Made by a program: the position numbers and the translations under genes. A stretch of 55,089 nucleotides of DNA from a bacterium (lineage in GTDB: Bacteria > Patescibacteriota > Patescibacteriia > JBAXGH01), in contig JBAXGH010000006.1 in assembly GCA_037139515.1 (NCBI GenBank), forward strand, positions 1 to 55,089, in the 5' to 3' direction. The notes below the pieces were generated by a model. That model was not told the origin of the DNA, did not search any database, and was given only the letters and a program-made list of their open reading frames with translations. This document shows positions 1 to 55,089 of the stretch, one piece after another (position 1 is the stretch's first letter; every line of letters starts with the position of its first letter).

Positions 1-81
1 ATCGTCTGCGATGTCAGAAATGCGATCGCTGATGGTGGGGTGGCTTTTATCCCGGAATACCGACGGTGGCGACAAGTCTGA

Positions 82-1011
82 CTACTGGCCCTTACGATCA
101 AGAATCGCATATCCATCCATGATCGCATCACAGAGGAAATCTTCTAGCTGACTCGAATCGTTTTTTACCTGAGCTTTATTGAGGTAGGTGTAATACAAGC
201 GCTTTCGCTGCTCTCGAATTATGGCTGGCGCAGAATTCGCCTGAAGCAACATCGCGCTCATGATCAAGCGACCTACGCGACCATTACCGTCGGAAAACGG
301 ATGGATTTGTTCAAAGCGGCTATGAACCTCCGCCGAAAGCGCAATAATGTCGTTTGATTTTTTCGCTGCTCGAGCCATGACTTCGGGCATCAACTTCGGC
401 ACGCTTAAATAATTCGCCATTGGTAAGTTAACGCCGACGATTCTAACGGCGTGATCACGATACGAACCAGCATCGGGCCGGATTCCGTTCATAAGGATTC
501 CGTGCAACTTAAGCGCTAGATCTTCGTCTAATTTACCTTTCTTAGCAACATAGTCAAACAAGAAATTTAGTGCGGTCTGATGATTTTTAGCCTCCATCTG
601 CTCGGATAAACTTTTATTCGGCAGGGCTGCGTTATCGAAAAGAATGGCCGCTGTATCCGGTTCGGTGAGCGTGCTGCCCTCGATGCTATTGCTGTGATAA
701 GTGAGTTTTAGAATGAACTCGTCGCGGATATCCGGATTTTCAAGAATTTCCTTAATCACGCTCTTATGCGCTTTTGATTTCAGTGCCAGTGCCTGTTTTT
801 TGGCGGTGAGTTGATCGGCCGGAATGATCTTCTGACCGGTAACTTCTAGGAATAGTTCATCAATCTTAGTCTGAACCTTCGCGCGCGGCACCGCCTTCTC
901 ATTCCACCAATTATTGAAAGCAACAAAAGACACGCCAAGCCGATCGGCCAGCTTCGTCTGGGTTAAACCCAACATTTTTTGAATAACCTCAAGCTTTTGT
1001 CGAAGAGTCAT
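82..1011 (-). CDS. Fic-domain protein with N-terminal XRE HTH
   Basis: Fic motif HPFSDGNGRVGR, inhibitory-type SNSIEG segment, N-terminal HTH (LTQTKLADRLGVS). Confidence 0.92.
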   Translation of the reverse strand: MTLRQKLEVIQKMLGLTQTKLADRLGVSFVAFNNWWNEKAVPRAKVQTKIDELFLEVTGQKIIPADQLTAKKQALALKSKAHKSVIKEILENPDIRDEFILKLTYHSNSIEGSTLTEPDTAAILFDNAALPNKSLSEQMEAKNHQTALNFLFDYVAKKGKLDEDLALKLHGILMNGIRPDAGSYRDHAVRIVGVNLPMANYLSVPKLMPEVMARAAKKSNDIIALSAEVHSRFEQIHPFSDGNGRVGRLIMSAMLLQANSAPAIIREQRKRLYYTYLNKAQVKNDSSQLEDFLCDAIMDGYAILDRKGQ

Positions 1012-1126
1012 AAAATGGGTTGTTATCGAAGTTTTGACGATAAATCGATTCTATCAAACTTTATAAAGTTCGTCAATAACGTCATTCATTATAAAGTTAG
1101 ATAATATCGACGCCTCCGGTACCGCC

Positions 1127-1158
1127 AAAAACAAAATTCGACCCCTTGCGAGGTCGAA
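1127..1158 (-). terminator. Intrinsic terminator, probably the native tRNA-His terminator displaced by integration
   Basis: Minus strand TTCGACCTC-GCAA-GGGGTCGAA followed by TTTTGTTTTT, just downstream of the displaced tRNA 3' end. Confidence 0.7.
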
Positions 1159-1164
1159 CGTTGT

Positions 1165-1173
1165 TGGGGTGCC
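1165..1173 (-). repeat. Left attachment site: displaced tRNA-His 3' end (GGCACCCCA)
   Basis: GGGTGCC at 1167-1173 is repeated at 14922-14928 in the tRNA acceptor stem; the minus strand reads GGCAC-C-CCA. Confidence 0.75.
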
Positions 1174-1809
1174 GTCGTGGAGGACGTTAGAACCGTCTTT
1201 GAACGGATGGACGACACCACAATCTATATTCCTGTCTATCAACCAAGTATTCTGATTGATGAGGTTGTTTGATTACTACCAATGGAAATACCCTACCCTG
1301 TTGTTCACTATTGATTGTGGATAGTATAAATAGTCTTGACCCAAAATAGGTTATATAATAAAGACTAGTACAAACAGAAAAGCCGCAGAAAGATCTGCGG
1401 CTCACTAGCGGAGAGCTAGCTCGGTGAGGCACCCGTTTGAGCGGGTGTTTCTGTTTGTCCTTCTTCCTGCTGGCAAAAAGGACATTTCCCGACTAGGCGA
1501 TGTGCCATAGTCGATTTGTTATGCGCCGACCCTAAAAGGGACGGTCGTGCCTCAGCAACCTTCGGGCATAACAAAACCACCGAGCGCAGTCGCCCTGCTG
1601 ATTACCGTGTTGCCACGGCTTGCAGTAGGTGTTAGCGCACCCCGCAAACCCAAATTGGGTTGGCAGAGCGAACCACGCTCGATGGTCGTCAATGTGATGT
1701 CTGACGAACCTGCGCACCGCCGCTAAGCGGGTAAAATTTTTGAAGTGCGAATACATTATAACTCTTTCAAAAGCAAAAATACAGAGAGCGTCAAGGGATC
1801 GCGCTCGTA

Positions 1810-4266
1810 TTATTTCACGAACGCAGAATAGACGCGTTTTCTGAGCGAATGGATGAAGCCAAAGAGGCCGCCTGGGTATTTCTCTTGTATTTCGTCCTTC
1901 TTCGCGTTCATTCCAGGCAATACGAATGTTTGAGCCGATAGATTTTCCTCGCCATTGTTCTTGTACTTCTCCATTATCTCTCGAATCGCGCTACCAATCT
2001 CTTTACCGTGCTGATCGATGGTTGAGGCATTCTGCCGCAGGAAGCTCTTCACACGGTCTTCACGGGTCACCAGAGGGGCGTCAAACGCAATATGGGCGAT
2101 GATATCGAACGTATCAACGTCTTCGAGATTATCAATCGATCTTATTAGTGACACGTTTACCTTTTTTGCTTCAAGATCAGTAATGAGTTGCTCGCGCTTA
2201 TCTGGATCGAGCCAAATTTCCAACAGTTCCTCTGACGAATGCACGATGTGCCCGATCTTATCCTTCGAATACTTTCGGTATTCGGCACGCGATAGCTTGA
2301 TCCCATCAAACTCAATCTCAACTTCCTCGTCAATCGTAACGAGGATTCCTTTGATAGTGATCTTCTTTGGCGCTGCTCTCCATGGCTTCAAACGAAACTC
2401 ATACGGAGTTTCCTCCTCGGTGGCATTCGGCTTGAGCCGTTTGCTCAACTTCTTATAGCTCGCGTGTTCAATACTGATACTAACCTTGTCATTCGACGGC
2501 AAACCAAATAGTTTGAACGCGCCGAACTCATCCGTCTTACCAAGCTTCTCCCAACGCCCAAGCTTTGCTCTTACAACCGCACCAAAAACAGGATTCTCAT
2601 TCTTATCTTCAACCACGATGCCCATCACCAATCTATCAAACGGAGCGATTGGTTCATCTGGGGCTTCGGGCGATTCTGGCTTCTTTGTCGGGATGTCCCA
2701 CTCATCGATCAATCGCGTTGCATTTGTGAAATCAATAATCCTGAAGAACCCCTTGCCTTCAAAAAGTCGCGACCCGCGACCGATGATTTGCTTGAAGAGC
2801 ACACGTGAAGCAATAGGGCGCATGAACACGATATTCTCAACGTGCGGAATATCTACTCCTGTTGAAAGTAAATCAACCGTTGTAGCAACCACGGGTGTCA
2901 TTCTTTCTTTATCACGGAAACGAGTTAGATCGTCTTTATCTTCGGACACAATTCGCGTGGCGTAGTCCTCCCTATTAGTGAGCTGATTGAGCTTATCTTT
3001 GACCGCTTGGGCGTGCTCCATGTCCACGCAGAAAATAATGGTTTTTCCAAACGGATTGGTTCTATTCAAAATCTCAACGACTCGTTTAGATAGAAGTTCA
3101 ATTTGTTCAGGGATTGTGATGGCTCGTTCGTATTCTGAAGGTTCATAAAAATCTTTTACGGTTTCTGGTTCTATTTCGTCATCGTAAATCACCTCCTCAG
3201 CGGAAGCCAAACTTAGACCTTCGCGATAAAGATTCGTAGTGAACTTATAGATCTTGTAAGGCACAAGATAGCCATCCTCGATTGCCTGTCCAAGTGAGTA
3301 TTCAAATACTGGCTCGCCGAAATATTCGTAAACATCAATGTTATCTTCACGCTTTGGAGTTGCGGTCATGCCCAAGTGCTGGGCAGAATGAAAATGATCG
3401 AGAACAATCCCCCAATCACCGAAACGCGAACGGTGGCACTCGTCAATTATGATGAGATCAAAAAAATCTGCTGGTATCTGTTTGTAGAATTCATTCGTGA
3501 ATAGTGTCTGGTAAGTAGCAAAATATATGTTGCGGTTCTTATTGAACTCACCTCCTTCAATCTTGTATCGCGCCTCACCAAATGGCTCGAAATCCCTATC
3601 ATGAGCATCGTCACGAAGAATGACACGATCGCACAGGAAAAGTATTCGACTAATTGTTTTTGATTTCACGAGCTTCCAGACAATTTGAAAAGCAGTGAAT
3701 GTTTTTCCTGTTCCCGTTGCCATGGTAAGAAGCGACGCATGCTTTCCAGAAATAATATTTTCAATCGTGTTTTTTATTGCCGTCTCCTGATAAGCGCGTG
3801 GGCGCTTCGCTCCACTCACGTACGGCGGATACATGAGCGCATCAACTTTCTTATTACCTAAATTCTTCCATTCGATATACGCTTGAAGCATTTCTTCTGG
3901 AGAAAGGTATTTTGTCACTTCATCAGTCTTCAGTGTACGGCGATCATGGAGATACGTTGTTTTTCCATTCGATATGTAAGCAAAAGGGACATCAAGGCGC
4001 TTAGCGTATTCCTGCACTTGGCTCATGTACTTCATTGGGTTTTCGTCCTCTGCTTTTGCTTCGAGCACGGCGAGCGTAATATCTCGGTAAATCAAAACGT
4101 AATCCGCGAACTTCGCAGTTGGCAACCGCTTTGCTTCTTCTACTTCTACAAGAAAACGGTCAGCCGTGATCGGATAATTTCGAAGCAGATATTCCTCCTT
4201 CCACCCATCTTCGTGTATTTTTGGGTCTATTTTTTTTACCCTCGTGTCGTCTTCTGAGTATGGCAT
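1810..4266 (-). CDS. hsdR: Type I restriction endonuclease subunit R (EcoEI-like)
   Basis: Nuclease motif ADY...LEAK, Walker A MATGTGKT, DECHR, MTATP, QIIGRGSR. Confidence 0.93.
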   Translation of the reverse strand: MPYSEDDTRVKKIDPKIHEDGWKEEYLLRNYPITADRFLVEVEEAKRLPTAKFADYVLIYRDITLAVLEAKAEDENPMKYMSQVQEYAKRLDVPFAYISNGKTTYLHDRRTLKTDEVTKYLSPEEMLQAYIEWKNLGNKKVDALMYPPYVSGAKRPRAYQETAIKNTIENIISGKHASLLTMATGTGKTFTAFQIVWKLVKSKTISRILFLCDRVILRDDAHDRDFEPFGEARYKIEGGEFNKNRNIYFATYQTLFTNEFYKQIPADFFDLIIIDECHRSRFGDWGIVLDHFHSAQHLGMTATPKREDNIDVYEYFGEPVFEYSLGQAIEDGYLVPYKIYKFTTNLYREGLSLASAEEVIYDDEIEPETVKDFYEPSEYERAITIPEQIELLSKRVVEILNRTNPFGKTIIFCVDMEHAQAVKDKLNQLTNREDYATRIVSEDKDDLTRFRDKERMTPVVATTVDLLSTGVDIPHVENIVFMRPIASRVLFKQIIGRGSRLFEGKGFFRIIDFTNATRLIDEWDIPTKKPESPEAPDEPIAPFDRLVMGIVVEDKNENPVFGAVVRAKLGRWEKLGKTDEFGAFKLFGLPSNDKVSISIEHASYKKLSKRLKPNATEEETPYEFRLKPWRAAPKKITIKGILVTIDEEVEIEFDGIKLSRAEYRKYSKDKIGHIVHSSEELLEIWLDPDKREQLITDLEAKKVNVSLIRSIDNLEDVDTFDIIAHIAFDAPLVTREDRVKSFLRQNASTIDQHGKEIGSAIREIMEKYKNNGEENLSAQTFVLPGMNAKKDEIQEKYPGGLFGFIHSLRKRVYSAFVK

Positions 4267-4267
4267 A

Positions 4268-4810
4268 TTATTTTCTCACACTATCTGTGAGTAGTTTTTT
4301 CAATAACAGGCTAGTCTTCGCCATTATGTTTTGAGCATGCCGCTCTACCGCTTTTTCTTTTGAAGCTAAAATCATCCCCTTACGAGCAATTTCTTTCTGT
4401 TCCTCAATTGGAATGTAGGGCAAATTATAAATAGCAAAGTTTGTTTTATTGATTGCCTTTTTAGCCGCTCCCCTTGCAAGATCAGCCACAACTTTCTCGC
4501 GAATAAAATTGAAATACAGAGAGTAATACATCAAATCTACTGGGAATTTCCCATTGATCCTTGGTGTAAGAATAAAGCACAGATCGCTCGCAATAAACTT
4601 ACCTTTGATGTAATGCGTTCGCCCTAATGAGCCCCCAGCGCCCATCGCAAATACAAGAGCTTCGCAATCATGCGTATACTCGTTATGAGTTTTCCAATCC
4701 TCACTTGCTGTAACAAATGTAAACTCGCCCTCGGTATTCTTTAGGCTCTGGAGTGAGCCTTTTTCTATATCGAAGAGGTCTTTGATTTGAATTTCTTGCG
4801 CATTAGACAT
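4268..4810 (-). CDS. hsdS: Type I R-M specificity subunit, single TRD (half-size, ~180 aa)
   Basis: Lies between hsdM and hsdR; conserved IPIEEQKEIA helix; ATG at 4810 overlaps the end of hsdM. Confidence 0.8.
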   Translation of the reverse strand: MSNAQEIQIKDLFDIEKGSLQSLKNTEGEFTFVTASEDWKTHNEYTHDCEALVFAMGAGGSLGRTHYIKGKFIASDLCFILTPRINGKFPVDLMYYSLYFNFIREKVVADLARGAAKKAINKTNFAIYNLPYIPIEEQKEIARKGMILASKEKAVERHAQNIMAKTSLLLKKLLTDSVRK

Positions 4811-6254
4811 AGATATTTCGTATTTCAGAAATAACCTTCTGAAGCTGATCAATCTCGGAATCAATATCATTCAGAAGTTTTTCTTCGTCTTGCGTGCCGT
4901 AGTCAATTTCGACTCTATTTGGATTTCTAGGAGAGAGGTTGTAACCATTTTTTGCTACTTCATCCACCTTCAATATCCAAGAGTTGGCAGTGATTTTTCT
5001 TTTCACGCATTTCTCATAAATATCTTCGATGTCAGAGTCTTTGATTGTATTCACTCTGGTAAAATCTCCTGCCAATTCACCGAACCATATATCTTTGGTT
5101 GAACCATTTTTATCAAAAAATATCAGGTTTGTTTTCACTCCAGCACCCATCTGTGTAAATACACTATGTGGGAGTGAAATAATACTGTGCACATTGAACT
5201 TCTCGAGAAGCTCTCTGCGGATTCGAGCCATCGCGCCACCCCCAAACATAATCGTTCCTTCAGGCAGAACAACTCCACAGCGTCCACCATTCTTGAGACG
5301 CTTCATGATGTACTGGAGCGCTAGAGCTTCAGTAGCGCCAACTTGAATAGGAAAGTTATTCTGTACCGTCTTCGTTTCTTCGGCACCAAAAGGTGGATTC
5401 GTTAGGACTACGTCCATCTTCCCGTTTTCTGGCATGTTATGGACATCCTCCATGAAGGTATTTGTACGAGTGATATTCGGCACGAGAATATGATGCAGAA
5501 TCAAATTCATGGTTCCGATTAGAAATGGTAGTGGCTTCTTTTCCTGACCATAAAAGGTCTTCGTCTGAAGTGTCCTCCACGTATGCACGTCTTTGGGTGA
5601 TGCCTTGTAAATATGATCAAAACTTTCTACTAAAAAGCCGCCCGATCCCACGAACGGATCAAGTATCGTTTCGCCAATTTTAGGATTCACAATCCTAACC
5701 ATCAGGCGAATGACGGGACGAGGCGTATAAAACTCACCCGACCAGCCACCCTCGCTCCCCATTGCTTGCAGAATCTCTTCATAAACCTGTGAGAGAAGGT
5801 GCGTGTCTTGGAAATGATGTTTCTGAATCTTGTCGAGAACTTCAACAACATCGAGCAAATTATGCGGTGAGCGAATACGATTCCCCGATAGCTCACGAAA
5901 AATCTCTCCAATTTTATCCTTTTCTCGCGTGCCTTTCAGACTCTTGAGGTATGGAAAGAGTTTTTGATTTATGAAAAAGATGAGCTCGTCTTTGTCCTTC
6001 CAGTCTTTCTTTGCCCACGATGACCATTGGTACTCCGCATCAATGACTGGTTTGTATTTTTTCCCCTCTGCCTCTTCGAGCTCCTTGAGTTGACCCTCTA
6101 CGCCTTCAAAAACTCTCAAGAATAGAAGCCACGAGAACTGTTCGATGTAATCTTTTGCGCCAACTCCATCGTCACGACGAAGAATATCGCACACGCGTTT
6201 GATGTCTGACTTTGTGAGGCTATTTAGTTTTGGCTGATCGTCACTCTGCTTCAT
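4803..6254 (-). CDS. hsdM: Type I R-M N6-adenine methyltransferase
   Basis: GEFYTPR, motif I DPFVGSGGFL, motif IV NPPF; start moved to MKQSDD because the longer ORF overlaps the controller gene. Confidence 0.93.
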   Translation of the reverse strand: MKQSDDQPKLNSLTKSDIKRVCDILRRDDGVGAKDYIEQFSWLLFLRVFEGVEGQLKELEEAEGKKYKPVIDAEYQWSSWAKKDWKDKDELIFFINQKLFPYLKSLKGTREKDKIGEIFRELSGNRIRSPHNLLDVVEVLDKIQKHHFQDTHLLSQVYEEILQAMGSEGGWSGEFYTPRPVIRLMVRIVNPKIGETILDPFVGSGGFLVESFDHIYKASPKDVHTWRTLQTKTFYGQEKKPLPFLIGTMNLILHHILVPNITRTNTFMEDVHNMPENGKMDVVLTNPPFGAEETKTVQNNFPIQVGATEALALQYIMKRLKNGGRCGVVLPEGTIMFGGGAMARIRRELLEKFNVHSIISLPHSVFTQMGAGVKTNLIFFDKNGSTKDIWFGELAGDFTRVNTIKDSDIEDIYEKCVKRKITANSWILKVDEVAKNGYNLSPRNPNRVEIDYGTQDEEKLLNDIDSEIDQLQKVISEIRNIYV

Positions 6255-6302
6255 AGTAATAGTAATTTTTCCGAATGCACTTCGGTGCCTCGTGTCAGTG
6301 AT

Positions 6303-6376
6303 GACTATGAGTACCTTTTCGTACGCAAATATAGCACCCTTGATGTGATACTCATAGTCCGTCGCCTTATAGTCAT
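6303..6376. promoter_or_regulatory. C-box-like operators between hsdM and the controller gene
   Basis: GACTATGAGTA (6303-6313) is inverted to TACTCATAGTC (6349-6359); a further CTTATAGTC at 6366-6374; resembles GACT-N3-AGTC C-boxes. Confidence 0.6.
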
Positions 6377-6396
6377 CTCCGCAATACGCTTGTGGA

Positions 6397-6615
6397 GTGA
6401 AAAACGATGAGATTCTCAAAAAATTCGGTAAGCGAGTTAGAGAGCTTCGCTTACAAAAAGGCATCACCTCTCAAATGGCTTTAGCGTATAAAGCTCGTTT
6501 GGATCGCACCTATATCGGAGGTATCGAGCGCGGAGAGCGGAATATCGCTTTGATTAGCATTGAAAAAATCGCCAAAGCTCTCGAAGTGGATTTATCGAAT
6601 CTATTCAAATTTTAG
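6397..6615 (+). CDS. XRE HTH regulator, R-M controller (C protein)-like
   Basis: FGKRVRELR...SQMALA...LDRTYIGGIERGERNI. Confidence 0.85.
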   Translation: MKNDEILKKFGKRVRELRLQKGITSQMALAYKARLDRTYIGGIERGERNIALISIEKIAKALEVDLSNLFKF

Positions 6616-6736
6616 CCATTTCACCCCCACTATTTTTTCCGCTCGTTTTTCGTTGACTTTCTCGCTCGATTGATACAAAGTCCTACAATATTGCAGCTTT
6701 CTCGCTGAATAATCGGCGCGAACTATTACGATTACG

Positions 6737-9004
6737 ATGAGCACTCTATTCGAACGATTTTCATCGAAGGAAAATCTGAAGAGGGCTTATGAGCTTGTTC
6801 AAAATGGACTCGCTCAATCATCCCTCTCGGTAAATCCGATCAACCATCCTTCCATCACTGCCATCAATGCCCTCGGTGACCAGTTTTTTATTGCTCTGGA
6901 AAAACACATTCGTGATGGGAACTATAATCCCGAGAAAGGGTTTTTTGTTTATATTCAGAAGGACAATCTCGGGCTCCGACCCGTCTGCATCCTTTCGATG
7001 GTCGACCACATCGTTTATCAAGCGATGTTCAATCAGGGCATTCTTGGTCTCAAAATTGATGGGCAGCTGTCTGAGACTTGCTATGCGAGCCGCATCAATG
7101 ACAACGTAACAGAAGCGAACTTTTTGAATACGTATTACAAGGGATACGATGCATTCTGCAAGAAGCAAATCAGCCACTTCAAAAAGGGCTACCGATGGAA
7201 AATCGAATTTGATGTTCGACAATATTTCGAAAACATTCCCATCGAGATGCTTATTTCTACGCTCAAAAATGACTTCGGTGTTGATGATGAGCGAATACTC
7301 ACACTTCTAAAGAAACAACTCATCCAATGGGCAGAGTTTGGCGATTTAGCGAAGGGAATCCCCCAAAGCCCTGAAGTGTCCAACGTACTCGGGAACGTCT
7401 TTTTGTCTGCATTGGACGATTACGCCGATGCCAAGATCGGAAACGACGAACTGCATTATTCCCGATACATGGACGACATTGTACTGATGGGGAAAAACAA
7501 ATCCGCCGTTCTGAAAGCAACCGAAAAGATTGTCAGATTTTTGCGTGAAAGAAATCTTTCACTCAATGAGAAAACCAAGCTGGTCGAACTTGAAAATACC
7601 GATGAGATCGAAGCTTCACGTATCACTTCCGATTATGAAAATACTACCCTGGAAATTCCAGAGGATAGTTTTACGCAAATCCAAGAAAAGGTTCCTCGGA
7701 TTATCGCCGCAATTCGAAGCGGTGCGAAGGTGAGCAAGTCTGAGATTGGTGAATTGAAGTACTTCTTGAAGGCTAGCGCTGGCTTCACTCTCCCTCTTGT
7801 GTTGGAGATGATTCAGATTCTATTGCTCGTGCCATCACTTACAGCAGAAATCATCCGTTACGTGGGTGAGGGCAGGAACGTCTTGAGCATCATCGGGGAC
7901 TCGCTTGATCCACTAACCATCGATAACGCACTCTGGAAAGTGTATGTGAGCGATGAAGCCTCTGAATGGCTGAAGTTCTGGATACTCAAACTCTTGGTAT
8001 CGAATAAGGATGTACTGCTCGGCGATTTGCGTGGCGAAATCGAGCGCATCCTCGCATCAAAAGAAGGAACCATTTTCAAAGTGGTTGGATTTTATTATCA
8101 AGCGATTCAAAATGAAAAGATAAGCTTCGAACAAGTGAAGCATGCGGTGGAGGAAAGTGAAACCGATATAGAGAAATCTCTTTATTCGTTTTTTTTCTTA
8201 GATGCGCTACAGGAGACGCGCTTCTCGGTCGCACAGAACTCGATCAACGATTTACTCGATGCTACTTCGCAGGAGTTGAACCTCATCGGGTGTTACTTGT
8301 ACACCAACACCCCAAAAATGACAGGCGAAAATCCTTCAAGCGAATTCTCGTGCCGCATACTCAACAAGCCCATCCAGCCACCACTATCAATCCCTGTTGA
8401 AAAACCAATCGCTCAGGATCTGGGTGCAGTATTTATGGTGCGAGGGGAAAATCTTATCCCCGTCCCATCTCCTGCCGCTCTTCTTGGATTGAGTCGCAAA
8501 AAGAAAACAAAATCTACGATGCCGTTGGAATTTCCAGAACTCGTGCAATGGGAAAAAGTCACAATCAAAATCAAGACAGGTCTTCAGGACGTTGAAATTA
8601 TGTACGACGGCAAACATATCGCATTTACAGATTTCATAGGACTCGGATTCTACTCGGGTACGAAAGACAAGAAGCCAGACCGTCAATGGACTTTCCTCAC
8701 CACACTCTCTGCACTATGTGTGCTAGGTGACAAACAAGCGACCGTACAAAACATGATGGCAAGCGTAGCTAGGCTCACAAAACGCACCATCAGTACCAAT
8801 AACATTCATCAAATGAAAAAGAAGTTAGCGAATGGACTTCGCGCTGCCTTCAAAACCGACGAAGACCCGTTTCATGAACACAAAGAGTATTATGAGCCTA
8901 GGTTCACCCTACTCCCCGAGCCACTATTCAGACACGAGGAATTGAAACCGCTCGGAGGCTATCTCGATGAAAACATGCTTAGTGAAGCAAGCGATGACGA
9001 GTAA
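6737..9004 (+). CDS. Reverse transcriptase (Abi/UG-like) with helical middle region and putative C-terminal HTH-like domain
   Basis: RT motifs LRPVCI, FDVRQYFENI, GIPQS, YSRYMDD within the first ~290 aa, followed by ~460 aa of non-RT sequence. Confidence 0.88.
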   Translation: MSTLFERFSSKENLKRAYELVQNGLAQSSLSVNPINHPSITAINALGDQFFIALEKHIRDGNYNPEKGFFVYIQKDNLGLRPVCILSMVDHIVYQAMFNQGILGLKIDGQLSETCYASRINDNVTEANFLNTYYKGYDAFCKKQISHFKKGYRWKIEFDVRQYFENIPIEMLISTLKNDFGVDDERILTLLKKQLIQWAEFGDLAKGIPQSPEVSNVLGNVFLSALDDYADAKIGNDELHYSRYMDDIVLMGKNKSAVLKATEKIVRFLRERNLSLNEKTKLVELENTDEIEASRITSDYENTTLEIPEDSFTQIQEKVPRIIAAIRSGAKVSKSEIGELKYFLKASAGFTLPLVLEMIQILLLVPSLTAEIIRYVGEGRNVLSIIGDSLDPLTIDNALWKVYVSDEASEWLKFWILKLLVSNKDVLLGDLRGEIERILASKEGTIFKVVGFYYQAIQNEKISFEQVKHAVEESETDIEKSLYSFFFLDALQETRFSVAQNSINDLLDATSQELNLIGCYLYTNTPKMTGENPSSEFSCRILNKPIQPPLSIPVEKPIAQDLGAVFMVRGENLIPVPSPAALLGLSRKKKTKSTMPLEFPELVQWEKVTIKIKTGLQDVEIMYDGKHIAFTDFIGLGFYSGTKDKKPDRQWTFLTTLSALCVLGDKQATVQNMMASVARLTKRTISTNNIHQMKKKLANGLRAAFKTDEDPFHEHKEYYEPRFTLLPEPLFRHEELKPLGGYLDENMLSEASDDE

Positions 9005-9025
9005 TACTGCACAACACAAACCGAA

Positions 9026-9056
9026 GGCTCGCTGAAAAATCAGCGGGCTTTTTGTT
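9026..9056 (+). terminator. Intrinsic terminator after the RT gene
   Basis: AAGGCTCGCTGA-AAAA-TCAGCGGGCTT followed by a T tract. Confidence 0.7.
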
Positions 9057-9170
9057 TGGCTCACTATCTGGAACCCCAATACACACGGGCAATGAAGGCG
9101 TTTTGCTGATTTTTCAGCATATAGGTTGAGGGCACTGCGCTCTCAACTTATTCATTACTCGCCTATTTCT

Positions 9171-9458
9171 ATGTCCGATCAAGCGACCGAGTTACCCGAG
9201 GAGCCACGTTATATTCCCCTAGACGACCCCACCAAAGTTTGGAGCTCATACGACCTTGGAGTCGCAGCCGCGCTTCTCTGTGCGGGCTTTGAACTCATGA
9301 CGGTAGATAAAGAACACCAGCAGAAATCACTTTTCATCTTCAAAAAGGGTGACGGTATCGATGAAGTTGCCAATCAATATCTCGCCGATCGGCTGGATGT
9401 AAAAGCGCGAAAGTATTTCGACTGTCTCCGCGCACTCAAGAACGCGCTCTATCGCTAA
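9171..9458 (+). CDS. Small element protein, DUF5659-like
   Basis: DLGVAAALLCAGFEL...FIF...LKNALY pattern recalled from memory; ATG at 9171. Confidence 0.6.
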   Translation: MSDQATELPEEPRYIPLDDPTKVWSSYDLGVAAALLCAGFELMTVDKEHQQKSLFIFKKGDGIDEVANQYLADRLDVKARKYFDCLRALKNALYR

Positions 9459-9460
9459 GC

Positions 9461-9697
9461 GTGACTTTTATGGTTTTACAAGACGACGACATCGCGCGGT
9501 TCCAAGAGCTCTACAAGAGCAACTTTGGAACGGAAATCAGTCGAGAGGATGCCTATGAACAAGGCATCAAGCTCATGCGTTTGATGTCGCTCGTCTACCA
9601 GCCCATGACTCAAGAGCAACACAACAACATTCAAAAACATCGAGAGGAAACTCTCCCCTTACTCGTAGACCGAATTACAAATTATGAATCTCAATGA
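9461..9697 (+). CDS. Small hypothetical element protein
   Basis: Tightly coupled between the DUF5659-like gene and the primase. Confidence 0.65.
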   Translation: MTFMVLQDDDIARFQELYKSNFGTEISREDAYEQGIKLMRLMSLVYQPMTQEQHNNIQKHREETLPLLVDRITNYESQ

Positions 9698-11807
9698 AAT
9701 TACCATCAAAGACTATCTCTCGCAGAAAGGTGTTGAATTCCGAGAAAGTGGCGGCGAGCTGATCGCGCGTTGCATCTTCAGTGGCTGCGATGAAGACAGC
9801 CGAGGACTTGAGGCACATCTCTACTTCAGCGCCACTACGAGTCAGTACGAATGCAAAAAATGCAGCGCTAAGGGCAATCTCAAAACGCTCATGAAACATT
9901 TTGGTGATGATGTCTTCCAGGATAAGCCTCAAGAAAAGAAGGTCGTCATTTTTGACCCTCAGCTTGTTGAAAAATGCCACGCAGCGATGCCACCACAGAT
10001 CCGAGAGTATCTCCACAAGCGCGGACTCACCGATGCCGTCATCAATGACCACAAGCTCGGCTACGGATCGTTCTATCGCAAACCATGGATCACCATCCCC
10101 ATCAAGGACATTTACGGGAACTATGTCTTTTTCAAGCTGCGCCAAGACCCTACGCTTGGAAACGAAAAAATTACCTACCCAAAGGGAATCGAGGCGCAAA
10201 TCTATGATTGGGAAATGCTGGAAAAAACCGATGGCGCCCTCGTAATCTGCGAAGGCGAACTTGATCGATTACTTCTTCTTTCCAAAGGGGTGAAAGCAAT
10301 CACATCCACTCATGGCGCGATGACATTCAAGGAGGCGTGGGCGGAAAAAGCGAAGAAGAAAAAGAGTATCTACGTTTGTTTCGACAATGATGAAACTGGG
10401 CGGAAAGGTTCGGAGCGCGTCGCGAAGATGATTGAGGCTGGAGGCACCACTGAAGTTCGTCTCATCACACTCCCTTCTGAGGTCGGTGATGGTGGCGATG
10501 TTACCAACTACATCATGGAATGCGGTGGCACCGTCGAAGATCTGCTCGGTAAATACGCCAAACCCTACCCTGAACGAGTGGATACCTCCCAATTCAACCC
10601 TCTCACGCCTAACGAACTACTCGAGACACTCGGACTCACTATCAAATATGATGCAGAAAATAAACTCGCAACATTCCTCTGTGAACTTTCCGCGTACACC
10701 GAGAACTCCCAATTCAACATCAGCTACAATGCGCCATCTTCGACGGGCAAGAGTTTTATTCCGACCGAAATTGCCCGCCTCTTTCCGCCCGAGGACGTGA
10801 TGGAGATCGCTTATTGTAGCCCTACCGCGTTCTTCCATGATGCTGGTGAATACAACAAGGAAAAGAACTGCTATCTCGTTGATTTGTCGCACAAGGTGCT
10901 CATCTTTCTCGATCAGCCTCACAATGAGCTCCTCGCCCGTCTGCGCCCGCTCCTCTCTCATGACAAAAAAGAAATCATTTTGAAGATCACCGACAAGTCA
11001 CAAAAGTTTGGACTGAAGACTAAGAACATTCTTTTGCGTGGCTTCCCTGCTGTTATCTTCTGCACCGCTGGGCTCAAGATTGATGAACAAGAGGCAACGC
11101 GCTTTCTTCTTCTCTCCCCCGAAGTGAGTCAGGAAAAAATCCAACAAGGCATCAGCGCGACCATTCGCAAGGAGGCGGACAGCGAAAACTTTGTGAATCA
11201 ACTTGAGGAGAACCCAGACCGCATCCTGCTCAAGGAACGCATCCGCGCGATCAAGCTCGAGAACATCAAAGAGATTAACATCTCCGCCTTTGAAGGCATC
11301 GAAGAACGGTTCTTGAAGGCAAACAAAACGCTCAAACCGCGCCATCAACGCGACATCAAGCGATTACTCGCCATCATCAAATCCCTCGCTCTCCTGAATG
11401 TCTGGTGGCGCGAACGCGACGGTTCCATGATTATCGCTAACGATGACGACATTGAGGCGGCATTCGGACTTTGGGACAAAATCGCTGTCAGCCAAGAACT
11501 GAATTTGCCACCGTATATCTACAACATCTACACCGAAATCATTCTTCCTGCTTGGCACGAAAAGAATGCTCCTCAAGAGATCCTTGCACCCAATGCTGAA
11601 CGACTCGGACTTTTCCGCCAAGAGGTGCTGGATAAGCATTTCAAAGTCTATGGGCGGATGCTCGACACGCACCAACTCCGCCAACAAATCCTGCCTATGC
11701 TGGAAACAGCTGGTCTCATCGTGCAGGAGCAACATCCAGACGACAAACGTAAGATGATGATTTTCCCCTCCTCTCTCTATTCACTTCCAGAAACTGGTGG
11801 AAGCTAG
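9684..11807 (+). CDS. Primase (Zn finger + TOPRIM) fused to P-loop ATPase/helicase
   Basis: C/H/CxxC Zn finger, ICEGELD, CFDND, P-loop APSSTGKS. Confidence 0.88.
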   Translation: MNLNEITIKDYLSQKGVEFRESGGELIARCIFSGCDEDSRGLEAHLYFSATTSQYECKKCSAKGNLKTLMKHFGDDVFQDKPQEKKVVIFDPQLVEKCHAAMPPQIREYLHKRGLTDAVINDHKLGYGSFYRKPWITIPIKDIYGNYVFFKLRQDPTLGNEKITYPKGIEAQIYDWEMLEKTDGALVICEGELDRLLLLSKGVKAITSTHGAMTFKEAWAEKAKKKKSIYVCFDNDETGRKGSERVAKMIEAGGTTEVRLITLPSEVGDGGDVTNYIMECGGTVEDLLGKYAKPYPERVDTSQFNPLTPNELLETLGLTIKYDAENKLATFLCELSAYTENSQFNISYNAPSSTGKSFIPTEIARLFPPEDVMEIAYCSPTAFFHDAGEYNKEKNCYLVDLSHKVLIFLDQPHNELLARLRPLLSHDKKEIILKITDKSQKFGLKTKNILLRGFPAVIFCTAGLKIDEQEATRFLLLSPEVSQEKIQQGISATIRKEADSENFVNQLEENPDRILLKERIRAIKLENIKEINISAFEGIEERFLKANKTLKPRHQRDIKRLLAIIKSLALLNVWWRERDGSMIIANDDDIEAAFGLWDKIAVSQELNLPPYIYNIYTEIILPAWHEKNAPQEILAPNAERLGLFRQEVLDKHFKVYGRMLDTHQLRQQILPMLETAGLIVQEQHPDDKRKMMIFPSSLYSLPETGGS

Positions 11808-11891
11808 GGTGGGGTAAACGACACAGGAAGTAGTGAGGCGAGCCATCCAATATCCGATGCTCACGTTTTCTAATTGATAACCAAACAACCT

Positions 11892-12440
11892 ATGGGCGAC
11901 ATCTCCCAAAAACAACTTGAAGCAAACCGCGAGAATGCAAAGAAAGGCGGTGTAAAATCCGCCGAAGGAAAAGCTGTAAGCCGTTACAATGCCATGAAGC
12001 ACGGGCTCTTGAGTAAAGAAGTTTTACTCCAAGATGAGGATGAGGCGGATCTCGTGTCACTTGGCAAAGAACTACGCTCCGAGCTCTCACCAGCCTCTGA
12101 AATGGAACTCATGCTCGTTGACCGCATCACGGCGAACGTGTGGCGCTTACGGCGTGCTATGCGGATGGAGCGCGAGATGATTGAGGATGACATGAAGCCA
12201 TCGCCTTATTCTGAAATTCAGAAAAATAAAACACTTGGACAGGCAATGAGCTATGACTTCAGTAACTCTGACACCTACGGCAAGCTCATCCGCTACGAGT
12301 CGAGTATTGAACGCGGTATCTACAAGGCTCTCCATGAGCTCCAGCGCCTTCAGGCGATGCGTAACGGTGAGAATGTCCCCCCACTTGTTGCGGTGGACGT
12401 AGCGTGGTCAGGCGACCAATCAGATGGGTTCGTTTCGTAA
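11892..12440 (+). CDS. Conserved hypothetical element protein
   Basis: QLEANRENAKK...GKAVSRYNAMKHGL motif, recalled from mobile-element proteins. Confidence 0.75.
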   Translation: MGDISQKQLEANRENAKKGGVKSAEGKAVSRYNAMKHGLLSKEVLLQDEDEADLVSLGKELRSELSPASEMELMLVDRITANVWRLRRAMRMEREMIEDDMKPSPYSEIQKNKTLGQAMSYDFSNSDTYGKLIRYESSIERGIYKALHELQRLQAMRNGENVPPLVAVDVAWSGDQSDGFVS

Positions 12441-12571
12441 AAGCGGTTGTTTTTTGAAGTGATAATCAAAATATTCAAAACAATCCCAACCAAGCCAATA
12501 AATGGAACTTCTCGAAGGAAACATAACCGTTCAATCCCAAATGATTTCGGTAAAGAAACCGCGAAACAAAT

Positions 12572-13186
12572 ATGGGTCGCCACAGCTATTCTGACAAAAC
12601 CGAAGCAGACCATCTCAAGAAGATTGAAATTAGCTGGCTCAAGAAGCACGGTTTTCTTGAAGACTGGAAGTCAGGAACTATTAGCTGGACGTACAACGTC
12701 ACGGGTGATCAAAGCAGTATTGGGATCGAAGTATCAGCCTTAGCTAACGAGCCCTTCGCCCGACTTCACTATACGCAAACCGAGAACAACGGCGAGCAAC
12801 AAAAATTCGATTACAAGATACCGCTCACTACATCACCCTGCCCGCTTGGTGGTGAACGCTATTGGTTTCTCTGTCCATTCTTTAGGAGCGGTGAATATTG
12901 CGGACAACGGGTTGGCGTTCTCTATAAAAACGGAGATTACTTCGCCTGCCGTCACTGCAACAATCTCACCTACAGTTCAAAAAATGAGAACCGCAAGTAC
13001 AAGATGTTTCCTTTATTCAGCGTTATGACGCTTGAGAAAAAGATCGAGGATCTTCAGGCTAAAATCAAACGCCCTTACTACGCTGGCAAGCCGACAAAGA
13101 AGCAAAGGCGACTTGAAAAACTCTACGATCAGGCGTCCGCGAAATACCGAAAATACCCTTCCAGTCCCCTTGAAATGCTGATATAA
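12572..13186 (+). CDS. Hypothetical protein with putative Zn-binding motifs
   Basis: GGERYWFLCP...C...FACRHC...LTYSS. Confidence 0.75.
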   Translation: MGRHSYSDKTEADHLKKIEISWLKKHGFLEDWKSGTISWTYNVTGDQSSIGIEVSALANEPFARLHYTQTENNGEQQKFDYKIPLTTSPCPLGGERYWFLCPFFRSGEYCGQRVGVLYKNGDYFACRHCNNLTYSSKNENRKYKMFPLFSVMTLEKKIEDLQAKIKRPYYAGKPTKKQRRLEKLYDQASAKYRKYPSSPLEMLI

Positions 13187-13335
13187 TGCTTTTGTTGACC
13201 CGATGCCACCAATCTGTGCGAGGTATTTTTTGTTGAACATGATAGTAGCCCGAAAGGGGCGGTTTGCCGCTATCTGTTCAATCCTCGCGATTGCATGTAT
13301 CGGGTCAACCAGACCGTCCCTCTCGGGCTTTTTGT

Positions 13336-14949
13336 ATGAACAAACCTACCGACAAAATCAAATATTTTCTTTACGCGAGAAAATCATCGGAGAGCGATGA
13401 CCGTCAGGTTCAGTCTATCGATGATCAAATAAATCGCCTCAAGGAGTTCGCAAAAACTCTCAATCTTGATGTGAAAGAAATCATCACCGAGGCTATGTCC
13501 GCAAAGAAGCCGAGCGCGCGACCCATCTTCACCAAGATGATGGAGCGCATACAAAAAGGCGAGGCTCAAGGAATTCTTTGTTGGCAGATCAATCGCCTCA
13601 GTCGCAATCCAGTCGATTCTGGAATGATTAGCTGGATGCTTCAGCAGGGCGTATTGAAGTGCATTCAAACGATAGACCGTCAGTATCTCCCAGATGACAA
13701 TGTGCTCCTTTTCAACGTGGAAAGTGGCACCGCGAACCAATTTGTCATTGATTTACGCAAAAACAGCATGCGTGGCATGGTCGGAAAGGCGGATCGCGGT
13801 TGGTATCCATCTCGTGCTCCACTTGGGTATCTCAACGAAAAGCTCGAACACACCATTTATGAAGATCCAGAGCGCTTTGAGATGGTTCGAAAAATGTGGG
13901 ACATGATGCTGACGGGAAATTTCTCTCCGCCAAAGATCATCGAGATTGCGAATCGGGAGTGGGGCTTCCGAACATCAAAAGGTAAACGCCGTGGTGGCAA
14001 CGAACTCATTCAAAGCGTCATCTATAAAATGTTCGCCAATATTTTTTATACGGGAATGTTTGAATGGTCAGGAAAACTCTATAACGGAAATCACAAGGCA
14101 ATGATTACCATGGAAGAGTTTGATCGCGTGCAGATTCTCTTGGGTAGAAAAGGTAGACCTCGTCCCAAAACACATGCCTTCGCTTACACGGGTCTCATGC
14201 GCTGTGCAGAATGTGGCTCGATGTACACCGCTTGTGAGAAAACTAAAGTAGTGAAGAGCGAGGGGGTGCTAAAAACATACGTTTACTATTCTTGTACCAA
14301 AAAGAAGAAGGACACTAGGTGTACCCAACGCCCCATGACACTCGAAGAACTTGAAGGACAGGTAGATATCGAACTTGAAAGATATACTATCCTCCCCCAA
14401 TTTCAACAGTGGGCTCTTGAGATATTGAATCGCAAGAATGACGAGGAAATAGTAGATCGAACCAAGATATACGAGACGCAACACGCTTCTCTTACGGAAA
14501 CACAGAAAGAGCTCGATAATCTCACCCGCATGCGCTATCGGGAGCTTATTGATGACTCTACATTCATTCAGGAACGCGACATCTTGAAAGAGAAAATCTC
14601 TAAACTCAAAAATAATCTACGAGAAACGGAGAACCGCGCCGAGGTGTGGCTTGAGCTTACTGAGAAAACTTTTCACTTCGCTACCTACGCACGTCATAAA
14701 TTCCAAACAGGAACTCTTGATGAGAAGCGCGAGATCTTCACCGCACTTGGTCAGAACTTTTTGGTAAAAGATAAGAAAGTCAGCATTGATACCAATAAAT
14801 GGTTCCTTCCAATCGAAAAGGCTTATCCAGCACTCGAAGCAGCATTCAATCGGCGGGAACTAAATAAAAACGTTGATAACAAAAGCAGAAGTGAACACAG
14901 GGATTCACTTCTGCTCTTACTGGGTGCCCAACCGGATTCGAACCGGTGA
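13336..14949 (+). CDS. Large serine recombinase (integrase)
   Basis: YARKSS catalytic motif, NRLSRN, APLGY, Zn ribbon (CAEC...C...C), coiled coil; the ORF ends inside tRNA-His. Confidence 0.95.
   Translation: MNKPTDKIKYFLYARKSSESDDRQVQSIDDQINRLKEFAKTLNLDVKEIITEAMSAKKPSARPIFTKMMERIQKGEAQGILCWQINRLSRNPVDSGMISWMLQQGVLKCIQTIDRQYLPDDNVLLFNVESGTANQFVIDLRKNSMRGMVGKADRGWYPSRAPLGYLNEKLEHTIYEDPERFEMVRKMWDMMLTGNFSPPKIIEIANREWGFRTSKGKRRGGNELIQSVIYKMFANIFYTGMFEWSGKLYNGNHKAMITMEEFDRVQILLGRKGRPRPKTHAFAYTGLMRCAECGSMYTACEKTKVVKSEGVLKTYVYYSCTKKKKDTRCTQRPMTLEELEGQVDIELERYTILPQFQQWALEILNRKNDEEIVDRTKIYETQHASLTETQKELDNLTRMRYRELIDDSTFIQERDILKEKISKLKNNLRETENRAEVWLELTEKTFHFATYARHKFQTGTLDEKREIFTALGQNFLVKDKKVSIDTNKWFLPIEKAYPALEAAFNRRELNKNVDNKSRSEHRDSLLLLLGAQPDSNR
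14881..14918 (-). terminator. Element-supplied terminator for tRNA-His, inside the recombinase ORF
   Basis: AGCAGAAGTGAA...TTCACTTCTGCT inverted repeat with a T tract on the minus strand. Confidence 0.7.
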
Positions 14950-14994
14950 AAACAGGACCACAACCTGTTGTGTTACCGCTACACTATGGGCACC
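14923..14994 (-). tRNA. tRNA-His (GTG)
   Basis: G-1 plus GTGCCCA/TGGGCAC acceptor stem, C discriminator, anticodon arm ACAGG-TTGTGGT-CCTGT, T arm ACCGG-TTCGAAT-CCGGT. Confidence 0.97.
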
Positions 14995-15021
14995 ATATTT
15001 ACTGCGCCCGTGCAGAATAAC

Positions 15022-15813
15022 CTAACTTTGCTTCTTTTGCAATAACTCCGCATTGATTTCCTCATTTTTCAGTTCCCTCTCCCGAACCGCACCGAGTGCA
15101 ATCTCAAACAAAATCCGCATCGTTTTTGCGAGTGTCGGGCTTTCAATCAAAACAGAACACATGTCACCCTCAAAAGTCACCATCGCAATCTTATCACCCA
15201 TGATCATGATATCGGTGCCGAAATCTTTGTAATATTCCGGCAGATGGTATCGCTCCGGTTGAGCCGCGTTCGGCGCAAATTCTCCGGCACACAAACCCTT
15301 CGATACGATTCCGTGCCGCTGCAGTGCGTCCCGAAGAGGCGCTAAATCTTCCGGCTTCAAAACTTTTCGCATCGCATTCAAGTCGGCAATCTCAAGTATC
15401 TCGCCTTTTGTCGCGCCGGATTCGATATCGTGCAAAATCGCGCGCACACCTTCGCGACCGGTGTAAACATGAACCCGCGGACGATTTCCGCCCATCACGC
15501 GTTCCAGTTCTTTGATTTTTAAACTAACTTCTTCGCGCAATTCGTGAAGTTCCTGCTCGCGCCGTGTGAGTAGCCACGCTAATTTTGACGGATGCTCAGC
15601 AATAAAAACGCGACGTCCTTTTTCTTCAAATGAAGAGATCATCGAAATCCCGGTGAGCTTTTCGAGAGCCTCGTAAACCGATTGACGCGACAATCGAGTC
15701 AGCTTGCTAAGCTCAAGAACCGTCGAAGGTCCGCACTTTAAAGCTTCGAAATATACCCTGGATTCGGCATCGGAAAACCCGAGCGAGCCGAGCGTGTCTT
15801 TAATCTCAGTCAT
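15022..15813 (-). CDS. TrmB-family transcriptional regulator
   Basis: LGFSDAESRVY...LSRQSVYEALEKL wHTH followed by the YTGREGV domain. Confidence 0.88.
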   Translation of the reverse strand: MTEIKDTLGSLGFSDAESRVYFEALKCGPSTVLELSKLTRLSRQSVYEALEKLTGISMISSFEEKGRRVFIAEHPSKLAWLLTRREQELHELREEVSLKIKELERVMGGNRPRVHVYTGREGVRAILHDIESGATKGEILEIADLNAMRKVLKPEDLAPLRDALQRHGIVSKGLCAGEFAPNAAQPERYHLPEYYKDFGTDIMIMGDKIAMVTFEGDMCSVLIESPTLAKTMRILFEIALGAVRERELKNEEINAELLQKKQS

Positions 15814-15815
15814 AG

Positions 15816-15981
15816 ATTAAGTCTGTTGCCATTTAAGCTTCTTGATCAAAATGGCAGATTTCGAGCAAAGTCAACGTTAACAAATTTTTTTGTTTAGCCT
15901 TAGCTAAGCTGAAAAATTTTTGACTAGACTTTGCCGAAAGCTGTCTTTTTGAGCTGGAGCTTAAATGGCAACAGACTTAAT
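15816..15981. repeat. 166-bp imperfect palindrome with perfect 24-bp outer arms
   Basis: ATTAAGTCTGTTGCCATTTAAGCT (15816-15839) is the reverse complement of 15958-15981; the interior is also mirror-symmetric. Confidence 0.9.
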
Positions 15982-16536
15982 ACAATCTTATCGAAAGCTT
16001 GCATTTTAAACCAGCCGAGACTATCATCACGGGCGCCGAAGAGTTCTTTTTTGTTCGGCGGAAAGGAAACAATTCCCCATGGATGCGGAAACTCATCAAA
16101 CCCCATCGCCCGGTCCCGGGCCCTGAGGTGAGCTGTGATTACGGGCTAGCCAGAAGGAAGAAAAGCACGATAGGCGCTGAAACGCTTCTTCTTCCCACGG
16201 AACCTTTATTGATGTCCAGAAGAACGAACCTTAGGAAAGTCAGCCGCGGTATATGCGGTCATGACAAAAGGGAGTCGCGTTCTTCGCATCAAAATAGGTA
16301 AGGCCAAGTGCATAGCTAATGAGATTTCCATTTGCCGTAAATACGGTATCAACAAAGGAGCCCCGTACGAACACAAGATTGCGACCAAGTCGCGAAGAAA
16401 CATTCCCCCCGAGCCTGCTTCGCAGCGGACTCCTCTTTTTTTATCAATAATTCAATCAACTAAACCGTCATTGACAATATAGAGCTTTTCCCTTATTCTA
16501 CGCCAGAACTCGCTTTCAGGGTTTTTATTTTTTCAT

Positions 16537-18369
<1,833 letters not shown>

Positions 18370-18437
18370 CAGAATAAAAATCGCCTCCGAAATATCGGGG
18401 CGGTTTTTATTTTTGAGTGATGCTATAATCAGCGTAT

Positions 18438-19667
18438 ATGCCTATCATGCCACCGCCACAATTTAAGCCGGAACAAGCTTCAAACATGGACCAATACCGA
18501 AGGGCAGCGTTCATAAGAAAACCGGAGAATAGCTCCGAAGATAAAACAACAAATGAAGACTTTCTGCTGGAAACGGTTGGCGAAAGAACTCGTGCATTTG
18601 ATATTCAGGAAGCGGTCAAACTCTTCCTTGAAAACGCAAATCAGGAACGTGGCCTGCGCCTCGCTGGCGCTACTTTTCAAAACAAGCTGACACTGCATCT
18701 TTTTTCACTCATGAAAAATGGGGCGGTGGGCGCTGGTGACGTCGGAAAGGCCCTAAATGACTACATAAACCGATTGACCGTTGAAATAGAAAGAATTCCG
18801 GCAAACCAATGGCGAAAAGGAAGGCCGGATAGAACTGAGCTCTCAAAGCAGATGGAAATTACAAAAGCCGGTATTCAGAATTGCATGAGTGTCATCGGAT
18901 TGCTTTTCAGACAAGATCGCTTCAGAAATGGCAATGCGCGACTGGGTATTCACGATGTAATCGATGCTGGTTTTGCTACCGATTTAATAGAACACGAGCA
19001 CGATGCACATAACCCTGAAAGATCAATCGTGACTCTTTATCAATTAAAAGGCGGTAACTTTGCGGCCAAGAAAGGCACCTCAAGATTGGAACTCTTAAAG
19101 GATCCGGAAATAAACGAAATACTTAATAAGCAGCGCCGCCTAATTCGAAGTCTGGTTTCCGAAGATGAGGCAACGTTAGCCGAGGCGTCTCTTGGAAGAG
19201 TTGAGATTGCTAACACAAAAAATGCCTCGGAAACTAAAAAAGCTATCGAGGATTTTTGGAGAAACTGTCCGCAGCCTTCAAGATTATCAGACGAAGAACT
19301 GATAAAGCTATTGAATTTCCCGGTTCGTGCTTCGCGCGCTGACATGCAGAGAATTCTGCTGAATGAACCAAGCGCCTTGGCGATGGCGAGACTTGCTGTT
19401 ACTAAAGAGTACGTTCAAAAGTCGATTCCTGTCGCACTCGTACAAAAGGATATCCAGAATGCCGCAAGTCTTTTCAGTAAAAGACTCGTTGCATGGGCAA
19501 AGAATACCTCTCAAAACAACGAATACTACGCAAGCATAGCGCCACAAAAAGTCATCGGCTTCTCATCGGAAGCGGCAAAAAAAGTCACATTTCGTTCTAC
19601 AATACTCGCGGTTCAACGAACGCCTCTTGAATTAGTTTCCTTCCAGATTAGCGAAGACCTCACTTGA
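18438..19667 (+). CDS. Hypothetical protein
   Basis: 409 aa ORF preceded by an extended -10 TGCTATAAT (18421-18429). Confidence 0.75.
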   Translation: MPIMPPPQFKPEQASNMDQYRRAAFIRKPENSSEDKTTNEDFLLETVGERTRAFDIQEAVKLFLENANQERGLRLAGATFQNKLTLHLFSLMKNGAVGAGDVGKALNDYINRLTVEIERIPANQWRKGRPDRTELSKQMEITKAGIQNCMSVIGLLFRQDRFRNGNARLGIHDVIDAGFATDLIEHEHDAHNPERSIVTLYQLKGGNFAAKKGTSRLELLKDPEINEILNKQRRLIRSLVSEDEATLAEASLGRVEIANTKNASETKKAIEDFWRNCPQPSRLSDEELIKLLNFPVRASRADMQRILLNEPSALAMARLAVTKEYVQKSIPVALVQKDIQNAASLFSKRLVAWAKNTSQNNEYYASIAPQKVIGFSSEAAKKVTFRSTILAVQRTPLELVSFQISEDLT

Positions 19668-19712
19668 CACAATCATTATTTCATGTAATCTTAGCCATAA
19701 CGAGGTGAAACT

Positions 19713-19964
19713 ATGTCAAAGCAAAAAGATGATGACAAGCTCCTGAAAGCCATGGGAGCGACGCCGATTTCTCCACTCAAAGAGCCACGCCCGGCCTTCG
19801 ATCGACATGCCGTCGTACTCAACAAGGCGTTCGATTCCGAAGAGCACTGGAAGCTGTTCCGTGCAAGGTACGAAGGTAAAATCACGACTGAAGAATACGA
19901 TGCTGGCTTTGATGCGATTATCCGAAAAATCGAAGCCGAAGAACTCGCGACTGAAGCCAACTAG
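19713..19964 (+). CDS. Hypothetical protein
   Basis: GAGG RBS and an upstream TTGACA. Confidence 0.65.
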   Translation: MSKQKDDDKLLKAMGATPISPLKEPRPAFDRHAVVLNKAFDSEEHWKLFRARYEGKITTEEYDAGFDAIIRKIEAEELATEAN

Positions 19965-20743
19965 CTACACCCCACTCCTGATTCACCCCTCGAGTGGGAT
20001 TTTTTTATCCTTGAATGAAAAGCAATAGCGCAGACGGCGATCAGAATAAGATATAGTGCTGGATAAAAATAGTTTGGTGCGCTGAAATTAGGCGCCGCAA
20101 CTCGCAGCTGATCGTTTACAATTCGAAATGCCGAAAACCAGGTAACGAAAACCAAAATCGCAGCACCGTCGAAAAGTTTTTTTCGCAGAATAAAAACTGC
20201 GAGCGCGATTCCGACCGCGGCGGCAAGCAATTCATACAGCTGCGTCGGATGAACCGGGTTCACAAAAAACAAACTCGCCGGATCATGCAGAATCTGATAG
20301 CGATGCGGCGTGCTCCAAAAAGGGAATCTCATTCCCCACGGCAAACCGGTCTCGCGACCGAAGCAGCAGCCGTTCAAAAAACAACCGATGCGCAAAAATA
20401 CGATTCCGAGTCCGAGAAATGGCGCCGCGAGATCAGCCAGTCGCCAAAAGTTTAGCTTATAAATTTTTGCAAAGACCGCAGCCGCAACCGTACCTCCGAT
20501 AATCCCGCCGAACAGGGAAAATCCCGAAAAATCAAGCGCATATAATCGCGACGGAGTTTCCGCGTATCGCGAATAATCGGTTACGAAGTGCATCAAACGC
20601 GCCCCGACGAAAGCCACGACCGCTGAGACTCCGAGCAATACCACGGCGTGCGAAGATGAAACTTTATCTTTGCGAATCGAGTAAAGTGCGCCGCCAAAAA
20701 CCGTTGCTAATGCCAAAAGCATGAAGACCGTATAGGCCTTCAT
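19961..20743 (-). CDS. lgt: Prolipoprotein diacylglyceryl transferase
   Basis: GARL, RIGCFLNGCCFG, LPWGM, HPTQLYE. Confidence 0.92.
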   Translation of the reverse strand: MKAYTVFMLLALATVFGGALYSIRKDKVSSSHAVVLLGVSAVVAFVGARLMHFVTDYSRYAETPSRLYALDFSGFSLFGGIIGGTVAAAVFAKIYKLNFWRLADLAAPFLGLGIVFLRIGCFLNGCCFGRETGLPWGMRFPFWSTPHRYQILHDPASLFFVNPVHPTQLYELLAAAVGIALAVFILRKKLFDGAAILVFVTWFSAFRIVNDQLRVAAPNFSAPNYFYPALYLILIAVCAIAFHSRIKKSHSRGESGVGCS

Positions 20744-20800
20744 GCTTAGCGAGAGGAAAAATATATTGAACACGAATAGTGAATGCATGATACTTTTCAG

Positions 20801-20883
20801 CGTCATCCTCGCGCTTGACGCGAGGACCCATGACGATCAGACATGGGTCCTCGATAACTCGTGCTCGAGTTTCGAGGATGACG
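20801..20883. repeat. GTCATCC...GGATGAC REP-like palindrome
   Basis: Terminal CGTCATCCTCG/CGAGGATGACG; related copies at 27120-27208, 27052-27077, 35086-35112 and 38051-38111. Confidence 0.75.
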
Positions 20884-20894
20884 TCCACCTTTGT

Positions 20895-22979
20895 TTATTT
20901 CTTAATCGGTCTGGAAGCCTTAACCGAAGTGATGATTTTTATCGCACCATTGTTATACTCGATCACAATCGGGCCGTTGATCGAATAATTTTGCGCGTCT
21001 TCCGAAGCGCTGAGTGTAATCGTCATGACCGCACCTTGCTGCTCATAGCTCGCGTTGATTTTTCCGTCGGTATAGGTAAACGGAATCGTGAGCTTCTTGC
21101 TATCTTTCGGCGTGATAATCAGGTTTCCATTGGTTTCCGAGGACGGGCTGACGGTGAAAGCGAGCGGAACTTCCTTTCCCTTCAATTGATTTAAATCAAT
21201 GTTGAAGTCACAGCCGGCGAATGGATCGTTTGGATCAGCGGTTTTTGGCGCTGTTTCCTTCGGTTTTTCCGGCACGCCGGTAATATCATCGATTCGGAGA
21301 GTTGCACCGGCCCAATCGCCGGAAAGCTCCGTAAGCGCCGGGAAAAGCGGAATTCCGAAACGCTCGTTCAAGAATTTTCGATATTCATTTTTACCATCTT
21401 TGCCGAAATACAATCGCGCGCCCATCGCGATATCGTCAACCGAAATTTTACCGTCCATGATTAGCCCATTCAATTCCGAAAGTTCCGCGCGATTAGTGTC
21501 GGCCATCATTTTTTCGGCGAAGTGATACAAAACATCAAGTTTGTTTTCGAAGTCCAAGCCTTTATCCAGACCGACCGGACCAAGCGTCGCATCAAAAAGA
21601 TTATTTTTCTTAAAAGACTCGACGAGCAGCTTCAGCTTATCTTCCTGATCCTTAATTGCCGCCTCTTGTTTGGAGCGATCTTCAAACTGCTGTCTGTACG
21701 ACTCCTTCATGTCTTCGCGAACCCGTTCTTCCTGAGCAGTAGTGAGCTTTTCCATGCCGGAATCAACTCGAGCAGCATTTTCTTTCTTGATGGCGTCGAT
21801 TTCTATCTGACGGCGAACGCCGCGCATCTGGTCCCAAACGGCCCCAAAATCACCCTTATCATTATTGTAACCCCAGAATTTTCCATTGGCTCCTTTTTGA
21901 AAAGCGGTATAGGCTGCTTCGACTTCGGCATTTTTCCAGGAACCGATTTGTGCATTGATAGCTTCGACCGCAACTTTGCCGGCGGTCACAATCACAAACT
22001 TATCAGCAATCTGTTCACCGATAATTTTGGTTGCATCTTTATATCTGCCTTCAGCGACAAAACCGGCGGCCTGCGAAACAGCGGCAACATCTTTTGATCC
22101 CTTGACGATGGTTGCGAGGCCGGCCTGAAGTGCTGACTTTGGAACATTTTCCGCAATCTTTCCGGCAGCAATCAGCGCAATCTTTTCATTCATGCCGACA
22201 ACGTCGCCTTTCTTGTATTTATCGTAAACCTCTTTATAGGCATCATTCTTCAGTACTTCACCAAGCACCTTCCCTTTTATTGTCTTGTCCGAAATTCCCA
22301 TTTTTTCGAGCGAGATATCAATGATTTGTTTCGCGACATAGTCGGAAGTCTTGTTAATCTCTTTCTTCAGATGATTATCGAGCGACTTTGAATGCACCCA
22401 GCGCTCGGTGAGCACAGTTTCGTCAGCAATTTTGTTCGCGCCGAACAGACTAAAATGATAAGTCTCAAAAGTTATAAGCCCAGTCGCAAGGTCAACCGAA
22501 AGCGGCTTCAGATATTCCCAGCGTTCACCGCTAAAATATGCGACGTTGATTCTGTCGGCCGTAACTCCGACCGGAATCTGATTCGCCGCCATCTTGAACG
22601 TGATTTTTGCCGGCTCATCAAGACGCGTCGGCTTTCCGATAGAAATTTCGATCGGTGCACCGATGGTTTCAACCTCTTTCGAGGCATAGTCCGGCACACT
22701 TTCCGGATTCGCAAGACTAACTTCGACGTTGCTCGTAAAAGCACCAGCCGGCACGCTCACCAAAACCAAGTTCTTTTCTAAATCCCCAAGCACCGCTTCT
22801 TTCGTCGCATCAACCGTCGATTTAATCGGCTCCGAAATCGTCTTATCGAATTTCCAGGCCGAGTCACCGAGCCCAAGCTTACTCACCGAACCTCCGGATT
22901 TCTTCATCATGCCGTAACCAAAATAGCCAACGGCGCCTATAATAACGACCGCGGTCAACACTTTGAAAATATTTTTCAT
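20895..22979 (-). CDS. Membrane-anchored extracellular protein (possible ZU5-like beta domain)
   Basis: N-terminal TM helix; VSVPAGAF...HFSLFG pattern. Confidence 0.75.
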   Translation of the reverse strand: MKNIFKVLTAVVIIGAVGYFGYGMMKKSGGSVSKLGLGDSAWKFDKTISEPIKSTVDATKEAVLGDLEKNLVLVSVPAGAFTSNVEVSLANPESVPDYASKEVETIGAPIEISIGKPTRLDEPAKITFKMAANQIPVGVTADRINVAYFSGERWEYLKPLSVDLATGLITFETYHFSLFGANKIADETVLTERWVHSKSLDNHLKKEINKTSDYVAKQIIDISLEKMGISDKTIKGKVLGEVLKNDAYKEVYDKYKKGDVVGMNEKIALIAAGKIAENVPKSALQAGLATIVKGSKDVAAVSQAAGFVAEGRYKDATKIIGEQIADKFVIVTAGKVAVEAINAQIGSWKNAEVEAAYTAFQKGANGKFWGYNNDKGDFGAVWDQMRGVRRQIEIDAIKKENAARVDSGMEKLTTAQEERVREDMKESYRQQFEDRSKQEAAIKDQEDKLKLLVESFKKNNLFDATLGPVGLDKGLDFENKLDVLYHFAEKMMADTNRAELSELNGLIMDGKISVDDIAMGARLYFGKDGKNEYRKFLNERFGIPLFPALTELSGDWAGATLRIDDITGVPEKPKETAPKTADPNDPFAGCDFNIDLNQLKGKEVPLAFTVSPSSETNGNLIITPKDSKKLTIPFTYTDGKINASYEQQGAVMTITLSASEDAQNYSINGPIVIEYNNGAIKIITSVKASRPIKK

Positions 22980-23042
22980 AACAAAATTAGTTCGGATGAA
23001 GTTTACTTGCTCCGAACTAATCGTGTCAAAGTTATCGCAATT

Positions 23043-24164
23043 TTATTTTTCTACCTTCTGCGAACAAAGATCCTGAAGTGAAGATGCTTGATTAATAATA
23101 TATCGTTCACGCAAGCTCAAATAACCACTCTGCATTACCTTTACGCTATTGAGAAAATAGAAACTAATATCATCTCTCAATTCGGAATAATCATATCTTC
23201 TGAGAGCAGCGAACTTCGTAAGGTCCAAATCGCCGCCAAGAATATTTTTTTTCATCTTCACTTCAGCGGATTTCAGAAAATCTGATTCTGACATCTTTAA
23301 AGCCTCGGCTACTTCTTTCGCAGAATGAGCCGTCGTGAACCAGGCAGTAAGACGCATTGCTTTGCCGGTATAATCAGGCACGTATTCAATCCGGAAGTAT
23401 CCGTTTAACTTATTCGGCAAATAGTAATACTTTTCAGCTTCCGTTTTGAACTCGTTTTTCAGATAGGAATTTTCTGACTCTGAAATCTTAGACAGATCAA
23501 AATTAAAACTTCCGCCCCAGTCGGATTTCCTCTCAACATTCATCATTTCTTCTAAGAAAATCGAGATAAGTGGCCCGCTCTTCGATAACCACGGTTTCAG
23601 TGCCCCACCCAATCCGACTTCGATTGTATACGAACTTGCTTCCCGTGATAATTTCGGCGCTGTAAATATCGGCTGCAGACTGGTCATGACGGTTTCAATT
23701 TCTAAGTCGCTTCGCGGTGCGCTTCTTTTGTCCGATCCGCGATATTCAAACGCGCCTTCAGAGCCAGTCACACAATCATTACAATGATCTAATATTCCCT
23801 GGCCATCTGACTTCGAAACCGATTTGAGCGAAATACTTTTATTTCCCAAATCGCTCTTCACCGTCGAAATTTCAGCCGCGCTTAGTGTTTTCAAATATTG
23901 CGCATTACGAAAGTCACCGAGAAAAACATTTCCGTTATTGCAAATCACCGAGTAGCCTTCGGAATAACCAGCAAAGCCACCATGCAGGATGTTACGATTC
24001 ACAAGCAACGCATTTGTCGGTAAAACCAAATCACTGGCAGATTTATTAGTTCCGTTAGGATATAAAACTTCTTCCCGAACTACAAAATACCAATAACCAA
24101 AAACCGCTAGACTGAGTAACACTGCACTAGCTCCGATTCCAACCAAGAGTGTTTTAACTTTCAT
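23043..24164 (-). CDS. Membrane-anchored hypothetical protein
   Basis: N-terminal TM helix after MKVK; long ORF. Confidence 0.75.
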   Translation of the reverse strand: MKVKTLLVGIGASAVLLSLAVFGYWYFVVREEVLYPNGTNKSASDLVLPTNALLVNRNILHGGFAGYSEGYSVICNNGNVFLGDFRNAQYLKTLSAAEISTVKSDLGNKSISLKSVSKSDGQGILDHCNDCVTGSEGAFEYRGSDKRSAPRSDLEIETVMTSLQPIFTAPKLSREASSYTIEVGLGGALKPWLSKSGPLISIFLEEMMNVERKSDWGGSFNFDLSKISESENSYLKNEFKTEAEKYYYLPNKLNGYFRIEYVPDYTGKAMRLTAWFTTAHSAKEVAEALKMSESDFLKSAEVKMKKNILGGDLDLTKFAALRRYDYSELRDDISFYFLNSVKVMQSGYLSLRERYIINQASSLQDLCSQKVEK

Positions 24165-24189
24165 ATATCGGTATTTTAGCACGCTAAAC

Positions 24190-24228
24190 CAAAAAGCCCC
24201 GGGAGGCATTAAGCATCCCGAGGCTTTT
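24190..24228 (-). terminator. Intrinsic terminator
   Basis: AAAAGCCCCGGGA...TCCCGAGGCTTTT. Confidence 0.65.
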
Positions 24229-24234
24229 CTGATT

Positions 24235-24774
24235 CTAAATATGACAATCAAAAACCAAAACCGCTTTATCTTTATTTTCTTCCAAAATCTTTTTTACTTT
24301 TTCGATCCAAGCGTCCAGCTCGCGGTTGTCTTCCTCGGTACCGGCGCCGTAAAACATCGGACCCTGAATCCATTTTCCGTCCGGAGTGAAGACTGCGAGT
24401 ACAATTCTTTCTTGATTACCTTCGCCGAATAATTGCACTCCGTAATTTTCAGGCCGAGCTTCTCCAAGCATGACGCAATAATCAAAATGCCCTTCCGGAT
24501 TTTGTGTTGAGATATTAAACAAGCCGCCTTCATCAACGCCGCCTTCGGTACCGTCCCATGTCTTCATGTACGCTGCGAGTGGTTTTAAATCACTCGGATC
24601 GAGTTCAGTATATTCCGCCATGCTCTTGATTTGTTCCGGAGAAATATACGTTTTATACGGCGGAACTTCGGTGTTGATATTAAACTTTTCAAGCATCTCA
24701 ACCGTTTCGCTCTCTATTTGTTCTAACCCGCGCTCACCTCTTTCCACCAAAACCACGGCATTATAATGAGACAT
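24235..24774 (-). CDS. Hypothetical protein
   Basis: 179 aa; MSHY...NPEGHFDY...VFTPDGKW...DCHI. Confidence 0.8.
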   Translation of the reverse strand: MSHYNAVVLVERGERGLEQIESETVEMLEKFNINTEVPPYKTYISPEQIKSMAEYTELDPSDLKPLAAYMKTWDGTEGGVDEGGLFNISTQNPEGHFDYCVMLGEARPENYGVQLFGEGNQERIVLAVFTPDGKWIQGPMFYGAGTEEDNRELDAWIEKVKKILEENKDKAVLVFDCHI

Positions 24775-25043
24775 AATAATCTTGAATAGTAGTTACGAAC
24801 GATTGTATCGAGAATTGAGGTATTTAAAAAGCGTACCGTTGTAGAAACCGGTGCGCGAGTGATGAATGTGGTGGGAATTACGCCTAGCCGCACAGCGCGT
24901 GCGGCGTCGTTGTCCGGGGCTCGGCGACGCACGATGTGCCTCGCCGACGTTCCGCGTCGGTCGCCATGGCGACCTAGCGTCACTTCTGCCCGTTCGATTC
25001 CCACCAGATAATATTAAAATGCACCAACTTGCGTTGGTGCTTG

Positions 25044-25406
25044 TGGTGGAGGTGGTGGGAATCGAACCCACGTCCGAAAAGGATCTACAGGGTGCATCTT
25101 CGCGCGTAGCTTCATGATCGGCGATGTTCCGCCCTCGGTTCACGAGCAAACCGGCTTGGGTCTTGACCCTCGCGGCGCATCACAATCTGTCTTATTTTCC
25201 CGTAGCTGTGATACCCGGGAAAACCAGCCTCACATTCTGCATCAGTTCACTCGCTTGAGGCGCGCAAGTGGCTGATGCCGGAGTTCATAGTCTCCGGAAC
25301 TGACCCATTCAGGCGGCAGTTTGGGGTTTGCCCGTGATTTACGTGGCCTCGGGCACCACGGCGCGCAGCATCCAGCTTCATCTCTCCGTCGAAACCTGTC
25401 ACCCCC
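25044..25406 (-). ncRNA. ssrA: tmRNA
   Basis: 5' GGGGGTGACAGGTTTCGAC and 3' GACGTGGGTTCGATTCCCACCACCTCCACCA; G3:U70 pair; PK1 (CGTGG/CCACG, TGCCCG/CGGGCA); 363 nt. Confidence 0.96.
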
Positions 25407-25481
25407 TCAAAACTGATTACACTATAATCAACTTTGAGGGAACGCGCACCGGTGTGAACACGGTGCGGAAAGAGGAAAAGT

Positions 25482-26012
25482 TCAGGTATAGGTGCAGAGC
25501 GCATCTTCGTCGTTCATGCAGTCGTGCGAGGGGTAGCGGCTGAAGCTCCGAAAGAATTCCGGCTTCAGAACAGTACACTCGCCCGGCTCATGTTGAGCAA
25601 AGAAGTGCGCGAAAGTGACGGCGACCGCGTAAGAAACGTTGTGCTTCAGCTTGCGAACCACGTCCCCATTCACTTCCTCAACCACGCGCCAGCCTTTGCG
25701 CTCTACATCGCGATGATCAAAGCAGCTGCAGGTGCGGTTCCCGTATCGGACACAAACAACCGAACTCGGAAAATGGGTTTCGGCTCGAAGATCTTCTTCG
25801 CACCTCGGCCTGGCGTAGTGCTCGGTGTAGACATAGTCGGGTGATTTTTCATCCCCCGCTCGTCCGAAATAGTCGATGGCCTCGGCATAGGTCGGAAACT
25901 TTCTGAGGGCCGAAAAAGTCTCGTTCGCCTCGATGATGTTTCCAACGGTCCGGATGCCGACCCAGAACTCTTCTTGAACCTTCACAACGTCCAACAAGTT
26001 TTCTGCGCTCAT
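25482..26012 (-). CDS. Hypothetical protein
   Basis: GGAGG RBS before the ATG at 26012. Confidence 0.65.
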   Translation of the reverse strand: MSAENLLDVVKVQEEFWVGIRTVGNIIEANETFSALRKFPTYAEAIDYFGRAGDEKSPDYVYTEHYARPRCEEDLRAETHFPSSVVCVRYGNRTCSCFDHRDVERKGWRVVEEVNGDVVRKLKHNVSYAVAVTFAHFFAQHEPGECTVLKPEFFRSFSRYPSHDCMNDEDALCTYT

Positions 26013-26087
26013 GTGAGCCTCCGTATCAGTGCGGAAAGAGGTTATCCCTTTCCTTCTCAAAAGCTCGAGTTACAAATCGAGCACTTA

Positions 26088-26916
26088 AGAAGAAACGGGA
26101 GCTAGAGTTTCCTCCAGCCCCCGTGCGTCCCTTGCGGGAAGAGTCAGTAGCGAGTTTAGAGAGGGTTGGCGATAACACAGTTACGCAAAGTCCCTTTTCT
26201 ATCTCGCTTGCATCCTTGGAGGATTCATCATGAGGCGCTTCGCGAACTGCGCTGCCCCAAATGTCCCGTCCCAAGAGGTACTACTGTCAGATGACGTTTG
26301 CCAAGGTCGCAGACCCTAGCATTCGTCTTATCTTACGCCGCTCCATTCGGAGCAAGGCGCGGGTGTGCGTGAGCTCGGTTGACGCCGACTCCGCCCTTCA
26401 CCCGGGATTCCTTGCGAGCGGTTGTCATTCCACTCCAAGGCTATCTCTCGATTCCCTCCTTTCACCCCTTTGGGGATCCCGGAAGGTGGCAAGAAGGGCT
26501 GCGAACCCCACCGAGGATTTTGGCCCTCGAACCTGCACGTAAGGCGTCTGTCTGCCTTGCGCCGTCGCCCCAATTAGGAGCTCCGCTTTGACACTTGACC
26601 CAATGTTTACCGGTCGAACTTCCTTTAACCAGGCGAGTATTCAGCTACAGGCTACGGCCCGTGCCTAGTCGTCGCTCCGGCAGAAGTCCTATCCCTTCAC
26701 GAACGCTTTTGCATTCGCTACAGGCTTTTGCCCTTCCTTACGCTCGTCGCATCCCCGTATCCTCCTTGAAGGTTTGTTCGGGTCAGCTCGGATTGTTTCG
26801 GTCGGGCGAGGTTCCGGCACTCCCTCATCGATATGATTGGCTCATTCGAGCCGATCTAAAGTTTCGATTCTTTCGAAGCTTCGGATCGGCTCGAAGTGCC
26901 TTGCGTCATCATCACG
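26088..26916 (-). ncRNA. Candidate large structured ncRNA (~830 nt)
   Basis: Consensus promoter upstream, terminator hairpin at the 3' end, many short hairpins, no credible ORF. Confidence 0.6.
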
Positions 26917-26922
26917 AGCAGT

Positions 26923-26951
26923 ACTATAACACGATTTCAAATTTCTGTCAA
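26923..26951 (-). promoter_or_regulatory. Sigma70 promoter
   Basis: TTGACA-17bp-TATAGT. Confidence 0.85.
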
Positions 26952-27119
26952 GCGTCTAGTGTTCATGCTCTGACATTTTTGCTCTGTTGCAGGCATTAAT
27001 TGTCTATTTCTAGCTTTATTTTCAATGCTGTCATCCTTCGCCATTATTGTTGTCATCCCGAAGCCGAGGCATCTTGAAATGTGTTTTCCGAATCCTGCGA
27101 AGAGGACTAACTCTTAAGA

Positions 27120-27208
27120 CGTCGTCCTTGAAACTCGAGCACGAGTTATCAAGGATCCATGTTGGTCATGGGTCCAGGGTAAAGTCTGCTGACTTTTCGA
27201 GGATGACG
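27120..27208. repeat. REP-like palindrome related to 20801-20883
   Basis: Shares GAAACTCGAGCACGAGTTATC (inverted) and the CGAGGATGACG terminus. Confidence 0.7.
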
Positions 27209-27287
27209 AAGTGATTACCCCTCTTTGTTTGAATCCTATCTTTGGGCGGCAGATAGGCGTGCCTTTTTTAAAAGCCCCAACTAGACT

Positions 27288-27485
27288 TCAGTGTCCGAAA
27301 CGGTTTTCGCGATGAAGACGCCCGCGGCGGCCATGCTTGATCTCCGCCGCCATCATGGCGAGCGGCTGGAATTCGGGCGAATCCTCGCCATCAACCGAGC
27401 ACTCGAGCATCTCGAGGAGCTTCAACCCCCCGAAAGGCCCGTCGAAAACGTTCTGGGAATTTTTCTTCCCGCTTTCTCGCGCCAT
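27288..27485 (-). CDS. Small hypothetical protein (65 aa)
   Basis: GGAGG RBS before MARESGKK. Confidence 0.5.
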   Translation of the reverse strand: MARESGKKNSQNVFDGPFGGLKLLEMLECSVDGEDSPEFQPLAMMAAEIKHGRRGRLHRENRFGH

Positions 27486-27612
27486 ACTTCCTCCGCTTCT
27501 CGCCAAGTGGCGAGAAATGAAAACTGGAGCCCTATGCCCCACCGAAGTTTTCGAGTCGCTCAAAGCGTCTCAAAAATTTTGGTGGGGGTGGAAGTTTTGA
27601 GGACTTCCAAAC

Positions 27613-28140
27613 CTATTCCGCGAGGTAGCGCTCGATCCCAATGCGGAGAGCGCCTTCATCGTCGGGGGTGACGTCCATTTTGCAAGAGCCATCACAGGTC
27701 GTCGTCGTGACCTTGTGCGAACAACCCTTCGTCGGGTCATGCGCCCAGTCGAAGCTTGTGTGAACTTCGACGTGGTGAGTGCCGGTGCAAAAGCTGTCGC
27801 TCGAACTGCTACGCTTTCCGTAGCTAGTATCGAACCGACGGCCCGAAATTGCACCATCACGCGCGAACATCTCCGCCGAACCCGCGTCCAACTCAACCGG
27901 GTCTTCGACGATTCTGTCGCCTTCAACCAGAGACTTTCCTCCGCGGAGCTTTTGAAGCTCGACACGAAGGTCCGCCTCCTTCCTGCACGAACCATCGCAG
28001 TCACCTTCGACCGCAACGTCGTTCCTCGACTCGCCCGTATGACCGAAGTCATCGAGCGTCTTGCAGATGTGCTGCTTGCCGTCGCAAAAATGCAACGTCT
28101 CCCAGCCATCCGACCAGCCATGCTGATGCTTGCGCATCAT
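27613..28140 (-). CDS. Cys/His-rich hypothetical protein with repeated CDGSC motif
   Basis: GGAGGATTC-ATG; CDGSCRK and CDGSCKM repeats. Confidence 0.6.
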   Translation of the reverse strand: MMRKHQHGWSDGWETLHFCDGKQHICKTLDDFGHTGESRNDVAVEGDCDGSCRKEADLRVELQKLRGGKSLVEGDRIVEDPVELDAGSAEMFARDGAISGRRFDTSYGKRSSSSDSFCTGTHHVEVHTSFDWAHDPTKGCSHKVTTTTCDGSCKMDVTPDDEGALRIGIERYLAE

Positions 28141-28218
28141 GAATCCTCCATGCCTCGCCTTTTCAGGAGAGGACTTGTGGGTTGTGAATTGCAGTTGGGA
28201 TTATCCCACCCTCACAAG

Positions 28219-28323
28219 CTACCGCTTCTTGTTCGCCACGAACAGAGCTATCGTGGCTCGAAGAACAGGTATCTGTGAGAGAAGAACAAATCCGAGAACC
28301 AGCCACTGTGCCTGGACGCTCAT
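28219..28323 (-). CDS. 34-aa hydrophobic peptide MSVQAQWLVLGFVLLSQIPVLRATIALFVANKKR
   Basis: AAGGAGG RBS 5 nt upstream of the ATG; below the ORF-track cutoff. Confidence 0.5.
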   Translation of the reverse strand: MSVQAQWLVLGFVLLSQIPVLRATIALFVANKKR

Positions 28324-28466
28324 AAGCGCCTCCTTGGAGCAGGATGCCCCACCAAAAATCTCAAATTGATTTGAAAGCTTTGGTGAAGCTGCAAGGTATT
28401 CGGTCTTTTATTTCCTTGCTTTCCTCTTTTTTTTATCGTGCGGTCAGACGAGGAATCCGCACTAGC

Positions 28467-28682
28467 CTACCCTTCATAGTAGGCTTCTACCCGTGACCGA
28501 AGATCCCGATCTCGCCAGCAGAGTTTGAGGATTCGCGCCTCATCTCTGTCGGTGATTTCGAGCTTCTTCCCATGAATGACTTCGCAGCCACTCAGGGTCA
28601 CGCCGGTTGCACATCCCAACCGGAGATCGACACGAATGTGCCGACCGCGATAGCGGATTTCATGGCAGTCATAGGTCGCCAT
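28467..28682 (-). CDS. Small protein, paralog 1 (YRGR family)
   Basis: Alignable with 29150-29356; AAAGGGG RBS. Confidence 0.7.
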   Translation of the reverse strand: MATYDCHEIRYRGRHIRVDLRLGCATGVTLSGCEVIHGKKLEITDRDEARILKLCWRDRDLRSRVEAYYEG

Positions 28683-28699
28683 GCTCACCCCTTTCTGGC

Positions 28700-28975
28700 C
28701 GAGTTGTCGGCCGGTAGTTAGTAAGGAAATGCGCGTGCGGGATTCTCAGGTCGGGAATGGCTTTTGGCCACCTGAGTCTTTATCCGCTTACGTTTCGCGC
28801 CAACGCCTGTGACTGGCGGTCACAGGAAGGATTGGTTCGGAAGCGTCCTGGCCTCATCAAGAGTGTCTAGGGCTTGCCGAGCCCGGGATTGCGAACTTCC
28901 GCAACCTTTTCGACTCTCTCGCTGTACCTTTTCGCTCCGAGCCTATCGAGGACCTTTCAGTACCCCGGAACCCGC
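28700..28975 (-). ncRNA. Structured RNA motif 1, copy a
   Basis: Conserved blocks and hairpins shared with 29375-29625. Confidence 0.65.
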
Positions 28976-29149
28976 TTGAAAGTTCATTGAAAACTCTCAA
29001 GCTGGTCCCGGGATAGTGGCCCCACCGAAGCATTCGAGTCGTCTCAAATGTTTTGGTGAAGCCCGCAAGTTTCTGAAAATTCTCAGAAACCTGCGTGACG
29101 GTGACGGCTCGTTAGGCCCCCTGGAGCTTCCCCAGAGAATTACGGCCGA

Positions 29150-29356
29150 TCAGTCGGCATCTCCCAGCGTTCGGGCGCCCTTGCATTCGGGCTTCCGATC
29201 GATGAGCATGTCCAGCCGGCGCATGTCGCGCTCGGTGAACATGAGTGGCGCCCCTCGGAGGATTTCAATTCCTCCTCCCTCGAGGCTACCGTACCGCAGT
29301 GTCACCCGAAGGAGACGACCACGGTAGTACAGCTCACAACCCGTGTACCATGCCAT
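29150..29356 (-). CDS. Small protein, paralog 2 (YRGR family)
   Basis: Alignable with 28467-28682; AAGGAGG RBS. Confidence 0.7.
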   Translation of the reverse strand: MAWYTGCELYYRGRLLRVTLRYGSLEGGGIEILRGAPLMFTERDMRRLDMLIDRKPECKGARTLGDAD

Positions 29357-29374
29357 GGTGGCCTCCTTGGTGGG

Positions 29375-29625
29375 TTAGAGAAAGTAAGTCGGGCAACTTA
29401 TGGGTTATATCTGCTTTGGCGGTGGTGGGACATTGTCCCGCGCCTTGCAGACGTTTCCCATTCACATTGCGGCCCGTTTCACAACGCCTGATTTTGGCTG
29501 ATCAGGGGGGATCAGGATTACGCTTCCTGGCCTCGACACGATTTGAGTTAGGGCTGCCAGGCCCGCTCAAACCATGCTGTACCTTTGGCGCTTTCCCGTT
29601 TCGAGGACCCCTCGGAACCCCGTTT
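29375..29625 (-). ncRNA. Structured RNA motif 1, copy b
   Basis: Conserved blocks and hairpins shared with 28700-28975. Confidence 0.65.
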
Positions 29626-29769
29626 CAGTCATCGAGTATCGATGCTTGAAATGGGATTCCGAAGTGATCATCGTAGAGCTCTATGCCCCATCGAAGAGTC
29701 TGATTTTTCAGACGCTTTGATAGAGCCCGCACGAAAGCAGTGAAGCTCTTCGTGCGGAAGAAAGCAGAC

Positions 29770-30025
29770 TCGGGTTGGTGCAACACTTGCGTGTTGACTT
29801 GGCCCCGAGTTTTTGCCCGACCACTTTTCCGGTCAGGACTTTTCTTTCGAAGGGGCCCAAGCGACCCTCCGAAAGATACGCGGACATTCAGCCCATTTTC
29901 GTCGGAACCGCGAACCGACGATTATCCTTCCCGGTGCACTAGGGAGGGCGGGCCACGGAGGGTGACTTCATGCACCCTTGCAAGACAGATCGGCGCCGAT
30001 CCGTGCTTGCAAGGCTCCGTGGAGC
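29770..30025 (-). ncRNA. Structured RNA motif 2, copy A
   Basis: 35/37 nt identical block and compensatory stems versus 30103-30385. Confidence 0.65.
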
Positions 30026-30102
30026 AGTCTATAGCGTCCTCAAAATCGAGCGGCGCCCGTTATCTCGACGTAGCTGCTCAGCCACCTCCGAGGCGGTAGG
30101 GT

Positions 30103-30385
30103 TCGGGTTGGTTCAACACTTGCGTGCTGACTTGGCCCCTTGCCCTATTGTGTCCTCTACCGTCTCCGGTGAGGATTCTTGCGTTCTCCAAGGCGCCCAA
30201 GCGAGCCTCGGATAATCGTGGGCTAAGTTGCCTCATTTACTCCTCTCGCCCCACGCGTCGAGAGAAGCTATCCTCCGTGGTGCACTTCGGAGGCTGAGGG
30301 GTGTTGCGCACGACGGGTGATACTGCTGCACCCCTCACGAGTCGGCCGGAAATCGGTCCGACGCTCGCGAGTTCCGTCGTGTCTT
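30103..30385 (-). ncRNA. Structured RNA motif 2, copy B
   Basis: 35/37 nt identical block and compensatory stems versus 29770-30025. Confidence 0.65.
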
Positions 30386-30559
30386 ACTCGCCCGCCGCTT
30401 CCTCTTTCGAAGCCCGCGGGTCGGTGAAATTTTATTTACTGGCAGTCTTCGCTCGCCAGGCGTCCGGGAACTGCCCCCAGATTTTAACGAAGCCTGTGAC
30501 CCGGGCCGTCGGGGCGAGATACTTGACTCGCAACGTTTAGACTTCTTGGCCGGATGGGT

Positions 30560-30937
30560 TCAGGTCTTGGGCACCGACGGAATCACTTCCGCCGGCAGGT
30601 CGCGCAAGACCTTCTTCACCTCCTCCGTTTGACCGGTGAGGCTGAAGTAGTCCTTGCATCCCTGGCGCTCCTCGGCGCTATCCACTTCCTTGAGTCCCAT
30701 CCTTTCCACCGCAATCGCTCTTCCCAGACACCACTGCCCCATATTTTCCGGGGCGAGCGGCTCGAAGAAGAACATCTGCAGGGCGGCCATGACTATCGCG
30801 CTGAGGCTCATCTGTTTCTCCGCATGCCTCACCATCCCTGGCGAGGACTTGTGATTTTGGAGCTCCTTGCTCCGCCGAAGAGCCTGGTTTGTCAGGCGCT
30901 TGAGTGGAGCAAGGAGTCTTTCGAGTTGGTCTGTCAT
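30560..30937 (-). CDS. Hypothetical protein, nearly leaderless
   Basis: ATG 13 nt downstream of a consensus -10. Confidence 0.6.
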   Translation of the reverse strand: MTDQLERLLAPLKRLTNQALRRSKELQNHKSSPGMVRHAEKQMSLSAIVMAALQMFFFEPLAPENMGQWCLGRAIAVERMGLKEVDSAEERQGCKDYFSLTGQTEEVKKVLRDLPAEVIPSVPKT

Positions 30938-30950
30938 CTCGCTGGGCAGG

Positions 30951-30979
30951 ACTATAACATAAACTTTTAATTATGTCAA
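30951..30979 (-). promoter_or_regulatory. Sigma70 promoter
   Basis: TTGACA-17bp-TATAGT. Confidence 0.85.
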
Positions 30980-31117
30980 GTGTCAGGTGTACATGGCAAG
31001 TTTATTTATCTAAAATGAGCCGATTTATAAACTAATAAACAACATGACTGTCCGTGATAGTGTATTTGAAAATTGAAAAATCACCACTCTTGATGGTGAT
31101 TTTCATCGACAAATCCA

Positions 31118-31387
31118 TTATCTCAACTTTCGATAGATCGAATGGTCTCCAACGCGCAATAATTCGACGATATTCCCCTCCTTAAATCGAAATGCAACTC
31201 GATTGTGATAGTCGACGCTGAAGGACCAGCGATTTTTATGATTTGAAAGCTTGTGCGTTTTGAGAAGTGGATGAAACGGATTTTCTTGAAAAAGACGCCC
31301 GCGAACTTTTACCGATTCCCGGATAGAGACGGGCAGTTTTTTGTAATCGCGTTTAAACTCCGGGGCATAAAATATTTCGTATCCCAT
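31118..31387 (-). CDS. Type II toxin, RelE/YafQ family mRNA interferase
   Basis: FKRDYKKL...NPFHPLLKTHKL...WSFSVDYHNRV...VGDHSIY. Confidence 0.9.
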   Translation of the reverse strand: MGYEIFYAPEFKRDYKKLPVSIRESVKVRGRLFQENPFHPLLKTHKLSNHKNRWSFSVDYHNRVAFRFKEGNIVELLRVGDHSIYRKLR

Positions 31388-31395
31388 ATATACGA

Positions 31396-31671
31396 TTAGG
31401 CATCCAGATCATCCCAATTTTTCAGCTTTTTAGCCTTCCCGGCATCACACAATCGTTCAGCTTCAGCGACAAGTTTATCTAGATGCTTCATATCGTAGGC
31501 ATAACTATCTGCAACGAGAGCATTATAAGTTTCAACGTCTAACATCACCGCCTCGGGAACGCTGTTATTGATAATGAGAACCGCATCATGGCTTTTCTTG
31601 GCAGAGTCAATCACGGCACGATAGTTTCGCTGCAAATCCCGCACGGAATATGTTTGGGTAATAGATGTCAT
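31396..31671 (-). CDS. Type II antitoxin, Phd/YefM family
   Basis: SVRDLQRNY...VLIINNSVPEAVML; directly upstream of the toxin; TTGACT-17-TAGTAT promoter. Confidence 0.9.
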   Translation of the reverse strand: MTSITQTYSVRDLQRNYRAVIDSAKKSHDAVLIINNSVPEAVMLDVETYNALVADSYAYDMKHLDKLVAEAERLCDAGKAKKLKNWDDLDA

Positions 31672-31726
31672 ACGCTGACATACTATTGTATGTAAAATTA
31701 TAAGTCAAGAAACTATCCTCAAATCA

Positions 31727-31775
31727 AAAACCCCATCAGAGACTTCGAGGATGCTTGAAGCTTCTGATGGGGTTT
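31727..31775. repeat. Intergenic palindrome family member
   Basis: AAAACCCCATCAGA...TCTGATGGGGTTTT; near-identical arms at 32504-32549. Confidence 0.75.
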
Positions 31776-31855
31776 TGCATTTTATCCTGCCCTATCGAAG
31801 CTCAGAAATATTTCCGAGTTTTGATAGGGAGAGAAGGCCGGAGAACTCGAAGTTC

Positions 31856-32266
31856 TCAACGCCTTCCCACTGACCCGCGAGCGAGCGGGATCCTTTGATC
31901 AGGGTCGATGGTCACGGTCCGGATTCCGATTCGCAGGGCGAGGTGGCCCTTCGTATCCCGAACGTACCAACCGCTCTGTTTCGAGCATTGCGCCCTACCA
32001 AAAACCGCTTCGCCGGTTCCAGTCGAGATTTTGATCTCGACGCACTCCATCTTTCGATGGAGACGACGGAACTCGTCGATGCAGTAATAGTAAGCGCACC
32101 ACTCGCCTTTCTCGAGATGCGGCTCGACAAAATAGTCCGAGCCGCCGTGGAGTGCGCAAGTCTCCACTATCTGTGCGGCCTCTCCAGCCCACTCGTCGGC
32201 ATGGGCCTGCAACTTGCCCCACACCTTCGGCGACGAAGCGGCCACGATTTTGATGTGTGTACCCAT
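31856..32266 (-). CDS. Hypothetical protein
   Basis: GGAGGATTC-ATG; 5' UTR shared with 27613-28140. Confidence 0.65.
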   Translation of the reverse strand: MGTHIKIVAASSPKVWGKLQAHADEWAGEAAQIVETCALHGGSDYFVEPHLEKGEWCAYYYCIDEFRRLHRKMECVEIKISTGTGEAVFGRAQCSKQSGWYVRDTKGHLALRIGIRTVTIDPDQRIPLARGSVGRR

Positions 32267-32588
32267 GAATCCTCCTGTGCCTCGGTTTTCAAGCGAGGAC
32301 TTGTGAGGGTGTTTGTTGCCGGCAATGACCGCTTGCCAAGCGCCCCGGAGCTTCCCCGGAGTATTACGGCCGAATATGTCGGCATCAGTTTGCGACTCAT
32401 GATCGTAGACGGGATTTGTGCACCGATATTCCGGTACACCCGTTCGTTCGATCAGAGCCATATATTTTCAATTTTGTCTTATTCTGAGATTTTGATTTTC
32501 ACCAAAACCCCATCAGAAGCTTCAAGTGTTCTTGAAATCTCTGATGGGGATGGGAGTATCGTGAGACTCCCGGCTCTTTGCATGCCTC

Positions 32589-32990
32589 TCAGTGATCCTT
32601 TTTCTTCGCCGTGAAGTACTTCATTTGAACATACTTGGCGAGAGCGAGGATAACGAGTATCGGCGTGCAAACCTCGCGGAACACCGGCATGCACAACAGC
32701 ATGATGCCGGTCACGGCGAGCCAGAACGTAATGCTCTTCAGGCATTCCTCATGGAGGATACCCAAGGGCACCGCGCCGATCATGGCGCCGACAAGAATCT
32801 GTCGGCTGCCATCGTCTGCGTTTGTCGTGAAGAATACGACAACTCCGGCGAGGACCGCGACCGCGAGCGCGATGAAGGCGCCCTGCCGGATCGCCGCCTC
32901 CGCCGGGGTGTGGTGCCGCGTCGCGACGATGGTCGCAACAAGAATCGCGAGCGGAACCAACCACCACATGGAAACGATGAGCTCAGCCAT
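32589..32990 (-). CDS. Small multi-pass membrane protein
   Basis: About four hydrophobic segments; AAAGGA RBS. Confidence 0.7.
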   Translation of the reverse strand: MAELIVSMWWLVPLAILVATIVATRHHTPAEAAIRQGAFIALAVAVLAGVVVFFTTNADDGSRQILVGAMIGAVPLGILHEECLKSITFWLAVTGIMLLCMPVFREVCTPILVILALAKYVQMKYFTAKKKDH

Positions 32991-33467
32991 GGTGCGTTCC
33001 TTTCCGGAGCCTGTGGCTCTCAAGGGTGGGTCCAAAGAACTTTACTTCGCGCGAGGGGACAGTCCCCTGCGGCTTTGGGGACGGTCCCCGTCGCGCGAAT
33101 TACCATTTCATCCAGAATAGAGGGATGGAAAGCATTCGGGGTTCTGACTTCGTTCGGCGGGCGCCCCTATAAAGAAGGCAAGTTGCCGAAATCGGAGACG
33201 TACTGACCGGTGCTTCCAACACTCTATTCTGAGCGAAATACGTTTGTCAAAGACTGCAAACCTTTTTCTGACAAGCAATATAACACATTCCGGCAAACAT
33301 GTCAAGAGATTACTTAACGCTTTATCAGCAATAACTTATTATACGGCTTATATAAGCTATTATTTGTATGTTATCTTCAACGTACAAAGTATACTTTTAC
33401 GATATATCAAAACACCTGGCATTAAAGTCAGGTGTTGACAAATTATGACAAGTGTGTTAGTATACTG

Positions 33468-33807
33468 TTACGCACAACCAGAACATCGACTCGCGATGGT
33501 CGCGGAACCGGTGACTTTACAGAAGTGCGTAGAATTCGGAGACCGAAATGATCGGCGGAAACTGCTAGGCAGGAGAAAACACGAGAAATTAGAAAAACTT
33601 TGCGCCCCCTGGCAGGAGCGCAAGTAACAGTCTCATGACAAGCTACTTGCCTTCGAGGCTGTGAAGGAAAAACTCAAAGCATCCCCACCTACCGCTTGCT
33701 CCCGATCCCCCTTTGCCAGGAGGTGACCCATGATCGGTGCATAGCACCACCCTACCGCCGAGCGTAACATCCACTAGGGATGCGAAACTCGACGCGGGTG
33801 GTTTTTT
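33468..33807 (+). ncRNA. Candidate structured ncRNA (~340 nt)
   Basis: TTGACA...TAGTAT/TATACT promoter at 33435-33466, 3' hairpin with T tract, internal stems. Confidence 0.45.
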
Positions 33808-34583
33808 TATTCCTTGACTTCTAGTCTTGCCACTTCTTTGTGAGCAAGCGAGAATAATTTTCTCATTGCATCAGCAATGGCTTTATTTTCCATTATCACT
33901 GAATACATTTTTCCTTCGAAAGTTACAAACATTATTTTATTACCGTAAACTGCGATATTCGCCTTAAACCTTCCCATTTCTGCCGGAAGATATCTTAGCG
34001 CACATTCATCATTTTTTTCACCTGATAAAACCCCTAACGCTTCAACCGGCTCTCCGCCAAAATATATTCCACGCACACAAGATTTTGCCTTTATTACTGA
34101 CTCCTTCAATGGCTTTAGCTCTCCCGGCATAAATGTCGCTCGAACGGCTTCGATGTCAGAAATCTCATCAATCTGCTTTGACTGCGCGGACTGCATGTCT
34201 GCAAGGATATTCCGCACGCCCTCTTTACCCTCAAACATGCGCACGATTGGCTTTTCACCGCCCAAAGACAATTCCAATTCCGGAACCACGCGTTCGAGCT
34301 CCGAAATTTTTTCTTTCATCTCAACCTCGCGGCGGCGCGCATAGGCGAGTAATTTCTCCGGATGTTCGGCGGCAAATAACTTTTTCTTTTCAACCATGAC
34401 GCTCGCCATGATGCCGCGCGCAATCAAAGATTCGATCGCGACATAAACCGCCTGACGCGATAATCGTGTTGATTTTGTTAGCTGAATCACGGTTCCCGGA
34501 CCATGTCCGAGCGCCGCCATGTAAGTCTTGATTTCGCTCTCGAGAAGTCCGAGCGACTGGAGAATTGGCTTGATGTCTTTCAT
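33807..34583 (-). CDS. TrmB-family transcriptional regulator (paralog of 15022-15813)
   Basis: LGLLESEIKTY...TRLSRQAVY; FEGKEGV. Confidence 0.88.
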   Translation of the reverse strand: MKDIKPILQSLGLLESEIKTYMAALGHGPGTVIQLTKSTRLSRQAVYVAIESLIARGIMASVMVEKKKLFAAEHPEKLLAYARRREVEMKEKISELERVVPELELSLGGEKPIVRMFEGKEGVRNILADMQSAQSKQIDEISDIEAVRATFMPGELKPLKESVIKAKSCVRGIYFGGEPVEALGVLSGEKNDECALRYLPAEMGRFKANIAVYGNKIMFVTFEGKMYSVIMENKAIADAMRKLFSLAHKEVARLEVKE

Positions 34584-34589
34584 ATGGAG

Positions 34590-34659
34590 ATTAGGGCGTA
34601 GGGTTTAGGCCGTAGGCCGTAGCTTTACTACGCCCTACGGCCTGTGGCCTATCGCCTAC
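34590..34659. repeat. Short (~7 nt) degenerate tandem repeats in inverted arrangement
   Basis: TAGGCCG/CGGCCTA units; similar tracts at 37338-37371, 36763-36793 and 52089-52119. Confidence 0.6.
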
Positions 34660-34661
34660 CA

Positions 34662-35060
34662 TTATAACGTGAGACGTTTCGCGAGCTCAACCGGAGTTTC
34701 GTGAATCATCTCGCCCTGAATTATTTTCACCACTTTTTTGCGCATTTCCGAAGTTAAACCAGTTTCAAAAACACTTTCCAATTTCGCTGGAATAAATATA
34801 AAAATCTCGCTCACCGCCGCAACCTGTTTTGCGATTTCACTCATAGCGGCTTTCAAAACATGATCATGAAAAACGTGTGGCTGTAAGTTTTTATTCGGGT
34901 TACCAGCATCAATCCCATCGTATCCTTCCGCCGGCACTTCAATCGAAAAAACATTATGAGCCTCATCCCCTTTTACCAAATATCCCTTCGCGTGAAGCTG
35001 ATCGACCGTCACAAACAAAGCTGAGTTCGGAAAATGGCGAATACCGGATGGGATTTTCAT
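34662..35060 (-). CDS. Hypothetical protein, possibly host-attachment/baeRF-like
   Basis: Pattern ALFVTVDQLHAK...IFIFIP...L...KKV...G...H. Confidence 0.6.
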   Translation of the reverse strand: MKIPSGIRHFPNSALFVTVDQLHAKGYLVKGDEAHNVFSIEVPAEGYDGIDAGNPNKNLQPHVFHDHVLKAAMSEIAKQVAAVSEIFIFIPAKLESVFETGLTSEMRKKVVKIIQGEMIHETPVELAKRLTL

Positions 35061-35210
35061 ATAGAGATAGATTAATAATTGATCGCCAAGATCCCTCGGC
35101 TTCGGGATGACAGCAGACTCATCGAAATCTTAGCATAAAAAAAGAGAGCCGTGCGCAACTCCGCGCTTAGCTCCCGTATCCACGATCACGATACCCGCCT
35201 CGCGCGAGCT

Positions 35211-35546
35211 TCAAACGAACTTGAGCACCATGCCCTCGAATGCGGGCAAGAAGACCCTGATGCTTCCGCTGACTGTCCTTTCACCGACCTCGTACCTGCC
35301 ACGCACATCGTCTCCGTTTGTTGCTGTTCCCTGGAAGACGATCACTTCGACGACCTCGCCTTCCTTGTTGTATTCCCTGGAGTCTTGGTACGCGTCGATT
35401 TCGAAAAGGAACTTCTCTTTCGTGCCCTTCCTGCTGCGCCGCACCGTCATCTCGACTGGCACCTGACGCTGGTACGCGTCAACGAAGAAATAGCCTTTCG
35501 GCGCCTCGAGGATTGTAAGCAACTGCTTTGCCTTCTGCCTGGTCAT
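35211..35546 (-). CDS. Hypothetical protein
   Basis: AGGAG RBS; TTGACA-17-TACCGT promoter upstream. Confidence 0.6.
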   Translation of the reverse strand: MTRQKAKQLLTILEAPKGYFFVDAYQRQVPVEMTVRRSRKGTKEKFLFEIDAYQDSREYNKEGEVVEVIVFQGTATNGDDVRGRYEVGERTVSGSIRVFLPAFEGMVLKFV

Positions 35547-35703
35547 CGGACCACTCCTGGGCTATGCCCGGTTGTTTGTGAACCAAGAAAACGGTAACCC
35601 ATATACATCTCTATGTCAAGCAGAGTTGACACATATGCCATTTTCTGCTAAGTTTGGACCAGGACTTTTAGGTCAATACTCACAAAAAGACACGGAGGTA
35701 ACG

Positions 35704-36603
35704 GTGAAAATGCCCGCGATGGCAATATTTGCCACCAGCATCACCGTATTGGTTATGGCACTTGGATGCGAAATACTCCCGAATGCCGAAGCGAACACTC
35801 CTTCGGCGACGGACGTCCCCCCAATCAAGGAGGCGAAGCCTGGGAAGTCGAAAAAGAAGACTCCTGCAAAGAAGACGCCAACAAAAGTGACGCCGAAAGT
35901 AGCTCCCAGCGCTCCAAAGACACGGACTCAAAAGGTCGTCGAGATTACCGCGGGTGACGACCGGATTGATCCAGGTGGCTGTGTGCACGCCTACGAAGTG
36001 AGCGAACCCGTCACGAATTACTGGCTCAAGCGCGCTTCCTGCACCATCCCCGGGCTCAGAGCCAGGGGCAATAAAGAAATCCAGCTCCTTTATCCGGCAT
36101 CACTCACCGACCTGTCGATTTTGAAGGTTCCAAACCTGACCAAGGCGCTGCTTTCAAGCCTTGCGGGCTGGCGTTGCGATCCGAACTCACCAGGCTGCAC
36201 GAACAAGTTTCACAAAGCCTGGGATATTCGCGCAAAACCGAATGAACCAGTTCACGCATCAGCGACTGGCACCGTGATTGAAAAGTACTGGGACGGCGCG
36301 CCATCAAGTTTTCCGAAAGATGTACAAGGATGCGGTAATACGCTCACTATCCAGCTCGAGAATCGCCCGGATGTGCGCGTGACCTACTGTCATCTCTCGA
36401 GCTACGCCTCCGGTCTCAAAAAGGGAGACCACGTCACTCGAAGCGAGATCATCGGTTATGCCGGGAGCACCGGGAACGCCACCGGAACCTGCATTCACAC
36501 GCAGGTTGAGATGAAGACACCTCCTCCGGGATGCCAACTCGTCTCGAACCGTAACCTAGTCAACCCGTTTTGCGTCGACTGGGATTTCATCTACAAACCC
36601 TGA
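35704..36603 (+). CDS. M23 family peptidase, predicted lipoprotein
   Basis: HKAWD (HxxxD), PVHASATGTV, YCHLS, IGYAGSTGNATG; lipobox-like ALGC. Confidence 0.85.
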   Translation: MKMPAMAIFATSITVLVMALGCEILPNAEANTPSATDVPPIKEAKPGKSKKKTPAKKTPTKVTPKVAPSAPKTRTQKVVEITAGDDRIDPGGCVHAYEVSEPVTNYWLKRASCTIPGLRARGNKEIQLLYPASLTDLSILKVPNLTKALLSSLAGWRCDPNSPGCTNKFHKAWDIRAKPNEPVHASATGTVIEKYWDGAPSSFPKDVQGCGNTLTIQLENRPDVRVTYCHLSSYASGLKKGDHVTRSEIIGYAGSTGNATGTCIHTQVEMKTPPPGCQLVSNRNLVNPFCVDWDFIYKP

Positions 36604-36801
36604 CCTTCAAAGCCCCGCAGCACCTCGTTTTCGAACGATGTGCCCGGGGCTTGTTTAATTACAGCCGTTTTGTTATATTTCAACCACTAATTAATAGGTA
36701 TGGCCGGGCTTTAGCTCAACCATACCCGAACAGAAGTGTTTCGTGGCTGTGTTTAGATGTTTCTCTAACCTCTAAGCTCTAAGCCCTAAGCTCTTCCCGC
36801 T

Positions 36802-37065
36802 ATGTTAGACAAGAATAAGAAGGAGAAACTGATTGAAAAGTTCGCCATCCACAAGAACGATACCGGCTCGTCCCAGGTGCAGATCGCGATTTTGACCGAA
36901 GAAGTCAAAGAACTCACGAAGCACTTGAAGATGCACAAGAAAGATTTCAGCTCGCGCCGCGGTCTTATCAAGAAAGTCGGTGAACGCCGACGCTTGATGA
37001 AATACTTGGAACGCGAAGATAAAAAAGGCTACGAGAAACTCATGAAGGCTCTCGGACTTGTCTAA
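36802..37065 (+). CDS. rpsO: 30S ribosomal protein S15
   Basis: DTGSSQVQIAILT...HKKDFSSRRGL. Confidence 0.98.
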   Translation: MLDKNKKEKLIEKFAIHKNDTGSSQVQIAILTEEVKELTKHLKMHKKDFSSRRGLIKKVGERRRLMKYLEREDKKGYEKLMKALGLV

Positions 37066-37392
37066 ACACTCCTCGAAAGCCTCGACATATCTTGTTGGGG
37101 CTTTCGAACTACACGGGAAGTTTTCGCGAGCGCGGTATGGCTTACTCTGCGGCGGGCAAATTGGGAGCGCATTGCCCGGCGCAGAGTACGACCATAATCG
37201 CTCGCCAACTTCGGACCTACATCTCGAATGCTCCTGCAACAAGCTCATCGCACCTCAAAATATTTTTACAAACCCGCTACTCTGCATTCGTTCGCTCGGT
37301 CGCGGGAACGAAATAAAACACACATTTTTAAAGACGTTACTACGCCCTGCGGCCTACGGCCTACGCCCTAGTCTCCACGGCCTTTCCCCACT

Positions 37393-38049
37393 ATGCCACA
37401 CAATTCTCGTCATCCAATGCAACATCCAGAACAGCGCGTCGGAATTTTCATCGATGTTCAAAACATGTACTACAGCGCCCGCAATCTTTTCGATGCTAAA
37501 GTGAATTTTGCCAAAATCGTGGAACGCGCGCTCGCCGACCGCAAACTGGTTCGCGCTATCGCCTACGTCGTCCGCACCAAAACTCGCGAGGAACAGCCTT
37601 TCATCGACGCGTTACAAAAAGTCGGTATCGAAACCAAAGAAAAAGAAATTCTTGAATACGCGGGCGGCGCTAAGAAAGCTGATTGGGATGTCGGCATCGC
37701 GGTTGATGCCATCCGCATGCACGAAATTCTTGATGTCATCGTAATCGTTTCCGGCGACGGCGACTTCGTGCCGCTCCTCGAATATTTGAAAGGTCACGGT
37801 CGTCAGGCCGAAGTTATCGCCTTCCGCGAAACGACTTCGACCATGCTCGTTGATGCCGCCGATGTTTACACGAACATGAGCGAAGCTCCGGAAACTTTCC
37901 TTATCAGCGGCAATCGAACTCCGCGACGCCCTCTCAAAACCGAAAGCAACGAAGAGCTAAATAATGACTTCGCAAACTCCGACGATGACGAGAAGGCTCC
38001 GGCCCCGCAACCATCCGCCTCGCATAAAACAGAAAAGTGGGCACTCTAG
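37393..38049 (+). CDS. NYN domain protein (LabA/DUF88)
   Basis: IFIDVQN, KADWDVGIAVD, SGDGDF. Confidence 0.92.
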   Translation: MPHNSRHPMQHPEQRVGIFIDVQNMYYSARNLFDAKVNFAKIVERALADRKLVRAIAYVVRTKTREEQPFIDALQKVGIETKEKEILEYAGGAKKADWDVGIAVDAIRMHEILDVIVIVSGDGDFVPLLEYLKGHGRQAEVIAFRETTSTMLVDAADVYTNMSEAPETFLISGNRTPRRPLKTESNEELNNDFANSDDDEKAPAPQPSASHKTEKWAL

Positions 38050-38212
38050 GTTGTCATTCTGAGCGCAGCGAAGAATCATGCCTTGATCCTTCGCCAAGCT
38101 CAGGATGACAACACCATTCGGTGAATAGCACCTGAAACTTATTCATCATTCGTCACGAGAGATCGAGACCTCAAACGGTCTTTCCTCTCGTGATGAGTGC
38201 TTATAGATATCT

Positions 38213-40435
38213 ATGGAAAAAGTGTTTTCGATGGATTGGAATGGCTCACCGCTCACAATCAAGACCGGCAAGCTCGCCAAACAGGCTTCCGCTTCAGCGC
38301 TTGTGTCGCTCGGCGAAACAATCGTGCTTGCAGCCGTCGTGATGTCGCCGGAAAAGCGCACAGGAATTGATTTCTTCCCGCTCCAGGTCGAGTACGAAGA
38401 AAAGTTATACGCGGCCGGAAAAATCAAAGGCTCGCGTTTCATCAAGCGCGAAGGTCGCCCGACCGATGATGCGACTTTGATTGGTCGTCTTATCGACCGA
38501 TCGGTGCGCCCACTCTTCAACGACGCCATGCGCAACGAAATTCAGCTCATCGTTTCGGTTTTGTCATTCGACGGCGTGCATTCGCCGGACGTTGTCGGCT
38601 TGATTGCCGCTTCGACCGTGCTCCACATGTCCAAAATTCCGTGGGCCGGACCTATCGCCGGTGCCAAAGTCGGTCGCGTCGACGGAGAATGGAAATTGAA
38701 TCCGAGCTACGAAGACCTAACCAAATCTGATTTGGAATTATTCGTCGCCGGAAATTCAGAAAAAGTTTTGATGATTGAAGCCGGCGGAAATGAAGTTCCG
38801 GAAACCGAAGTCTACGAAGCCATCATGTTCGCCAAAAAACATTTCGGCGGCGTTTGTGATTTGATTGAACAGGTGCGCAAGGCCGTGGGTCACGAAAAAG
38901 TAAATCCCCTTCAGCTTGATGACGCCGGACTCGCGCATGAAGAAGAAAAAGATGAGATTCTGGCCCGCGCCAAAAAAGATTTCATCCTCGCCTCGATTGA
39001 AAAGAATTTTTTCAAAGAACCAAAGGCTGATAAAGTCGGACGCCGCGAAGCCAAGGGCCGAATCAAAACCGAATTCAAAGCCTGGCTCAAAGAAAATTCG
39101 ATCGACGAATCTTTCCACGGCGAGCTTCTCTCAAGCGTCGATTGGATTGTCGAAGAGCAGATTGTTGAAAAGATCTTAGCCGAAGATCGTCGCGTTGACG
39201 GTCGCGGATTAGATGAAATTCGCGAGCTCACTTCCGAAGTCGCGCTCTTCAGCCGCAATCACGGCACCGGACTTTTCTCACGCGGTGAAACTCAGGTTTT
39301 GACCGTCGCGACTTTGGGCGCCCCTGGTGACGCTCAGACGCTCGACGGCATGGAAGTAAACGGCGAAAAACGCTTCATGCATCACTACAACTTCCCTCCT
39401 TATTCGGTCGGCGAAGTTAAACCAATGCGAGGTCCGGGACGCCGCGAAATCGGCCACGGAGCTCTCGCTGAAAAAGCTTTGGAACGCATGATTCCGGCCA
39501 AAGAAATCTTCCCATACACGATTCGTTTGGTCTCGGAAGTTCTCGGCTCGAACGGTTCAAGCTCGATGGGCTCAGCCTGTGGTTCGACGCTCGCTCTTAT
39601 GGACGCCGGTGTGCCGATTAAGGCTCCGGTTGCCGGACTTGCCATGGGACTCGCTTCCGTTGCGGGCAAAGACGGTCATATCAGCAAGTACAAAATCATC
39701 ACCGACTTGTCTGATTTGGAAGATGGCACTGGCGGTATGGATTTTAAAGTCGCCGGTACCCGAAAAGGCATGACCGCGATTCAGCTTGATACCAAAACTC
39801 TCGGCCTCTCGGACGAGATCGTCAAAGAAACCTTGACCCGAGCGAACACGGCCCGCATGCGCATTCTGGACGTCATGAAAGCTGTGATTGCCGAACCGCG
39901 CAAGGAACTTTCACCGTTCGCCCCAAGAATTATCACGCTCAAAATCAATCCGGAACTTATTCGCATCGTGATCGGACCGGGCGGCAAACAGATCAACGAA
40001 ATCATTGCTGCGACCGGAGTTTCGATTGATATCGAAGACGACGGCACGGTCTTTATCACTGGCACGAATGCCGAGATGAGCGCCAAGGCCGTTGATTGGG
40101 TGAATAGCTTGACGCGCGAGGTAAAAGTCGGCGAAACTTTCCGCGGCAAGGTTACGCGCATCATGGATTTTGGAGCGTTTGTCGAAGTCGCGCCAAAGAA
40201 CGACGGCCTAGTTCACATTTCCGAACTCGCGCCGTTCCGCGTTGGAAAAGTTACCGATGTCGTGAATATTGGCGACGTGATTCCGGTAAAAGTTATCGAA
40301 ATCGACGAGCTTGGACGCATCAATCTTTCCTACAAACAGGCGGCCGGAAACAAGTTTGAAAACATGGATCCGTCGCAGTACCCGAAGTCAGAAATGCCGC
40401 CACGCACGGGCGGTAAACCATTCCAAAAGAACTAA
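38213..40435 (+). CDS. pnp: Polyribonucleotide nucleotidyltransferase
   Basis: DFFPL, RREIGHG, SNGSSSM, MDFKVAG, KH and S1 domains. Confidence 0.98.
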   Translation: MEKVFSMDWNGSPLTIKTGKLAKQASASALVSLGETIVLAAVVMSPEKRTGIDFFPLQVEYEEKLYAAGKIKGSRFIKREGRPTDDATLIGRLIDRSVRPLFNDAMRNEIQLIVSVLSFDGVHSPDVVGLIAASTVLHMSKIPWAGPIAGAKVGRVDGEWKLNPSYEDLTKSDLELFVAGNSEKVLMIEAGGNEVPETEVYEAIMFAKKHFGGVCDLIEQVRKAVGHEKVNPLQLDDAGLAHEEEKDEILARAKKDFILASIEKNFFKEPKADKVGRREAKGRIKTEFKAWLKENSIDESFHGELLSSVDWIVEEQIVEKILAEDRRVDGRGLDEIRELTSEVALFSRNHGTGLFSRGETQVLTVATLGAPGDAQTLDGMEVNGEKRFMHHYNFPPYSVGEVKPMRGPGRREIGHGALAEKALERMIPAKEIFPYTIRLVSEVLGSNGSSSMGSACGSTLALMDAGVPIKAPVAGLAMGLASVAGKDGHISKYKIITDLSDLEDGTGGMDFKVAGTRKGMTAIQLDTKTLGLSDEIVKETLTRANTARMRILDVMKAVIAEPRKELSPFAPRIITLKINPELIRIVIGPGGKQINEIIAATGVSIDIEDDGTVFITGTNAEMSAKAVDWVNSLTREVKVGETFRGKVTRIMDFGAFVEVAPKNDGLVHISELAPFRVGKVTDVVNIGDVIPVKVIEIDELGRINLSYKQAAGNKFENMDPSQYPKSEMPPRTGGKPFQKN

Positions 40436-40437
40436 AA

Positions 40438-41406
40438 ATGGACTCAAGCTTCAACAAGCCACAAAATCTTTCACGCGCCGAGCTACTCTGGCTCGGCGTC
40501 GTGGTTGTTTTGTTGTTTGTTGGGATTTTTGGTTCATTCGAACCTGATAAGTTTCGAAAATTTTCACCAAAAGACACAGTTCTTTACGTCTCTTCAAAAG
40601 ATAATGGCCTGCGTTCGGCGAGAGCCTATCTTGCTGATGGCAGCACTTCTGATTTATCAAATGGAAACGGTATCTCGATTCAAAAAACGGGTGAGATTTC
40701 GGATATTTTCGTAGATCCTTTCCCGAACGCAACGCCTTGGCAGAATTTGCGCATGCGATTCTCATCGGCCTACGGAATATTTTTGAACAACAACCGAACG
40801 GATCTGCTTTTTGGTTCCAGAGAAAACAAACTCACCTACTTGCGCGGCTCAAAATCAGAAAACCTTCAAAGCACCGACTCCTCACATCTCCCGGCCTCGC
40901 TCACCATCTGGAGCACCAAAAATGAGCCCATCGCTATCATGAAAGCTACGGACCGTGAAATTACAGCTGAAGCCGAAGGCCGCTATGGCCTTTCAACCTC
41001 ACCAAACGTGATTATCAAAACAAACATTCCGAACGCTGAAGATTTTTTAAAGCTACTTACCGGCTTTGATGATCCAAAAAAGATTTCTCTGCCTTTGAGC
41101 GACGGTACCCCGGCCACCGAAATCATCGCGAAAACTGATGATTTGATAATCAACGAGATCAATTCTATTTTCGGAAAAATAATTTTAACTAAGTCGGAAA
41201 AATTGGTGCCAGCTATCTTGCCGCTCTCAGATTCTTCTAAAGATGGAATCCCTACACTAATTTTTAGCTCAAGCGCTTTCATTGAAGAGCGCTCCAGTTG
41301 GAATGAAGCTTCTTGCCCTATCACTTCGCTCACAAGTTTTAATCTGAACCCGTTTTTTGCACTCGGAAAAGACCAAAAAAATAGAATCACCTTCTGCACC
41401 AAGTAA
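40438..41406 (+). CDS. Membrane-anchored hypothetical protein
   Basis: N-terminal TM helix; coupled to pnp. Confidence 0.7.
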   Translation: MDSSFNKPQNLSRAELLWLGVVVVLLFVGIFGSFEPDKFRKFSPKDTVLYVSSKDNGLRSARAYLADGSTSDLSNGNGISIQKTGEISDIFVDPFPNATPWQNLRMRFSSAYGIFLNNNRTDLLFGSRENKLTYLRGSKSENLQSTDSSHLPASLTIWSTKNEPIAIMKATDREITAEAEGRYGLSTSPNVIIKTNIPNAEDFLKLLTGFDDPKKISLPLSDGTPATEIIAKTDDLIINEINSIFGKIILTKSEKLVPAILPLSDSSKDGIPTLIFSSSAFIEERSSWNEASCPITSLTSFNLNPFFALGKDQKNRITFCTK

Positions 41407-41434
41407 CTTTGGCTAAAGACAGCGTTTTTGTTCT

Positions 41435-41472
41435 TGTGGATAACTTGTGTGGAAAGCACCATGTTATCCACA
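41435..41472. promoter_or_regulatory. DnaA box cluster
   Basis: TGTGGATAA 41435-41443, TGTGGAAAG 41448-41456, TTATCCACA 41464-41472. Confidence 0.75.
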
Positions 41473-41551
41473 GAGGCTATCCCAATAAGAATTCAATATT
41501 TTTTTAATCGGAGTTCTCAAGAATATGCTGATTTTGTGCTATACTTGTCTC

Positions 41552-42129
41552 AGTACCTTACTTAACTTCGCTAGTTGAATCGGAAGATGCTAATCAAGCA
41601 CCAAAAACCCCGACAACGAGCGACAAAAAGTCTCTTTGCTATTCTTTTTGGAATCGTAAAATAAAAAGAAAAGCAAAAACAAAATAAAAAAGTCAGCCGA
41701 ATCATCTTTAGGCTCTTCCCTTCATATGTGGTCTGCGTGACTGCATCGGGATAGCCGAAGAACGGCAGAGAGACTCGCATAGTACTTTTCAAACGGTACG
41801 GATAACCGAAAGTACATAAGAAGCTGCGTCTTGCGTCCAAAGCAAACCAGCGCCTCAGGCAACTGCCCTTTGGCAGCCGGAGAATTTTTTTAGGGTGGAA
41901 AAACGCCCCAAACACAAAACTCTGAGGTCAAACGATGTTTGCAGACACCCCGATGTCATCAGTCGGAGAATCTCACTTCTGCGCAAACACCGGATGAACT
42001 CAAAGAGAAAGGCGTGTAAGCATGGAATATAAAACCATCCAACAAGCGAAATGTACTTGCATAATCCGCGAATAGGTCGCGCCACCCAATAAATCATATT
42101 TACGGGGCTGTGCGCGTCCTATTTTATTT
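41552..42129 (+). ncRNA. Candidate structured ncRNA (~575 nt)
   Basis: Extended -10 TGCTATACT at 41537-41545, nested stems, 3' hairpin with U-rich tail, no credible ORF. Confidence 0.5.
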
Positions 42130-42217
42130 GCCAAAAGCTTTTAAAAGGGTTACCATCGGTCGAAATACCGGAGACTTTAAATCTCCTTTGAAAACTACTC
42201 TCTCAAACACAATTCCT

Positions 42218-42601
42218 ATGTATAAGACATATGGCAAGGAGTTTATCGAGAAAATGAGACTAGCTCTTATCGACGAAGAGACTAAGCTCGAACGTGAGCT
42301 TTCCGAAATCGGAACAGTTGATCCAAATGACCCTGGATCATTCACGCCGAACGTACCGGAACCATCTAGCGGCGAAGAAGAAAGTGCTTCCGAAGCCACG
42401 GTTCTCGGCGACACGATGGCGGTTGCGGAAGAGCTCAAGAGCGCACTCAAAGATGTAGTTGGTGCATTAAAACGCATCGAAAAAGGAACCTACGGCAACT
42501 GCAAATACTGCAAGGAAAAGATAGACGACAAGCGCCTACTCGCAAGACCATCAAGCTCAAGCTGCATTAAATGCAAGAAGTCTTTCATGAACGAAGTTTA
42601 A
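42218..42601 (+). CDS. TraR/DksA C4-type zinc finger protein
   Basis: ALKRIEKGTYGNCKYC...RLLARP...CIKC. Confidence 0.9.
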   Translation: MYKTYGKEFIEKMRLALIDEETKLERELSEIGTVDPNDPGSFTPNVPEPSSGEEESASEATVLGDTMAVAEELKSALKDVVGALKRIEKGTYGNCKYCKEKIDDKRLLARPSSSSCIKCKKSFMNEV

Positions 42602-42613
42602 ACTTGTGACCTT

Positions 42614-43036
42614 GTGATCGCGACACTATTTTTTCTAGTCGACCAAATTATCAAGTTCCTGATTCGGGGGCGACTCGCAAATGGCGAGTCGCTTCTCGGT
42701 TCCGGAAGTTTTCAAATTGCCCATTTCGAAAATTTTTACGGACCTTTCAGCCTGCCATTTCCGATGTGGTCGGTTACCGCCCTGCATGTTTTAGTTTTAT
42801 CAGTCGCGCTCGCCTACTATTTTTTCCAAAAAAAATACCGCCACGGATTAATTTGGATTATCGGCGGCGGCACATCTAATTTAATCGATCGCCTTTACTT
42901 TGGTAGCACTACTGACTATATCTCCTTCCCCTGGAACGGCTTCTGGAACCTGGCTGACTTCATGGTAGTGATTGGAATCGCCCTGATTCTATTCACTAAA
43001 GAGAATTCTCCACAGCCGACGCTTGAAAAAAATTAG
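42614..43036 (+). CDS. lspA: Lipoprotein signal peptidase II
   Basis: DQIIK, NYG, SNLIDR, DYI, NLAD. Confidence 0.88.
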   Translation: MIATLFFLVDQIIKFLIRGRLANGESLLGSGSFQIAHFENFYGPFSLPFPMWSVTALHVLVLSVALAYYFFQKKYRHGLIWIIGGGTSNLIDRLYFGSTTDYISFPWNGFWNLADFMVVIGIALILFTKENSPQPTLEKN

Positions 43037-43067
43037 TAGGCATGAACATGATGGTTGGTGGTAATTT

Positions 43068-44570
43068 ATGCCTGCCAAGACAAGGAGTGGTTCGCTTTCG
43101 GGACTTGATTTTACTGTTGTCGATGTTGAAGTTGATATTCAAAATGGTTTGCCGAAGTTTATAATTGTTGGTTTGCCCGACACCTCGGTTCAGGAAGCTC
43201 GCGACCGAGTCACCTCAGCTCTAAAAAACAGCGGTTACGGCTTTCCACGAACTCACATCGTGGCAAATCTGGCACCCGCTGATGTTCGCAAAGAAGGTCC
43301 GTGTTTTGATGTGCCAATTGCCCTCGGCTTACTCGCCGCTGATGGTATTTTTCCGACGGAAAAAATTCAGGAGATGATGTTCTTTGGCGAACTCGCGCTC
43401 GACGGAGCTCTTCGTCCAATCACCGGATTGCTTCCGCTGCTTCTTGGCGCCCGAAAGTTAGGTCAAAAAATTGCCGTTGTGCCGGAAGCGAATGCTCTTG
43501 AAGCCGGGCTTGTACCCGACATGATTATTCTCCGCGCCAATCATTTGCGCGATATCGTCGCTCACATTCAGGGCACAGCTAAACTCACACCGGTTGAACC
43601 AGCCAAACTTAGCTCCGAAGAAGCTATCTATGAAGTAGATTTAGCTGATATTTGCGGACAAAATCACGCCAAAAGAGCTCTTGAAATAGCAGCGGCCGGC
43701 GGGCACAACCTGCTCTTTTCGGGTCCCCCGGGATCCGGAAAAACCCTTCTTGCCCGCGCCTTACCGTCGCTCTTGCCGCCGCTCACCCAAGAAGAGCTAC
43801 TTGAAGTCATGACTCTGCAGAGCCTAAATGGCAGCACAGCCTCTCTGACGCCCCAAAGACCATTCCGTTCGCCCCATCACACAACTTCAGGCATAGCGCT
43901 CATCGGAGGCGGCACGAGGCCTAAGCCAGGCGAAGTCACCCTTGCCCACCGCGGCGTACTCTTCCTCGATGAATTCCCGGAATTTCGCCGTGATGCGCTT
44001 GAAAATCTTCGCCAACCGCTTGAAGACGGCGTCGTTTCTATCTCCCGAGTCAGCGGGACCATTAAATATCCGGCGCGATTTCAGCTCATCGCCGCCATGA
44101 ACCCGTGTCCTTGTGGTTTTTTCGGCGACGGCTCAAATAAGTGCAGCTGCACTAGTCAAAAATTAATCTCATATTCAAAAAAAATTTCTGGCCCGATGAA
44201 AGACCGTATCGACTTGCACGTCGTAGTACCAAGGCTTCCAACCAATGAAGTTTTGCGCGCAAAGCCCCAAGAATCTTCTCACCTTGTTCGCGAGAGAGTT
44301 TGCGCGGCCAGAAAAAAGCAGGCGATGCGATATCAAAACTCTTCGTTTCATTGTAATCAGGAACTGAGCGGAAAATTAATCAGAAAATTTTGCGTGCTAA
44401 AAGCTGATGCGGAAAAACTTCTTGAAACCGCGCTCGAAAAACTTCAATTATCGGCGCGAGCCACGAGTCGCGTTTTAAAAGTTTCGCGCACTTTGGCCGA
44501 TCTTGCGGGCCGCGAAAATATAGAAGCCTCGGACATTGCCGAGGCTCTCCAGTTTCGTGAAAATAGTTAG
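43068..44570 (+). CDS. comM: YifB/ComM Mg-chelatase-like AAA+ ATPase
   Basis: IVGLPD, GPPGSGKT, PFRSPHH, LFLDEFPEF, AAMNPCPCG. Confidence 0.93.
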   Translation: MPAKTRSGSLSGLDFTVVDVEVDIQNGLPKFIIVGLPDTSVQEARDRVTSALKNSGYGFPRTHIVANLAPADVRKEGPCFDVPIALGLLAADGIFPTEKIQEMMFFGELALDGALRPITGLLPLLLGARKLGQKIAVVPEANALEAGLVPDMIILRANHLRDIVAHIQGTAKLTPVEPAKLSSEEAIYEVDLADICGQNHAKRALEIAAAGGHNLLFSGPPGSGKTLLARALPSLLPPLTQEELLEVMTLQSLNGSTASLTPQRPFRSPHHTTSGIALIGGGTRPKPGEVTLAHRGVLFLDEFPEFRRDALENLRQPLEDGVVSISRVSGTIKYPARFQLIAAMNPCPCGFFGDGSNKCSCTSQKLISYSKKISGPMKDRIDLHVVVPRLPTNEVLRAKPQESSHLVRERVCAARKKQAMRYQNSSFHCNQELSGKLIRKFCVLKADAEKLLETALEKLQLSARATSRVLKVSRTLADLAGRENIEASDIAEALQFRENS

Positions 44571-44574
44571 CTGA

Positions 44575-45762
44575 TTATTTTTTCGAAGTATCGTAAACCT
44601 CCTGAAACTCAACTTTTCCGGCATTGATTTTTACAATACTAAACTTCGCCAAATAATCACCGTTCGCATCAAAAGTTACATCACCAGCAACGCCCGGCCA
44701 GCGCTTTTGTGCGAGCAACCATGACTTTATCTTATCCGGATCTGATCCATTCTTTTCGATCGCGTTCTTCGCAAGATAAACAGCGTCGTACATATTCGCC
44801 ATGAAATATGGGAATTTTGGATCTTCAGCATACTGTTGCTTATACGAGGCTAGAAACTTTTGAGCGCGCTCGGTACCGTTATCAAAATAACTTTGAACTC
44901 CAATGACGCCTTCAAAGATTTCCGGATCAGCTGTAACGAGCGCGCCGTCAAGCAAGACCTCATCAACGATAATCGGAATCGTATTCTTTGCTGTTTTTAG
45001 TTTTTCGAGCTGCTGCAAACCTTGAGTCGGAGAATCCGGCAAAAGATAAATCACATCCGGATTGGCTTTTAAGGCCTCTGTAATAAAAGCCGCCGAGCCC
45101 CTGGCCCCGGTATTATATTTTTGGTCGTAAACCACTTCCCCATGAAGACCCTTAAAACTGTTGATAAAACTCGTGGCTATTCCGGTGATATACGAAGTAT
45201 TTTCTCTTACGATTGCGACTTTTTTGTATCCCAAGTTCGTAAAAGCATAATTTGCCGCGACCGATCCGACCAAGGTATCGCTCTGCGTCAGTCGGAAAAC
45301 ATACTGACCGGAACTTGTGATTTCTGCCGCCGTTGAAGCCGGAGAAATCAGAACGACTTTTCCGGCTTCGGTAATTGGTGCCGCAGCCAGGGTTTCATTT
45401 GAACAAACACCTCCAAAAATAAATTGCACCTTAGCCTTGGTTACCAATTTCTCGGCTGCTGCTTTGGCAGCGGCCGGCAAACATTTTCCATCTTCCCAAA
45501 AAATCTGAATCTGCTCACCAAAAAGCCCTCCTTTTTTATTGATTTCATCAACCGCGAGCTGAGCTGCTCGCTGAAGCGGAACTCCGTATGCCGATCTGGT
45601 ACCAGTAAGAGGCACGATTCCTCCAAAGCGGACCGCTTCGTGAATCTGCGGGGCTACGACAACATTGGTTTTCGTTTTATAAACAAATAATCCACCGCCA
45701 AAAATAGCTACGATGACAAAAAAAGCTAAAATTAGATTTTGCTTGTTATTTTTCCATCTCAT
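44575..45762 (-). CDS. Branched-chain amino acid ABC-type substrate-binding protein (LivJ/K-like)
   Basis: PLTG...AVDEIN..GG...ED; YVFRL; GDVTFDANGD; no permease adjacent. Confidence 0.88.
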   Translation of the reverse strand: MRWKNNKQNLILAFFVIVAIFGGGLFVYKTKTNVVVAPQIHEAVRFGGIVPLTGTRSAYGVPLQRAAQLAVDEINKKGGLFGEQIQIFWEDGKCLPAAAKAAAEKLVTKAKVQFIFGGVCSNETLAAAPITEAGKVVLISPASTAAEITSSGQYVFRLTQSDTLVGSVAANYAFTNLGYKKVAIVRENTSYITGIATSFINSFKGLHGEVVYDQKYNTGARGSAAFITEALKANPDVIYLLPDSPTQGLQQLEKLKTAKNTIPIIVDEVLLDGALVTADPEIFEGVIGVQSYFDNGTERAQKFLASYKQQYAEDPKFPYFMANMYDAVYLAKNAIEKNGSDPDKIKSWLLAQKRWPGVAGDVTFDANGDYLAKFSIVKINAGKVEFQEVYDTSKK

Positions 45763-45825
45763 ATTAATATTACCCTAGCACAAAAAAATCGCTATGTGAA
45801 GCGACATTTTGTTTTTTAACTTTTT

Positions 45826-46554
45826 CTACATCTCTTCCTCTTGTTCGTTTTCTCTAACCGAGACACTAAGTTCCTTAGCCCCATCTTTCGCATCTTCATC
45901 AGTTAACTTTTCTATCCGAGTTTCAATCATGGTTAAGACAGCTTCTGACTCTTCCAAATAATCTTTGAAATCCGCCTTGCTAAAATTTCTCTCTTTAAAC
46001 TCCGGAACTCCATTTTTCATCTTTGTAAATACCGGCACGGAAACACTTCCATCCTGTTCGACATTAAAATGGAATTCATGCCCATGCAATTTCATAGTCA
46101 TCTTCCAAACCCCTCGATCATTCTCCCAGTCGGCAGAATAGTTCGAATCAGGAATTTCGAGATCTGCGAATTTTTGAAAAGACGACAATGACCCTTCTAT
46201 GCCAAAAGGTTCTTCAACCTTTTCTTTCTTAGCAGTTGCCCTTAATTCAGCTACGCGTGCTAATTTTCCGGCTGTCTTCACAAAATTTTCAACCTTCCCC
46301 TCGACGCTCGTGGATTTTTTCGCCTTCGCGTCTTCACTTTCAAAACTTTCTCTTAGCTCACTATTCGAACCTGTTTTTTTCATCGAAACCGAAGGTTGCT
46401 CGGGTTCACCTTCATCAAGCGACACAGCCGTCATGCCAATTGTCGCACCAACCGAAAGACCGCAGAGCAAGCGACTCAGTCGTTTTAATCGACTAATCTT
46501 TTCTTTATTGCTCGGCGGTCTCTGTTCAAACTTAGACTCTCGTTCCATAATCAT
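45826..46554 (-). CDS. Hypothetical protein
   Basis: 242 aa ORF downstream of dnaN. Confidence 0.7.
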   Translation of the reverse strand: MIMERESKFEQRPPSNKEKISRLKRLSRLLCGLSVGATIGMTAVSLDEGEPEQPSVSMKKTGSNSELRESFESEDAKAKKSTSVEGKVENFVKTAGKLARVAELRATAKKEKVEEPFGIEGSLSSFQKFADLEIPDSNYSADWENDRGVWKMTMKLHGHEFHFNVEQDGSVSVPVFTKMKNGVPEFKERNFSKADFKDYLEESEAVLTMIETRIEKLTDEDAKDGAKELSVSVRENEQEEEM

Positions 46555-46574
46555 GGAACTATATCATTTTTCTC

Positions 46575-47690
46575 CTACTGTCTGATAGGCATCACGATAT
46601 ACAAATGTCCGGTCTCACCTTCCGGCGCAACCACCATTGGATTTCCACCGTCAATAATTTTCAATCTAACTTTATCACCAGAAACACTCTGAATACCGTC
46701 CAAAAGATAGCGATGATTCACAGTAAGCGTATTCAAATCACCTTGAACTTCGGCTTCCAAAGTCACCGAGTTTTCCCCAGTCTGTTGATCATTTGAGGAT
46801 AAAGTTATTGAGTTTTGGCCGACCGAAAGCGTCACATCACAAAGTCCGGAACGCGAGAAAAGCGAAGCGTTTTTAATCGCCGGCAAAAGCAATTCTTTAG
46901 AAATTACAACTTCTGTGCGGGTAACCGTTGGGATAATCACTTTATACTCAGGATAATTTCCCTCGATGGCGCGCGAAACCAATTCGGTGCCGCCAATTCT
47001 GACAACAATCTGATTATCCGAGAGTCCAATCGAAACCTTCGAACCCGCTTCCAAATCTTCACGCATAATTCCAAGAATGCGGAAAACTTCGGCCGCAGTT
47101 CTGGAAGGCATAATACATTTCACTTCTTCCGCGGCTGGTTCGAGCAAAGGAATTACCTTTTCAGCGAGCCTAAAACTATCCGTCGCGGCAAAAGTTAAAG
47201 TCGATCCGGAAAAGAGAAAATAAATTCCGCACAATTCCGGGCGCGATTCATGGGACGCAACTGCAAACAATGTTTGCGCTAAAGCCCCACGAAGATCATC
47301 AACCTCAACATGGAACTCATGCTTTAATTCAACCGATGGTACGAGTGGAAATTCCGTCGCCGGTACGCCACGAATTTTCGTACTATAAGTTCCGCATCGA
47401 ATTTCAAGTGATTGCCCAGTAAGACTCAAGTCTACACGCTCAGTAGGAAGCAACGTCGTATAGTCGGAAAAGAGTTTTCCGGGAATCGTGAATTCCCCCG
47501 GCTCATCAACCTTTCCTCGAATAGTTGCCGTGATCGCGATTTCCAAGTTAGTCGCTGAAAGCACGAAAACTTTTTCCTGAGCTCTAATTAGGATGTTATG
47601 AAGAATCGGTAAGTTCACGTTTTTAGTTGGAAGATGACAAACGAGTGAAAGTCCCTGATGAAGATTTTCTTGAGTGCAAGACAGCCGCAT
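46575..47690 (-). CDS. dnaN: DNA polymerase III beta clamp
   Basis: ATNLE, ATDSFRL, IEGNYPEY, YIVMPIR. Confidence 0.97.
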   Translation of the reverse strand: MRLSCTQENLHQGLSLVCHLPTKNVNLPILHNILIRAQEKVFVLSATNLEIAITATIRGKVDEPGEFTIPGKLFSDYTTLLPTERVDLSLTGQSLEIRCGTYSTKIRGVPATEFPLVPSVELKHEFHVEVDDLRGALAQTLFAVASHESRPELCGIYFLFSGSTLTFAATDSFRLAEKVIPLLEPAAEEVKCIMPSRTAAEVFRILGIMREDLEAGSKVSIGLSDNQIVVRIGGTELVSRAIEGNYPEYKVIIPTVTRTEVVISKELLLPAIKNASLFSRSGLCDVTLSVGQNSITLSSNDQQTGENSVTLEAEVQGDLNTLTVNHRYLLDGIQSVSGDKVRLKIIDGGNPMVVAPEGETGHLYIVMPIRQ

Positions 47691-47705
47691 AATTCAGATC
47701 GTCCC

Positions 47706-47968
47706 TATTATTAAATTTGAAATTCTAGTCCAATAGTAGCAGTAGGGCCTGTGCATGAAGTGGATAAGCTGGTTTCGATCTTACTTTAATTGATCCGAAA
47801 TGTCTTCAGGTCCTGTGTGTGAAAGAGACTAAAGATGTGTACAGGTTGTGGGCGCCCATGACCTGTGGAAAAGAGCACTTTTTATCCACATGCTTTTAAG
47901 CATATGTGGACACATTTTATCCCTCTGTGTGCCTCTTGTTGAAAGAGCTCTGGATAGCCTGTGGCTAA
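47706..47968. other. Chromosomal replication origin (oriC) with DnaA boxes and DnaA-trios
   Basis: AT-rich tract, TAGTAGCAGTAG-GGCC, then tandem boxes TGTGCATGA/AGTGGATAA; TGTGGAAAA at 47864 and TTATCCACA at 47882; between dnaA and dnaN. Confidence 0.85.
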
Positions 47969-49362
47969 CGGGCACGAACCTGTGACAGAATATTTTCGAT
48001 GTCATGAACCAGACGTTCATTTGAAGTTAATTCGAGTTTTATCTTGTCGCAGGCATGCATTGCGGTAGTGTGATCGCGGCCGCCAAGCTCACGTCCGATA
48101 TTTGGGAAAGAAGATTTTAATTCTTCTCTCATCAAATACATGGTGATTTGGCGAGGAAACGCTAAACGCTTCTCCCGGCTTGCTCCAAGAAGTTCTTCTA
48201 ATTTGATGTCGAAATAACGAGCTACAGTCTCGATAAGTATGCGCGCCGAAACAAACTTTTGATTGCTTGGGCCATTGAAGCTTGAGAGCAGTGGGCGCAC
48301 CGAGCTTGTGGTTGGAGCAATATTCTGGAGTTGATGATGCGCGTAAATCTTATTCAGCGCACCTTCAAGCTCACGAACGTTTGATTGAACGAGCTTGGCA
48401 ATTTCAAGCAAAATTTCCGGTGCCAACGAATAACCCTTTTCATTACACTTGGTTTGAAGAATCGCGACGCGGGTTTCAAGATCCGGAGTCAGAACATCGG
48501 CAAGCATGCCGCACTCAAAACGTGATTTTAGGCGGTCCTCAAGGTCGATGATGGCGCGAGGAGGACGGTCAGAAGTCAAAACAATCTGGCGGTTTTGCTG
48601 GTGAAGGGCGTTAAAGGTGTGGAAAAATTCCTCCTGAGTCTCCTTCTTCCCGGCCATGAATTGAATATCGTCGATGAGAAGCAGATCGACATTCCGGTAG
48701 AGGTCTTTAAAGTCTTTTGCCCGACCGGTACGTACGGCATTAATGAAATCATTAGTGAAACGCTCGCAGGTTACATAAAGAACTCGCGTCTTTTCATTGC
48801 GTTTAATCATTTCGTGGCCGATTGCCTGCAAAAGATGGGTTTTACCAAGCCCTACTCCTCCATATAAGAAGAGCGGATTGTACGCGGTACCCGGTTTAGT
48901 TGAAACGGCCTGGGCGGCGGCATGGGCTAACTCATTGCCTTTGCCGACAATAAAGGCCGTAAAAATATATTTTGGATTCAGTCCATTCGTGGTCGGAGCG
49001 AAGTCCTGAGTTGGGGGAACGATTGAATTATTATTTACGGTACGGTTCTGAGTAAATTGAACCGGAGCAGCTTGTGGCGGGGCCGGTGGAAGGATTGGTT
49101 CCGGTGGGCGCTGATGAGTTTCTACTTTGTACTGAACAGAACGGATCGGTTCCGGAGAAAGATCCTGAAGAAGAGTTAAAATCGTTTTATGATACTTTTT
49201 TTCAATCCAAGATTTATAAAAAGTACTCGGGATCGCTACGATTACTTCCCCGTTCTGAAACGAGTAGATGAAAGTTGAGCGAAACCAGGTAGTAAAATTG
49301 GCTTTCGACAACTGAAGCTCGAGTTCGCTCAAAACCGCGGTCCAAAGTTCTTGAGTATTCAT
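47965..49362 (-). CDS. dnaA: Chromosomal replication initiator DnaA
   Basis: YNPLFLYGGVGLGKTHL, LLIDDIQF, RELEGAL, GGRDHTT. Confidence 0.99.
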   Translation of the reverse strand: MNTQELWTAVLSELELQLSKANFTTWFRSTFIYSFQNGEVIVAIPSTFYKSWIEKKYHKTILTLLQDLSPEPIRSVQYKVETHQRPPEPILPPAPPQAAPVQFTQNRTVNNNSIVPPTQDFAPTTNGLNPKYIFTAFIVGKGNELAHAAAQAVSTKPGTAYNPLFLYGGVGLGKTHLLQAIGHEMIKRNEKTRVLYVTCERFTNDFINAVRTGRAKDFKDLYRNVDLLLIDDIQFMAGKKETQEEFFHTFNALHQQNRQIVLTSDRPPRAIIDLEDRLKSRFECGMLADVLTPDLETRVAILQTKCNEKGYSLAPEILLEIAKLVQSNVRELEGALNKIYAHHQLQNIAPTTSSVRPLLSSFNGPSNQKFVSARILIETVARYFDIKLEELLGASREKRLAFPRQITMYLMREELKSSFPNIGRELGGRDHTTAMHACDKIKLELTSNERLVHDIENILSQVRAR

Positions 49363-49615
49363 AATATTGACTGAAGAAAACTGATGATAGCAGAAACTTC
49401 TCTATTTTGGTAAAAACTTATCCAATTCAGCTGTGTATCTAGACTAATTTAGTCAATGCTGGTATGCTAGCACGACAATTTTACAAGGAGTACGCGCCTG
49501 ACGTGGACACTGTGTGGAGACGGTGTGCAGGTCCTGTGCAAAACTCAATCACGTGCAGTATAAACAGGCCGAAACGATAGCGCAAGGCCTACCAAACTGC
49601 CGGTCTAAAAAATAT

Positions 49616-49768
49616 ATGCCATTACGCACATATCAGCCGAAGAAGAAGCACCGTTCCCGCATTCATGGTTTCTTGAAGCGCATGAAGTCAAAGGATGGAG
49701 TCAAAGTTCTCGCCCGTCGTCGCGCTAAGGGACGTAAGCGCTTGGTTTTGCAGAAGTACAAGAAGTAG
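49616..49768 (+). CDS. rpmH: 50S ribosomal protein L34
   Basis: RTYQP...HGFLKRM...[10 protein letters not shown]. Confidence 0.97.
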
Positions 49769-49835
49769 CTTGTAATCAACGAATCCCGCAAGGGATTTTT
49801 TGAATCTCAGCCAAAATAGAGTAACCTAGTCAAAT

Positions 49836-50183
49836 ATGCTGACCGAGAAAAATAGACTTCGCCACAAAAAAGACTTCGAATCTATTTTCGGCCATGGGCT
49901 TAAAGCTTACGGCAATGGTTTAGGTTTGCGTTTCGGAAAGCGCTATAAGCCCGAGGCTCCGGTTAGAATTGGGTTTATGGTTGGTACGAAGGTTTCTAAG
50001 GAAGCTGTTGTTAGAAATAAGCTCAAGCGCCGCATGCGTGAAGTGGCTCGTGAAATCGTCATGCAGTTACCTCCTGGCTTGGATTTAGTCTTTATCGCTT
50101 TCCCCGAAGCTCGTGATTATAAGATTGAGCAAGTTCGTGAGCAGATGGTTGGCGTTTTGAAAAAAGCAAAATTACTCCCATAG
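49836..50183 (+). CDS. rnpA: Ribonuclease P protein component
   Basis: RIGF...KV...AVVRNKLKRRMRE. Confidence 0.95.
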   Translation: MLTEKNRLRHKKDFESIFGHGLKAYGNGLGLRFGKRYKPEAPVRIGFMVGTKVSKEAVVRNKLKRRMREVAREIVMQLPPGLDLVFIAFPEARDYKIEQVREQMVGVLKKAKLLP

Positions 50184-50185
50184 TT

Positions 50186-50434
50186 ATGCTAAGAGTTTTG
50201 CTTCTTTTTTTCATAAAAGTTTATCAGAAGGTGTTTTCGCCTGATCACGGCATTCCGAAATATCTTTACCCGCACGGATATTGTAAATATACGCCCAGCT
50301 GTTCTGAATACGCGAAAATCGCGATTTCTAAGCACGGAGTGATAAATGGAGGCATTTTAGCCTGTAAGAGGCTTTTACATTGCAATCCTTTCTCAAAGGG
50401 CGGAATTGATGATGTTCCGGAAAAGCTAAAGTAG
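50186..50434 (+). CDS. yidD: Membrane protein insertion efficiency factor
   Basis: CKYTPSCSEYA...RLLHCNPFSKGGID. Confidence 0.93.
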   Translation: MLRVLLLFFIKVYQKVFSPDHGIPKYLYPHGYCKYTPSCSEYAKIAISKHGVINGGILACKRLLHCNPFSKGGIDDVPEKLK

Positions 50435-50698
50435 TCTCCCTTGGGCTTCTTTAAGTTTATTCTGTATTTCAAGAAGGCTTAGATTCTCAATTTCGAGAAT
50501 TTTTTGTTTGATGTTTGCGCCGTGAACTATATTTATTGAAGATTGCGTGATTTTTAAAGTCTTTGAGAGAAAACTGATGAGTTCTTCGTTCGCCCGACCG
50601 TCGATTGGCGGGGCCGCAATTCGAATAATGAGCGGATCTGTGGACATGATCTCGTTCTGCTTCGCTTGCGGTCGTATTTTTACGCTAATTTTAGACAT
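50426..50698 (-). CDS. DUF167/YggU family protein
   Basis: IAAPPIDGRANEELISFLS. Confidence 0.88.
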   Translation of the reverse strand: MSKISVKIRPQAKQNEIMSTDPLIIRIAAPPIDGRANEELISFLSKTLKITQSSINIVHGANIKQKILEIENLSLLEIQNKLKEAQGRLL

Positions 50699-50717
50699 GA
50701 AGTTCAATTTTTAGAAG

Positions 50718-50762
50718 TTATCCCCAAAACTGTGGATAAACATGGGGATAAGCATGTGGAAC
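50718..50762. promoter_or_regulatory. DnaA box cluster
   Basis: TTATCCCCA, TGTGGATAA, TGGGGATAA, TGTGGAACG in tandem. Confidence 0.7.
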
Positions 50763-50798
50763 GAATATCGAAAAGGCACCAGCTTGGTGCCTTTTCCT

Positions 50799-52079
50799 TT
50801 ATTTAACCATCAACTTCTTGAGAGCTTCGATGGTCTTACGGTTACGCAAGACTATCTTCTCATGTTCTCGGAACTGTGGAGAGTGAACACGCTCTTTCAT
50901 TTCCGGCTTTTCGTATTCTTTGGAAATTTTATCGAGTTCAACTTCAAGCTCTTCTTCGGTAACCTCGGTCTTCAGCTCATTTGAGCATTTTCCAAGTACC
51001 AGCGCGACTTTCACCCGTCGCAAAGCCTGTGGTTCGAAATCCTTCATTAAATCGTTTGGGGTCTTCTTCAAATCGCGAAGATAGTCGGCAAAAGTTATGC
51101 CACGATCTTCGATTGAGTGCTCCAGTTCGTGGAACATCGCTTCCCCTTCGCTCTTTACAAGCAATTCCGGAATTTCAGAGAAAACAGATTGATCGGCAAG
51201 TTTTTCGAGCATTTCAACCTCGGTTGCGCGGCGGTTTTCTTCCTCGGTCTCTTCTTTCATGTTGCCGAAAATAGTTTCGCGAACCTTGGCGGCATTTTCA
51301 GCGCCCAGCGATTTTGCGAACTCATCATTGAATTCCGGAAGCGTCATCTCGAAAACGCCTTTCATGGTCAAGTCGTATTCGATTTCGGCGCCAGCGATTT
51401 GTTTTTGATAGTGGTTATCAGGGAATTTTAGGGTGAAATTCTTCTTTTCCCCTTCTTTTAACCCAAGAATCTGCTCTTTGAAGCCAGGAATATAGTGATT
51501 TTCTTCCATGTAAATAGTGTGGTCTTTAGCCTGACCGCCTTCAATCGGAACATGCTCGCGCTTCATGGCAAAATCAACAACAGCTTTGTCTTTTTCGGTG
51601 ACGCCGCGCTCAACACGGACTTCTTTGGCCTGCATTCGGCGAAGTTCTTTGATAGCATCTTCGATTTTACTCTCCGGCACCTCATTTGATTTCGCCTCCA
51701 CTTTAATTTTTGAGTAGTCAGCGAGTTTTTCTACCGTAGGCATGAGCGCGAGAGTCGCGGTATAGATGAGCGGATTTCCCGGAGCCGACTTCTCTACTCT
51801 GATATCCGGAGCACCGACGGTTTCGAGTTTCTCGGTTGTGATGGCTTCAACCAAAGACTTGCGAACTGCTGGTTCGAGAGCTGCTTCGAGCAGTTTCATC
51901 TCACCGATTTTTTCTTTGACCATTTCAAGCGGCGCGTGACCTTTGCGAAAACCGGCGACGGCAAAGTCCTTAGCAGCTGCTTTAGCCGCATTCTCGATGT
52001 GATCATCAAGTTCATCTATATCGATGGTGATAGTCAGCTTCACTGAAAGCTTGGGTAGATTTTCGCGAGTATAGGTCAT
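50799..52079 (-). CDS. tig: Trigger factor
   Basis: GFRKGHAP ribosome-binding motif; YIPGFKEQILG FKBP domain. Confidence 0.95.
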   Translation of the reverse strand: MTYTRENLPKLSVKLTITIDIDELDDHIENAAKAAAKDFAVAGFRKGHAPLEMVKEKIGEMKLLEAALEPAVRKSLVEAITTEKLETVGAPDIRVEKSAPGNPLIYTATLALMPTVEKLADYSKIKVEAKSNEVPESKIEDAIKELRRMQAKEVRVERGVTEKDKAVVDFAMKREHVPIEGGQAKDHTIYMEENHYIPGFKEQILGLKEGEKKNFTLKFPDNHYQKQIAGAEIEYDLTMKGVFEMTLPEFNDEFAKSLGAENAAKVRETIFGNMKEETEEENRRATEVEMLEKLADQSVFSEIPELLVKSEGEAMFHELEHSIEDRGITFADYLRDLKKTPNDLMKDFEPQALRRVKVALVLGKCSNELKTEVTEEELEVELDKISKEYEKPEMKERVHSPQFREHEKIVLRNRKTIEALKKLMVK

Positions 52080-52188
52080 GGGAGTAGGGATTAGAGCTTA
52101 GAGATTAGAGCTTAGAGATGCCTGGGAAACACAGGAATAATAAAAAAAATCGCGCCCGAAGTCAATGCTTGGGCGCGTACCGTCGGGT

Positions 52189-53031
52189 CTATGGCGGAAG
52201 TACTGCGTTCAGGATCCGGAACACTTCCCGGACCCAGCTGATGATGAGGTCAGCCCGGTTCGTGCTTCCGAAGAAGTCGAGTCTGAGCTTTCCGGTCGGC
52301 GAGATGTTCATGACGTGGGGCGATTGCCGCGGGTCATGGGCAAAACCTTCGGTTGTGGCCGACTCGTAGAAGCCTTGGAAGTTCCCGTACTGTTCGGGCA
52401 CCGGACGGCGCCCGGTGATGTTCTTCAGCGCTTCCCAGAATTGGCCACGATGCGCACTTGCCCCGACTGCGAGCGATTGAACGTGGTCACGCATGGCATC
52501 GGAGGCTCGAATCGCAGTTTCGATGTCGGGCATGGCGATTTCAATACAGGTAGTCGAAGTGCGAATCGCTTGCCTCAGGTTCCGCGGATCATTTCGCAGA
52601 GCCAGCCTTTCATATGCCTCGGTTTTCAAGAATTCCGTAGGCATTTGCGCTTCAGTAATCTCTTGATAGACGAGATTGCGCTTCATCTTGCGGAGCGCAA
52701 ACATCGCCTGCTCACTGCCGTTTCGCAGGCCGGAGTCAAACGGGCCGATCTGATTGCGCTTGAAGAACTGGGTTCGATGGCTTAGCTGAAAGGCGGTGAG
52801 TCCGAGTCCCCAGCCAACATAGTCGGTGGTTCCGCGCAGAATCTCGCGAACCGTCTCCAGGAACTTTGGTCCTTCCGGCACCAGACCCCTTTCCGGGTCC
52901 ATAATGAAGGACCGTCCGCGAACACAGAAATATCCCGGCTCATGATCTCCAAAGCGAAACTTGCTGCGAAACTCTTCTGGTGAAACGTGCGCATCAACTG
53001 CCACGCAAACTGCCTGTGTCTCAATCTCCAT
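52189..53031 (-). CDS. Hypothetical protein
   Basis: GGAGG RBS; flanked by a promoter-like region and a terminator hairpin (~52143-52177). Confidence 0.65.
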   Translation of the reverse strand: MEIETQAVCVAVDAHVSPEEFRSKFRFGDHEPGYFCVRGRSFIMDPERGLVPEGPKFLETVREILRGTTDYVGWGLGLTAFQLSHRTQFFKRNQIGPFDSGLRNGSEQAMFALRKMKRNLVYQEITEAQMPTEFLKTEAYERLALRNDPRNLRQAIRTSTTCIEIAMPDIETAIRASDAMRDHVQSLAVGASAHRGQFWEALKNITGRRPVPEQYGNFQGFYESATTEGFAHDPRQSPHVMNISPTGKLRLDFFGSTNRADLIISWVREVFRILNAVLPP

Positions 53032-53392
53032 AGGCACCTCCGACGCCGTAAGCGCAAAAGTGTGTGGGTTGCGTGAAAACTAAAAAGGACGATGCGTAAA
53101 ACTAGCGCAAAAAAAGAAAAAAGTCAACTGAGGTCGAGAAACATCGGCAAAAAGCCTTTTATTTATGCTAATACATTTCGGCGCTACAGAAAGTGAGGAC
53201 CTATCCGCTCGCCGGGCAAAGGTACGGCTTATTGCCCGGCGACGAATAGGCTCCTTACACTTTCTACTACTTTATGAAACAGGCTTAGGAAGATTCAGGC
53301 ATTTTGAGACAGAAGTTTCCGACCACAAAGTGTGAGCCGGGAAAATAAAACAACAAAAACAGAGCCCTTGAAGGCTCTGTTTTTTTATCTGC

Positions 53393-55089
53393 TTATTTGA
53401 GGATGAAAGGAATGATGATGAGGGCGACGATGTTCAAAATCTTGATCATCGGGTTGATGGCTGGACCCGCGGTATCCTTGTAAGGATCGCCGACGGTGTC
53501 ACCTGTAACTGCGGCCTGGTGAGTGAAAGAACCCTTGCCGCCGAAGTGACCCTGTTCGATATATTTCTTAGCGTTGTCCCAAGCACCGCCACCGGTCGTC
53601 ATCGAAATCGCGACGAAGAGTCCGGTTACGATCGAGCCGACGAGGAGACCACCCAAAGCTTCAACTCCCAAGAGTGAACCGACCAAGATTGGCATGACGA
53701 TAGGGATGAGAGCCGGAAAAACCATTTTCTTCAAAGCGGCGGTCGCGACAATATCGACAGCTTTGCCGTATTCCGGGCGCCCCGTGCCATCCATGATTCC
53801 TTTGATTTCGCGGAACTGGCGACGAACTTCTTCAACCACCTTCCCGGCAGTTTCGCCGACAGCTTCCATACAGAGCGCGGCAAAGAAGTAAGGGAGAAGA
53901 CCGCCGAGGAACAAACCGATGATAACTTTTGGTTCTGAGAGTGAGAAGGTGAAGTTACGTCCGTAGTCAGCGAGCTCTTGAGTGTAGGCTGAGAAGAGAA
54001 CCAGAACCGCGAGTCCGGCCGAACCGATAGCGTAGCCTTTCGTAACAGCCTTCGTGGTGTTACCAACGGCGTCGAGCGGATCGGTTACATCGCGAACATC
54101 TTTTGGAAGATCAGACATCTCGGCGATACCACCGGCGTTGTCAGTAATCGGACCGTAAGCATCAACCGTCACGATAATTCCCATGAGCGAAAGCATCGAC
54201 ATGGCGGCGAGAGCGATGCCGTAAAGACCAAAAGCCTGGAAAGCGACGAAGATACCGGCGGCAATCACGATGACCGGAAGAGCTGTGGCCTTCATTGAAA
54301 GCGCGAGACCGGCAATTACGTTGGTGCCATGACCAGTCTGTGAGGCTTCGGCGAGGTGTTTGATTGGAGAGTATTTGGTTGAAGTGTAGTAGTCGGTGAT
54401 GAAGATCATGAGGGCGGTCACGGCCAGGCCGACGAGCTCAGCAATGAAAATGCCAGAGAGCTGTTCCGGGGTGACGGTATTTTTCAGGAAGTAGCTCGTG
54501 AGCGGGTAAAGCGCTGCGGCTGAGAGTACGCCGGCACCAATCAGGCCCTTGTAGAGAGCTCCCATGATATTTTTACCAGCACCGAGACGGATGAAGAAGG
54601 TTCCGAGAATCGAAGTAACTATGCCGATGGCGCCGATCGCAAGCGGGAATAAGACGAGCGGAGACTTGGCTCCGAAGGTCAGTGCGCCGAGAATCATGGC
54701 AGCAATCGCGGTCACGGCGTAGGTTTCGAAAATATCAGCAGCCATACCGGCAGTGTCGCCGACATTATCTCCAACCAAATCAGCGATAACTGAAGGGTTG
54801 CGTGGATCATCTTCCGGAATTCCAGCTTCAACTTTACCAACTAAATCAGCACCGACATCAGCGGCTTTGGTAAAAATACCACCTCCGAGACGGGCGAAGA
54901 CTGAGATGAGTGAGCCACCGAATCCGAGTCCGATAAGAGCATCAACGCTTCCGGTCACAGCATAGAAGCCGGCGACGCCGGCGAGTGCGAGTGCAACGAC
55001 GAAGAGGCCGGTGATGGTTCCGGATTTCACGGCGACATCAAAAGCTTTGGCGAGCCCACCTTTTGCGGCTTCAGCGGTGCGCACATTGG
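53393..55089 (-). CDS. hppA: Membrane-bound pyrophosphatase, K+-independent type (5' truncated by the window)
   Basis: [31 protein letters not shown] (Lys marks K+-independent H+-PPases), [10 protein letters not shown]. Confidence 0.96.

Follow-up and report, generated by a model that had tools for sequence, protein, structure and literature searches.

A UG19-like reverse transcriptase with a predicted winged-helix tail in the exchangeable slot of a Patescibacteria integrative element

The 55,089-nucleotide window (the whole stretch of DNA that was analysed) includes a reverse transcriptase (RT) gene directly upstream of the replication genes of an integrative element, and the question is what a protein that joins an RT to a distinct C-terminal domain is doing in that position. 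The 755-aa ORF at 6737..9004 (plus strand) is an intact and genuine gene, with gaps of 121 bp to its upstream neighbour and 121 bp to its downstream one. A word-index search at E<=1e-3 gave 58 proteins, of which 53 are 744-812 aa long with query coverage of at least 99% and identity of 39-57%. In an alignment of 34 homologues, chosen by hand out of the 58, all sequences share the catalytic residues D159, R243, Y244, D246 and D247 as well as the motif B PQ. The sole Pfam match is RVT_1 at aa 128-283 (E 4.8e-16), and the AlphaFold model of the full protein (mean pLDDT 80.9) has an RT at aa 1-300, helices at 309-541 and a compact domain at 604-732. The linker is poorly modelled at about aa 545-600, with pLDDT of 35-47 over aa 551-590, and its composition over aa 542-603 includes 10 Pro, 9 Leu and 6 Lys. 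The parts of the gene are:

6737..9004, plus strand: whole gene, RT, helical repeat, linker and predicted winged helix, 755 aa (ORF, homologues, structure model)
6737..7636, plus strand: RT domain (fingers and palm), aa 1-300 (Pfam RVT_1, invariant columns)
7133-7135, plus strand: invariant Tyr133, candidate priming residue on its spacing only (alignment; DRT4 Tyr125)
7466-7477, plus strand: catalytic YMDD, aa 244-247 (regular-expression check)
7661..8359, plus strand: alpha-helical repeat domain, aa 309-541 (AlphaFold helices, Foldseek, PADLOC RT_UG19)
8360..8545, plus strand: flexible Pro/Leu/Lys-rich linker, aa 542-603 (pLDDT, composition)
8546..8941, plus strand: predicted OmpR/PhoB-like winged-helix domain, aa 604-735 (domain-only model, VIA-align, Foldseek, 228 relatives)
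8795-8848, plus strand: putative recognition helix of the tail, aa 687-704 (structure model)

The preliminary description, made from the sequence alone, had divided the protein into RT, helical region, linker and extra domain, and had reported about 120 bp of upstream DNA, an intact YMDD motif, no retron NAxxH or VTG motifs and no intron RNA. The AlphaFold model and the composition match that division, the upstream gap is of the length given, the regular-expression check finds YMDD and neither retron motif, and Rfam at the gathering threshold reports a tmRNA and a tRNA as the only RNAs in the whole window, neither an intron nor a retron RNA being among its matches. No Rfam family lies near the RT gene, the sequences upstream of it differ between loci, and the conserved hairpin downstream is also found behind non-RT slot genes. 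A retron RT was rejected on the absent motifs and RNA and on retron NCBIfam models far below their cut-offs. A group II intron RT or maturase was rejected on a TIGR04416 score of 105.5 bits against a cut-off of 300, the absence of intron RNA, and a model in which the helical repeat takes the place of the maturase domain.

With regard to affiliation, the top PADLOC model is RT_UG19 at 173.9 bits, with UG21 as runner-up at 152.5 bits, and here 174 bits is low for a model of 562 positions and the margin over UG21 is modest; the UG32 model scores 119 bits. Positions 3-487 of RT_UG19 align to aa 5-523, the body alone scores 170.2 bits, and the tail alone has no match to this model at E<=1. All of the 34 aligned homologues match RT_UG19, and sister RTs score 167-186 bits against it. 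Foldseek with the full model matched DRT4/UG15, AbiK, Abi-P2 and DRT6 over 483-583 alignment columns, at a query-normalised TM of 0.37-0.42, and the matches run on through the helical region. Two features of class 1 UG/Abi enzymes, an RT with intact catalytic motifs and a helical repeat after it, are present, and by profile and model the RT and repeat part is best classed as such an enzyme with UG19 as nearest group, which agrees with the Abi-like architecture first proposed. A tblastn search of plasmids for a UG19 reference returned only group II intron RTs.

DRT4 carries out protein-primed, template-independent DNA synthesis, with Tyr125 and the catalytic pair D240/D241 (PMC12783706). Our protein differs from it in that sequence similarity is limited to motifs B-D, but the distance from Tyr133 to D246/D247 is like that from Tyr125 to D240/D241, a likeness of spacing and not of alignment. 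The RT and helical repeat fold is shared with DRT4, AbiK, Abi-P2 and DRT6, for which structures have been solved, and a DNA-binding tail is not mentioned in those titles and abstracts on the four enzymes that we consulted.

In the case of the tail, the compact domain of about 130 aa was modelled alone with a pLDDT of 90.6 and is confidently predicted to fold as an OmpR/PhoB-type winged helix, so that the winged-HTH proposed in the preliminary description holds at the level of fold. An N-terminal beta-sheet, three helices and a C-terminal hairpin make up the OmpR/PhoB layout. The best 25 VIA-align matches are all OmpR/PhoB DNA-binding domains, with 84-103 residues aligned and Z of 5.5-7.9, values below 8 being in the range that the tool itself labels common. 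The meaningful Foldseek matches are likewise of the OmpR/PhoB family (best E 0.02, probability 0.99). The tail is matched by no model in Pfam, PHROGs, PADLOC or NCBIfam; Trans_reg_C of Pfam has no match at E<=0.01 on the full protein, and sub-threshold matches to it occur only in a different tail type of sister elements. A profile from the tail alignment found just coiled-coil and designed-repeat noise from the variable N-termini among PDB sequences, and a fold search of viral models gave nothing at E<=0.001.

A fused C-terminal domain of unknown function has been described for a “large” form of UG19, of which a split form also exists, and a very distant HEPN similarity is reported there for the C-terminal domain of UG19-large/cluster 1465 (Mestre 2022, PMC9226505). 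We rejected a HEPN domain in our protein, as Rx4-6H is absent from its whole length, the C-terminal domain contains a beta-sheet, and there is no conserved His in a 54-sequence tail alignment. The likeness to UG19 lies in the best PADLOC model and the same RT and helical repeat layout, and that to UG19-large in the fused domain, while locus L076, in which RT and tail are encoded as separate ORFs, resembles the published split form. However, the PADLOC UG19 model leaves this tail uncovered, and the tail is a predicted winged helix without Rx4-6H, compared with the UG19-large domain by its published description only. Most labels in the published UG19 set, 44 out of 52 that were counted, are RefSeq accessions (PMC9226505).

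The fusion had been called unrecognised, and this needs qualification, as UG19-large was already reported with a fused domain. In our literature search no publication was found that treats UG/Abi and defence-associated RTs together with a winged-helix DNA-binding domain, and Mestre 2022 alone was found to treat RT plus HTH among class 1/DRT enzymes. UG32 is given there as RT plus HTH (PMC9226505), and the ESM Atlas has a cluster of proteins of about 560 aa with RVT_1 and HTH_17. Both are like the present protein in fusing an RT-repeat enzyme to a helix-turn-helix, but the RT group and the HTH type are different, and no element context or operator is described for them.

The tail is a mobile module on exchangeable N-termini. 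An exhaustive search gave 228 representatives of its relatives, most of them non-RT proteins of about 300 aa, and the presence of the same domain on other N-termini, raised as a check in the preliminary description, was borne out: the N-terminus is unrelated to RT in 125 of the 147 proteins examined among the matches listed, and the non-RT N-termini among those matches form 66 BLAST clusters. Pfam finds nothing above threshold in 54 non-RT tail carriers, and in 31 slot proteins gives above-threshold matches in four only, RVT_1 in L070 and L076 and TPR in L043 and L092. Three further tail types are each common to an RT and to non-RT slot proteins, at 42-57% identity, and L006, L070 and L076 have different tails on RT cores of 56-62% identity.

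The position of the gene is also constant. By synteny it sits in a fixed slot immediately upstream of a module running from DUF5659 through a primase to a serine recombinase, in a type of element that is common in Patescibacteria metagenomes. The surroundings of the slot are:

1810..6467, minus strand: Type I restriction-modification cargo hsdR, hsdS and hsdM, left of the slot gene (Pfam)
6397..6615, plus strand: Xre-type HTH resembling a restriction-modification controller (C) protein (Pfam HTH_3; PADLOC Control_protein, E 5e-22)
9171..14949, plus strand: element core module, DUF5659 to recombinase (ORFs, Pfam, synteny)
9171-9458, plus strand: DUF5659 (core module)
9461-9697, plus strand: orf78 (core module)
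9684-11807, plus strand: Toprim primase with P-loop domain (core module)
11874-12440, plus strand: orf188 (core module)
12572-13186, plus strand: orf204 (core module)
13264-14949, plus strand: large serine recombinase (core module)
14922..14993, minus strand: tRNA-His, overlapped by the end of the recombinase ORF (tRNA search)

The tRNA-His is the probable right-hand border and attachment site of the element. The Xre-type HTH is present in some related loci only. Small size, integration, a serine recombinase and replication genes of its own make the element similar to PLE/PICI-like islands as described in PMC6002521, from which it differs in that no packaging or helper-phage genes were identified in it. 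The primase family is nearly missing from a viral contig collection (one weak match), and a literature search on DUF5659 found no paper naming it. No RNA dataset was listed among the sequencing runs, and the one DNA dataset, probably that of the source sample, yielded only evenly covered contigs, in which the element ends showed no junctions. Those slot tails that can be classified all appear to be small DNA-binding tails, and it is the N-terminus that swaps, being RT-repeat, TPR, unknown or none.

The proposed target of the tail is a palindrome, CTGA-N4-TCAG, with two copies 3' of the RT gene about 74 bp apart and beside AT-rich DNA. The relevant sites are:

6704..6717, unstranded: palindrome copy with one mismatch, GCTGAATAATCGGC, 20-33 nt upstream of the RT start (motif scan)
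9027..9057, plus strand: terminator-like hairpin and T-run just after the RT stop (sequence; 11-locus comparison)
9031-9044, plus strand: palindrome site 1, GCTGAAAAATCAGC, top of the hairpin (motif scan)
9105..9118, unstranded: palindrome site 2, GCTGATTTTTCAGC, at the DUF5659 operon promoter (motif scan)
9120-9125, unstranded: -10-like TATAGG abutting site 2, before the DUF5659 operon (sequence)

The copy upstream of the RT is not conserved in related loci. None of 100 shuffles of the window reached the observed three palindrome matches, a count made with patterns written after the sequences had been seen. The exact 14-mer occurs at only three places in the 1.3-Mb genome, and the third, inside a 758-aa ORF, is taken as chance. 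A class-specific palindrome is found in two copies at 25 of the 28 tail-bearing loci, one after the stop and the second 64-85 nt further on at the promoter, although many loci are near-duplicates, so that the locus counts overstate independence. Tails of one palindrome class are 56-73% identical in the two well-sampled classes (47% for three GGTGA pairs), against 25-33% for tails of different classes, and no such separation is seen for DUF5659, orf78 or the primase. The half-site follows the tail subfamily and not the downstream genes. Because the paired palindromes covary with tail subfamily, the tail is a putative sequence-specific DNA-binding domain; part of this covariation could be linkage, since slot gene and spacer are adjacent and co-inherited. 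The TPR-type tails of L043 and L045 have the same CTGA half-site at only 28% identity to the RT-type tails. OmpR-family domains usually read direct repeats and not palindromes, which counts against the palindrome-binding reading.

Our best reading is of a putative DNA-binding protein that carries an RT and serves the element in regulation or defence. In its specific form, to which we give an even chance, a UG19-like RT-repeat body is tethered to a winged-helix tail that acts on the paired palindromes as a regulator of the element, coupling or tethering a phage-responsive polymerase. The tail would bind the palindromes at 9031-9044 and 9105-9118, so that the protein would sit at the promoter of the DUF5659-primase-recombinase operon. 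If the body works like DRT4, AbiK and Abi-P2, it may be an oligomeric DNA polymerase that is protein-primed, needs no template and reacts to phage infection, and its state would be coupled to expression of the element operon; instead of coupling, a defence enzyme might simply be held at, and regulated from, the palindrome site. The possible link to control of the element, suggested in the preliminary description, gains indirect support from the paired palindromes, specific to tail subfamily, at the promoter of the adjacent operon. The analysis itself shows the architecture, the predicted fold, the exchange of modules and the covariation of site with domain, and from these we infer the DNA binding, polymerase chemistry, sensing role and direction of regulation in this scheme.

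A tentative alternative, doubtful but worth weighing, is that the gene is an ordinary abortive-infection or defence system made up of one RT, like UG19 or DRT4, which travels as cargo in a variable region of the element beside restriction-modification genes, with a tail that only autoregulates or aids the effector and has no role in the life cycle of the element. The described class 1 UG/Abi relatives that we considered are anti-phage, and UG19 is predicted to be defensive (PMC9226505, PMC12783706). Restriction-modification or nucleases lie left of the slot in the window and in L006-L008, L029, L031 and L032, and the restriction-modification neighbours, like the prediction for UG19, suit a plain defence gene no less well than our preferred reading. 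Slot content is exchanged among elements whose replication genes are almost the same, which resembles a defence hotspot. However, the slot is never empty, a plus-strand ORF being present directly upstream of DUF5659 in all 43 assessable metagenome loci, and it sometimes encodes little besides a DNA-binding domain, as with the 155-aa protein of L111 and the 111-aa ORF of L076, both of which have sub-threshold Trans_reg_C matches. PADLOC defence models match none of the eight non-RT slot proteins scanned, and TPR repeats, to which all nameable non-RT N-termini belong, are interaction modules and not known effector domains. Site 2 is also at the promoter of the replication operon and not at that of the RT gene itself.

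It is improbable that the palindromes are not protein-binding at all, site 1 being a mere terminator, site 2 chance or an RNA-level hairpin, and the tail binding some other target (protein, RNA or phage DNA). Site 1 does lie within a canonical hairpin with a T-run, and a motif-agnostic repeat test is weak beyond the closest relatives: among loci with this tail it was significant in 6 of 10 that encode an RT and in 3 of 14 that do not, as against 0 of 12 where the tail is of another type and 1 of 16 that could not be classified. Against this, across 11 loci the nine-pair helix has its top four pairs invariant while the lower stem covaries, site 2 repeats the word in the opposite orientation, without a T-run and at a fixed distance, and from one tail subfamily to the next the two copies change in step. 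The arrangement is also kept where a non-RT protein has this tail, and for that reason the hairpin is not an RT template. A replication factor, whose tail binds an origin at the paired palindromes and whose RT gives protein-primed synthesis to start or help replication with the adjacent primase, would suit a gene that heads the replication module, two sites so spaced beside AT-rich DNA, and the ORC, Cdc6 and MCM winged helices that VIA-align also lists (Z 5.1-5.5), but is most improbable, as these rank under the 25 OmpR-type matches, described class 1 enzymes make untemplated DNA (PMC12783706), a poor replication primer, and an RT is missing from the slot in 35 of the 43 assessable loci, so that it cannot be essential for replication of the element.

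To return to the regulator or tethered defence protein that we prefer, the prevailing view of defence RTs is that the unusual DNA they make sets off toxic effectors. In the loci studied here such an RT body is repeatedly joined to predicted promoter-specific DNA-binding tails, of at least four types, each also on non-RT slot proteins, and these fusions point to another output, the control of genes on a mobile element or tethering to particular sites in it. There is thus a hint that RTs of the anti-phage type can be wired into a gene switch, and one protein, one promoter and two 14-bp sites provide a concrete object for testing it. The integrative elements concerned form an abundant family in Patescibacteria, apparently not described before, with a swappable regulator slot and restriction-modification cargo.

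A bolder version, which we put forward as possible but unlikely, is that the RT is the input module of a one-component transcription factor in ultra-small (CPR) bacteria. The RT-repeat body would sense phage, as DRT4 does by way of its protein-primed DNA product, and with the tail on the paired operators would switch the operon for replication and excision of a satellite-like integrative element; sensors such as RT and TPR would then be exchangeable cartridges, each fitted to a DNA-binding tail specific to its element. Regulators of the AimR, Rgg and PlcR types, SARP/AfsR and the SaPI repressor Stl combine a variable sensor-like N-terminus with a small DNA-binding domain that controls a mobile-element or regulon promoter, and in none of these systems is the input module known to be a polymerase. 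A likeness to such repeat-sensor one-component regulators is seen in L043, where TPR repeats are joined to this same tail.

The gene under study (6737..9004, + strand) encodes a protein of 755 aa with YMDD at aa 244-247, and has an intergenic gap of 121 bp on each side. A motif search of the whole protein found neither the retron motifs NAxxH and VTG nor any Rx4-6H motif, and Rfam at gathering thresholds gave only tmRNA and tRNA over the whole window. This agrees with the preliminary description of an intact YMDD reverse transcriptase (RT) without retron motifs, without intron RNA and with about 120 bp upstream. The sole Pfam match is RVT_1 (aa 128-283). A word-index search with the protein scored 8000 candidates, of which 58 reached E<=1e-3; 53 of these are 744-812 aa long with at least 99% query coverage and 39-57% identity. 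When 34 of the 58 were aligned, motif B, the catalytic Asp residues and numerous N-terminal positions showed no variation. With full-length homologues and invariant catalytic residues, the gene is thus real, intact and under selection.

Layout of the RT protein in the AlphaFold model, built on the 34-homologue alignment (mean pLDDT 80.9)
aa 1-300: RT domain
aa 309-541: helical repeat of thirteen helices
aa ~545-600: linker, low confidence
aa 604-732: compact domain of three beta-strands, three helices and a short terminal strand

Foldseek against the PDB matched the RT core to group II intron RTs, and RT plus repeat to DRT4/UG15 (9vdo, 9vdv, 9l9s), AbiK (7r06), Abi-P2 (7r08) and DRT6 (9wy8), over 483-583 alignment columns. 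In PADLOC the protein ranks RT_UG19 first (173.9 bits), ahead of UG21 (152.5) and UG32 (119.2), and RT_UG19 is matched by all 34 aligned homologues; the NCBIfam group II, retron and Drt models score far under their cut-offs. RT and repeat together are laid out like the class 1 UG/Abi enzymes described by Mestre et al. 2022 (PMC9226505), and the earlier assignment to the AbiK/class 1 UG architecture stands. According to that paper, UG19 carries an extra unknown domain, either fused ("large") or encoded by a separate gene ("small"), with very distant similarity to HEPN, and is predicted to have a role in defence. The body is of a known kind, close to the described group UG19.

The C-terminal domain (the tail, aa ~604-735) matched nothing in Pfam or NCBIfam searched with the full protein, in PADLOC or PHROGs searched with the tail alone, or in a profile search of PDB sequences. 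Without it, RT plus repeat keeps 170.2 of the 173.9 RT_UG19 bits, and the tail is therefore no part of that model; the tail and the unknown domain of UG19-large are compared here by published description only. The UG19 labels counted in the UG/Abi supplement are RefSeq in 44 of 52 cases, and the part searched did not list the one accession of our family. Modelled alone on a 54-sequence alignment, the tail gave pLDDT 90.6 and pTM 0.79. In a VIA-align comparison of this model with 48,161 chains all of the top 25 are OmpR/PhoB-family DNA-binding domains, CadC, BaeR, VanR, ToxR, PhoP and OmpR among them, with 84-103 residues aligned over the sheet, three helices and wing, at Z 5.5-7.9, which is middling by VIA-align's own caveat. 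The only coherent Foldseek matches are also in the OmpR/PhoB family (best E 0.02). It is because the matches are consistent and cover the whole domain, and not because of the height of Z, that we assign the predicted fold to the OmpR/PhoB winged helix, which gives a family to what had been described as a winged-HTH-like domain.

Whether this domain also occurs on other N-termini had been raised as a check, and it does. An exhaustive HMMER search with aa 590-755 gave 228 representative proteins at E<=1e-3, and among the matches listed 125 of the 147 tail carriers have 80 aa or more of N-terminal sequence that does not match the RT. These non-RT parts form 66 BLAST clusters, most of the carriers are 270-340 aa long, and Pfam gave nothing above threshold in the 54 scanned. 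Of 401 genomes sampled in the phylum, 10 have the tail, the window's own among them, and in the nine genome regions retrieved for them no RT domain accompanies it. One tail-bearing protein (L025:5090-6562) lies near a terminase large subunit gene, which suggests a prophage context.

Relatives of the RT were found at nine genome loci, eight of which are labelled: Saccharibacteria (4), Patescibacteria (1), Bacteroidota (2) and Pseudomonadota (1). DUF5659 is directly 3' of the RT at eight of the nine, and the ninth stops within the RT. The primase is present at seven, with 54-75% identity, and is thus better conserved than the RT. With the primase as query we found relatives encoded on 331 metagenome stretches, and in the best 80 loci the module changes very little, running DUF5659, orf78, primase, orf188, orf204, large serine recombinase; a viral contig collection gave one weak match only. 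The recombinase ORF (13264-14949) overlaps at its 3' end (14949) the 3' end of tRNA-His on the opposite strand (14922-14993), which is likely to be the integration site of the element. The left border of the element was not found; the contig begins at window position 1. The window's genome (1.33 Mb) is 99.96% complete.

The 707-aa primase (9684-11807) combines a Toprim domain (aa 185-281) with a long C-terminal part that is highly conserved, belongs to no Pfam family and includes APSSTGKS, which resembles a Walker A motif. It has a weak match (E 8.5e-9) to PADLOC RTasDnaG-like, the DnaG-type primase that accompanies class 3 UG RTs. Contig 10 of the same genome carries a second, more distant member of the element family (L117:9013-16452). 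Its RT is UG19-like (156.7 bits), with a 422-aa frame, a single in-frame TAA and then 282 residues ending in a winged-helix-looking tail; this is a copy broken by a nonsense codon, or else the assembly is in error. Downstream are DUF5659-like, primase (39-47% identity), orf204 and serine recombinase (43.5%) genes.

We surveyed the gene position directly upstream of DUF5659 (the slot). DUF5659 was matched in 70 of the 80 loci, and setting aside 27 with <2.6 kb upstream left 43 assessable loci. Each of these has an ORF of 100 aa or longer on the plus strand that ends no more than 700 bp from DUF5659.

Slot contents at the 43 assessable loci; counts are not independent, as there are near-duplicate loci (e.g. 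L045/L046, L072/L075/L077, L081/L082)
RT with this tail: 6
RT with another tail: 1
non-RT protein with this tail: 10
other: 26, including L076, with a 111-aa ORF after a 627-aa RT

With L070 and L076 included, the RT is the N-terminal module in 8 of the 43, about a fifth. Among 31 slot proteins, Pfam gave RVT_1 in two RT proteins (L070, L076), TPR repeats in L043 (TPR with this tail) and L092, weak AbiJ_NTD3 matches in two, and sub-threshold Trans_reg_C in L111 (155 aa, E 5e-5) and the 111-aa ORF of L076 (E 1.8e-3), with no match for the remaining 23; PADLOC matched none of the eight non-RT slot proteins scanned. The tail of the L008 RT is shared with L060 and L080 (57% identity), that of the L006 RT with L055 (50%), and that of the L070 RT with the L076 ORF, L087, L098, L109 and L111 (42-52%). 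When 13 RT cores are placed in a tree, those bearing the tail of our protein form a single clade (support 97/97). The RT cores of L006, L070 and L076 are 56-62% identical to each other and have different tails, one of the three being split. Since similar RT cores have different tails, and tail families are found on both RT and non-RT proteins, bodies and tails are independent cartridges.

Two copies of a palindrome lie between the RT and DUF5659.

Palindrome sites
9031-9044: GCTGAAAAATCAGC, top of a hairpin just after the RT stop, followed by a T-run
9105-9118: GCTGATTTTTCAGC, reverse complement of GCTGAAAAATCAGC, abutting a -10-like TATAGG ahead of DUF5659

Allowing one mismatch, the window has three matches where 0.27 would be expected, a number attained in 0 of 100 shuffles, and the exact word is at three places in the whole genome, the third inside a coding frame. 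Across 11 loci the upper four pairs of the hairpin (CTGA/TCAG) are invariant and pairing of the lower stem is kept by compensatory changes, with four pairs changed on both sides (covariation score 0.42 vs 0.185; 0 of 500 shuffles). Two copies are at these positions in 25 of 28 loci with a tail-bearing slot protein, 64-85 nt apart and mostly 73-75 nt.

Palindrome classes, by patterns written after the sequences had been viewed
CTGA-N4/5-TCAG: 14 loci (11 RT, one fragment, 2 TPR)
GCGTGAAATTCGC: 8 loci
GGTGA..TC(A/G)CC: 3 loci

Tails of one class are 56-73% identical in the two classes that are well sampled, and 47% identical on three pairs in the GGTGA class; across classes identity falls to 25-33%. 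These figures carry the caveat that neighbouring DNA is co-inherited. As a control, DUF5659, orf78 and primase are equally similar between and within classes, with between-class maxima of 85%, 96% and 88%. The TPR-type domains share the CTGA site, yet are only 28% identical to the RT-type domains. An exact-repeat test that presupposes no motif reached significance, among loci with this tail, at only 6 of 10 with an RT and 3 of 14 without one; it did so at 0 of 12 loci with other tails and 1 of 16 unclassified loci. The group of L008, L060 and L080, inspected by eye, has ATCCGA..TCGGAT in the same two-site layout. A further conserved hairpin, GTTGAGGGC...GCTCTCAAC (9125-9147), directly follows the TATAGG, presumably where the DUF5659 operon transcript begins; L001, L004, L037, L042 and L043 have similar hairpins of the form GAGGG...CTCTC.

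On the best-supported reading, the element's DNA-binding protein is encoded in the slot, and its tail would read putative operators where transcription of the replication and integration operon starts, at the promoter. The N-terminal module is a catalytically intact class 1 UG/Abi RT in about a fifth of the assessable elements. The chief competing explanation is a conventional defence gene sitting in a cargo hotspot, its tail serving for autoregulation alone. The genes left of the slot are variable: type I R-M in the window, other methylases or R-M systems elsewhere, an Hsp70-like protein with an AAA ATPase (L028:1390-7085), and secreted SNase/Excalibur nucleases (L029:5056-6039; L032:3993-6110, with a C5 methylase also in L032). 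A bolder form of the DNA-binding reading would make the RT the input module of a transcription factor.

The chemistry of the body would, by analogy, be that of relatives such as DRT4, which according to PMC12783706 and a preprint is a hexamer that makes untemplated, protein-primed ssDNA, starting from Tyr125, in response to phage DNA-binding proteins and dNTP levels. In our family Tyr133 is invariant and lies 113 residues before the catalytic Asp pair, the distance in DRT4 being 115. We only infer that the two are equivalent, as the sequence alignment to DRT4 is limited to motifs B-D. In the literature searched we found no account of the tail as an OmpR-type winged helix or on many non-RT proteins, of RT bodies repeatedly recombined with several tails in one slot, of paired palindromes specific to a tail subfamily, or of the element family.

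Other features of the window may be recorded. A 309-aa protein (82-1011, - strand) adjoining the type I R-M genes has an N-terminal HTH, a domain of PHROG families 11900 and 5978, and a faint Doc-like toxin match. A tmRNA gene (25044-25406, - strand; Rfam 130 bits) was not reported by ARAGORN. In one DNA run, summed contig depth, 12-15 over the rest, climbs to 46-104 at 15342-17342, a stretch that also shows several joints and loose ends, probably due to a conserved or repeated gene common to other organisms in the sample. The start codons of the slot gene and of DUF5659 follow a conserved A/T-rich leader, AAATTAC-N-ATTAC-N-ATG, instead of a Shine-Dalgarno sequence (window 6722-6739; gene starts in L001-L008, L028 and L029), which may be the translation-initiation context of these organisms.

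Follow-up and report, generated by a model that had tools for sequence, protein, structure and literature searches.

We analyzed a contig of 55,089 nt (here called the window) from a 1.33-Mb genome of the Saccharibacteria-like (CPR) type. Between a gene for a TrmB-type regulator and the tmRNA gene, positions 25480-33810 of the minus strand hold an array of at least 10 small protein genes and ~3 kb of non-coding sequence, about a third of the locus, which folds well. The features, from the upstream to the downstream border, are as follows.

33807..34583, minus: TrmB-like regulator gene, conserved anchor upstream of the array (Pfam TrmB, 33.9 bits)
33440..33806: structured tail of the TrmB transcript, with a minus-strand terminator at 33600-33623
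33445-33627, plus: convergent 60-aa ORF in the TrmB tail, with promoter (33435) and terminator (33787-33799) on the plus strand
33221..33305, minus: two promoter-like sites of the K/J unit, TTGACA-17-TATATT (11/12) and TTGACA-18-TAGAGT (10/12)
32991-33220, minus: K leader (codon-position GC spread 0.06, 367/500 shuffles)
32589-32990, minus: membrane-protein gene K, 133 aa (Shine-Dalgarno site and ATG; spread 0.38, 0/500)
31721..32549, minus: gene J2 (31856-32266, 136 aa) with its leader (AGGAGG and ATG at 32266; spread 0.21, 0/500)
31118..31708, minus: low-GC insert with its own promoter-like site (9/12) and a type II TA-like pair (Pfam)
31396-31671, minus: Phd/YefM antitoxin (40.6 bits, above cut-off)
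31118-31387, minus: ParE/YafQ-like toxin (18.7-18.9 bits, below cut-off)
30951..30979, minus: promoter of the main unit, TTGACA-17-TATAGT with TG (11/12)
30560..30937, minus: gene G, 125 aa with a leaderless start at 30937 or 83 aa with a start at 30811
30869-30910, minus: border hairpin a, in the 5′ part of G (inverted repeat I7)
29357..30559, minus: 1.2-kb non-coding tract, codon periodicity weak (spread 0.08, 41/500)
About 30060-30330 and 29730-29990, minus: RNA motif 2, two copies (sequence duplication)
29685-29726, minus: border hairpin b
29452-29623, minus: motif 1 of F
29150..29356, minus: small protein F, 68 aa, E/F family (AAGGAGG and ATG)
28683..29149, minus: non-coding tract, codon periodicity absent (293/500)
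29102-29161, minus: element common to the J leader, within the preceding tract
29019-29062, minus: border hairpin c
28778-28968, minus: motif 1 of E (model R1, 133.1 bits)
28467..28682, minus: small protein E, 71 aa, paralogue of F
28346-28389, minus: border hairpin d
28219-28323, minus: gene D, hydrophobic peptide of 34 aa (AAGGAGG and ATG)
27613..28140, minus: Cys-rich orphan gene C, 175 aa (Shine-Dalgarno site; spread 0.22, 0/500)
27536-27588, minus: border hairpin e
27288-27485, minus: gene B, 65 aa (spread 0.32, 0/500)
27017..27215: spacer of genome-wide dispersed repeats (~35 nt at 27048-27082; ~93 nt at 27117-27210)
26095..26951, minus: promoter (26923-26951) and 836-nt non-coding RNA unit ending in a 13-bp intrinsic terminator (26095-26124)
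25482..26012, minus: gene A, 176 aa, of a family with an invariant MSAE N terminus (alignment A12)
25044..25406, minus: tmRNA gene, downstream boundary of the array (RF00023, 130.3 bits)

Composition and coding content of the array

In 300-nt windows, GC content is 0.51 to 0.64 over most of the array, compared to 0.485 for the genome, with a step at each of the two borders; the Phd/ParE segment (0.37 to 0.43) is the exception. GC3 is 0.60 to 0.80, compared to 0.51 genome-wide, and the TrmB-like gene is host-like (GC by codon position, 0.55/0.35/0.47). Three minus-strand promoter-like sites match 11 of 12 consensus positions and carry a TG extension (starts at 33305, 30979, and 26951), and weaker ones lie at 33250 (10/12) and 31708 (9/12). 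The array has 13 promoter-like sites in all, compared to 6.6 ± 2.4 in shuffled sequences, and four transcription units with strong promoters are predicted. GC, promoter, and shuffle counts agree with a preliminary description, made from the sequence alone, of a GC-rich minus-strand array with near-consensus promoters (26951, 30979, and 33250); the ORFs listed there (125, 68, 71, 34, 175, 65, and 176 aa) are all present, and the adjacency to tmRNA that it proposed is borne out by the RF00023 match.

Codon periodicity is clear in genes of at least ~400 nt. The codon-position GC spread of A, B, C, G, J2, and K is 0.21 to 0.40 (0.35 to 0.40 for G), a value reached in 0/500 shuffles for each, and periodicity is weaker in the short genes D, E, and F (23/500, 41/500, and 28/500). 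It is absent from the 836-nt unit (192/500) and from the leaders of E (293/500), K (367/500), and J (146/500). A Shine-Dalgarno site precedes every gene but G, and the promoters, Shine-Dalgarno sites, and terminators of the array are intact. No array ORF matched an integrase or phage family in Pfam or PHROGs, in line with the preliminary description, and a recombinase, att repeats, and other mobility genes were likewise missing from the array. The non-coding tracts had no match in phage or plasmid collections, Rfam ribozymes (hammerhead included) were found neither in the window nor elsewhere in the genome, and the window has no terminal repeats. RNase III genes are present in the host.

The main unit contains five copies of a border hairpin, the palindrome previously noticed between modules. 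Its basal stem (GCUUCACC/GGUGGGGC) is conserved and its upper stem covaries, with 7 of 18 pairs changed on both sides. The two copies of motif 2 share 73% of positions over about 110 nt and 95% in a 37-nt core whose reading frame differs between copies; their folding z-scores are −4.29 and −3.81, 11 of 47 predicted pairs are changed on both sides, and motif 2 has no counterpart in any related locus. A word-seeded search among 5.8 billion proteins returned for gene C only itself, and its Atlas model is poor (pLDDT, 0.40). The ~830-nt RNA unit of the preliminary description does run from the 26951 promoter to a terminator; its z-score is −7.19 on the minus strand, compared to −4.27 for the plus strand (each from 20 shuffles), and it has no Rfam match and no counterpart in any related locus. 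The gene A family comprises 31 proteins, itself included, among 1.84 billion representatives (E value of ≤0.001), occurs in two genomes among 400 others of the class, and has members inside the TrmB-linked arrays of G017 and G158.

Upstream of the main unit, J2 is bracketed by near-identical terminator-like palindromes at 32503-32549 and 31721-31782 (I1, I2, and I14). A 201-aa reading of its ORF (31856-32461) was set aside, as AGGAGG makes the start at 32266 more likely. The J leader (z-score, −3.17) has elements in common with 29102-29161 and 28138-28179. The TA pair proposed to flank the main unit was recovered, with its antitoxin above and its toxin below the Pfam cut-off; the toxin has two paralogues on contig C4. 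Two dispersed repeats were not counted as part of the array proper: the 27017-27215 spacer, whose ~35-nt and ~93-nt repeats have dozens of and about 20 copies across contigs, respectively, and where read depth peaks at 200.7 (Logan contigs), and the palindrome at 33047-33098 in the K leader, which has 13 further copies in the genome.

Motif 1 accompanies a family of small basic proteins

E and F, basic proteins of ~70 aa, are 43% identical over 51 aa (E value, 2e-10). Their genes align over 48 codons: 7 match exactly, 15 carry synonymous differences only, and 26 encode a different residue. The E/F family is absent from Pfam, and motif 1, an RNA of ~170 nt, is absent from Rfam; we regard them as two new families. 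Among 400 other genomes of the class, only two encode E/F. Minimum free energy folds of six motif 1 sequences, computed separately, gave one common architecture. On a sequence-only alignment (A13) of five sequences, two of them paralogues and all of them used to derive the structure, its 36 pairs are 86.1% paired, compared to 75.8 ± 1.8% in shuffles (0/500), and 16 pairs are changed on both sides, compared to 7.6 ± 1.9 (0/500); slid controls are 38 to 51% paired.

Model R1 found motif 1 at 7/7 E/F gene copies with readable flanks, and the L025 motif, outside its training set, scored 24.5 bits (E value, 7e-5). The module of RNA motif 1 plus small protein postulated earlier is a recurring one, motifs 1 and 2 are each duplicated as had been claimed, and motif 1 has covarying homologs. 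In G255, motif 1 lies downstream of the E/F gene rather than upstream, which weakens a simple leader model. A pyrimidine stretch in the motif (CUUUCU) is able to pair with the Shine-Dalgarno site of the E/F gene. The E/F protein model resembled no known RNA-binding protein in fold (best E value, 0.28). Since motif 1 covaries and is found together with a single small protein, it is plausible that RNA and protein form a pair.

Related arrays in other genomes

TrmB orthologues with 44 to 53% identity are followed by similar stretches in L020 and several genomes of the class. A TrmB gene followed by a GC-rich array poor in long ORFs was found in the window, L019, L020, G017, and G158; in a survey of 14 TrmB-orthologue loci, judged by eye, four (L078, L079, L080, and L082) had no array. 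Adjacency to tmRNA recurs in only one other examined locus, G079, where TrmB, 3 kb of sequence, and tmRNA follow in that order on one strand. GC content is 46 to 49% in the L019 array, compared to about 31% in its host, and 58 to 67% in L020, compared to 53 to 58%. A 66-aa cargo family is common to G079 and G017 (47% identity; E value, 2e-18), and a Zn-ribbon family is common to G049 and L017 (59% identity; E value, 4e-34). No homologue of K, J2, G, C, B, or D was found in any related locus, and these genes may be lineage specific. Judged from these sequences, the conserved anchor is the TrmB-like gene rather than tmRNA, and the cargo is a mosaic drawn from a few common small-protein families. 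The tmRNA gene, first taken as the defining neighbor, does adjoin the array here and in G079, but the conserved neighbor is the TrmB-like gene.

The L019 array carries five candidate type III hammerheads between modules on the coding strand, all with the CUGAUGAG...CGAAAC core; they score 24.9 to 44.4 bits (E values, 1.3e-7 to 0.045), all below the Rfam gathering score of 48.5 bits. At each end of that array, a 105-nt direct repeat (93 to 94% identical) is followed by a hammerhead, 3,540 nt apart. In G150, two hammerheads bracket an island of 52 to 64% GC in a genome of about 37% GC. The L019 candidates indirectly support long transcripts that would be cut into units; such a layout is expected under the processing suggested in the preliminary description. 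Processing in the window, which has no known ribozyme, is putative, and the likeness of hairpin to ribozyme is one of position only, since no hammerhead or other Rfam ribozyme occurs in the window or genome.

Comparison with known systems

The closest known kind is found in prophages, where clustered hammerheads flank genes, singly or in short blocks (Perreault et al. 2011, PMC3088659; excerpted text). According to that excerpt, these blocks share with the array small genes that vary, mostly lack annotation, point in one direction, and are separated by structured elements, and long transcripts are inferred to be cut to gene-length RNAs; the excerpt mentions neither long non-coding RNAs nor an RNA-protein pair conserved like that of the array. 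The L019 array, with its five type III candidates, matches the layout exactly. Unlike the prophage blocks as described there, the window has no hammerhead, integrase, or phage genes, and the array occupies a conserved chromosomal site behind the TrmB-like gene.

Other likenesses are partial. In phage T7-type early operons, host RNase III cuts at intergenic hairpins. The array shares with them a strong promoter, polycistronic small genes, imperfect hairpins with internal loops, and a host that encodes RNase III, but cleavage at the array hairpins is only putative, and the conserved basal stem could equally be a protein-binding site. Sedentary chromosomal integrons have attC clusters without an integrase. 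Their cassettes resemble the array in small orphan genes of one orientation, TA pairs, imperfect palindromes with conserved bases and variable centers, and a cargo mosaic between genomes. No integron integrase was found among window ORFs of ≥110 aa and, unlike in integrons, the palindrome arms lack attC core sites in our reading of alignment A10, and several units have promoters of their own and long structured leaders. Small RNA-binding proteins, such as ribosomal proteins, can have autoregulated leader RNAs. Motif 1 likewise is a conserved structured RNA that directly precedes a single gene for a small basic protein, and its pyrimidine stretch could base-pair with the Shine-Dalgarno site of that gene; in contrast to such leaders, E/F has no known RNA-binding fold, binding is putative, and the G255 RNA follows the gene.

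Alternative explanations

The locus could be a dedicated RNA/RNP system in which trans-acting non-coding RNAs (motif 1, motif 2, and the 836-nt unit) and protein subunits serve one common function. This would account for the third of the locus that is structured RNA, the company of motif 1 and a basic protein at every readable copy, the promoter and terminator of the 836-nt unit, and the G255 order, which fits an independent RNA. We consider it unlikely: motif 1 with E/F is the sole conserved feature of the arrays, counterparts are lacking for motif 2, the 836-nt RNA, and K, J2, G, C, B, and D, a mosaic cargo is unexpected for a machine of fixed parts, and the E/F model resembles no known RNA-binding protein. 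Of the modular RNA/RNP locus originally proposed, the modularity and the structured third stand, but small protein genes of an ordinary kind, and not RNPs, make up most modules. Rather improbable, too, is a decaying island of horizontal origin (a prophage or plasmid remnant) whose tracts are wrecked genes and whose repeats and hairpins are functionless leftovers. The elevated GC and GC3, orphan cargo, inserted TA pair and dispersed repeats, and rarity of the A and E/F families in the class are as expected of such an island. Yet the tracts lack codon periodicity and phage or plasmid matches, motif 1 (itself no known Rfam family) has kept its structure across genomes by compensatory changes, expression signals are intact, differences between E and F fall mostly at third codon positions, with 15 of 48 codons changed only synonymously, and an equal organization recurs behind TrmB orthologues.

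Still less probable is a mobile RNA-level element (retrozyme or viroid-like), with ribozyme- or hairpin-bounded units excised, circularized, or propagated and the DNA array as a chromosomal copy. The terminal repeat-hammerhead pairs of L019 would release a unit-length RNA with ligatable ends, the G150 island is bracketed similarly, and circular products are named as a possibility, with none detected, in the excerpt of PMC3088659; internal hammerheads, however, would chop such an RNA, the window has neither terminal repeats nor ribozymes, and the array has no reverse transcriptase (that at 6737-9004 belongs to another element). An assembly chimera, a foreign GC-rich piece joined into the contig, is barely credible. 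Its GC steps at both borders and repeats that could mislead an assembler (27.0 to 27.2 kb and 33.05 to 33.1 kb) are outweighed by Logan contigs from an independent assembler, of a run that is probably the source sample, which tile the array and flanks at an even depth of 14.5 to 20.5 with zero differences, single contigs connecting tmRNA with gene A and TrmB with the K leader; the TrmB-array order also recurs in other genomes.

Proposed model

We think it reasonably likely that a hypervariable array of accessory genes occupies the space between a gene for a TrmB-family regulator and ssrA (tmRNA), with transcripts cut or insulated at inter-module elements. The TrmB-like protein might, as a guess from adjacency, control the array promoters. 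Long polycistronic transcripts would be divided at candidate self-cleaving type III hammerheads in the L019 relative and at conserved hairpins in the window, which are probably substrates of a host nuclease (e.g., RNase III) or else stabilizing ends, so that stability and translation would be set separately for the RNA of each module. Motif 1 would most likely act in cis on E/F translation, the CUUUCU stretch sequestering the Shine-Dalgarno site, and its ligand would most likely be the basic E/F protein, which would make the gene autoregulated.

The arrays are raised in GC although their hosts have 31%, 48.5%, and ~55% GC, and this, together with rare families and shuffled cargo, suggests that modules are exchanged horizontally between genomes, in likeness to a phage early or moron region; we infer this mobility from composition and distribution only. 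We guess that the cargo consists of host-interaction or conflict genes. Given its higher GC, its patchy distribution, and its mosaic cargo, the locus looks more like an exchangeable accessory array than like a dedicated RNA machine.

Genome setting and boundaries of the array

The genome carrying the array comprises 1.33 Mb in 40 contigs with a GC content of 48.5%. The nearest comparison genomes, of 0.7 to 1.6 Mb, share only its class, and one relative with a similar array (locus L019) was deposited as Candidatus Saccharibacteria. The array (25480 to 33810, minus strand) is bounded by two genes:

25044 to 25406, minus strand, tmRNA (Rfam match)
33807 to 34583, minus strand, TrmB-family gene (Pfam), at the far end of the array

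Between tmRNA and TrmB, the GC content in 300-nt windows was 0.51 to 0.64, broken by an insert of 0.37 to 0.43 that contains a Phd/ParE-like pair. The third-position GC content (GC3) of the array genes was 0.60 to 0.80, compared to 0.51 in the long open reading frames (ORFs) of the genome. Because the coding parts of the array are also GC rich, this composition goes beyond RNA structure alone and speaks for a foreign or separate origin of the array genes. The dnaN and dnaA genes lie at 46575 to 49362, ~13 to 15 kb away, so the array likely sits near the replication origin.

Contigs from an independent assembler covered the array and both flanks at a depth of 14.5 to 20.5 with zero differences in the single run that holds the region, and depth peaks were confined to dispersed repeats. 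Since that run may be the source sample, this support for the continuity of the array is weak but consistent. Three families of dispersed repeats were noted in the window: ~35 nt at 27048 to 27082 (dozens of copies in the genome), ~93 nt at 27117 to 27210 (about 20 copies), and a GC-rich palindrome of ~50 nt at 33047 to 33098 (13 other copies). They occur on many contigs in both orientations and are REP- or MITE-like, which is unusual for a 1.3-Mb genome.

Small genes and non-coding RNA tracts

A promoter scan returned 13 sigma-70-like sites, compared to 6.6 ± 2.4 in shuffled sequences. The preliminary description had proposed near-consensus promoters, and we found sites scoring 11/12 with a TG extension at 33305, 30979, and 26951, plus weaker ones starting at 33250 and 31708. 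Every ORF that it listed exists, and all but G have a suitably spaced Shine-Dalgarno site upstream. The codon pattern GC1 > GC2 < GC3 was clear in genes A, B, C, G, J2, and K (spreads of 0.21 to 0.40, 0/500 shuffles) and weaker in the short genes D, E, and F (23, 41, and 28 of 500 shuffles, respectively). Codon periodicity was absent from the 836-nt unit (192/500 shuffles) and from the leaders of E (293/500), K (367/500), and J (146/500); the 1.2-kb tract that holds motif 2 exhibited faint periodicity only (41/500). These results show the division of the array into small genes and ~3 kb of genuinely non-coding RNA to be sound. Use of a nonstandard genetic code was discounted, since table 11 leaves both the flanking genes and the array genes open.

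The antitoxin gene of the insert matched Phd/YefM (40.6 bits; cutoff, 29.8), and its partner resembled toxins of the ParE/RelE superfamily at 18.7 to 18.9 bits, below the cutoffs of 23 to 30, with two paralogues in the genome. Pfam and PHROGs scans were empty for all cargo of the window's array, and no family library gave a usable functional hint for it. Gene C is an orphan, with no relative in the protein search and no usable match in the Atlas. For gene A, the Atlas offered only leads to clusters of hypothetical viral proteins, whose score of 0.79 is too low to count, and no viral relative of gene G was found. Among the cargo of related arrays, only a 178-aa protein of locus L020 had matches, both weak (DUF6847, below cutoff, and a tail-fiber-labeled PHROG with an E value of 4.7e-8).

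No array ORF matched an integrase or phage family in Pfam or PHROGs, in agreement with the earlier reading that such genes are not recognizable here. The serine recombinase at 13264 to 14949 belongs to a separate element 10 kb from the array, a mobile or defense block (82 to 14993) with a Fic gene, a type I restriction-modification system (HsdR/S/M), a Toprim protein, and a 755-aa reverse transcriptase (6737 to 9004); the large recombinase gene abuts tRNA-His (14922 to 14993), and a second TrmB-like gene lies just beyond (15022 to 15813). Next to the first TrmB-like gene, the plus strand of 33435 to 33810 holds a promoter-like site, a 60-aa ORF (33445 to 33627), and a terminator-like site (33787 to 33799). 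These elements point toward the end of that gene and may form an antisense or small-protein unit.

RNA elements of the array

The RNA unit previously estimated at ~830 nt runs for 836 nt from the 26951 promoter to the terminator at 26095 to 26124 and folds with a z score of −7.19 on the minus strand versus −4.27 on the plus strand (20 shuffles each). Its identity as RNase P RNA was ruled out, since that RNA is located on another contig (C9:119-673); the match there covers 555 nt, whereas the model has 367 positions, so large insertions are suggested. Neither 6S RNA nor small signal recognition particle (SRP) RNA was matched anywhere in the genome.

Motif 2 occurs twice, as had been described, with a 37-nt core that is 95% identical within about 110 nt at 73% identity, and both copies fold stably (z scores of −4.29 and −3.81); 11/47 predicted pairs differ on both sides between the copies. 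Since the core lies in different frames in the two copies, coding was ruled out and the core is conserved as nucleic acid. The 28-nt core pattern of motif 2 retrieved nothing from the genome-contig or viral-contig collections.

The recurring palindrome between modules corresponds to a border hairpin in five copies (30869 to 30910, 29685 to 29726, 29019 to 29062, 28346 to 28389, and 27536 to 27588; a to e, respectively). Its basal stem is conserved (GCUUCACC/GGUGGGGC), while the upper stem varies with compensation, 7/18 pairs being changed on both sides. Upstream of C, of J2, and of the internal start of G, a small hairpin recurs in front of a Shine-Dalgarno site and an ATG, and this repetition of leader pieces shows that modules were shuffled within the array.

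Only tmRNA and one tRNA reached the gathering score in the window (Rfam 15), so that the RNA elements are unmatched there; the subthreshold matches in the array region were miRNA- or CRISPR-repeat-like chance matches. Ten window segments were compared by nhmmer to loci L017 to L020 and L025, which carry relatives of genes E and F: the 836-nt unit, both motif 2 copies, the stretch from G to motif 2, the K and J leaders, the TrmB tail, and the stretches after F, between D and C, and after B. None gave a match, and array DNA had no similarity match in 40 relatives, phages, or plasmids.

Motif 1 and the E/F protein family

Genes E and F encode paralogous proteins (43% identity across 51 aa, E value of 2e-10); 15/48 aligned codons differ synonymously only, and third positions differ most often. 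A profile search with this family yielded three further proteins and led also to the E/F loci of genome G255 (L025) and of L017, L018, L019, and L020, where L017 and L018 are near-identical metagenome contigs and thus copies of one locus. The pairing of motif 1 with a small protein, described twice in the window, was found at all 7 E/F gene copies with readable flanks, F and E among them. Motif 1 is upstream in six of them (F, E, L017, L018, L019, and L020) and downstream in G255.

Independent minimum free energy (MFE) folds of F, E, L019, L020, L018, and L025 gave the same architecture. A 5′ hairpin is followed by a long-range helix around a stem with a UGGCA hairpin loop, and next comes a three-way junction that bears two hairpins, one with a GCCA loop and the other formed by GCGUYR/YRAYGU. 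Invariant in the five aligned sequences, the UGGC and GCCA loops complement each other, and we infer a loop-loop contact between them. Pairing was assessed in a sequence-only MAFFT alignment (A13) for 36 pairs backed by at least three independent folds. Of these positions, 86.1% were paired compared to 75.8 ± 1.8% in shuffles (0/500), and 16 pairs were changed on both sides compared to 7.6 ± 1.9 (0/500); in slid controls, 38 to 51% were paired. Covarying homologs therefore exist for motif 1, which is a conserved secondary structure with covariation across five aligned sequences, two of them paralogous, from which the structure itself was derived.

A model built from this alignment (R1) recovered motif 1 in L025, which was absent from training, directly after the G255 E/F gene (24.5 bits, E value of 7e-5). 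Nothing convincing was found with R1 in 150 other genomes of the class, where the only match was marginal (19.7 bits), and no motif 1 was present in 15 further TrmB or A-family loci. Motif 1 (~170 nt) is a candidate RNA family new to Rfam 15, and E/F (~70 aa) is a protein family that Pfam lacks. A structure model of E/F (pLDDT of 81.8) had no fold match in the PDB (best E value of 0.28).

Motif 1 and E/F are the sole conserved RNA-protein pair among the arrays. We favor a role of the pair in putative cis autoregulation, and motif 1 contains, by sequence, a putative anti-Shine-Dalgarno segment that would pair with the Shine-Dalgarno site. Action in trans, with RNA and protein forming a ribonucleoprotein (RNP), is the less favored explanation.

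TrmB-linked arrays with mosaic cargo

TrmB-like genes are common and multicopy: 161 of 250 other genomes gave matches, and many genomes of the class have 2 to 7 copies. The window's own genome has five matches, and among those listed, two are on its contig (C6), one is on C23, and one is on C14. A close TrmB orthologue (44 to 52% identity) is present in 16 genomes. We surveyed 14 of these 16 loci; those of G192 and G222 were left out, as their contigs end within 1 kb. Judged by eye with a loose criterion, about 8 to 10 of the 14 have an AT-rich dip followed by a GC-rich stretch without long same-strand ORFs, and an array is clearly absent after TrmB in four (L078, L079, L080, and L082). In G079, TrmB, 3 kb of intervening DNA, and tmRNA follow one another on one strand in the same order as in the window. 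By this gene-neighborhood comparison, array-like stretches follow TrmB orthologues in several other genomes of the class, and the cargo is mosaic.

The window array and the L019 and L020 loci have in common only E/F and the TrmB-like regulator, whose identity to the window protein is 53% in L020 and 22% in L019. Cargo varies among arrays, and the shared families are only E/F, gene A, a 66-aa family, and a Zn-ribbon family. The gene A family has 31 members including itself (E value of ≤0.001) among 1.84 billion representative proteins, with an invariant MSAE N terminus; within the class it occurs in 2/400 other genomes, both times downstream of a TrmB-like gene. The 66-aa family is common to the G079 and G017 arrays (47% identity, E value of 2e-18), and the Zn-ribbon family is common to the G049 and L017 arrays (59% identity, E value of 4e-34).

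The promoter at 26923 to 26951 is nearly identical to one in the G049 array (L073, G049:C5) at oriented position about 2208. Both contain the pattern TTGACAGAA..TTT..AAAT..GTGTTAT..T, and the two arrays have no cargo genes in common. The TrmB-like protein may use this shared sequence as an operator. In L020, two further features were noted: a partial, subthreshold tmRNA-like match (752 to 826, 28.3 bits) ~6 kb upstream of the TrmB gene and a run of N with duplicated flanks just after the array promoter (8071 to 8170), which is probably a scaffold gap.

Hammerhead candidates in related loci

In L019, where the host DNA has about 31% GC versus 46 to 49% in the homologous array, type III hammerhead candidates lie on the coding strand between modules:

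7926 to 7991, coding strand, type III hammerhead candidate
8778 to 8831, coding strand, type III hammerhead candidate
9509 to 9562, coding strand, type III hammerhead candidate
10328 to 10370, coding strand, type III hammerhead candidate
11466 to 11519, coding strand, type III hammerhead candidate

All five score below the gathering score of 48.5 (24.9 to 44.4 bits, E values of 1.3e-7 to 0.045), and in each the CUGAUGAG...CGAAAC core is complete and the cleavage site is GUC or GUA. A 105-nt direct repeat (7828 to 7932 and 11369 to 11472; 93 to 94% identical, 3,540 nt apart) directly precedes the first and last hammerheads. The repeat could represent terminal redundancy in an RNA of unit length or a duplication at the DNA level.

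The hammerhead family (RF00008) matched 4/150 other genomes of the class. In G150 (L031, about 6000 to 12200), two type III hammerheads on one strand bracket an island of 52 to 64% GC in DNA of ~37% GC; the island codes for a DEAH-type helicase of 648 aa and for proteins of 707 and 305 aa, and it contains no E/F gene or motif 1. Type III cores were also seen in G129 (L033, G129:C11), at 1328 to 1350 and 2244 to 2266 on one strand, ~900 nt apart, and in G029 (L032, G029:C2) at 8058 to 8080. No RF00008 or other ribozyme match was found at 24500 to 34500 of the window (E value of ≤5), nor was any ribozyme match found in its genome (E value of ≤1).

The arrangement in L019 implies that a long transcript would be cleaved between modules there. 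The third L019 hammerhead lies ~150 nt upstream of motif 1, and window hairpins b and c lie about 50 to 60 nt upstream of the motif 1 copies. From this position, we infer processing of long transcripts in the window as well. RNase III genes are present in the genome.

Relation to known systems and biological meaning

The closest known kind of locus is the hammerhead-flanked gene cluster of prophages, in which multiple hammerheads flank single genes or short varying gene blocks and processing of a long transcript was inferred (Perreault et al. 2011, PMC3088659). The likeness is that the flanked genes vary between instances; the window differs in having no hammerhead cores, L019 having five candidates below gathering score, and its array has no prophage or integrase context by Pfam and PHROGs. 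Integron attC sites carry RYYYAAC and GTTRRRY cores, whereas alignment A10 of the five border palindromes reads GCUUCACC and GGUGGGGC in the arms. Unlike an integron cassette array, moreover, the window has no IntI-type tyrosine recombinase beside the array, Pfam having detected none among array ORFs and window ORFs of at least 110 aa. Genomic islands at tmRNA occupy the ssrA 3′ end, which they repeat, and encode an integrase; this array, by contrast, has no integrase and is located on the 5′ side of ssrA, in the same orientation.

The data are consistent with a chromosomally anchored array of small accessory genes that would be horizontally refreshed and whose genes would be expressed as long transcripts punctuated by structured elements. 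A bolder reading, to which we assign little probability, is that the array is one instance of undescribed, exchangeable "RNA-insulated" CPR gene modules, each equipped with an element for its processing (hammerheads in L019, the conserved hairpin here) and released as stable RNAs or RNPs or, in some lineages, as RNAs of unit length that may be circular. The unit-length or circular RNA idea fits L019 because the 105-nt repeat and a hammerhead are present at both ends of that array. If the "RNA-insulated" reading were true, the window hairpin could be a new self-cleaving or nuclease-guiding motif, and the pool of modules would in part move, or be maintained, as RNA.

Genomes of CPR bacteria and Saccharibacteria are small and densely packed with genes, so a conserved locus in which about a third of 8 kb is structured non-coding RNA needs explaining. 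In the literature collection searched, no paper linked hammerheads with Saccharibacteria, one review contained both hammerhead and a CPR term, and none of the papers listed for structured RNAs in Saccharibacteria named that group. The analysis provides three testable objects: motif 1, its partner family E/F, and a TrmB-anchored hypervariable array whose relative has five candidate hammerheads as intergene punctuation. Self-cleaving ribozymes may here be connected with arrays of accessory genes for the first time in the Saccharibacteria/CPR lineage, and the homologous loci provide a natural setting in which to compare transcript processing by ribozymes with that by hairpins. If the cargo consists of host-interaction or antidefense genes, the locus would serve as a marker for such genes in episymbionts.

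Follow-up and report, generated by a model that had tools for sequence, protein, structure and literature searches.

A minus-strand locus in the 55,089-nt stretch of DNA analysed here (the window) probably encodes a genuine, highly expressed, large structured non-coding RNA (ncRNA) that is an orphan of its lineage and whose leaky termination would feed the downstream gene p176; we put the probability of this reading at roughly 0.6. The genome to which the window belongs (1.33 Mb in 40 contigs, 99.96% complete) is the sole member of its family in the collection used, and the relatives in that collection are all of the same class, with genomes of 0.7–1.3 Mb. Few large structured RNAs without a known function have been described (OLE, GOLLD, ROOL, raiA). 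In the ~1-Mb genomes of Patescibacteria, 830 nt of non-coding DNA behind one of the strongest promoters would be costly and likely to matter. The RNA, if real, would be a compact target for probing and cryo-EM, and recent cryo-EM work is reported to show some large structured RNAs forming unexpected RNA-only assemblies (PMC12286853). A literature search on Patescibacteria together with structured or large ncRNAs gave no paper containing those RNA terms.

The sequence-only reading of this locus had proposed an RNA bounded by a promoter and a terminator, and both signals were located on the minus strand. A sigma-70-type promoter, TTGACA-17-TATAGT with the TG of an extended -10 element, occupies 26951..26923 with 11 of 12 matches. 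Promoter-like sites with at least 11/12 matches number 38 genome-wide (1.33 Mb), and the combination of TTGACA, a 17-nt spacer, TG and at least five of six matches in the -10 occurs at 13 sites, the ncRNA promoter among them. Three of these 13 sites, all on the minus strand, are in the accessory island that contains the RNA (33305, 30979 and 26951). At the other end, an intrinsic terminator with a 13-bp stem, a GAAA loop and a U-rich tail (ACGGGGGCTGGAG-GAAA-CTCTAGCTCCCGT, then TTCTTCTT; 26124..26095, minus strand) was predicted with a pair probability of 0.98. The predicted transcript is ~828 nt in length (26916..26089, minus strand), its start being placed ~7 nt past the -10 element and its end at the terminator U-tract. 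The transcript is composed of 254 G, 215 A, 214 C and 152 U; hence it is 56% purine, as the description of a purine-rich minus strand had implied, and 56% GC, as compared to 48% GC for the whole window. A search of sequencing runs with the locus matched only the probable source DNA run, X1, and no RNA run was among the matches.

Folding of the 835-nt minus strand gave an MFE of -356.1 kcal/mol, as opposed to -297.8 +/- 4.7 kcal/mol for 20 dinucleotide shuffles (z -12.3), and the plus strand gave -317.7 versus -285.3 +/- 9.0 kcal/mol (z -3.6). The excess over the shuffles thus amounts to 58 kcal/mol on the minus strand and 32 kcal/mol on the plus strand, and this strand specificity is what selection on an RNA, with its G-U pairs on the transcribed strand, would produce and DNA palindromes would not; part of the excess may nevertheless belong to the island as a whole, since the coding sequence of p175 in the same GC-rich island also folds well (z -4 to -6). 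The signal varies along the RNA: of the 300-nt windows, two in the 3' third had z of -7.2 and -5.1 and the one at the 5' hairpin had -5.1, whereas the middle third was unremarkable at about -2. The 5' hairpin (26845..26895, minus strand) has 23-nt arms that form an inverted repeat with 87% complementarity and pair probabilities of 0.96–0.98. A block of four well-defined hairpins at 26289..26440 (minus strand; helix probabilities 0.76–1.00) was used to build the covariance model R1 described below. The hairpins named from the sequence by eye are all present in the MFE fold, with pair probabilities of 1.00 for GCGAAUGC/GCGUUCGU, 0.89 for GCUCC/GGAGC, 0.93 for UCGG/CCGA and 0.82 for UCCC/GGGA. 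The long-range CAGTAG/CTACTG pairing that had been raised as a possibility is likewise predicted, as a CAGUAGU/GCUACUG helix of minus-strand positions 26286–26280 with 26151–26145 (pair probability 0.83), which would close a 3' domain at 26145..26286. Within the RNA, only one weak 24-nt repeat pair (75% identity) was observed and tandem repeats were absent.

The 3' domain contains a hypervariable three-tier hairpin (26150..26207, minus strand) for which two alleles are available. A metagenome scan anchored on p176 yielded a single contig, L010 (3989 nt), from a second strain of the same organism, which corresponds to window positions 22626–26610 at 99.4% identity. Of the 30 differing columns, 25 fall within a 50-nt patch at 26160–26210 (column 26210 is just outside the stem), and the remaining five lie in the terminal 20 nt of L010, three at one end and two at the opposite one. 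The rest of the 3' 520 nt of the RNA, p176, the tmRNA gene, p179 and part of p402 are otherwise identical in L010. Run X1 carries both versions as a bubble at 26130–26240, the alternative at a depth of 8.3 and the reference at 6.9, indicating that the population is dimorphic. Both alleles fold to the same three-tier hairpin (-17.8 and -21.7 kcal/mol). Between the two, the outer stem GCGAG/CUCGC is kept, with A-U becoming G-U; in the middle stem, C-G takes the place of one A-U pair and two additional U-A pairs lengthen the stem; and the inner hairpin gives way to an unrelated one with 4 additional nt. Chimeras that join the 5' half of one allele to the 3' half of the other lose 2.4 and 4.9 kcal/mol of stability relative to the native alleles, although against interior shuffles each native hairpin reached a p of only ~0.05. 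RNAalifold on the two alleles, whose variable part is poorly aligned, gave a different local fold in which 0 of 28 pairs showed double changes. In the full-length MFE fold of the reference allele the patch pairs with 26238–26272, a pairing that the alternative allele cannot form; hence the local hairpin is the fold common to both. We regard the allele comparison as modest but real support for constraint at the RNA level.

A patch with ~45% divergence, set in 4 kb that are identical apart from it, cannot have arisen by point mutation and must have been brought in by recombination from a more divergent copy, so that other versions of the RNA presumably exist unsampled. A second dimorphic patch, with 23 differences, covers the N-terminus and 5' UTR of p176 (25884–26029), and in source run X1 its two alleles were found at depths of 10.7 and 15.7 (window 25854–26059). 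Since L010 combines the reference form of the p176 patch with the alternative RNA hairpin, the two patches assort independently.

The gene that follows the RNA, p176 (25482..26012, minus strand), encodes 176 aa, has GGAGG ahead of its ATG and a dicodon score of 0.26, and starts 82 nt past the terminator stem. No promoter-like site was identified between the terminator and p176 (26095–26012); p176, having an RBS and no promoter-like site of its own, therefore probably depends on terminator read-through. By our own count, 13 of the 20 coding differences between its alleles are at third codon positions, which is the signature of a real protein gene. The succession of promoter, RNA, leaky terminator and p176 also suits a less likely alternative, in which the RNA would serve p176 as a long structured leader, or as a partner that controls or neutralises it, in the manner of a type III toxin-antitoxin or attenuator-like unit. 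Other small genes of the island, p68 and p71, sit behind paralogous structured leaders of ~300 nt, and the p176 family is small and sporadic, as is the case for accessory genes: it has 40 representatives among 1.84 billion proteins, and homologues were detected in two of 400 other genomes of the class, at seven loci in the species collection (located with our own degenerate DNA pattern) and in none of the viral contigs. The homologues sit in genomes titled Candidatus Uhrbacteria or Patescibacteria group. A separate search for p176 protein homologues returned only p176 itself. Members of the family are ~180–200 aa in length, start with MSAEN and share R-x-C-x-C-x-D-x-RD, QPGE and H-D-C motifs with conserved Cys and His residues.

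The setting of these homologues speaks against a dedicated leader or partner. In the seven other genomes with a p176 homologue, nhmmer and BLAST revealed nothing resembling the RNA near the gene, and R1 found nothing in the five of the seven that were searched whole. Instead, the homologues are found in same-strand runs of small ORFs, and the closest one (39% identity, genome G017) directly follows small ORFs; the RNA is thus not an obligatory partner of p176. Moreover, the RNA has no tandem repeats, and p176 matches no toxin family: no assignment was obtained from Pfam, PHROGs, PADLOC or NCBIfam, and 0 of 34 family members matched Pfam. The structure model of p176 is confident (pLDDT 93.6), and no match was found for it by Foldseek against the PDB at E<=0.001; VIA-align gave a best Z of 4.9 and an ESM Atlas search gave scores below 0.8. 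In G017, the region at C19 3000–7300 consists of small RBS-led ORFs on the same strand, separated by a repeated hairpin-plus-T element, and adjoins an ORF-poor stretch with a folding z of -4 to -8. This run resembles the island studied here, which suggests that the island type recurs even though the sequences are unrelated.

The island itself is on the minus strand, GC-rich (54–61%) and extends from about 25400 to 33300. Its order in the direction of transcription is the promoter at 33305, the membrane protein p133, p136, a Phd/RelE-like pair, the promoter at 30979, p125, a structured ncRNA stretch of ~860 nt, two paralogous leaders with small ORFs, p34, p175, p65, two dispersed palindromic repeats, the promoter at 26951, the RNA with its terminator, p176 and tmRNA, the gene for the last of which is at 25044..25406 (minus strand; Rfam RF00023, 130.3 bits). 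Most of the island genes are orphans and the island is variable. The Phd/RelE-like pair (31118–31671, minus strand) is a probable type II toxin-antitoxin with its own promoter-like site and terminator hairpin; its first gene encodes a 91-aa Phd/YefM-like antitoxin, which matched PHROG 2268 at E 6e-7 and scored below the cut-off for TIGR01552, and the second is an ORF of 89 aa.

In an island of this type the region could also be non-functional DNA, made up of cassettes in decay or of accumulated palindromic (REP/MITE-like) elements, whose hairpins would lower the folding energy with no RNA function behind them; we consider this unlikely. The genome is rich in dispersed palindromes, with 95, 17, 14 and 7 BLAST hits for four elements at the flank of the locus or in the island, and two palindromic repeats (27044–27210) are immediately upstream of the RNA promoter; the variability of the island and its mostly orphan genes would also be in keeping with decay. 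None of the dispersed repeats of the genome, however, maps inside 26088–26951, and palindromes would fold equally well on both strands, whereas the excess observed was 58 kcal/mol on the minus strand and 32 kcal/mol on the plus strand. Furthermore, a strong promoter and terminator bracket the region exactly, and no remnant of an island protein was detected in it, as evidenced by tblastn with 13 island proteins, which gave nothing significant (best E 0.009 in a tiny search space).

Three of these four elements are at 27044–27084, 27117–27210 and 33047–33098. The query for the first (41 nt, for a repeat of ~35 nt) gave the 95 BLAST hits, which are spread over 31 contigs; the 94-nt query for the second, a hairpin element of ~90 nt, gave 17, and the 52-nt query for the third, a hairpin of ~47 nt, gave 14. 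An inverted partial copy of the ~90-nt element was noted at 20824–20885. The fourth element is a repeat of ~130 nt at 24870–25005, with about -70 kcal/mol and seven BLAST hits, which is just 3' of the tmRNA gene and begins with sequence similar to the 3' end of tmRNA; both copies on C11 and the one on C1, the three that were inspected, are each next to a tRNA gene, and other copies are on C10, C4 and C30.

Further structured stretches were observed in the island and elsewhere in the genome. The ~860-nt non-coding stretch at 29670–30562 (minus strand) comes directly after the 125-aa ORF behind the promoter at 30979, has an MFE of -399 versus -335 for shuffles (z -8.5) and no Rfam match at E<=5, and contains an internal duplication of ~110 nt (29770–29872 and 30103–30212, 73% identity). 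Two paralogous structured leaders of ~300 nt (28683–29018 and 29357–29672, minus strand) share conserved blocks, and each precedes one of the paralogous 71-aa and 68-aa ORFs (43% identical, E 8e-9); in a consensus fold of the two leaders, 11 of 43 predicted pairs are kept through double changes. On contig C13, a non-coding stretch of ~800 nt (C13:39560–40369, minus strand) has a TTGACA-17-TATATT promoter with TG and ends in a hairpin and U-run; its z is -3.95, and it has no Rfam match and no BLAST similarity to the RNA studied here.

Coding potential was the basis for weighing the possibility that the region encodes one or more small proteins and that the structure is that of an mRNA. The longest ORFs of the region are of 134 aa (plus strand, TTG start), 93 aa (plus strand) and 81 aa (minus strand, TTG start). 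A dicodon log-odds score trained on 429 long ORFs of the same genome was negative in all six frames across 26000–27200, with a best window of -0.06, whereas real genes scored 0.88 (BipA), 0.26 (p176), 0.32 (p175), 0.29 (p125), 0.20 (p136), 0.47 (p133) and 0.26 (p65). Pfam gave no match for the three ORFs of 134, 93 and 81 aa, nor did PHROGs for the two on the plus strand; the 31-aa and 36-aa ORFs of the region were assessed by dicodon score only. Our own ORF and dicodon-score calling, which is not a validated gene finder, puts the coding share of the genome at 89% and leaves 62 gaps of 450 nt or more that lack coding signal; the locus lies in the fifth-longest of them, and three of the nine longest fall in the island. 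The earlier statement that no ORF with an RBS is present stood insofar as there is no coding signal in any frame, and has to be amended in that a perfect AAGGAGG is located 8 nt ahead of a 4-codon ATG mini-ORF near 26750. That Shine-Dalgarno sequence and the 31-aa ATG ORF at 26333–26428, with its neutral dicodon score of 0.02, are what could be cited for a small protein; given that these two ORFs cover ~14% of the transcript, that no frame attains the dicodon scores of real genes and that the database scans gave no match, a coding function is very improbable. The suggestion of a structured ncRNA is supported by the signals at both ends, by the missing coding potential, by a folding excess that is specific to the strand and by the comparison of the two alleles.

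Several further candidates were tried and rejected. Genetic codes 25 and 4 were dismissed: with TGA read as a sense codon, frames open up all over the genome, and there is no need for such a reading since the housekeeping genes are intact under code 11. A pseudogene was considered since, on the plus strand, 26217–26232 (GGAGGATTCATCATG) resembles the start regions of p175 and p136; tblastn gave no significant match. The same 16-nt segment of the RNA (26217–26232) is complementary to the RBS and AUG of p175, and an antisense role was rejected as unsupported: by our own estimate ~0.5 such matches are expected by chance in a 9.2-kb island, and in an RNAduplex ranking of 198 SD-ATG sites p175 was outside the 12 best.

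Judged by covariance-model searches, the RNA belongs to no curated family. With Rfam 15 at gathering thresholds, only tmRNA and tRNA-His were identified in the window, and a permissive cmscan of 25400–27400 at E<=10 returned one snoRNA and two miRNA rows, all at chance level. GOLLD (RF02032), ROOL (RF03087) and OLE (RF01071) gave no cmscan row at the locus and 0 matches genome-wide at E<=10, and none was obtained in the control genomes either (14 in the case of GOLLD), so that these genome-wide negatives carry no positive control and would not decide the matter by themselves. Group I and group II introns gave no row at the locus under permissive filters at E<=10; the best genome match of group-II-D1D4-1 (RF01998), at E 1.43, is on another contig, and a group I intron was detected at the start of contig C17 (C17:47–385, 59.6 bits), demonstrating that the covariance pipeline works on this genome. 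RNase P RNA (RF00010/RF00011), of which a genome has one copy, gave nothing at the locus. The RNase P RNA of the genome is on contig C9 (C9:119–673, 118 bits), and 16S rRNA is also located elsewhere; the RNase P match spans 555 nt versus a model of 367 positions, which suggests large insertions. Riboswitch and leader families had no match at the locus in the permissive scan. The suggestion of a divergent GOLLD-like RNA thus found no support at the locus or genome-wide at E<=10, and the tRNA association typical of GOLLD was not seen either: the sole tRNA-like neighbour is tmRNA, ~680 nt downstream beyond a protein gene, and the one tRNA reported by ARAGORN in the window is at 14922–14993. The size of ~830 nt and the lake origin might recall GOLLD (for its name and size, PMC12286853), but membership of the locus in GOLLD, ROOL, OLE or any other Rfam family, even as a far-diverged representative, is hardly credible in view of the lack of any relevant Rfam match at E<=10 on the 2-kb locus and of any genome-wide match to these three families.

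Homologues of the RNA were sought at several distances, and none was found by BLAST, nhmmer or R1. BLAST within the genome recovered nothing beyond the RNA and the arms of its hairpin. None of 40 relatives gave a match, and among 400 other genomes of the class two gave chance-level hits only (39 nt and 22 nt; E 0.005–0.008). A blastn search in distant mode of phages and plasmids gave no match, and nhmmer and BLAST of the G017 locus and the seven p176 loci yielded nothing except one 21-nt match at E 1.5. R1, which represents the best-defined block (158 of ~828 nt, that is one domain), recovers its own locus at 198 bits, and matched 0 of 150 relatives and 0 of the 5 genomes with a p176 homologue. 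As far as can be seen, the RNA is restricted to one deep-branching, small-genome lineage that looks like Patescibacteria. The evidence comes from one locus in two alleles, which gives no basis for an analysis of covariation across species or for claiming a new RNA class.

In the reading we prefer, that of a large structured ncRNA, the near-consensus extended -10 promoter would probably drive strong transcription, and the RNA would fold into many local hairpins and a closed 3' domain, ending at a strong intrinsic terminator. It would most likely act as a folded RNA particle, like the "ornate" OLE, GOLLD and ROOL, and not as an mRNA, while a read-through fraction of the transcripts would probably supply the promoter-less p176. 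The peripheral hairpin at 26150–26207 would tolerate, or be selected for, full replacement of its sequence while its fold is kept. This natural two-allele hairpin is a ready-made test of which parts need only the fold and which parts need the sequence. A bolder version, which we find rather unlikely, is that a new class of large ornate RNA, peculiar to Patescibacteria-type bacteria, is seen here for the first time, encoded in an RNA-rich accessory island (at least three structured non-coding stretches in 5 kb), with the hairpin as a swappable specificity element that is kept dimorphic. If this were true, the hairpin might recognise, for example, a partner, a host or an invader, and the more divergent, unsampled copy from which the alternative allele came would mean that further family members exist in nature.

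Among known systems, the type III toxin-antitoxin units (ToxIN-like) provide the same succession of promoter, ncRNA, terminator and an RBS-led gene for ~170–180 aa without a promoter, and the arrangement of promoter, RNA, terminator and p176 appears to match such a unit in architecture only. Unlike those units, the RNA here is an 830-nt non-repetitive molecule and not a short tandem-repeat array, p176 matches no ToxN, CptN, TenpN or other Pfam or PADLOC model, and homologues of p176 elsewhere are without this RNA. Structured 5' leaders and riboswitch-type attenuators are similar in being structured RNAs that end in a terminator directly upstream of a gene; structured leaders are typically several times shorter than the ~830 nt predicted here, and no riboswitch or leader family was matched. 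GOLLD (RF02032) shares the size class of hundreds of nt, the many hairpins, the lake water and the variable, possibly mobile DNA. GOLLD RNAs have adjacent or nested tRNA genes and a phage or prophage context, whereas the RNA described here has neither an adjacent or nested tRNA nor phage genes nearby, as PHROGs matched 4 of 26 ORFs (an antitoxin, a peptidase and two of unknown function) and none of these was a phage structural gene. OLE and ROOL are typical of Firmicutes and of rumen or phage sources, and the locus differs from them in having no match to their models and in coming from what looks like a small-genome Patescibacteria-type bacterium; what it has in common with both is the kind of object, a large and ornate ncRNA whose role is obscure or poorly understood.

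Follow-up and report, generated by a model that had tools for sequence, protein, structure and literature searches.

The minus strand of the window, by which we mean the whole 55,089-nt stretch of DNA analysed here, carries two diverged tandem units (A and B), each consisting of a structured RNA and a small ORF. The RNA has a conserved and covarying structure, is strictly linked to its protein family, has been duplicated together with it, and lies outside the known RNA families. Together, RNA and protein look like a new and previously undescribed RNA-protein module that recurs in a few relatives. Each unit is best explained as one cistron, in which a long structured 5' leader precedes the gene for a protein of 68-71 aa. 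The leader RNA has a core of ~180 nt and reaches 240-300 nt when its 5' hairpin is included, and a repeat scan returned the whole 650-nt cassette as the repeat unit.

Architecture of the two tandem units

ORF A (29150..29356, minus strand) encodes a 68-aa protein of what we call the MAWYT..YRGR family, and ORF B (28467..28682, minus strand) its 71-aa paralogue, both taken from the ORF list and the protein alignment. The start of ORF B is most likely the ATG at 28682 and not the listed GTG at 28688, because its relatives all begin with MAWY or MATY. The initial annotation of this region had reported that the two proteins align, and they indeed share 43% identity over 51 aa (E = 2e-10). Plain blastn gives no match between leaders A and B, which therefore point to an old duplication and not to a recent repeat. 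This tandem duplication took RNA and ORF as a pair, and both have since diverged.

Unit A starts with P0, a long 5' hairpin (29610..29664, minus strand, from the MFE fold) in which the conserved UUCCGAGG block forms the 3' strand. Folded together with the flank, the hairpin has pair probabilities near 1.0, and its duplex dG is -21.7 kcal/mol. The core RNA with helices P1-P8 lies at 29445..29628 (minus strand; alignments A4/A5 with RNAalifold), and the covariance model R1, for which unit A was a training sequence, matches it at 29606-29463 with 133.5 bits. The stretch leading to the start codon (29357..29452, minus strand), read from the sequence and compared with homologues, holds a variable hairpin P9 (about 29452-29411), a pyrimidine-rich tract, and the Shine-Dalgarno AAGGAGG (29368-29362). 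In unit B, P0 (28961..29015, minus strand) is formed by CCCGGGACC pairing with GGUUCCGGG around an enclosed hairpin (dG -19.4, probability about 1.0). According to the R1 match and the fold, core RNA B (28772..28978, minus strand) has the same helices as A plus an additional hairpin inside P5, and sequence and folds place a variable hairpin, a local hairpin and the Shine-Dalgarno AAAGGGG (28694-28688) between it and ORF B (28683..28775, minus strand).

The conserved minus-strand blocks and the two hairpins that had been noted before are present in both leaders. AAAGGTACAGC lies at 29586-29576 in A and at 28931-28921 in B; the GGGC/GCCC hairpin with its YGGCA loop is P6 (29564-29551 in A, where the loop reads CUGGCA, and 28884-28870 in B), and the CCUG..CAGG hairpin with its GCCA loop is P7 (29506-29487 in A and 28826-28806 in B). 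The core thus combines eight helices and invariant junctions with two invariant hairpin loops that are mutually complementary, UGGC and GCCA, kept in 5/5 distinct homologues. Since these loops do not vary, their pairing with each other is a proposal to which covariation lends no support.

No terminator-like site is listed between RNA and ORF, where we saw no U-tract terminator, and every copy has a Shine-Dalgarno; the RNA is therefore part of the mRNA. A type III toxin-antitoxin system of the ToxIN kind was considered and rejected: neither leader contains a short tandem array and no terminator is listed, while the protein has 68-71 aa and no PADLOC or Pfam match, as against the ~170-aa endoribonuclease toxin expected.

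Conservation of the RNA and linkage to its protein family

We read six loci, five of them distinct: the two window units, one locus in each of two CPR MAGs (L001, and L002 from a Saccharibacteria relative), and two near-identical groundwater contigs (L003/L004). All RNA comparisons thus rest on five distinct sequences. Both leaders fold better than their shuffled versions (z of -4.5 and -3.2), none of 100 shuffles being as good. The initial annotation had proposed a covariance model as a check, and we built R1 from L001, unit A and L002 only, leaving unit B out. The model recovers unit B at 28951-28789 with 56.3 bits (E = 1.5e-11) and the groundwater copies with 29.3 bits; at E up to 10 it finds no further match in 79 kb, and in the 55-kb window only units A and B. 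In a MAFFT-only alignment of the five sequences, 23 of the 48 predicted pairs show compensatory change. The model-fitted alignment has changes on both sides in 25/39 modelled pairs, and 90.3% of its cells are paired, compared with 70.1% for shuffles; sliding the partners by 1-3 columns gives 34-43%. The observed value was reached by 0/500 shuffles.

In 6/6 loci read (5 distinct) the protein gene follows the RNA immediately and on the same strand, with about 95-125 nt between the end of the core and the ATG. The window's own genome has only these two RNA copies by R1, and likewise by blastn, and those of L001 and L002, also searched whole with R1, have one copy each, at the protein gene. In the three genomes searched whole, the RNA is therefore restricted to sites upstream of its protein gene. 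Homologues devoid of covariation or of protein linkage, which would have counted against the initial proposal, were not seen among these loci.

Known RNA families, the other finding that would have spoken against it, gave no match either. Scanning the whole window with cmscan against 4227 Rfam 15 families at the gathering score returned only a tmRNA and one tRNA, neither of which lies within the units, and searching the region at E up to 5-10 gave only miRNA-type hairpin noise (at most 27 bits, against cut-offs of 82-95). An SAH match was discarded, as it reaches 17.5 bits against a cut-off of 37 and falls inside ORF A. Rfam also leaves the motif unmatched in the outside loci. With covariation and linkage kept and no Rfam match, the original idea of a new structured RNA with a cognate protein is supported.

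The module is very rare. R1 found the RNA in 0/150 relatives, and an RNA pattern scan of viral contigs gave none. A strict DNA pattern run over 185,579 species genomes located the RNA in only two other genomes, both on contigs already known, and a search for the protein locus led to the same two contigs only. Two further matches of the strict pattern are due to chance and lie inside coding sequence (the rpsP region of Arthrobacter and an ORF of Anaeromyxobacteraceae). A protein profile run on 400 genomes of the phylum gave two weak matches only (E of 0.005-0.008), which we rejected, one having internal stops and the other lying inside a 241-aa open frame. With a phage origin in mind, viral contigs were scanned with protein patterns as well, and these scans yielded no relative. 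No RNA data set is listed as containing the stretch; the only sequencing run that does is a DNA metagenome, which may be its source.

The protein family comprises 48 sequences of 68-86 aa, all from metagenomes or MAGs, and its named members are only Patescibacteria. Residues W3, Y4, R10, R12, G13, R14, R21, Y22 and G23 are invariant or nearly so across the 48 sequences. The AF2 model of ORF A (pLDDT about 80) has three strands and two helices, and the conserved residues fall on predicted beta-hairpins. A surface of aromatic residues and arginines is typical of RNA binders. We could not recognise an RNA-binding or any other known fold: Pfam, PHROGs and PADLOC have no match for either protein, nor for nearly all ORFs of the surrounding island, a sequence profile against the PDB gives a best E of 1.2, Foldseek finds nothing in the PDB at E <= 0.001, the wide fold search in VIA reaches a best Z of 4.2, BFVD a best E of 0.096, and the ESM Atlas offers no usable match by features and structural neighbours only at a TM of about 0.5.

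Boundary hairpins, hammerheads and genomic islands

The units sit in a GC-rich island with few long ORFs, orphan small ORFs, and one Phd/ParE-like pair. Upstream of them lies a gene for a TrmB-family regulator (33807..34583, minus strand; Pfam PF01978, E = 2.9e-08), whose product is 53% identical to its counterpart next to the L001 unit; L002 has one too, so that the units are downstream of a TrmB regulator in 3/3 loci.

A repeated hairpin, E, marks the boundaries of the cassettes on the minus strand. E4 (29669..29732; repeat families D1/D13; 75.8 bits with model R2) lies upstream of unit A, E3 (29008..29068; 70.6 bits with R2; alignment A12) between units A and B, E2 (28330..28395; 74.6 bits) downstream of unit B, and E1 (27520..27594; 71.5 bits) two cassettes further on. 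The consensus hairpin has 17 pairs, 5 of them compensatory. We rejected two identities for it: an intrinsic terminator is unlikely, a U-rich tail being present in E1 only, and so is an integron attC site, as no R''/R' core is seen by eye and no integrase is found among the ORFs scanned with Pfam.

The Saccharibacteria relative has different boundaries. There, type III hammerhead ribozymes about 810 nt apart bracket the unit. The island contains five canonical copies in all, placed on one strand, and is divided by them into units of ~0.7-1.1 kb, one of which corresponds exactly to RNA plus ORF. These hammerheads have CUGAUGAG..CGAAAC cores, and their stems I and II covary. The island itself spans 3.5 kb, has 47-49% GC in a genome of ~30% GC, and is flanked by direct repeats that are 93-94% identical. 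The window's own genome gives no match to RF00008, none appears at E up to 5, and its island contains no hammerhead core pattern; canonical cores on both sides of the gene are thus found in the Saccharibacteria locus and are absent from the window.

Clustered hammerhead ribozymes that flank single genes have been described in prophage regions (Perreault et al. 2011, PMC3088659). The Saccharibacteria hammerheads resemble the clusters described there in that they delimit single-gene units. The window differs from them: its boundaries hold the E hairpin and no hammerhead, the host is a CPR bacterium, and the ORFs scanned include no phage structural or integrase genes. Neither integrase nor transposase nor RT was found among the ORFs scanned.

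Possible roles of the leader

The reading we favour, and hold as a tentative one with a little less than an even chance, is that the leader acts in cis as the partner RNA of its own protein and provides translational feedback. The predicted three-stranded sheet of the protein carries the invariant W/Y and Arg residues and is followed by two helices; the protein may bind the folded core and thereby feed back on the translation of its own message. As a candidate switch, UUCCGRGG could have either an upstream strand or CCUCG and GGRA as its partner, CCUCG could pair with the Shine-Dalgarno, and the GCCA loop might pair with the UGGC loop or with the AUGGC of the start site. The cistron would probably be released from a longer transcript at its flanks, by type III hammerheads in the Saccharibacteria relative and presumably at the E hairpins here.

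An RNA that accompanies a single gene family follows the pattern of protein-specific leaders and not that of metabolite riboswitches. Leaders bound by their own product include those of the ribosomal proteins L10, L20 and S15, and those of the phage T4 gp32/RegA type. Like these, the present RNA is a structured 5' UTR element, occurs with one protein family only (in 6/6 loci read, upstream of that protein's gene), and stands on the same strand, a short and constant distance ahead of the start codon. Unlike them, it has 180-300 nt, eight helices and a probable loop-loop contact, which makes it much larger than most, the protein is without a recognised RNA-binding fold, and no second natural RNA target of it is known. 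The size and elaboration of the RNA relative to most protein operators speak against the feedback reading, as do the lack of a recognised fold in the protein and the differences in Shine-Dalgarno partners among folds.

Those differences are considerable, the Shine-Dalgarno being predicted free in unit A, bound to a local partner in unit B, and mixed in L002. CCUCG pairs with it in 2/5 folds, those of L001 (0.78) and L003 (0.99). The P0 duplexes range from -14.5 to -21.7 kcal/mol in 4/5 sequences; the corresponding values with the downstream partner are -4 to -9.5. A defined switch that sequesters the Shine-Dalgarno was considered and set aside, because the homologues yield discordant folds whether the 5' flank is included or not.

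A first alternative, which we regard as unlikely though deserving attention, is that the RNA is cut out at its flanks and stays bound to the protein as a stable, trans-acting RNP with a job of its own in a mobile, conflict-type island. Other elements, too, carry the partner RNA of a protein in the 5' region of its gene, and the present one would then resemble them. The setting of the cassette among orphan ORFs next to a Phd/ParE-like pair, the hammerhead-bracketed unit within a repeat-flanked island in the Saccharibacteria relative, and the duplication and divergence of RNA and protein as a pair are all consistent with this. However, at 68-86 aa the protein falls below the size of all known enzymatic effectors, the neighbouring genes gave no effector domain, and the ORFs scanned include no integrase, transposase or RT. 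Orphan structured ncRNAs 5' of a partner gene are exemplified by the raiA motif and by the HEARO/omega RNA upstream of IscB. As with these, a complex and conserved RNA of ~200 nt precedes a specific gene, and its function cannot be deduced from the sequence; unlike these, the present RNA has no sequence or structure match to their Rfam families and its partner has only about 70 aa.

It is also rather improbable, a shade more so, that the core is a riboswitch or T-box-like sensor, whose ligand, either a small molecule or a tRNA 3' end, would switch the translation of the small ORF. T-box leaders and those large translational riboswitches that use a regulatory kissing loop, such as the cobalamin class, share with our RNA a multi-helix core, invariant complementary loops, and a possible sequestration of the ribosome-binding site. 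In its size, its invariant junctions, its covarying helices and its likely loop-loop contact, the RNA has the typical traits of a ligand-binding aptamer, and the mutually exclusive pairings around UUCCGRGG/CCUCG, with a P0 duplex competing against a weaker downstream partner, and the pairing of CCUCG with the Shine-Dalgarno in two of the five folds would suit such a sensor. In a T-box-like version, the UGGC loop could pair with the NCCA end of a tRNA, an end that the GCCA loop mimics. Against this, the riboswitch and T-box models of Rfam, which were in the library scanned, give no match at E up to 10; the downstream gene encodes the same orphan protein of about 70 aa, which no Pfam family matches, in 6/6 loci read (5 distinct), in place of several gene families sharing a metabolic or transport theme or of aminoacyl-tRNA synthetases; the predicted expression platform is inconsistent between homologues; and the RNA is very rare (none in 150 relatives, two other genomes in 185,579).

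More speculatively, and in our estimate with quite a small chance of being right, the islands could be new RNA-processed cassette arrays of CPR bacteria, in which cistrons made of a long structured leader and a tiny ORF are cut at dedicated RNA elements: hammerheads in one lineage, and the E hairpin, as a new self-cleaving motif or processing signal, here and in several relatives. The MAWYT RNA and protein would then form a stable RNP with an activity of its own, and not a mere regulatory leader.

Three points could be made for a ligand-free catalytic or structural RNA, either a ribozyme that cleaves or ligates itself or an element at the 5' end of a processed mRNA that stabilises it or enhances its translation: new ribozyme classes have turned up beside hammerheads, hammerheads flank the Saccharibacteria unit, and cutting at E4 or E3 would leave P0 at the extreme 5' end of the transcript. 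We deem this the least probable reading, as a second cleaving RNA would have no obvious role between the two hammerheads of the Saccharibacteria locus, simple stabilisation would not call for ~180 nt whose junctions and loops stay invariant in genomes of 30-60% GC, and no known ribozyme model matches.

Genomes of CPR bacteria (Patescibacteria) have about 1 Mb and are heavily streamlined, and a genome of this kind retains two copies of an eight-helix RNA of ~180 nt. Compensatory change has preserved its structure in hosts with a local GC content of anywhere from about 30% to 60%, which argues for a working RNA, and since both the RNA and its 70-aa partner are unlike anything catalogued, it represents a new class among the large bacterial RNAs of unknown function, one that a defined protein partner makes testable. 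That the cassette has hammerheads at its boundaries in one genome, and elsewhere a conserved hairpin of a different kind, constitutes a natural experiment on the processing of multi-cistron transcripts, and the E hairpin is a lead to a possible new processing motif in bacteria with small genomes.

Tandem units and their proteins

Two units of ~650 nt apiece, A and B, follow each other on the minus strand from 29,730 to 28,460, and each ends at its 3' end in a small ORF: ORF A (29356-29150, minus strand) encodes 68 aa and ORF B (28682-28467, minus strand) 71 aa, the start of the latter being taken as the ATG at 28682 because all relatives begin with MAWY or MATY. The initial annotation had proposed that the two small proteins are related and that their leaders share a series of sequence blocks. 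The proteins are indeed homologous (43% identity over 51 aa, E 2e-10), and the blocks that it named are present in the leader of each ORF. Both leaders are more stable than their shuffled versions (z -4.5 for A and -3.2 for B; 0 of 100 shuffles as stable). Blastn did not link leaders A and B, and the duplication is therefore old.

Relatives of the protein are scarce: three appeared in a first search and one in an all-against-all HMMER search, while a profile search enlarged the family to 46 database clusters, which with two MAG copies make up an alignment of 48 sequences. Lengths range from 67 to 86 aa, except for two sequences extended at the N-terminus, seemingly through miscalled starts, and the named sources are Patescibacteria or Minisyncoccia MAGs only. 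Invariant or nearly invariant residues are M1, A2, W3, Y4, R10, R12, G13, R14, L15, R21, Y22, G23, G35, P37, L38, and R54. AlphaFold2 predicts strands at 4-11, 14-21, and 24-34, then two helices (pLDDT 80.5 with 9 sequences, 79.5 with 48). We found no relatives of the family or its fold in Pfam, PHROGs, PADLOC, PDB sequences, Foldseek PDB, or ESM Atlas, nor in the VIA wide fold search (best Z 4.2) or in BFVD (best E 0.096).

A conserved RNA structure upstream of the protein

Four loci beyond the window came from pattern scans with the protein: L001, in a MAG labelled Gammaproteobacteria; L002, in a Ca. Saccharibacteria MAG; and L003 and L004, on groundwater contigs that are nearly identical and have their protein annotated as 'Patescibacteria group bacterium'. 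The RNA lies immediately upstream of the protein in all six loci read (five distinct). An alignment made with MAFFT only gives 48 consensus pairs, with compensatory change in 23. R1, a covariance model of the RNA core (142 positions, 39 pairs) trained on L001, unit A, and L002 alone, detects unit B, which was outside the training set, with 56.3 bits (E 1.5e-11), and L003/L004 with 29.3 bits (E 3.4e-5); the 79 kb searched contain no further match at E up to 10. Standard pairs occupy 90.3% of cells in the model-fitted alignment, versus 70.1% when shuffled and 34-43% with slid partners, and 25 of the 39 pairs change on both sides; the observed values were reached by 0 of 500 shuffles, a count that is not a probability, the sample being five distinct sequences in an alignment fitted to R1. 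This structure is conserved rather than a chance local fold.

The core, whose helices we name P1 to P8, opens with the conserved block UUCCGRGG, and P2 is a short hairpin with closing strand CCUCG. A long-range helix, P3, encloses P4, in which GGU pairs with GCC inside the invariant blocks AAAGGUACAG and GAGGCCAGGAAG. P5 is variable, with an extra hairpin inserted in unit B, and the P6 hairpin loop contains UGGCA throughout (CGGCA in unit B). The junction AAUCCNCC comes 3' of P3; the P7 hairpin varies in its stems and has GCCA in every loop, and is followed by P8, where CGUYR pairs with YRAUG. GGRA, at the 3' end of the core, is able to pair with UUCC (P1). UGGC and GCCA are complementary, as had been pointed out from the sequence when a kissing contact was suggested; since both are invariant, covariation neither supports nor refutes such a loop-loop contact. 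Beyond the core, a long and variable hairpin is followed by a tract rich in pyrimidines (CUUUCUU / ACCACC in 3-4 of 5 sequences), then by a Shine-Dalgarno and the start codon, whose site AUGGC is invariant and thus has the same UGGC as the P6 loop.

UUCCGRGG also pairs strongly with an upstream strand in four of the five sequences (-21.7, -19.4, -18.8, and -14.5 kcal/mol), the duplex reaching only -6.6 kcal/mol in L001, and its downstream partner gives -4 to -9.5 kcal/mol. When the flank is included, the 5' hairpin that this upstream pairing forms, P0, is predicted at a probability close to 1 for both window units and for L002. P0 is incompatible with P1 and P2, and its formation would release CCUCG, whose pairing with the Shine-Dalgarno is predicted in L001 (0.78) and L003 (0.99) and absent in the other folds. 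There is material for a switch, with a predicted mechanism that is inconsistent across homologues.

Genomic setting and cassette boundaries

The units lie inside a stretch of ~8 kb (about 25,400-33,200) with 54-58% GC, versus ~48% for the genome, and few long ORFs. Among the ORFs scanned there, Pfam matches above threshold were limited to a type II toxin-antitoxin pair (31118-31671, minus strand), whose antitoxin matches Phd/YefM (E 2.2e-10) and whose toxin is a weak match of the ParE/YafQ-like kind (E 0.002); one marginal DUF match fell below threshold. A tmRNA gene (25044-25406, minus strand, 130 bits) directly adjoins the island, which is on its 5' side rather than at the 3' site where integration usually occurs. 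On the opposite side, a regulator of the TrmB family is encoded on the strand of the units, and TrmB is the upstream neighbour in all three loci long enough to show it, with 53% (L001) and 22% (L002) identity to that of the window. The L001 genome, titled 'uncultured Gammaproteobacteria', is ~1.1 Mb, and in view of this size and of its TrmB neighbour the label is possibly wrong. In L001, two identical 55-nt promoter-bearing repeats are separated by 100 N (3071-3170). The outside islands are likewise GC-rich with respect to their hosts, in L002 (47-49% versus ~30%) as in L001.

Five type III hammerheads were identified in L002 by an Rfam E-value scan and a whole-genome scan (2926-2991, 3778-3831, 4509-4562, 5328-5370, and 6466-6519, plus strand, as the unit). 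They score 25-44 bits, below the 48.5 cut-off, and in their alignment the CUGAUGAG..CGAAAC cores are canonical and stems I and II covary. They divide a GC-rich island of 3.5 kb into cassettes, and the RNA-plus-ORF unit is exactly the interval from the third to the fourth (~810 nt). Direct repeats (2828-2932 and 6369-6472; 93-94% identical) flank the array and extend into its outermost hammerheads, a layout with which the RNA could be excised or circularised. The contig has a sixth hammerhead at a distance of ~22 kb. Passages of Perreault et al. (2011; PMC3088659) describe hammerheads clustered around single genes in prophage regions, and propose that they cut long transcripts to gene-length mRNAs.

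The window has no hammerheads. Where L002 has them, at the boundaries between successive small-ORF cassettes, it carries hairpins that we call E, all on the minus strand: E4 (29669-29732) upstream of unit A, E3 (29008-29068) between units A and B, E2 (28330-28395) after unit B, and E1 (27520-27594) one cassette beyond E2, plus a weaker copy (30853-30916). Their consensus has 17 pairs, 5 of them compensatory. The outer stem is GCUUCACC/GGUGGGGC and the internal loop CAAARC / CUUCG; the inner hairpin varies, and the tail GCAUAGRGCUCC could instead fold with the 3' strand into another hairpin. The distance from stop codon to next boundary is comparable in the two genomes, at 72-82 nt in the window and ~105 nt in L002. 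The E hairpin is a candidate processing signal or new ribozyme. Strong copies are confined to the window's island; R2, the covariance model of E, found weaker but convincing look-alikes (24-33 bits) in 6 of 150 relatives. In one of these (locus L029 of genome G441, 1238-2273, minus strand), two E-like hairpins 707 nt apart surround a 300-nt leader and an 86-aa membrane/hydrophobic ORF, and a 79-aa zinc-ribbon-like ORF forms the cistron after it; the cassette architecture is that of the window, with different cargo.

Several other elements occur nearby. Just upstream of unit A is a second tandem pair of ~335-nt repeats (30440-30100 and 30100-29740, minus strand), with blocks 85-95% identical, and hairpins and a small ORF in each: 52 aa with a good Shine-Dalgarno (30236-30078, minus) and 59 aa without one (29887-29708, minus). 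Cassettes share a short hairpin-plus-Shine-Dalgarno repeat, cacaagtcctc..gaggca..ggaggattcatg (28149-28179, 30823-30853, and 32275-32305), found before 175-aa and 136-aa ORFs, and a 48-nt element (81% identical) follows ORF A (29102-29149) and precedes the 136-aa ORF (32326-32373). On the minus strand, a near-consensus promoter (26951-26923; TTGACA, 17 nt, TATAGT) and, at 26124-26095, a strong intrinsic terminator delimit ~830 nt (26951-26095) that lack a convincing ORF, match nothing in Rfam, and are possibly a large non-coding RNA. In the groundwater contigs (L004 788-910, L003 616-951), a ~65-nt repeat occurs on both flanks of the unit, and a 40-aa ORF overlapping the RNA 5' end repeats the N-terminus (D.LV.PLLETI) of the downstream 111-aa ORF, so that the cassette looks as if inserted with duplication of its flank.

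Distribution and interpretation of the module

The module is rare. Units A and B are the only R1 copies in their own genome (1.33 Mb, 99.96% complete), the L001 and L002 genomes have one copy each, and 150 relatives ('same class' or more distant) have none. The protein profile matched convincingly only the own genome among 401 of the phylum, a strict RNA pattern run on one genome per species (185,579 species) returned only the two known contigs plus two chance matches within coding sequence, and neither protein nor RNA was found in the viral contigs scanned.

As RNA and ORF share a strand at a fixed short distance, with no terminator listed between them, the RNA is part of the mRNA. Metabolite riboswitches normally serve several gene families. 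This RNA is tied to one protein and was duplicated with it, so a protein-specific cis-acting leader fits better. We therefore tentatively favour, at somewhat less than even chances, a putative feedback control in which the encoded protein acts on the folded core. Two rivals survive because the RNA is so large and complex: a stable RNP that would have a function of its own in a mobile island, which we consider unlikely, and a ligand- or tRNA-sensing switch, an improbable reading whose metabolite version is opposed by the association with this single protein only. A ribozyme or plain stabiliser is very doubtful.

Neither partner has relatives in Rfam, Pfam, PHROG, PADLOC, or PDB, literature searches returned no paper containing both 'hammerhead ribozyme' and 'Patescibacteria', and no such RNA was seen in the titles and abstract openings covered. 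We therefore rate this as a new RNA-protein module, of a broad kind, the structured 5' leader, that is already familiar. The E look-alikes of relatives indicate that arrays of boundary element, long leader, and tiny ORF recur in the class, and the unit encoding the MAWYT..YRGR protein is one cargo among such arrays.
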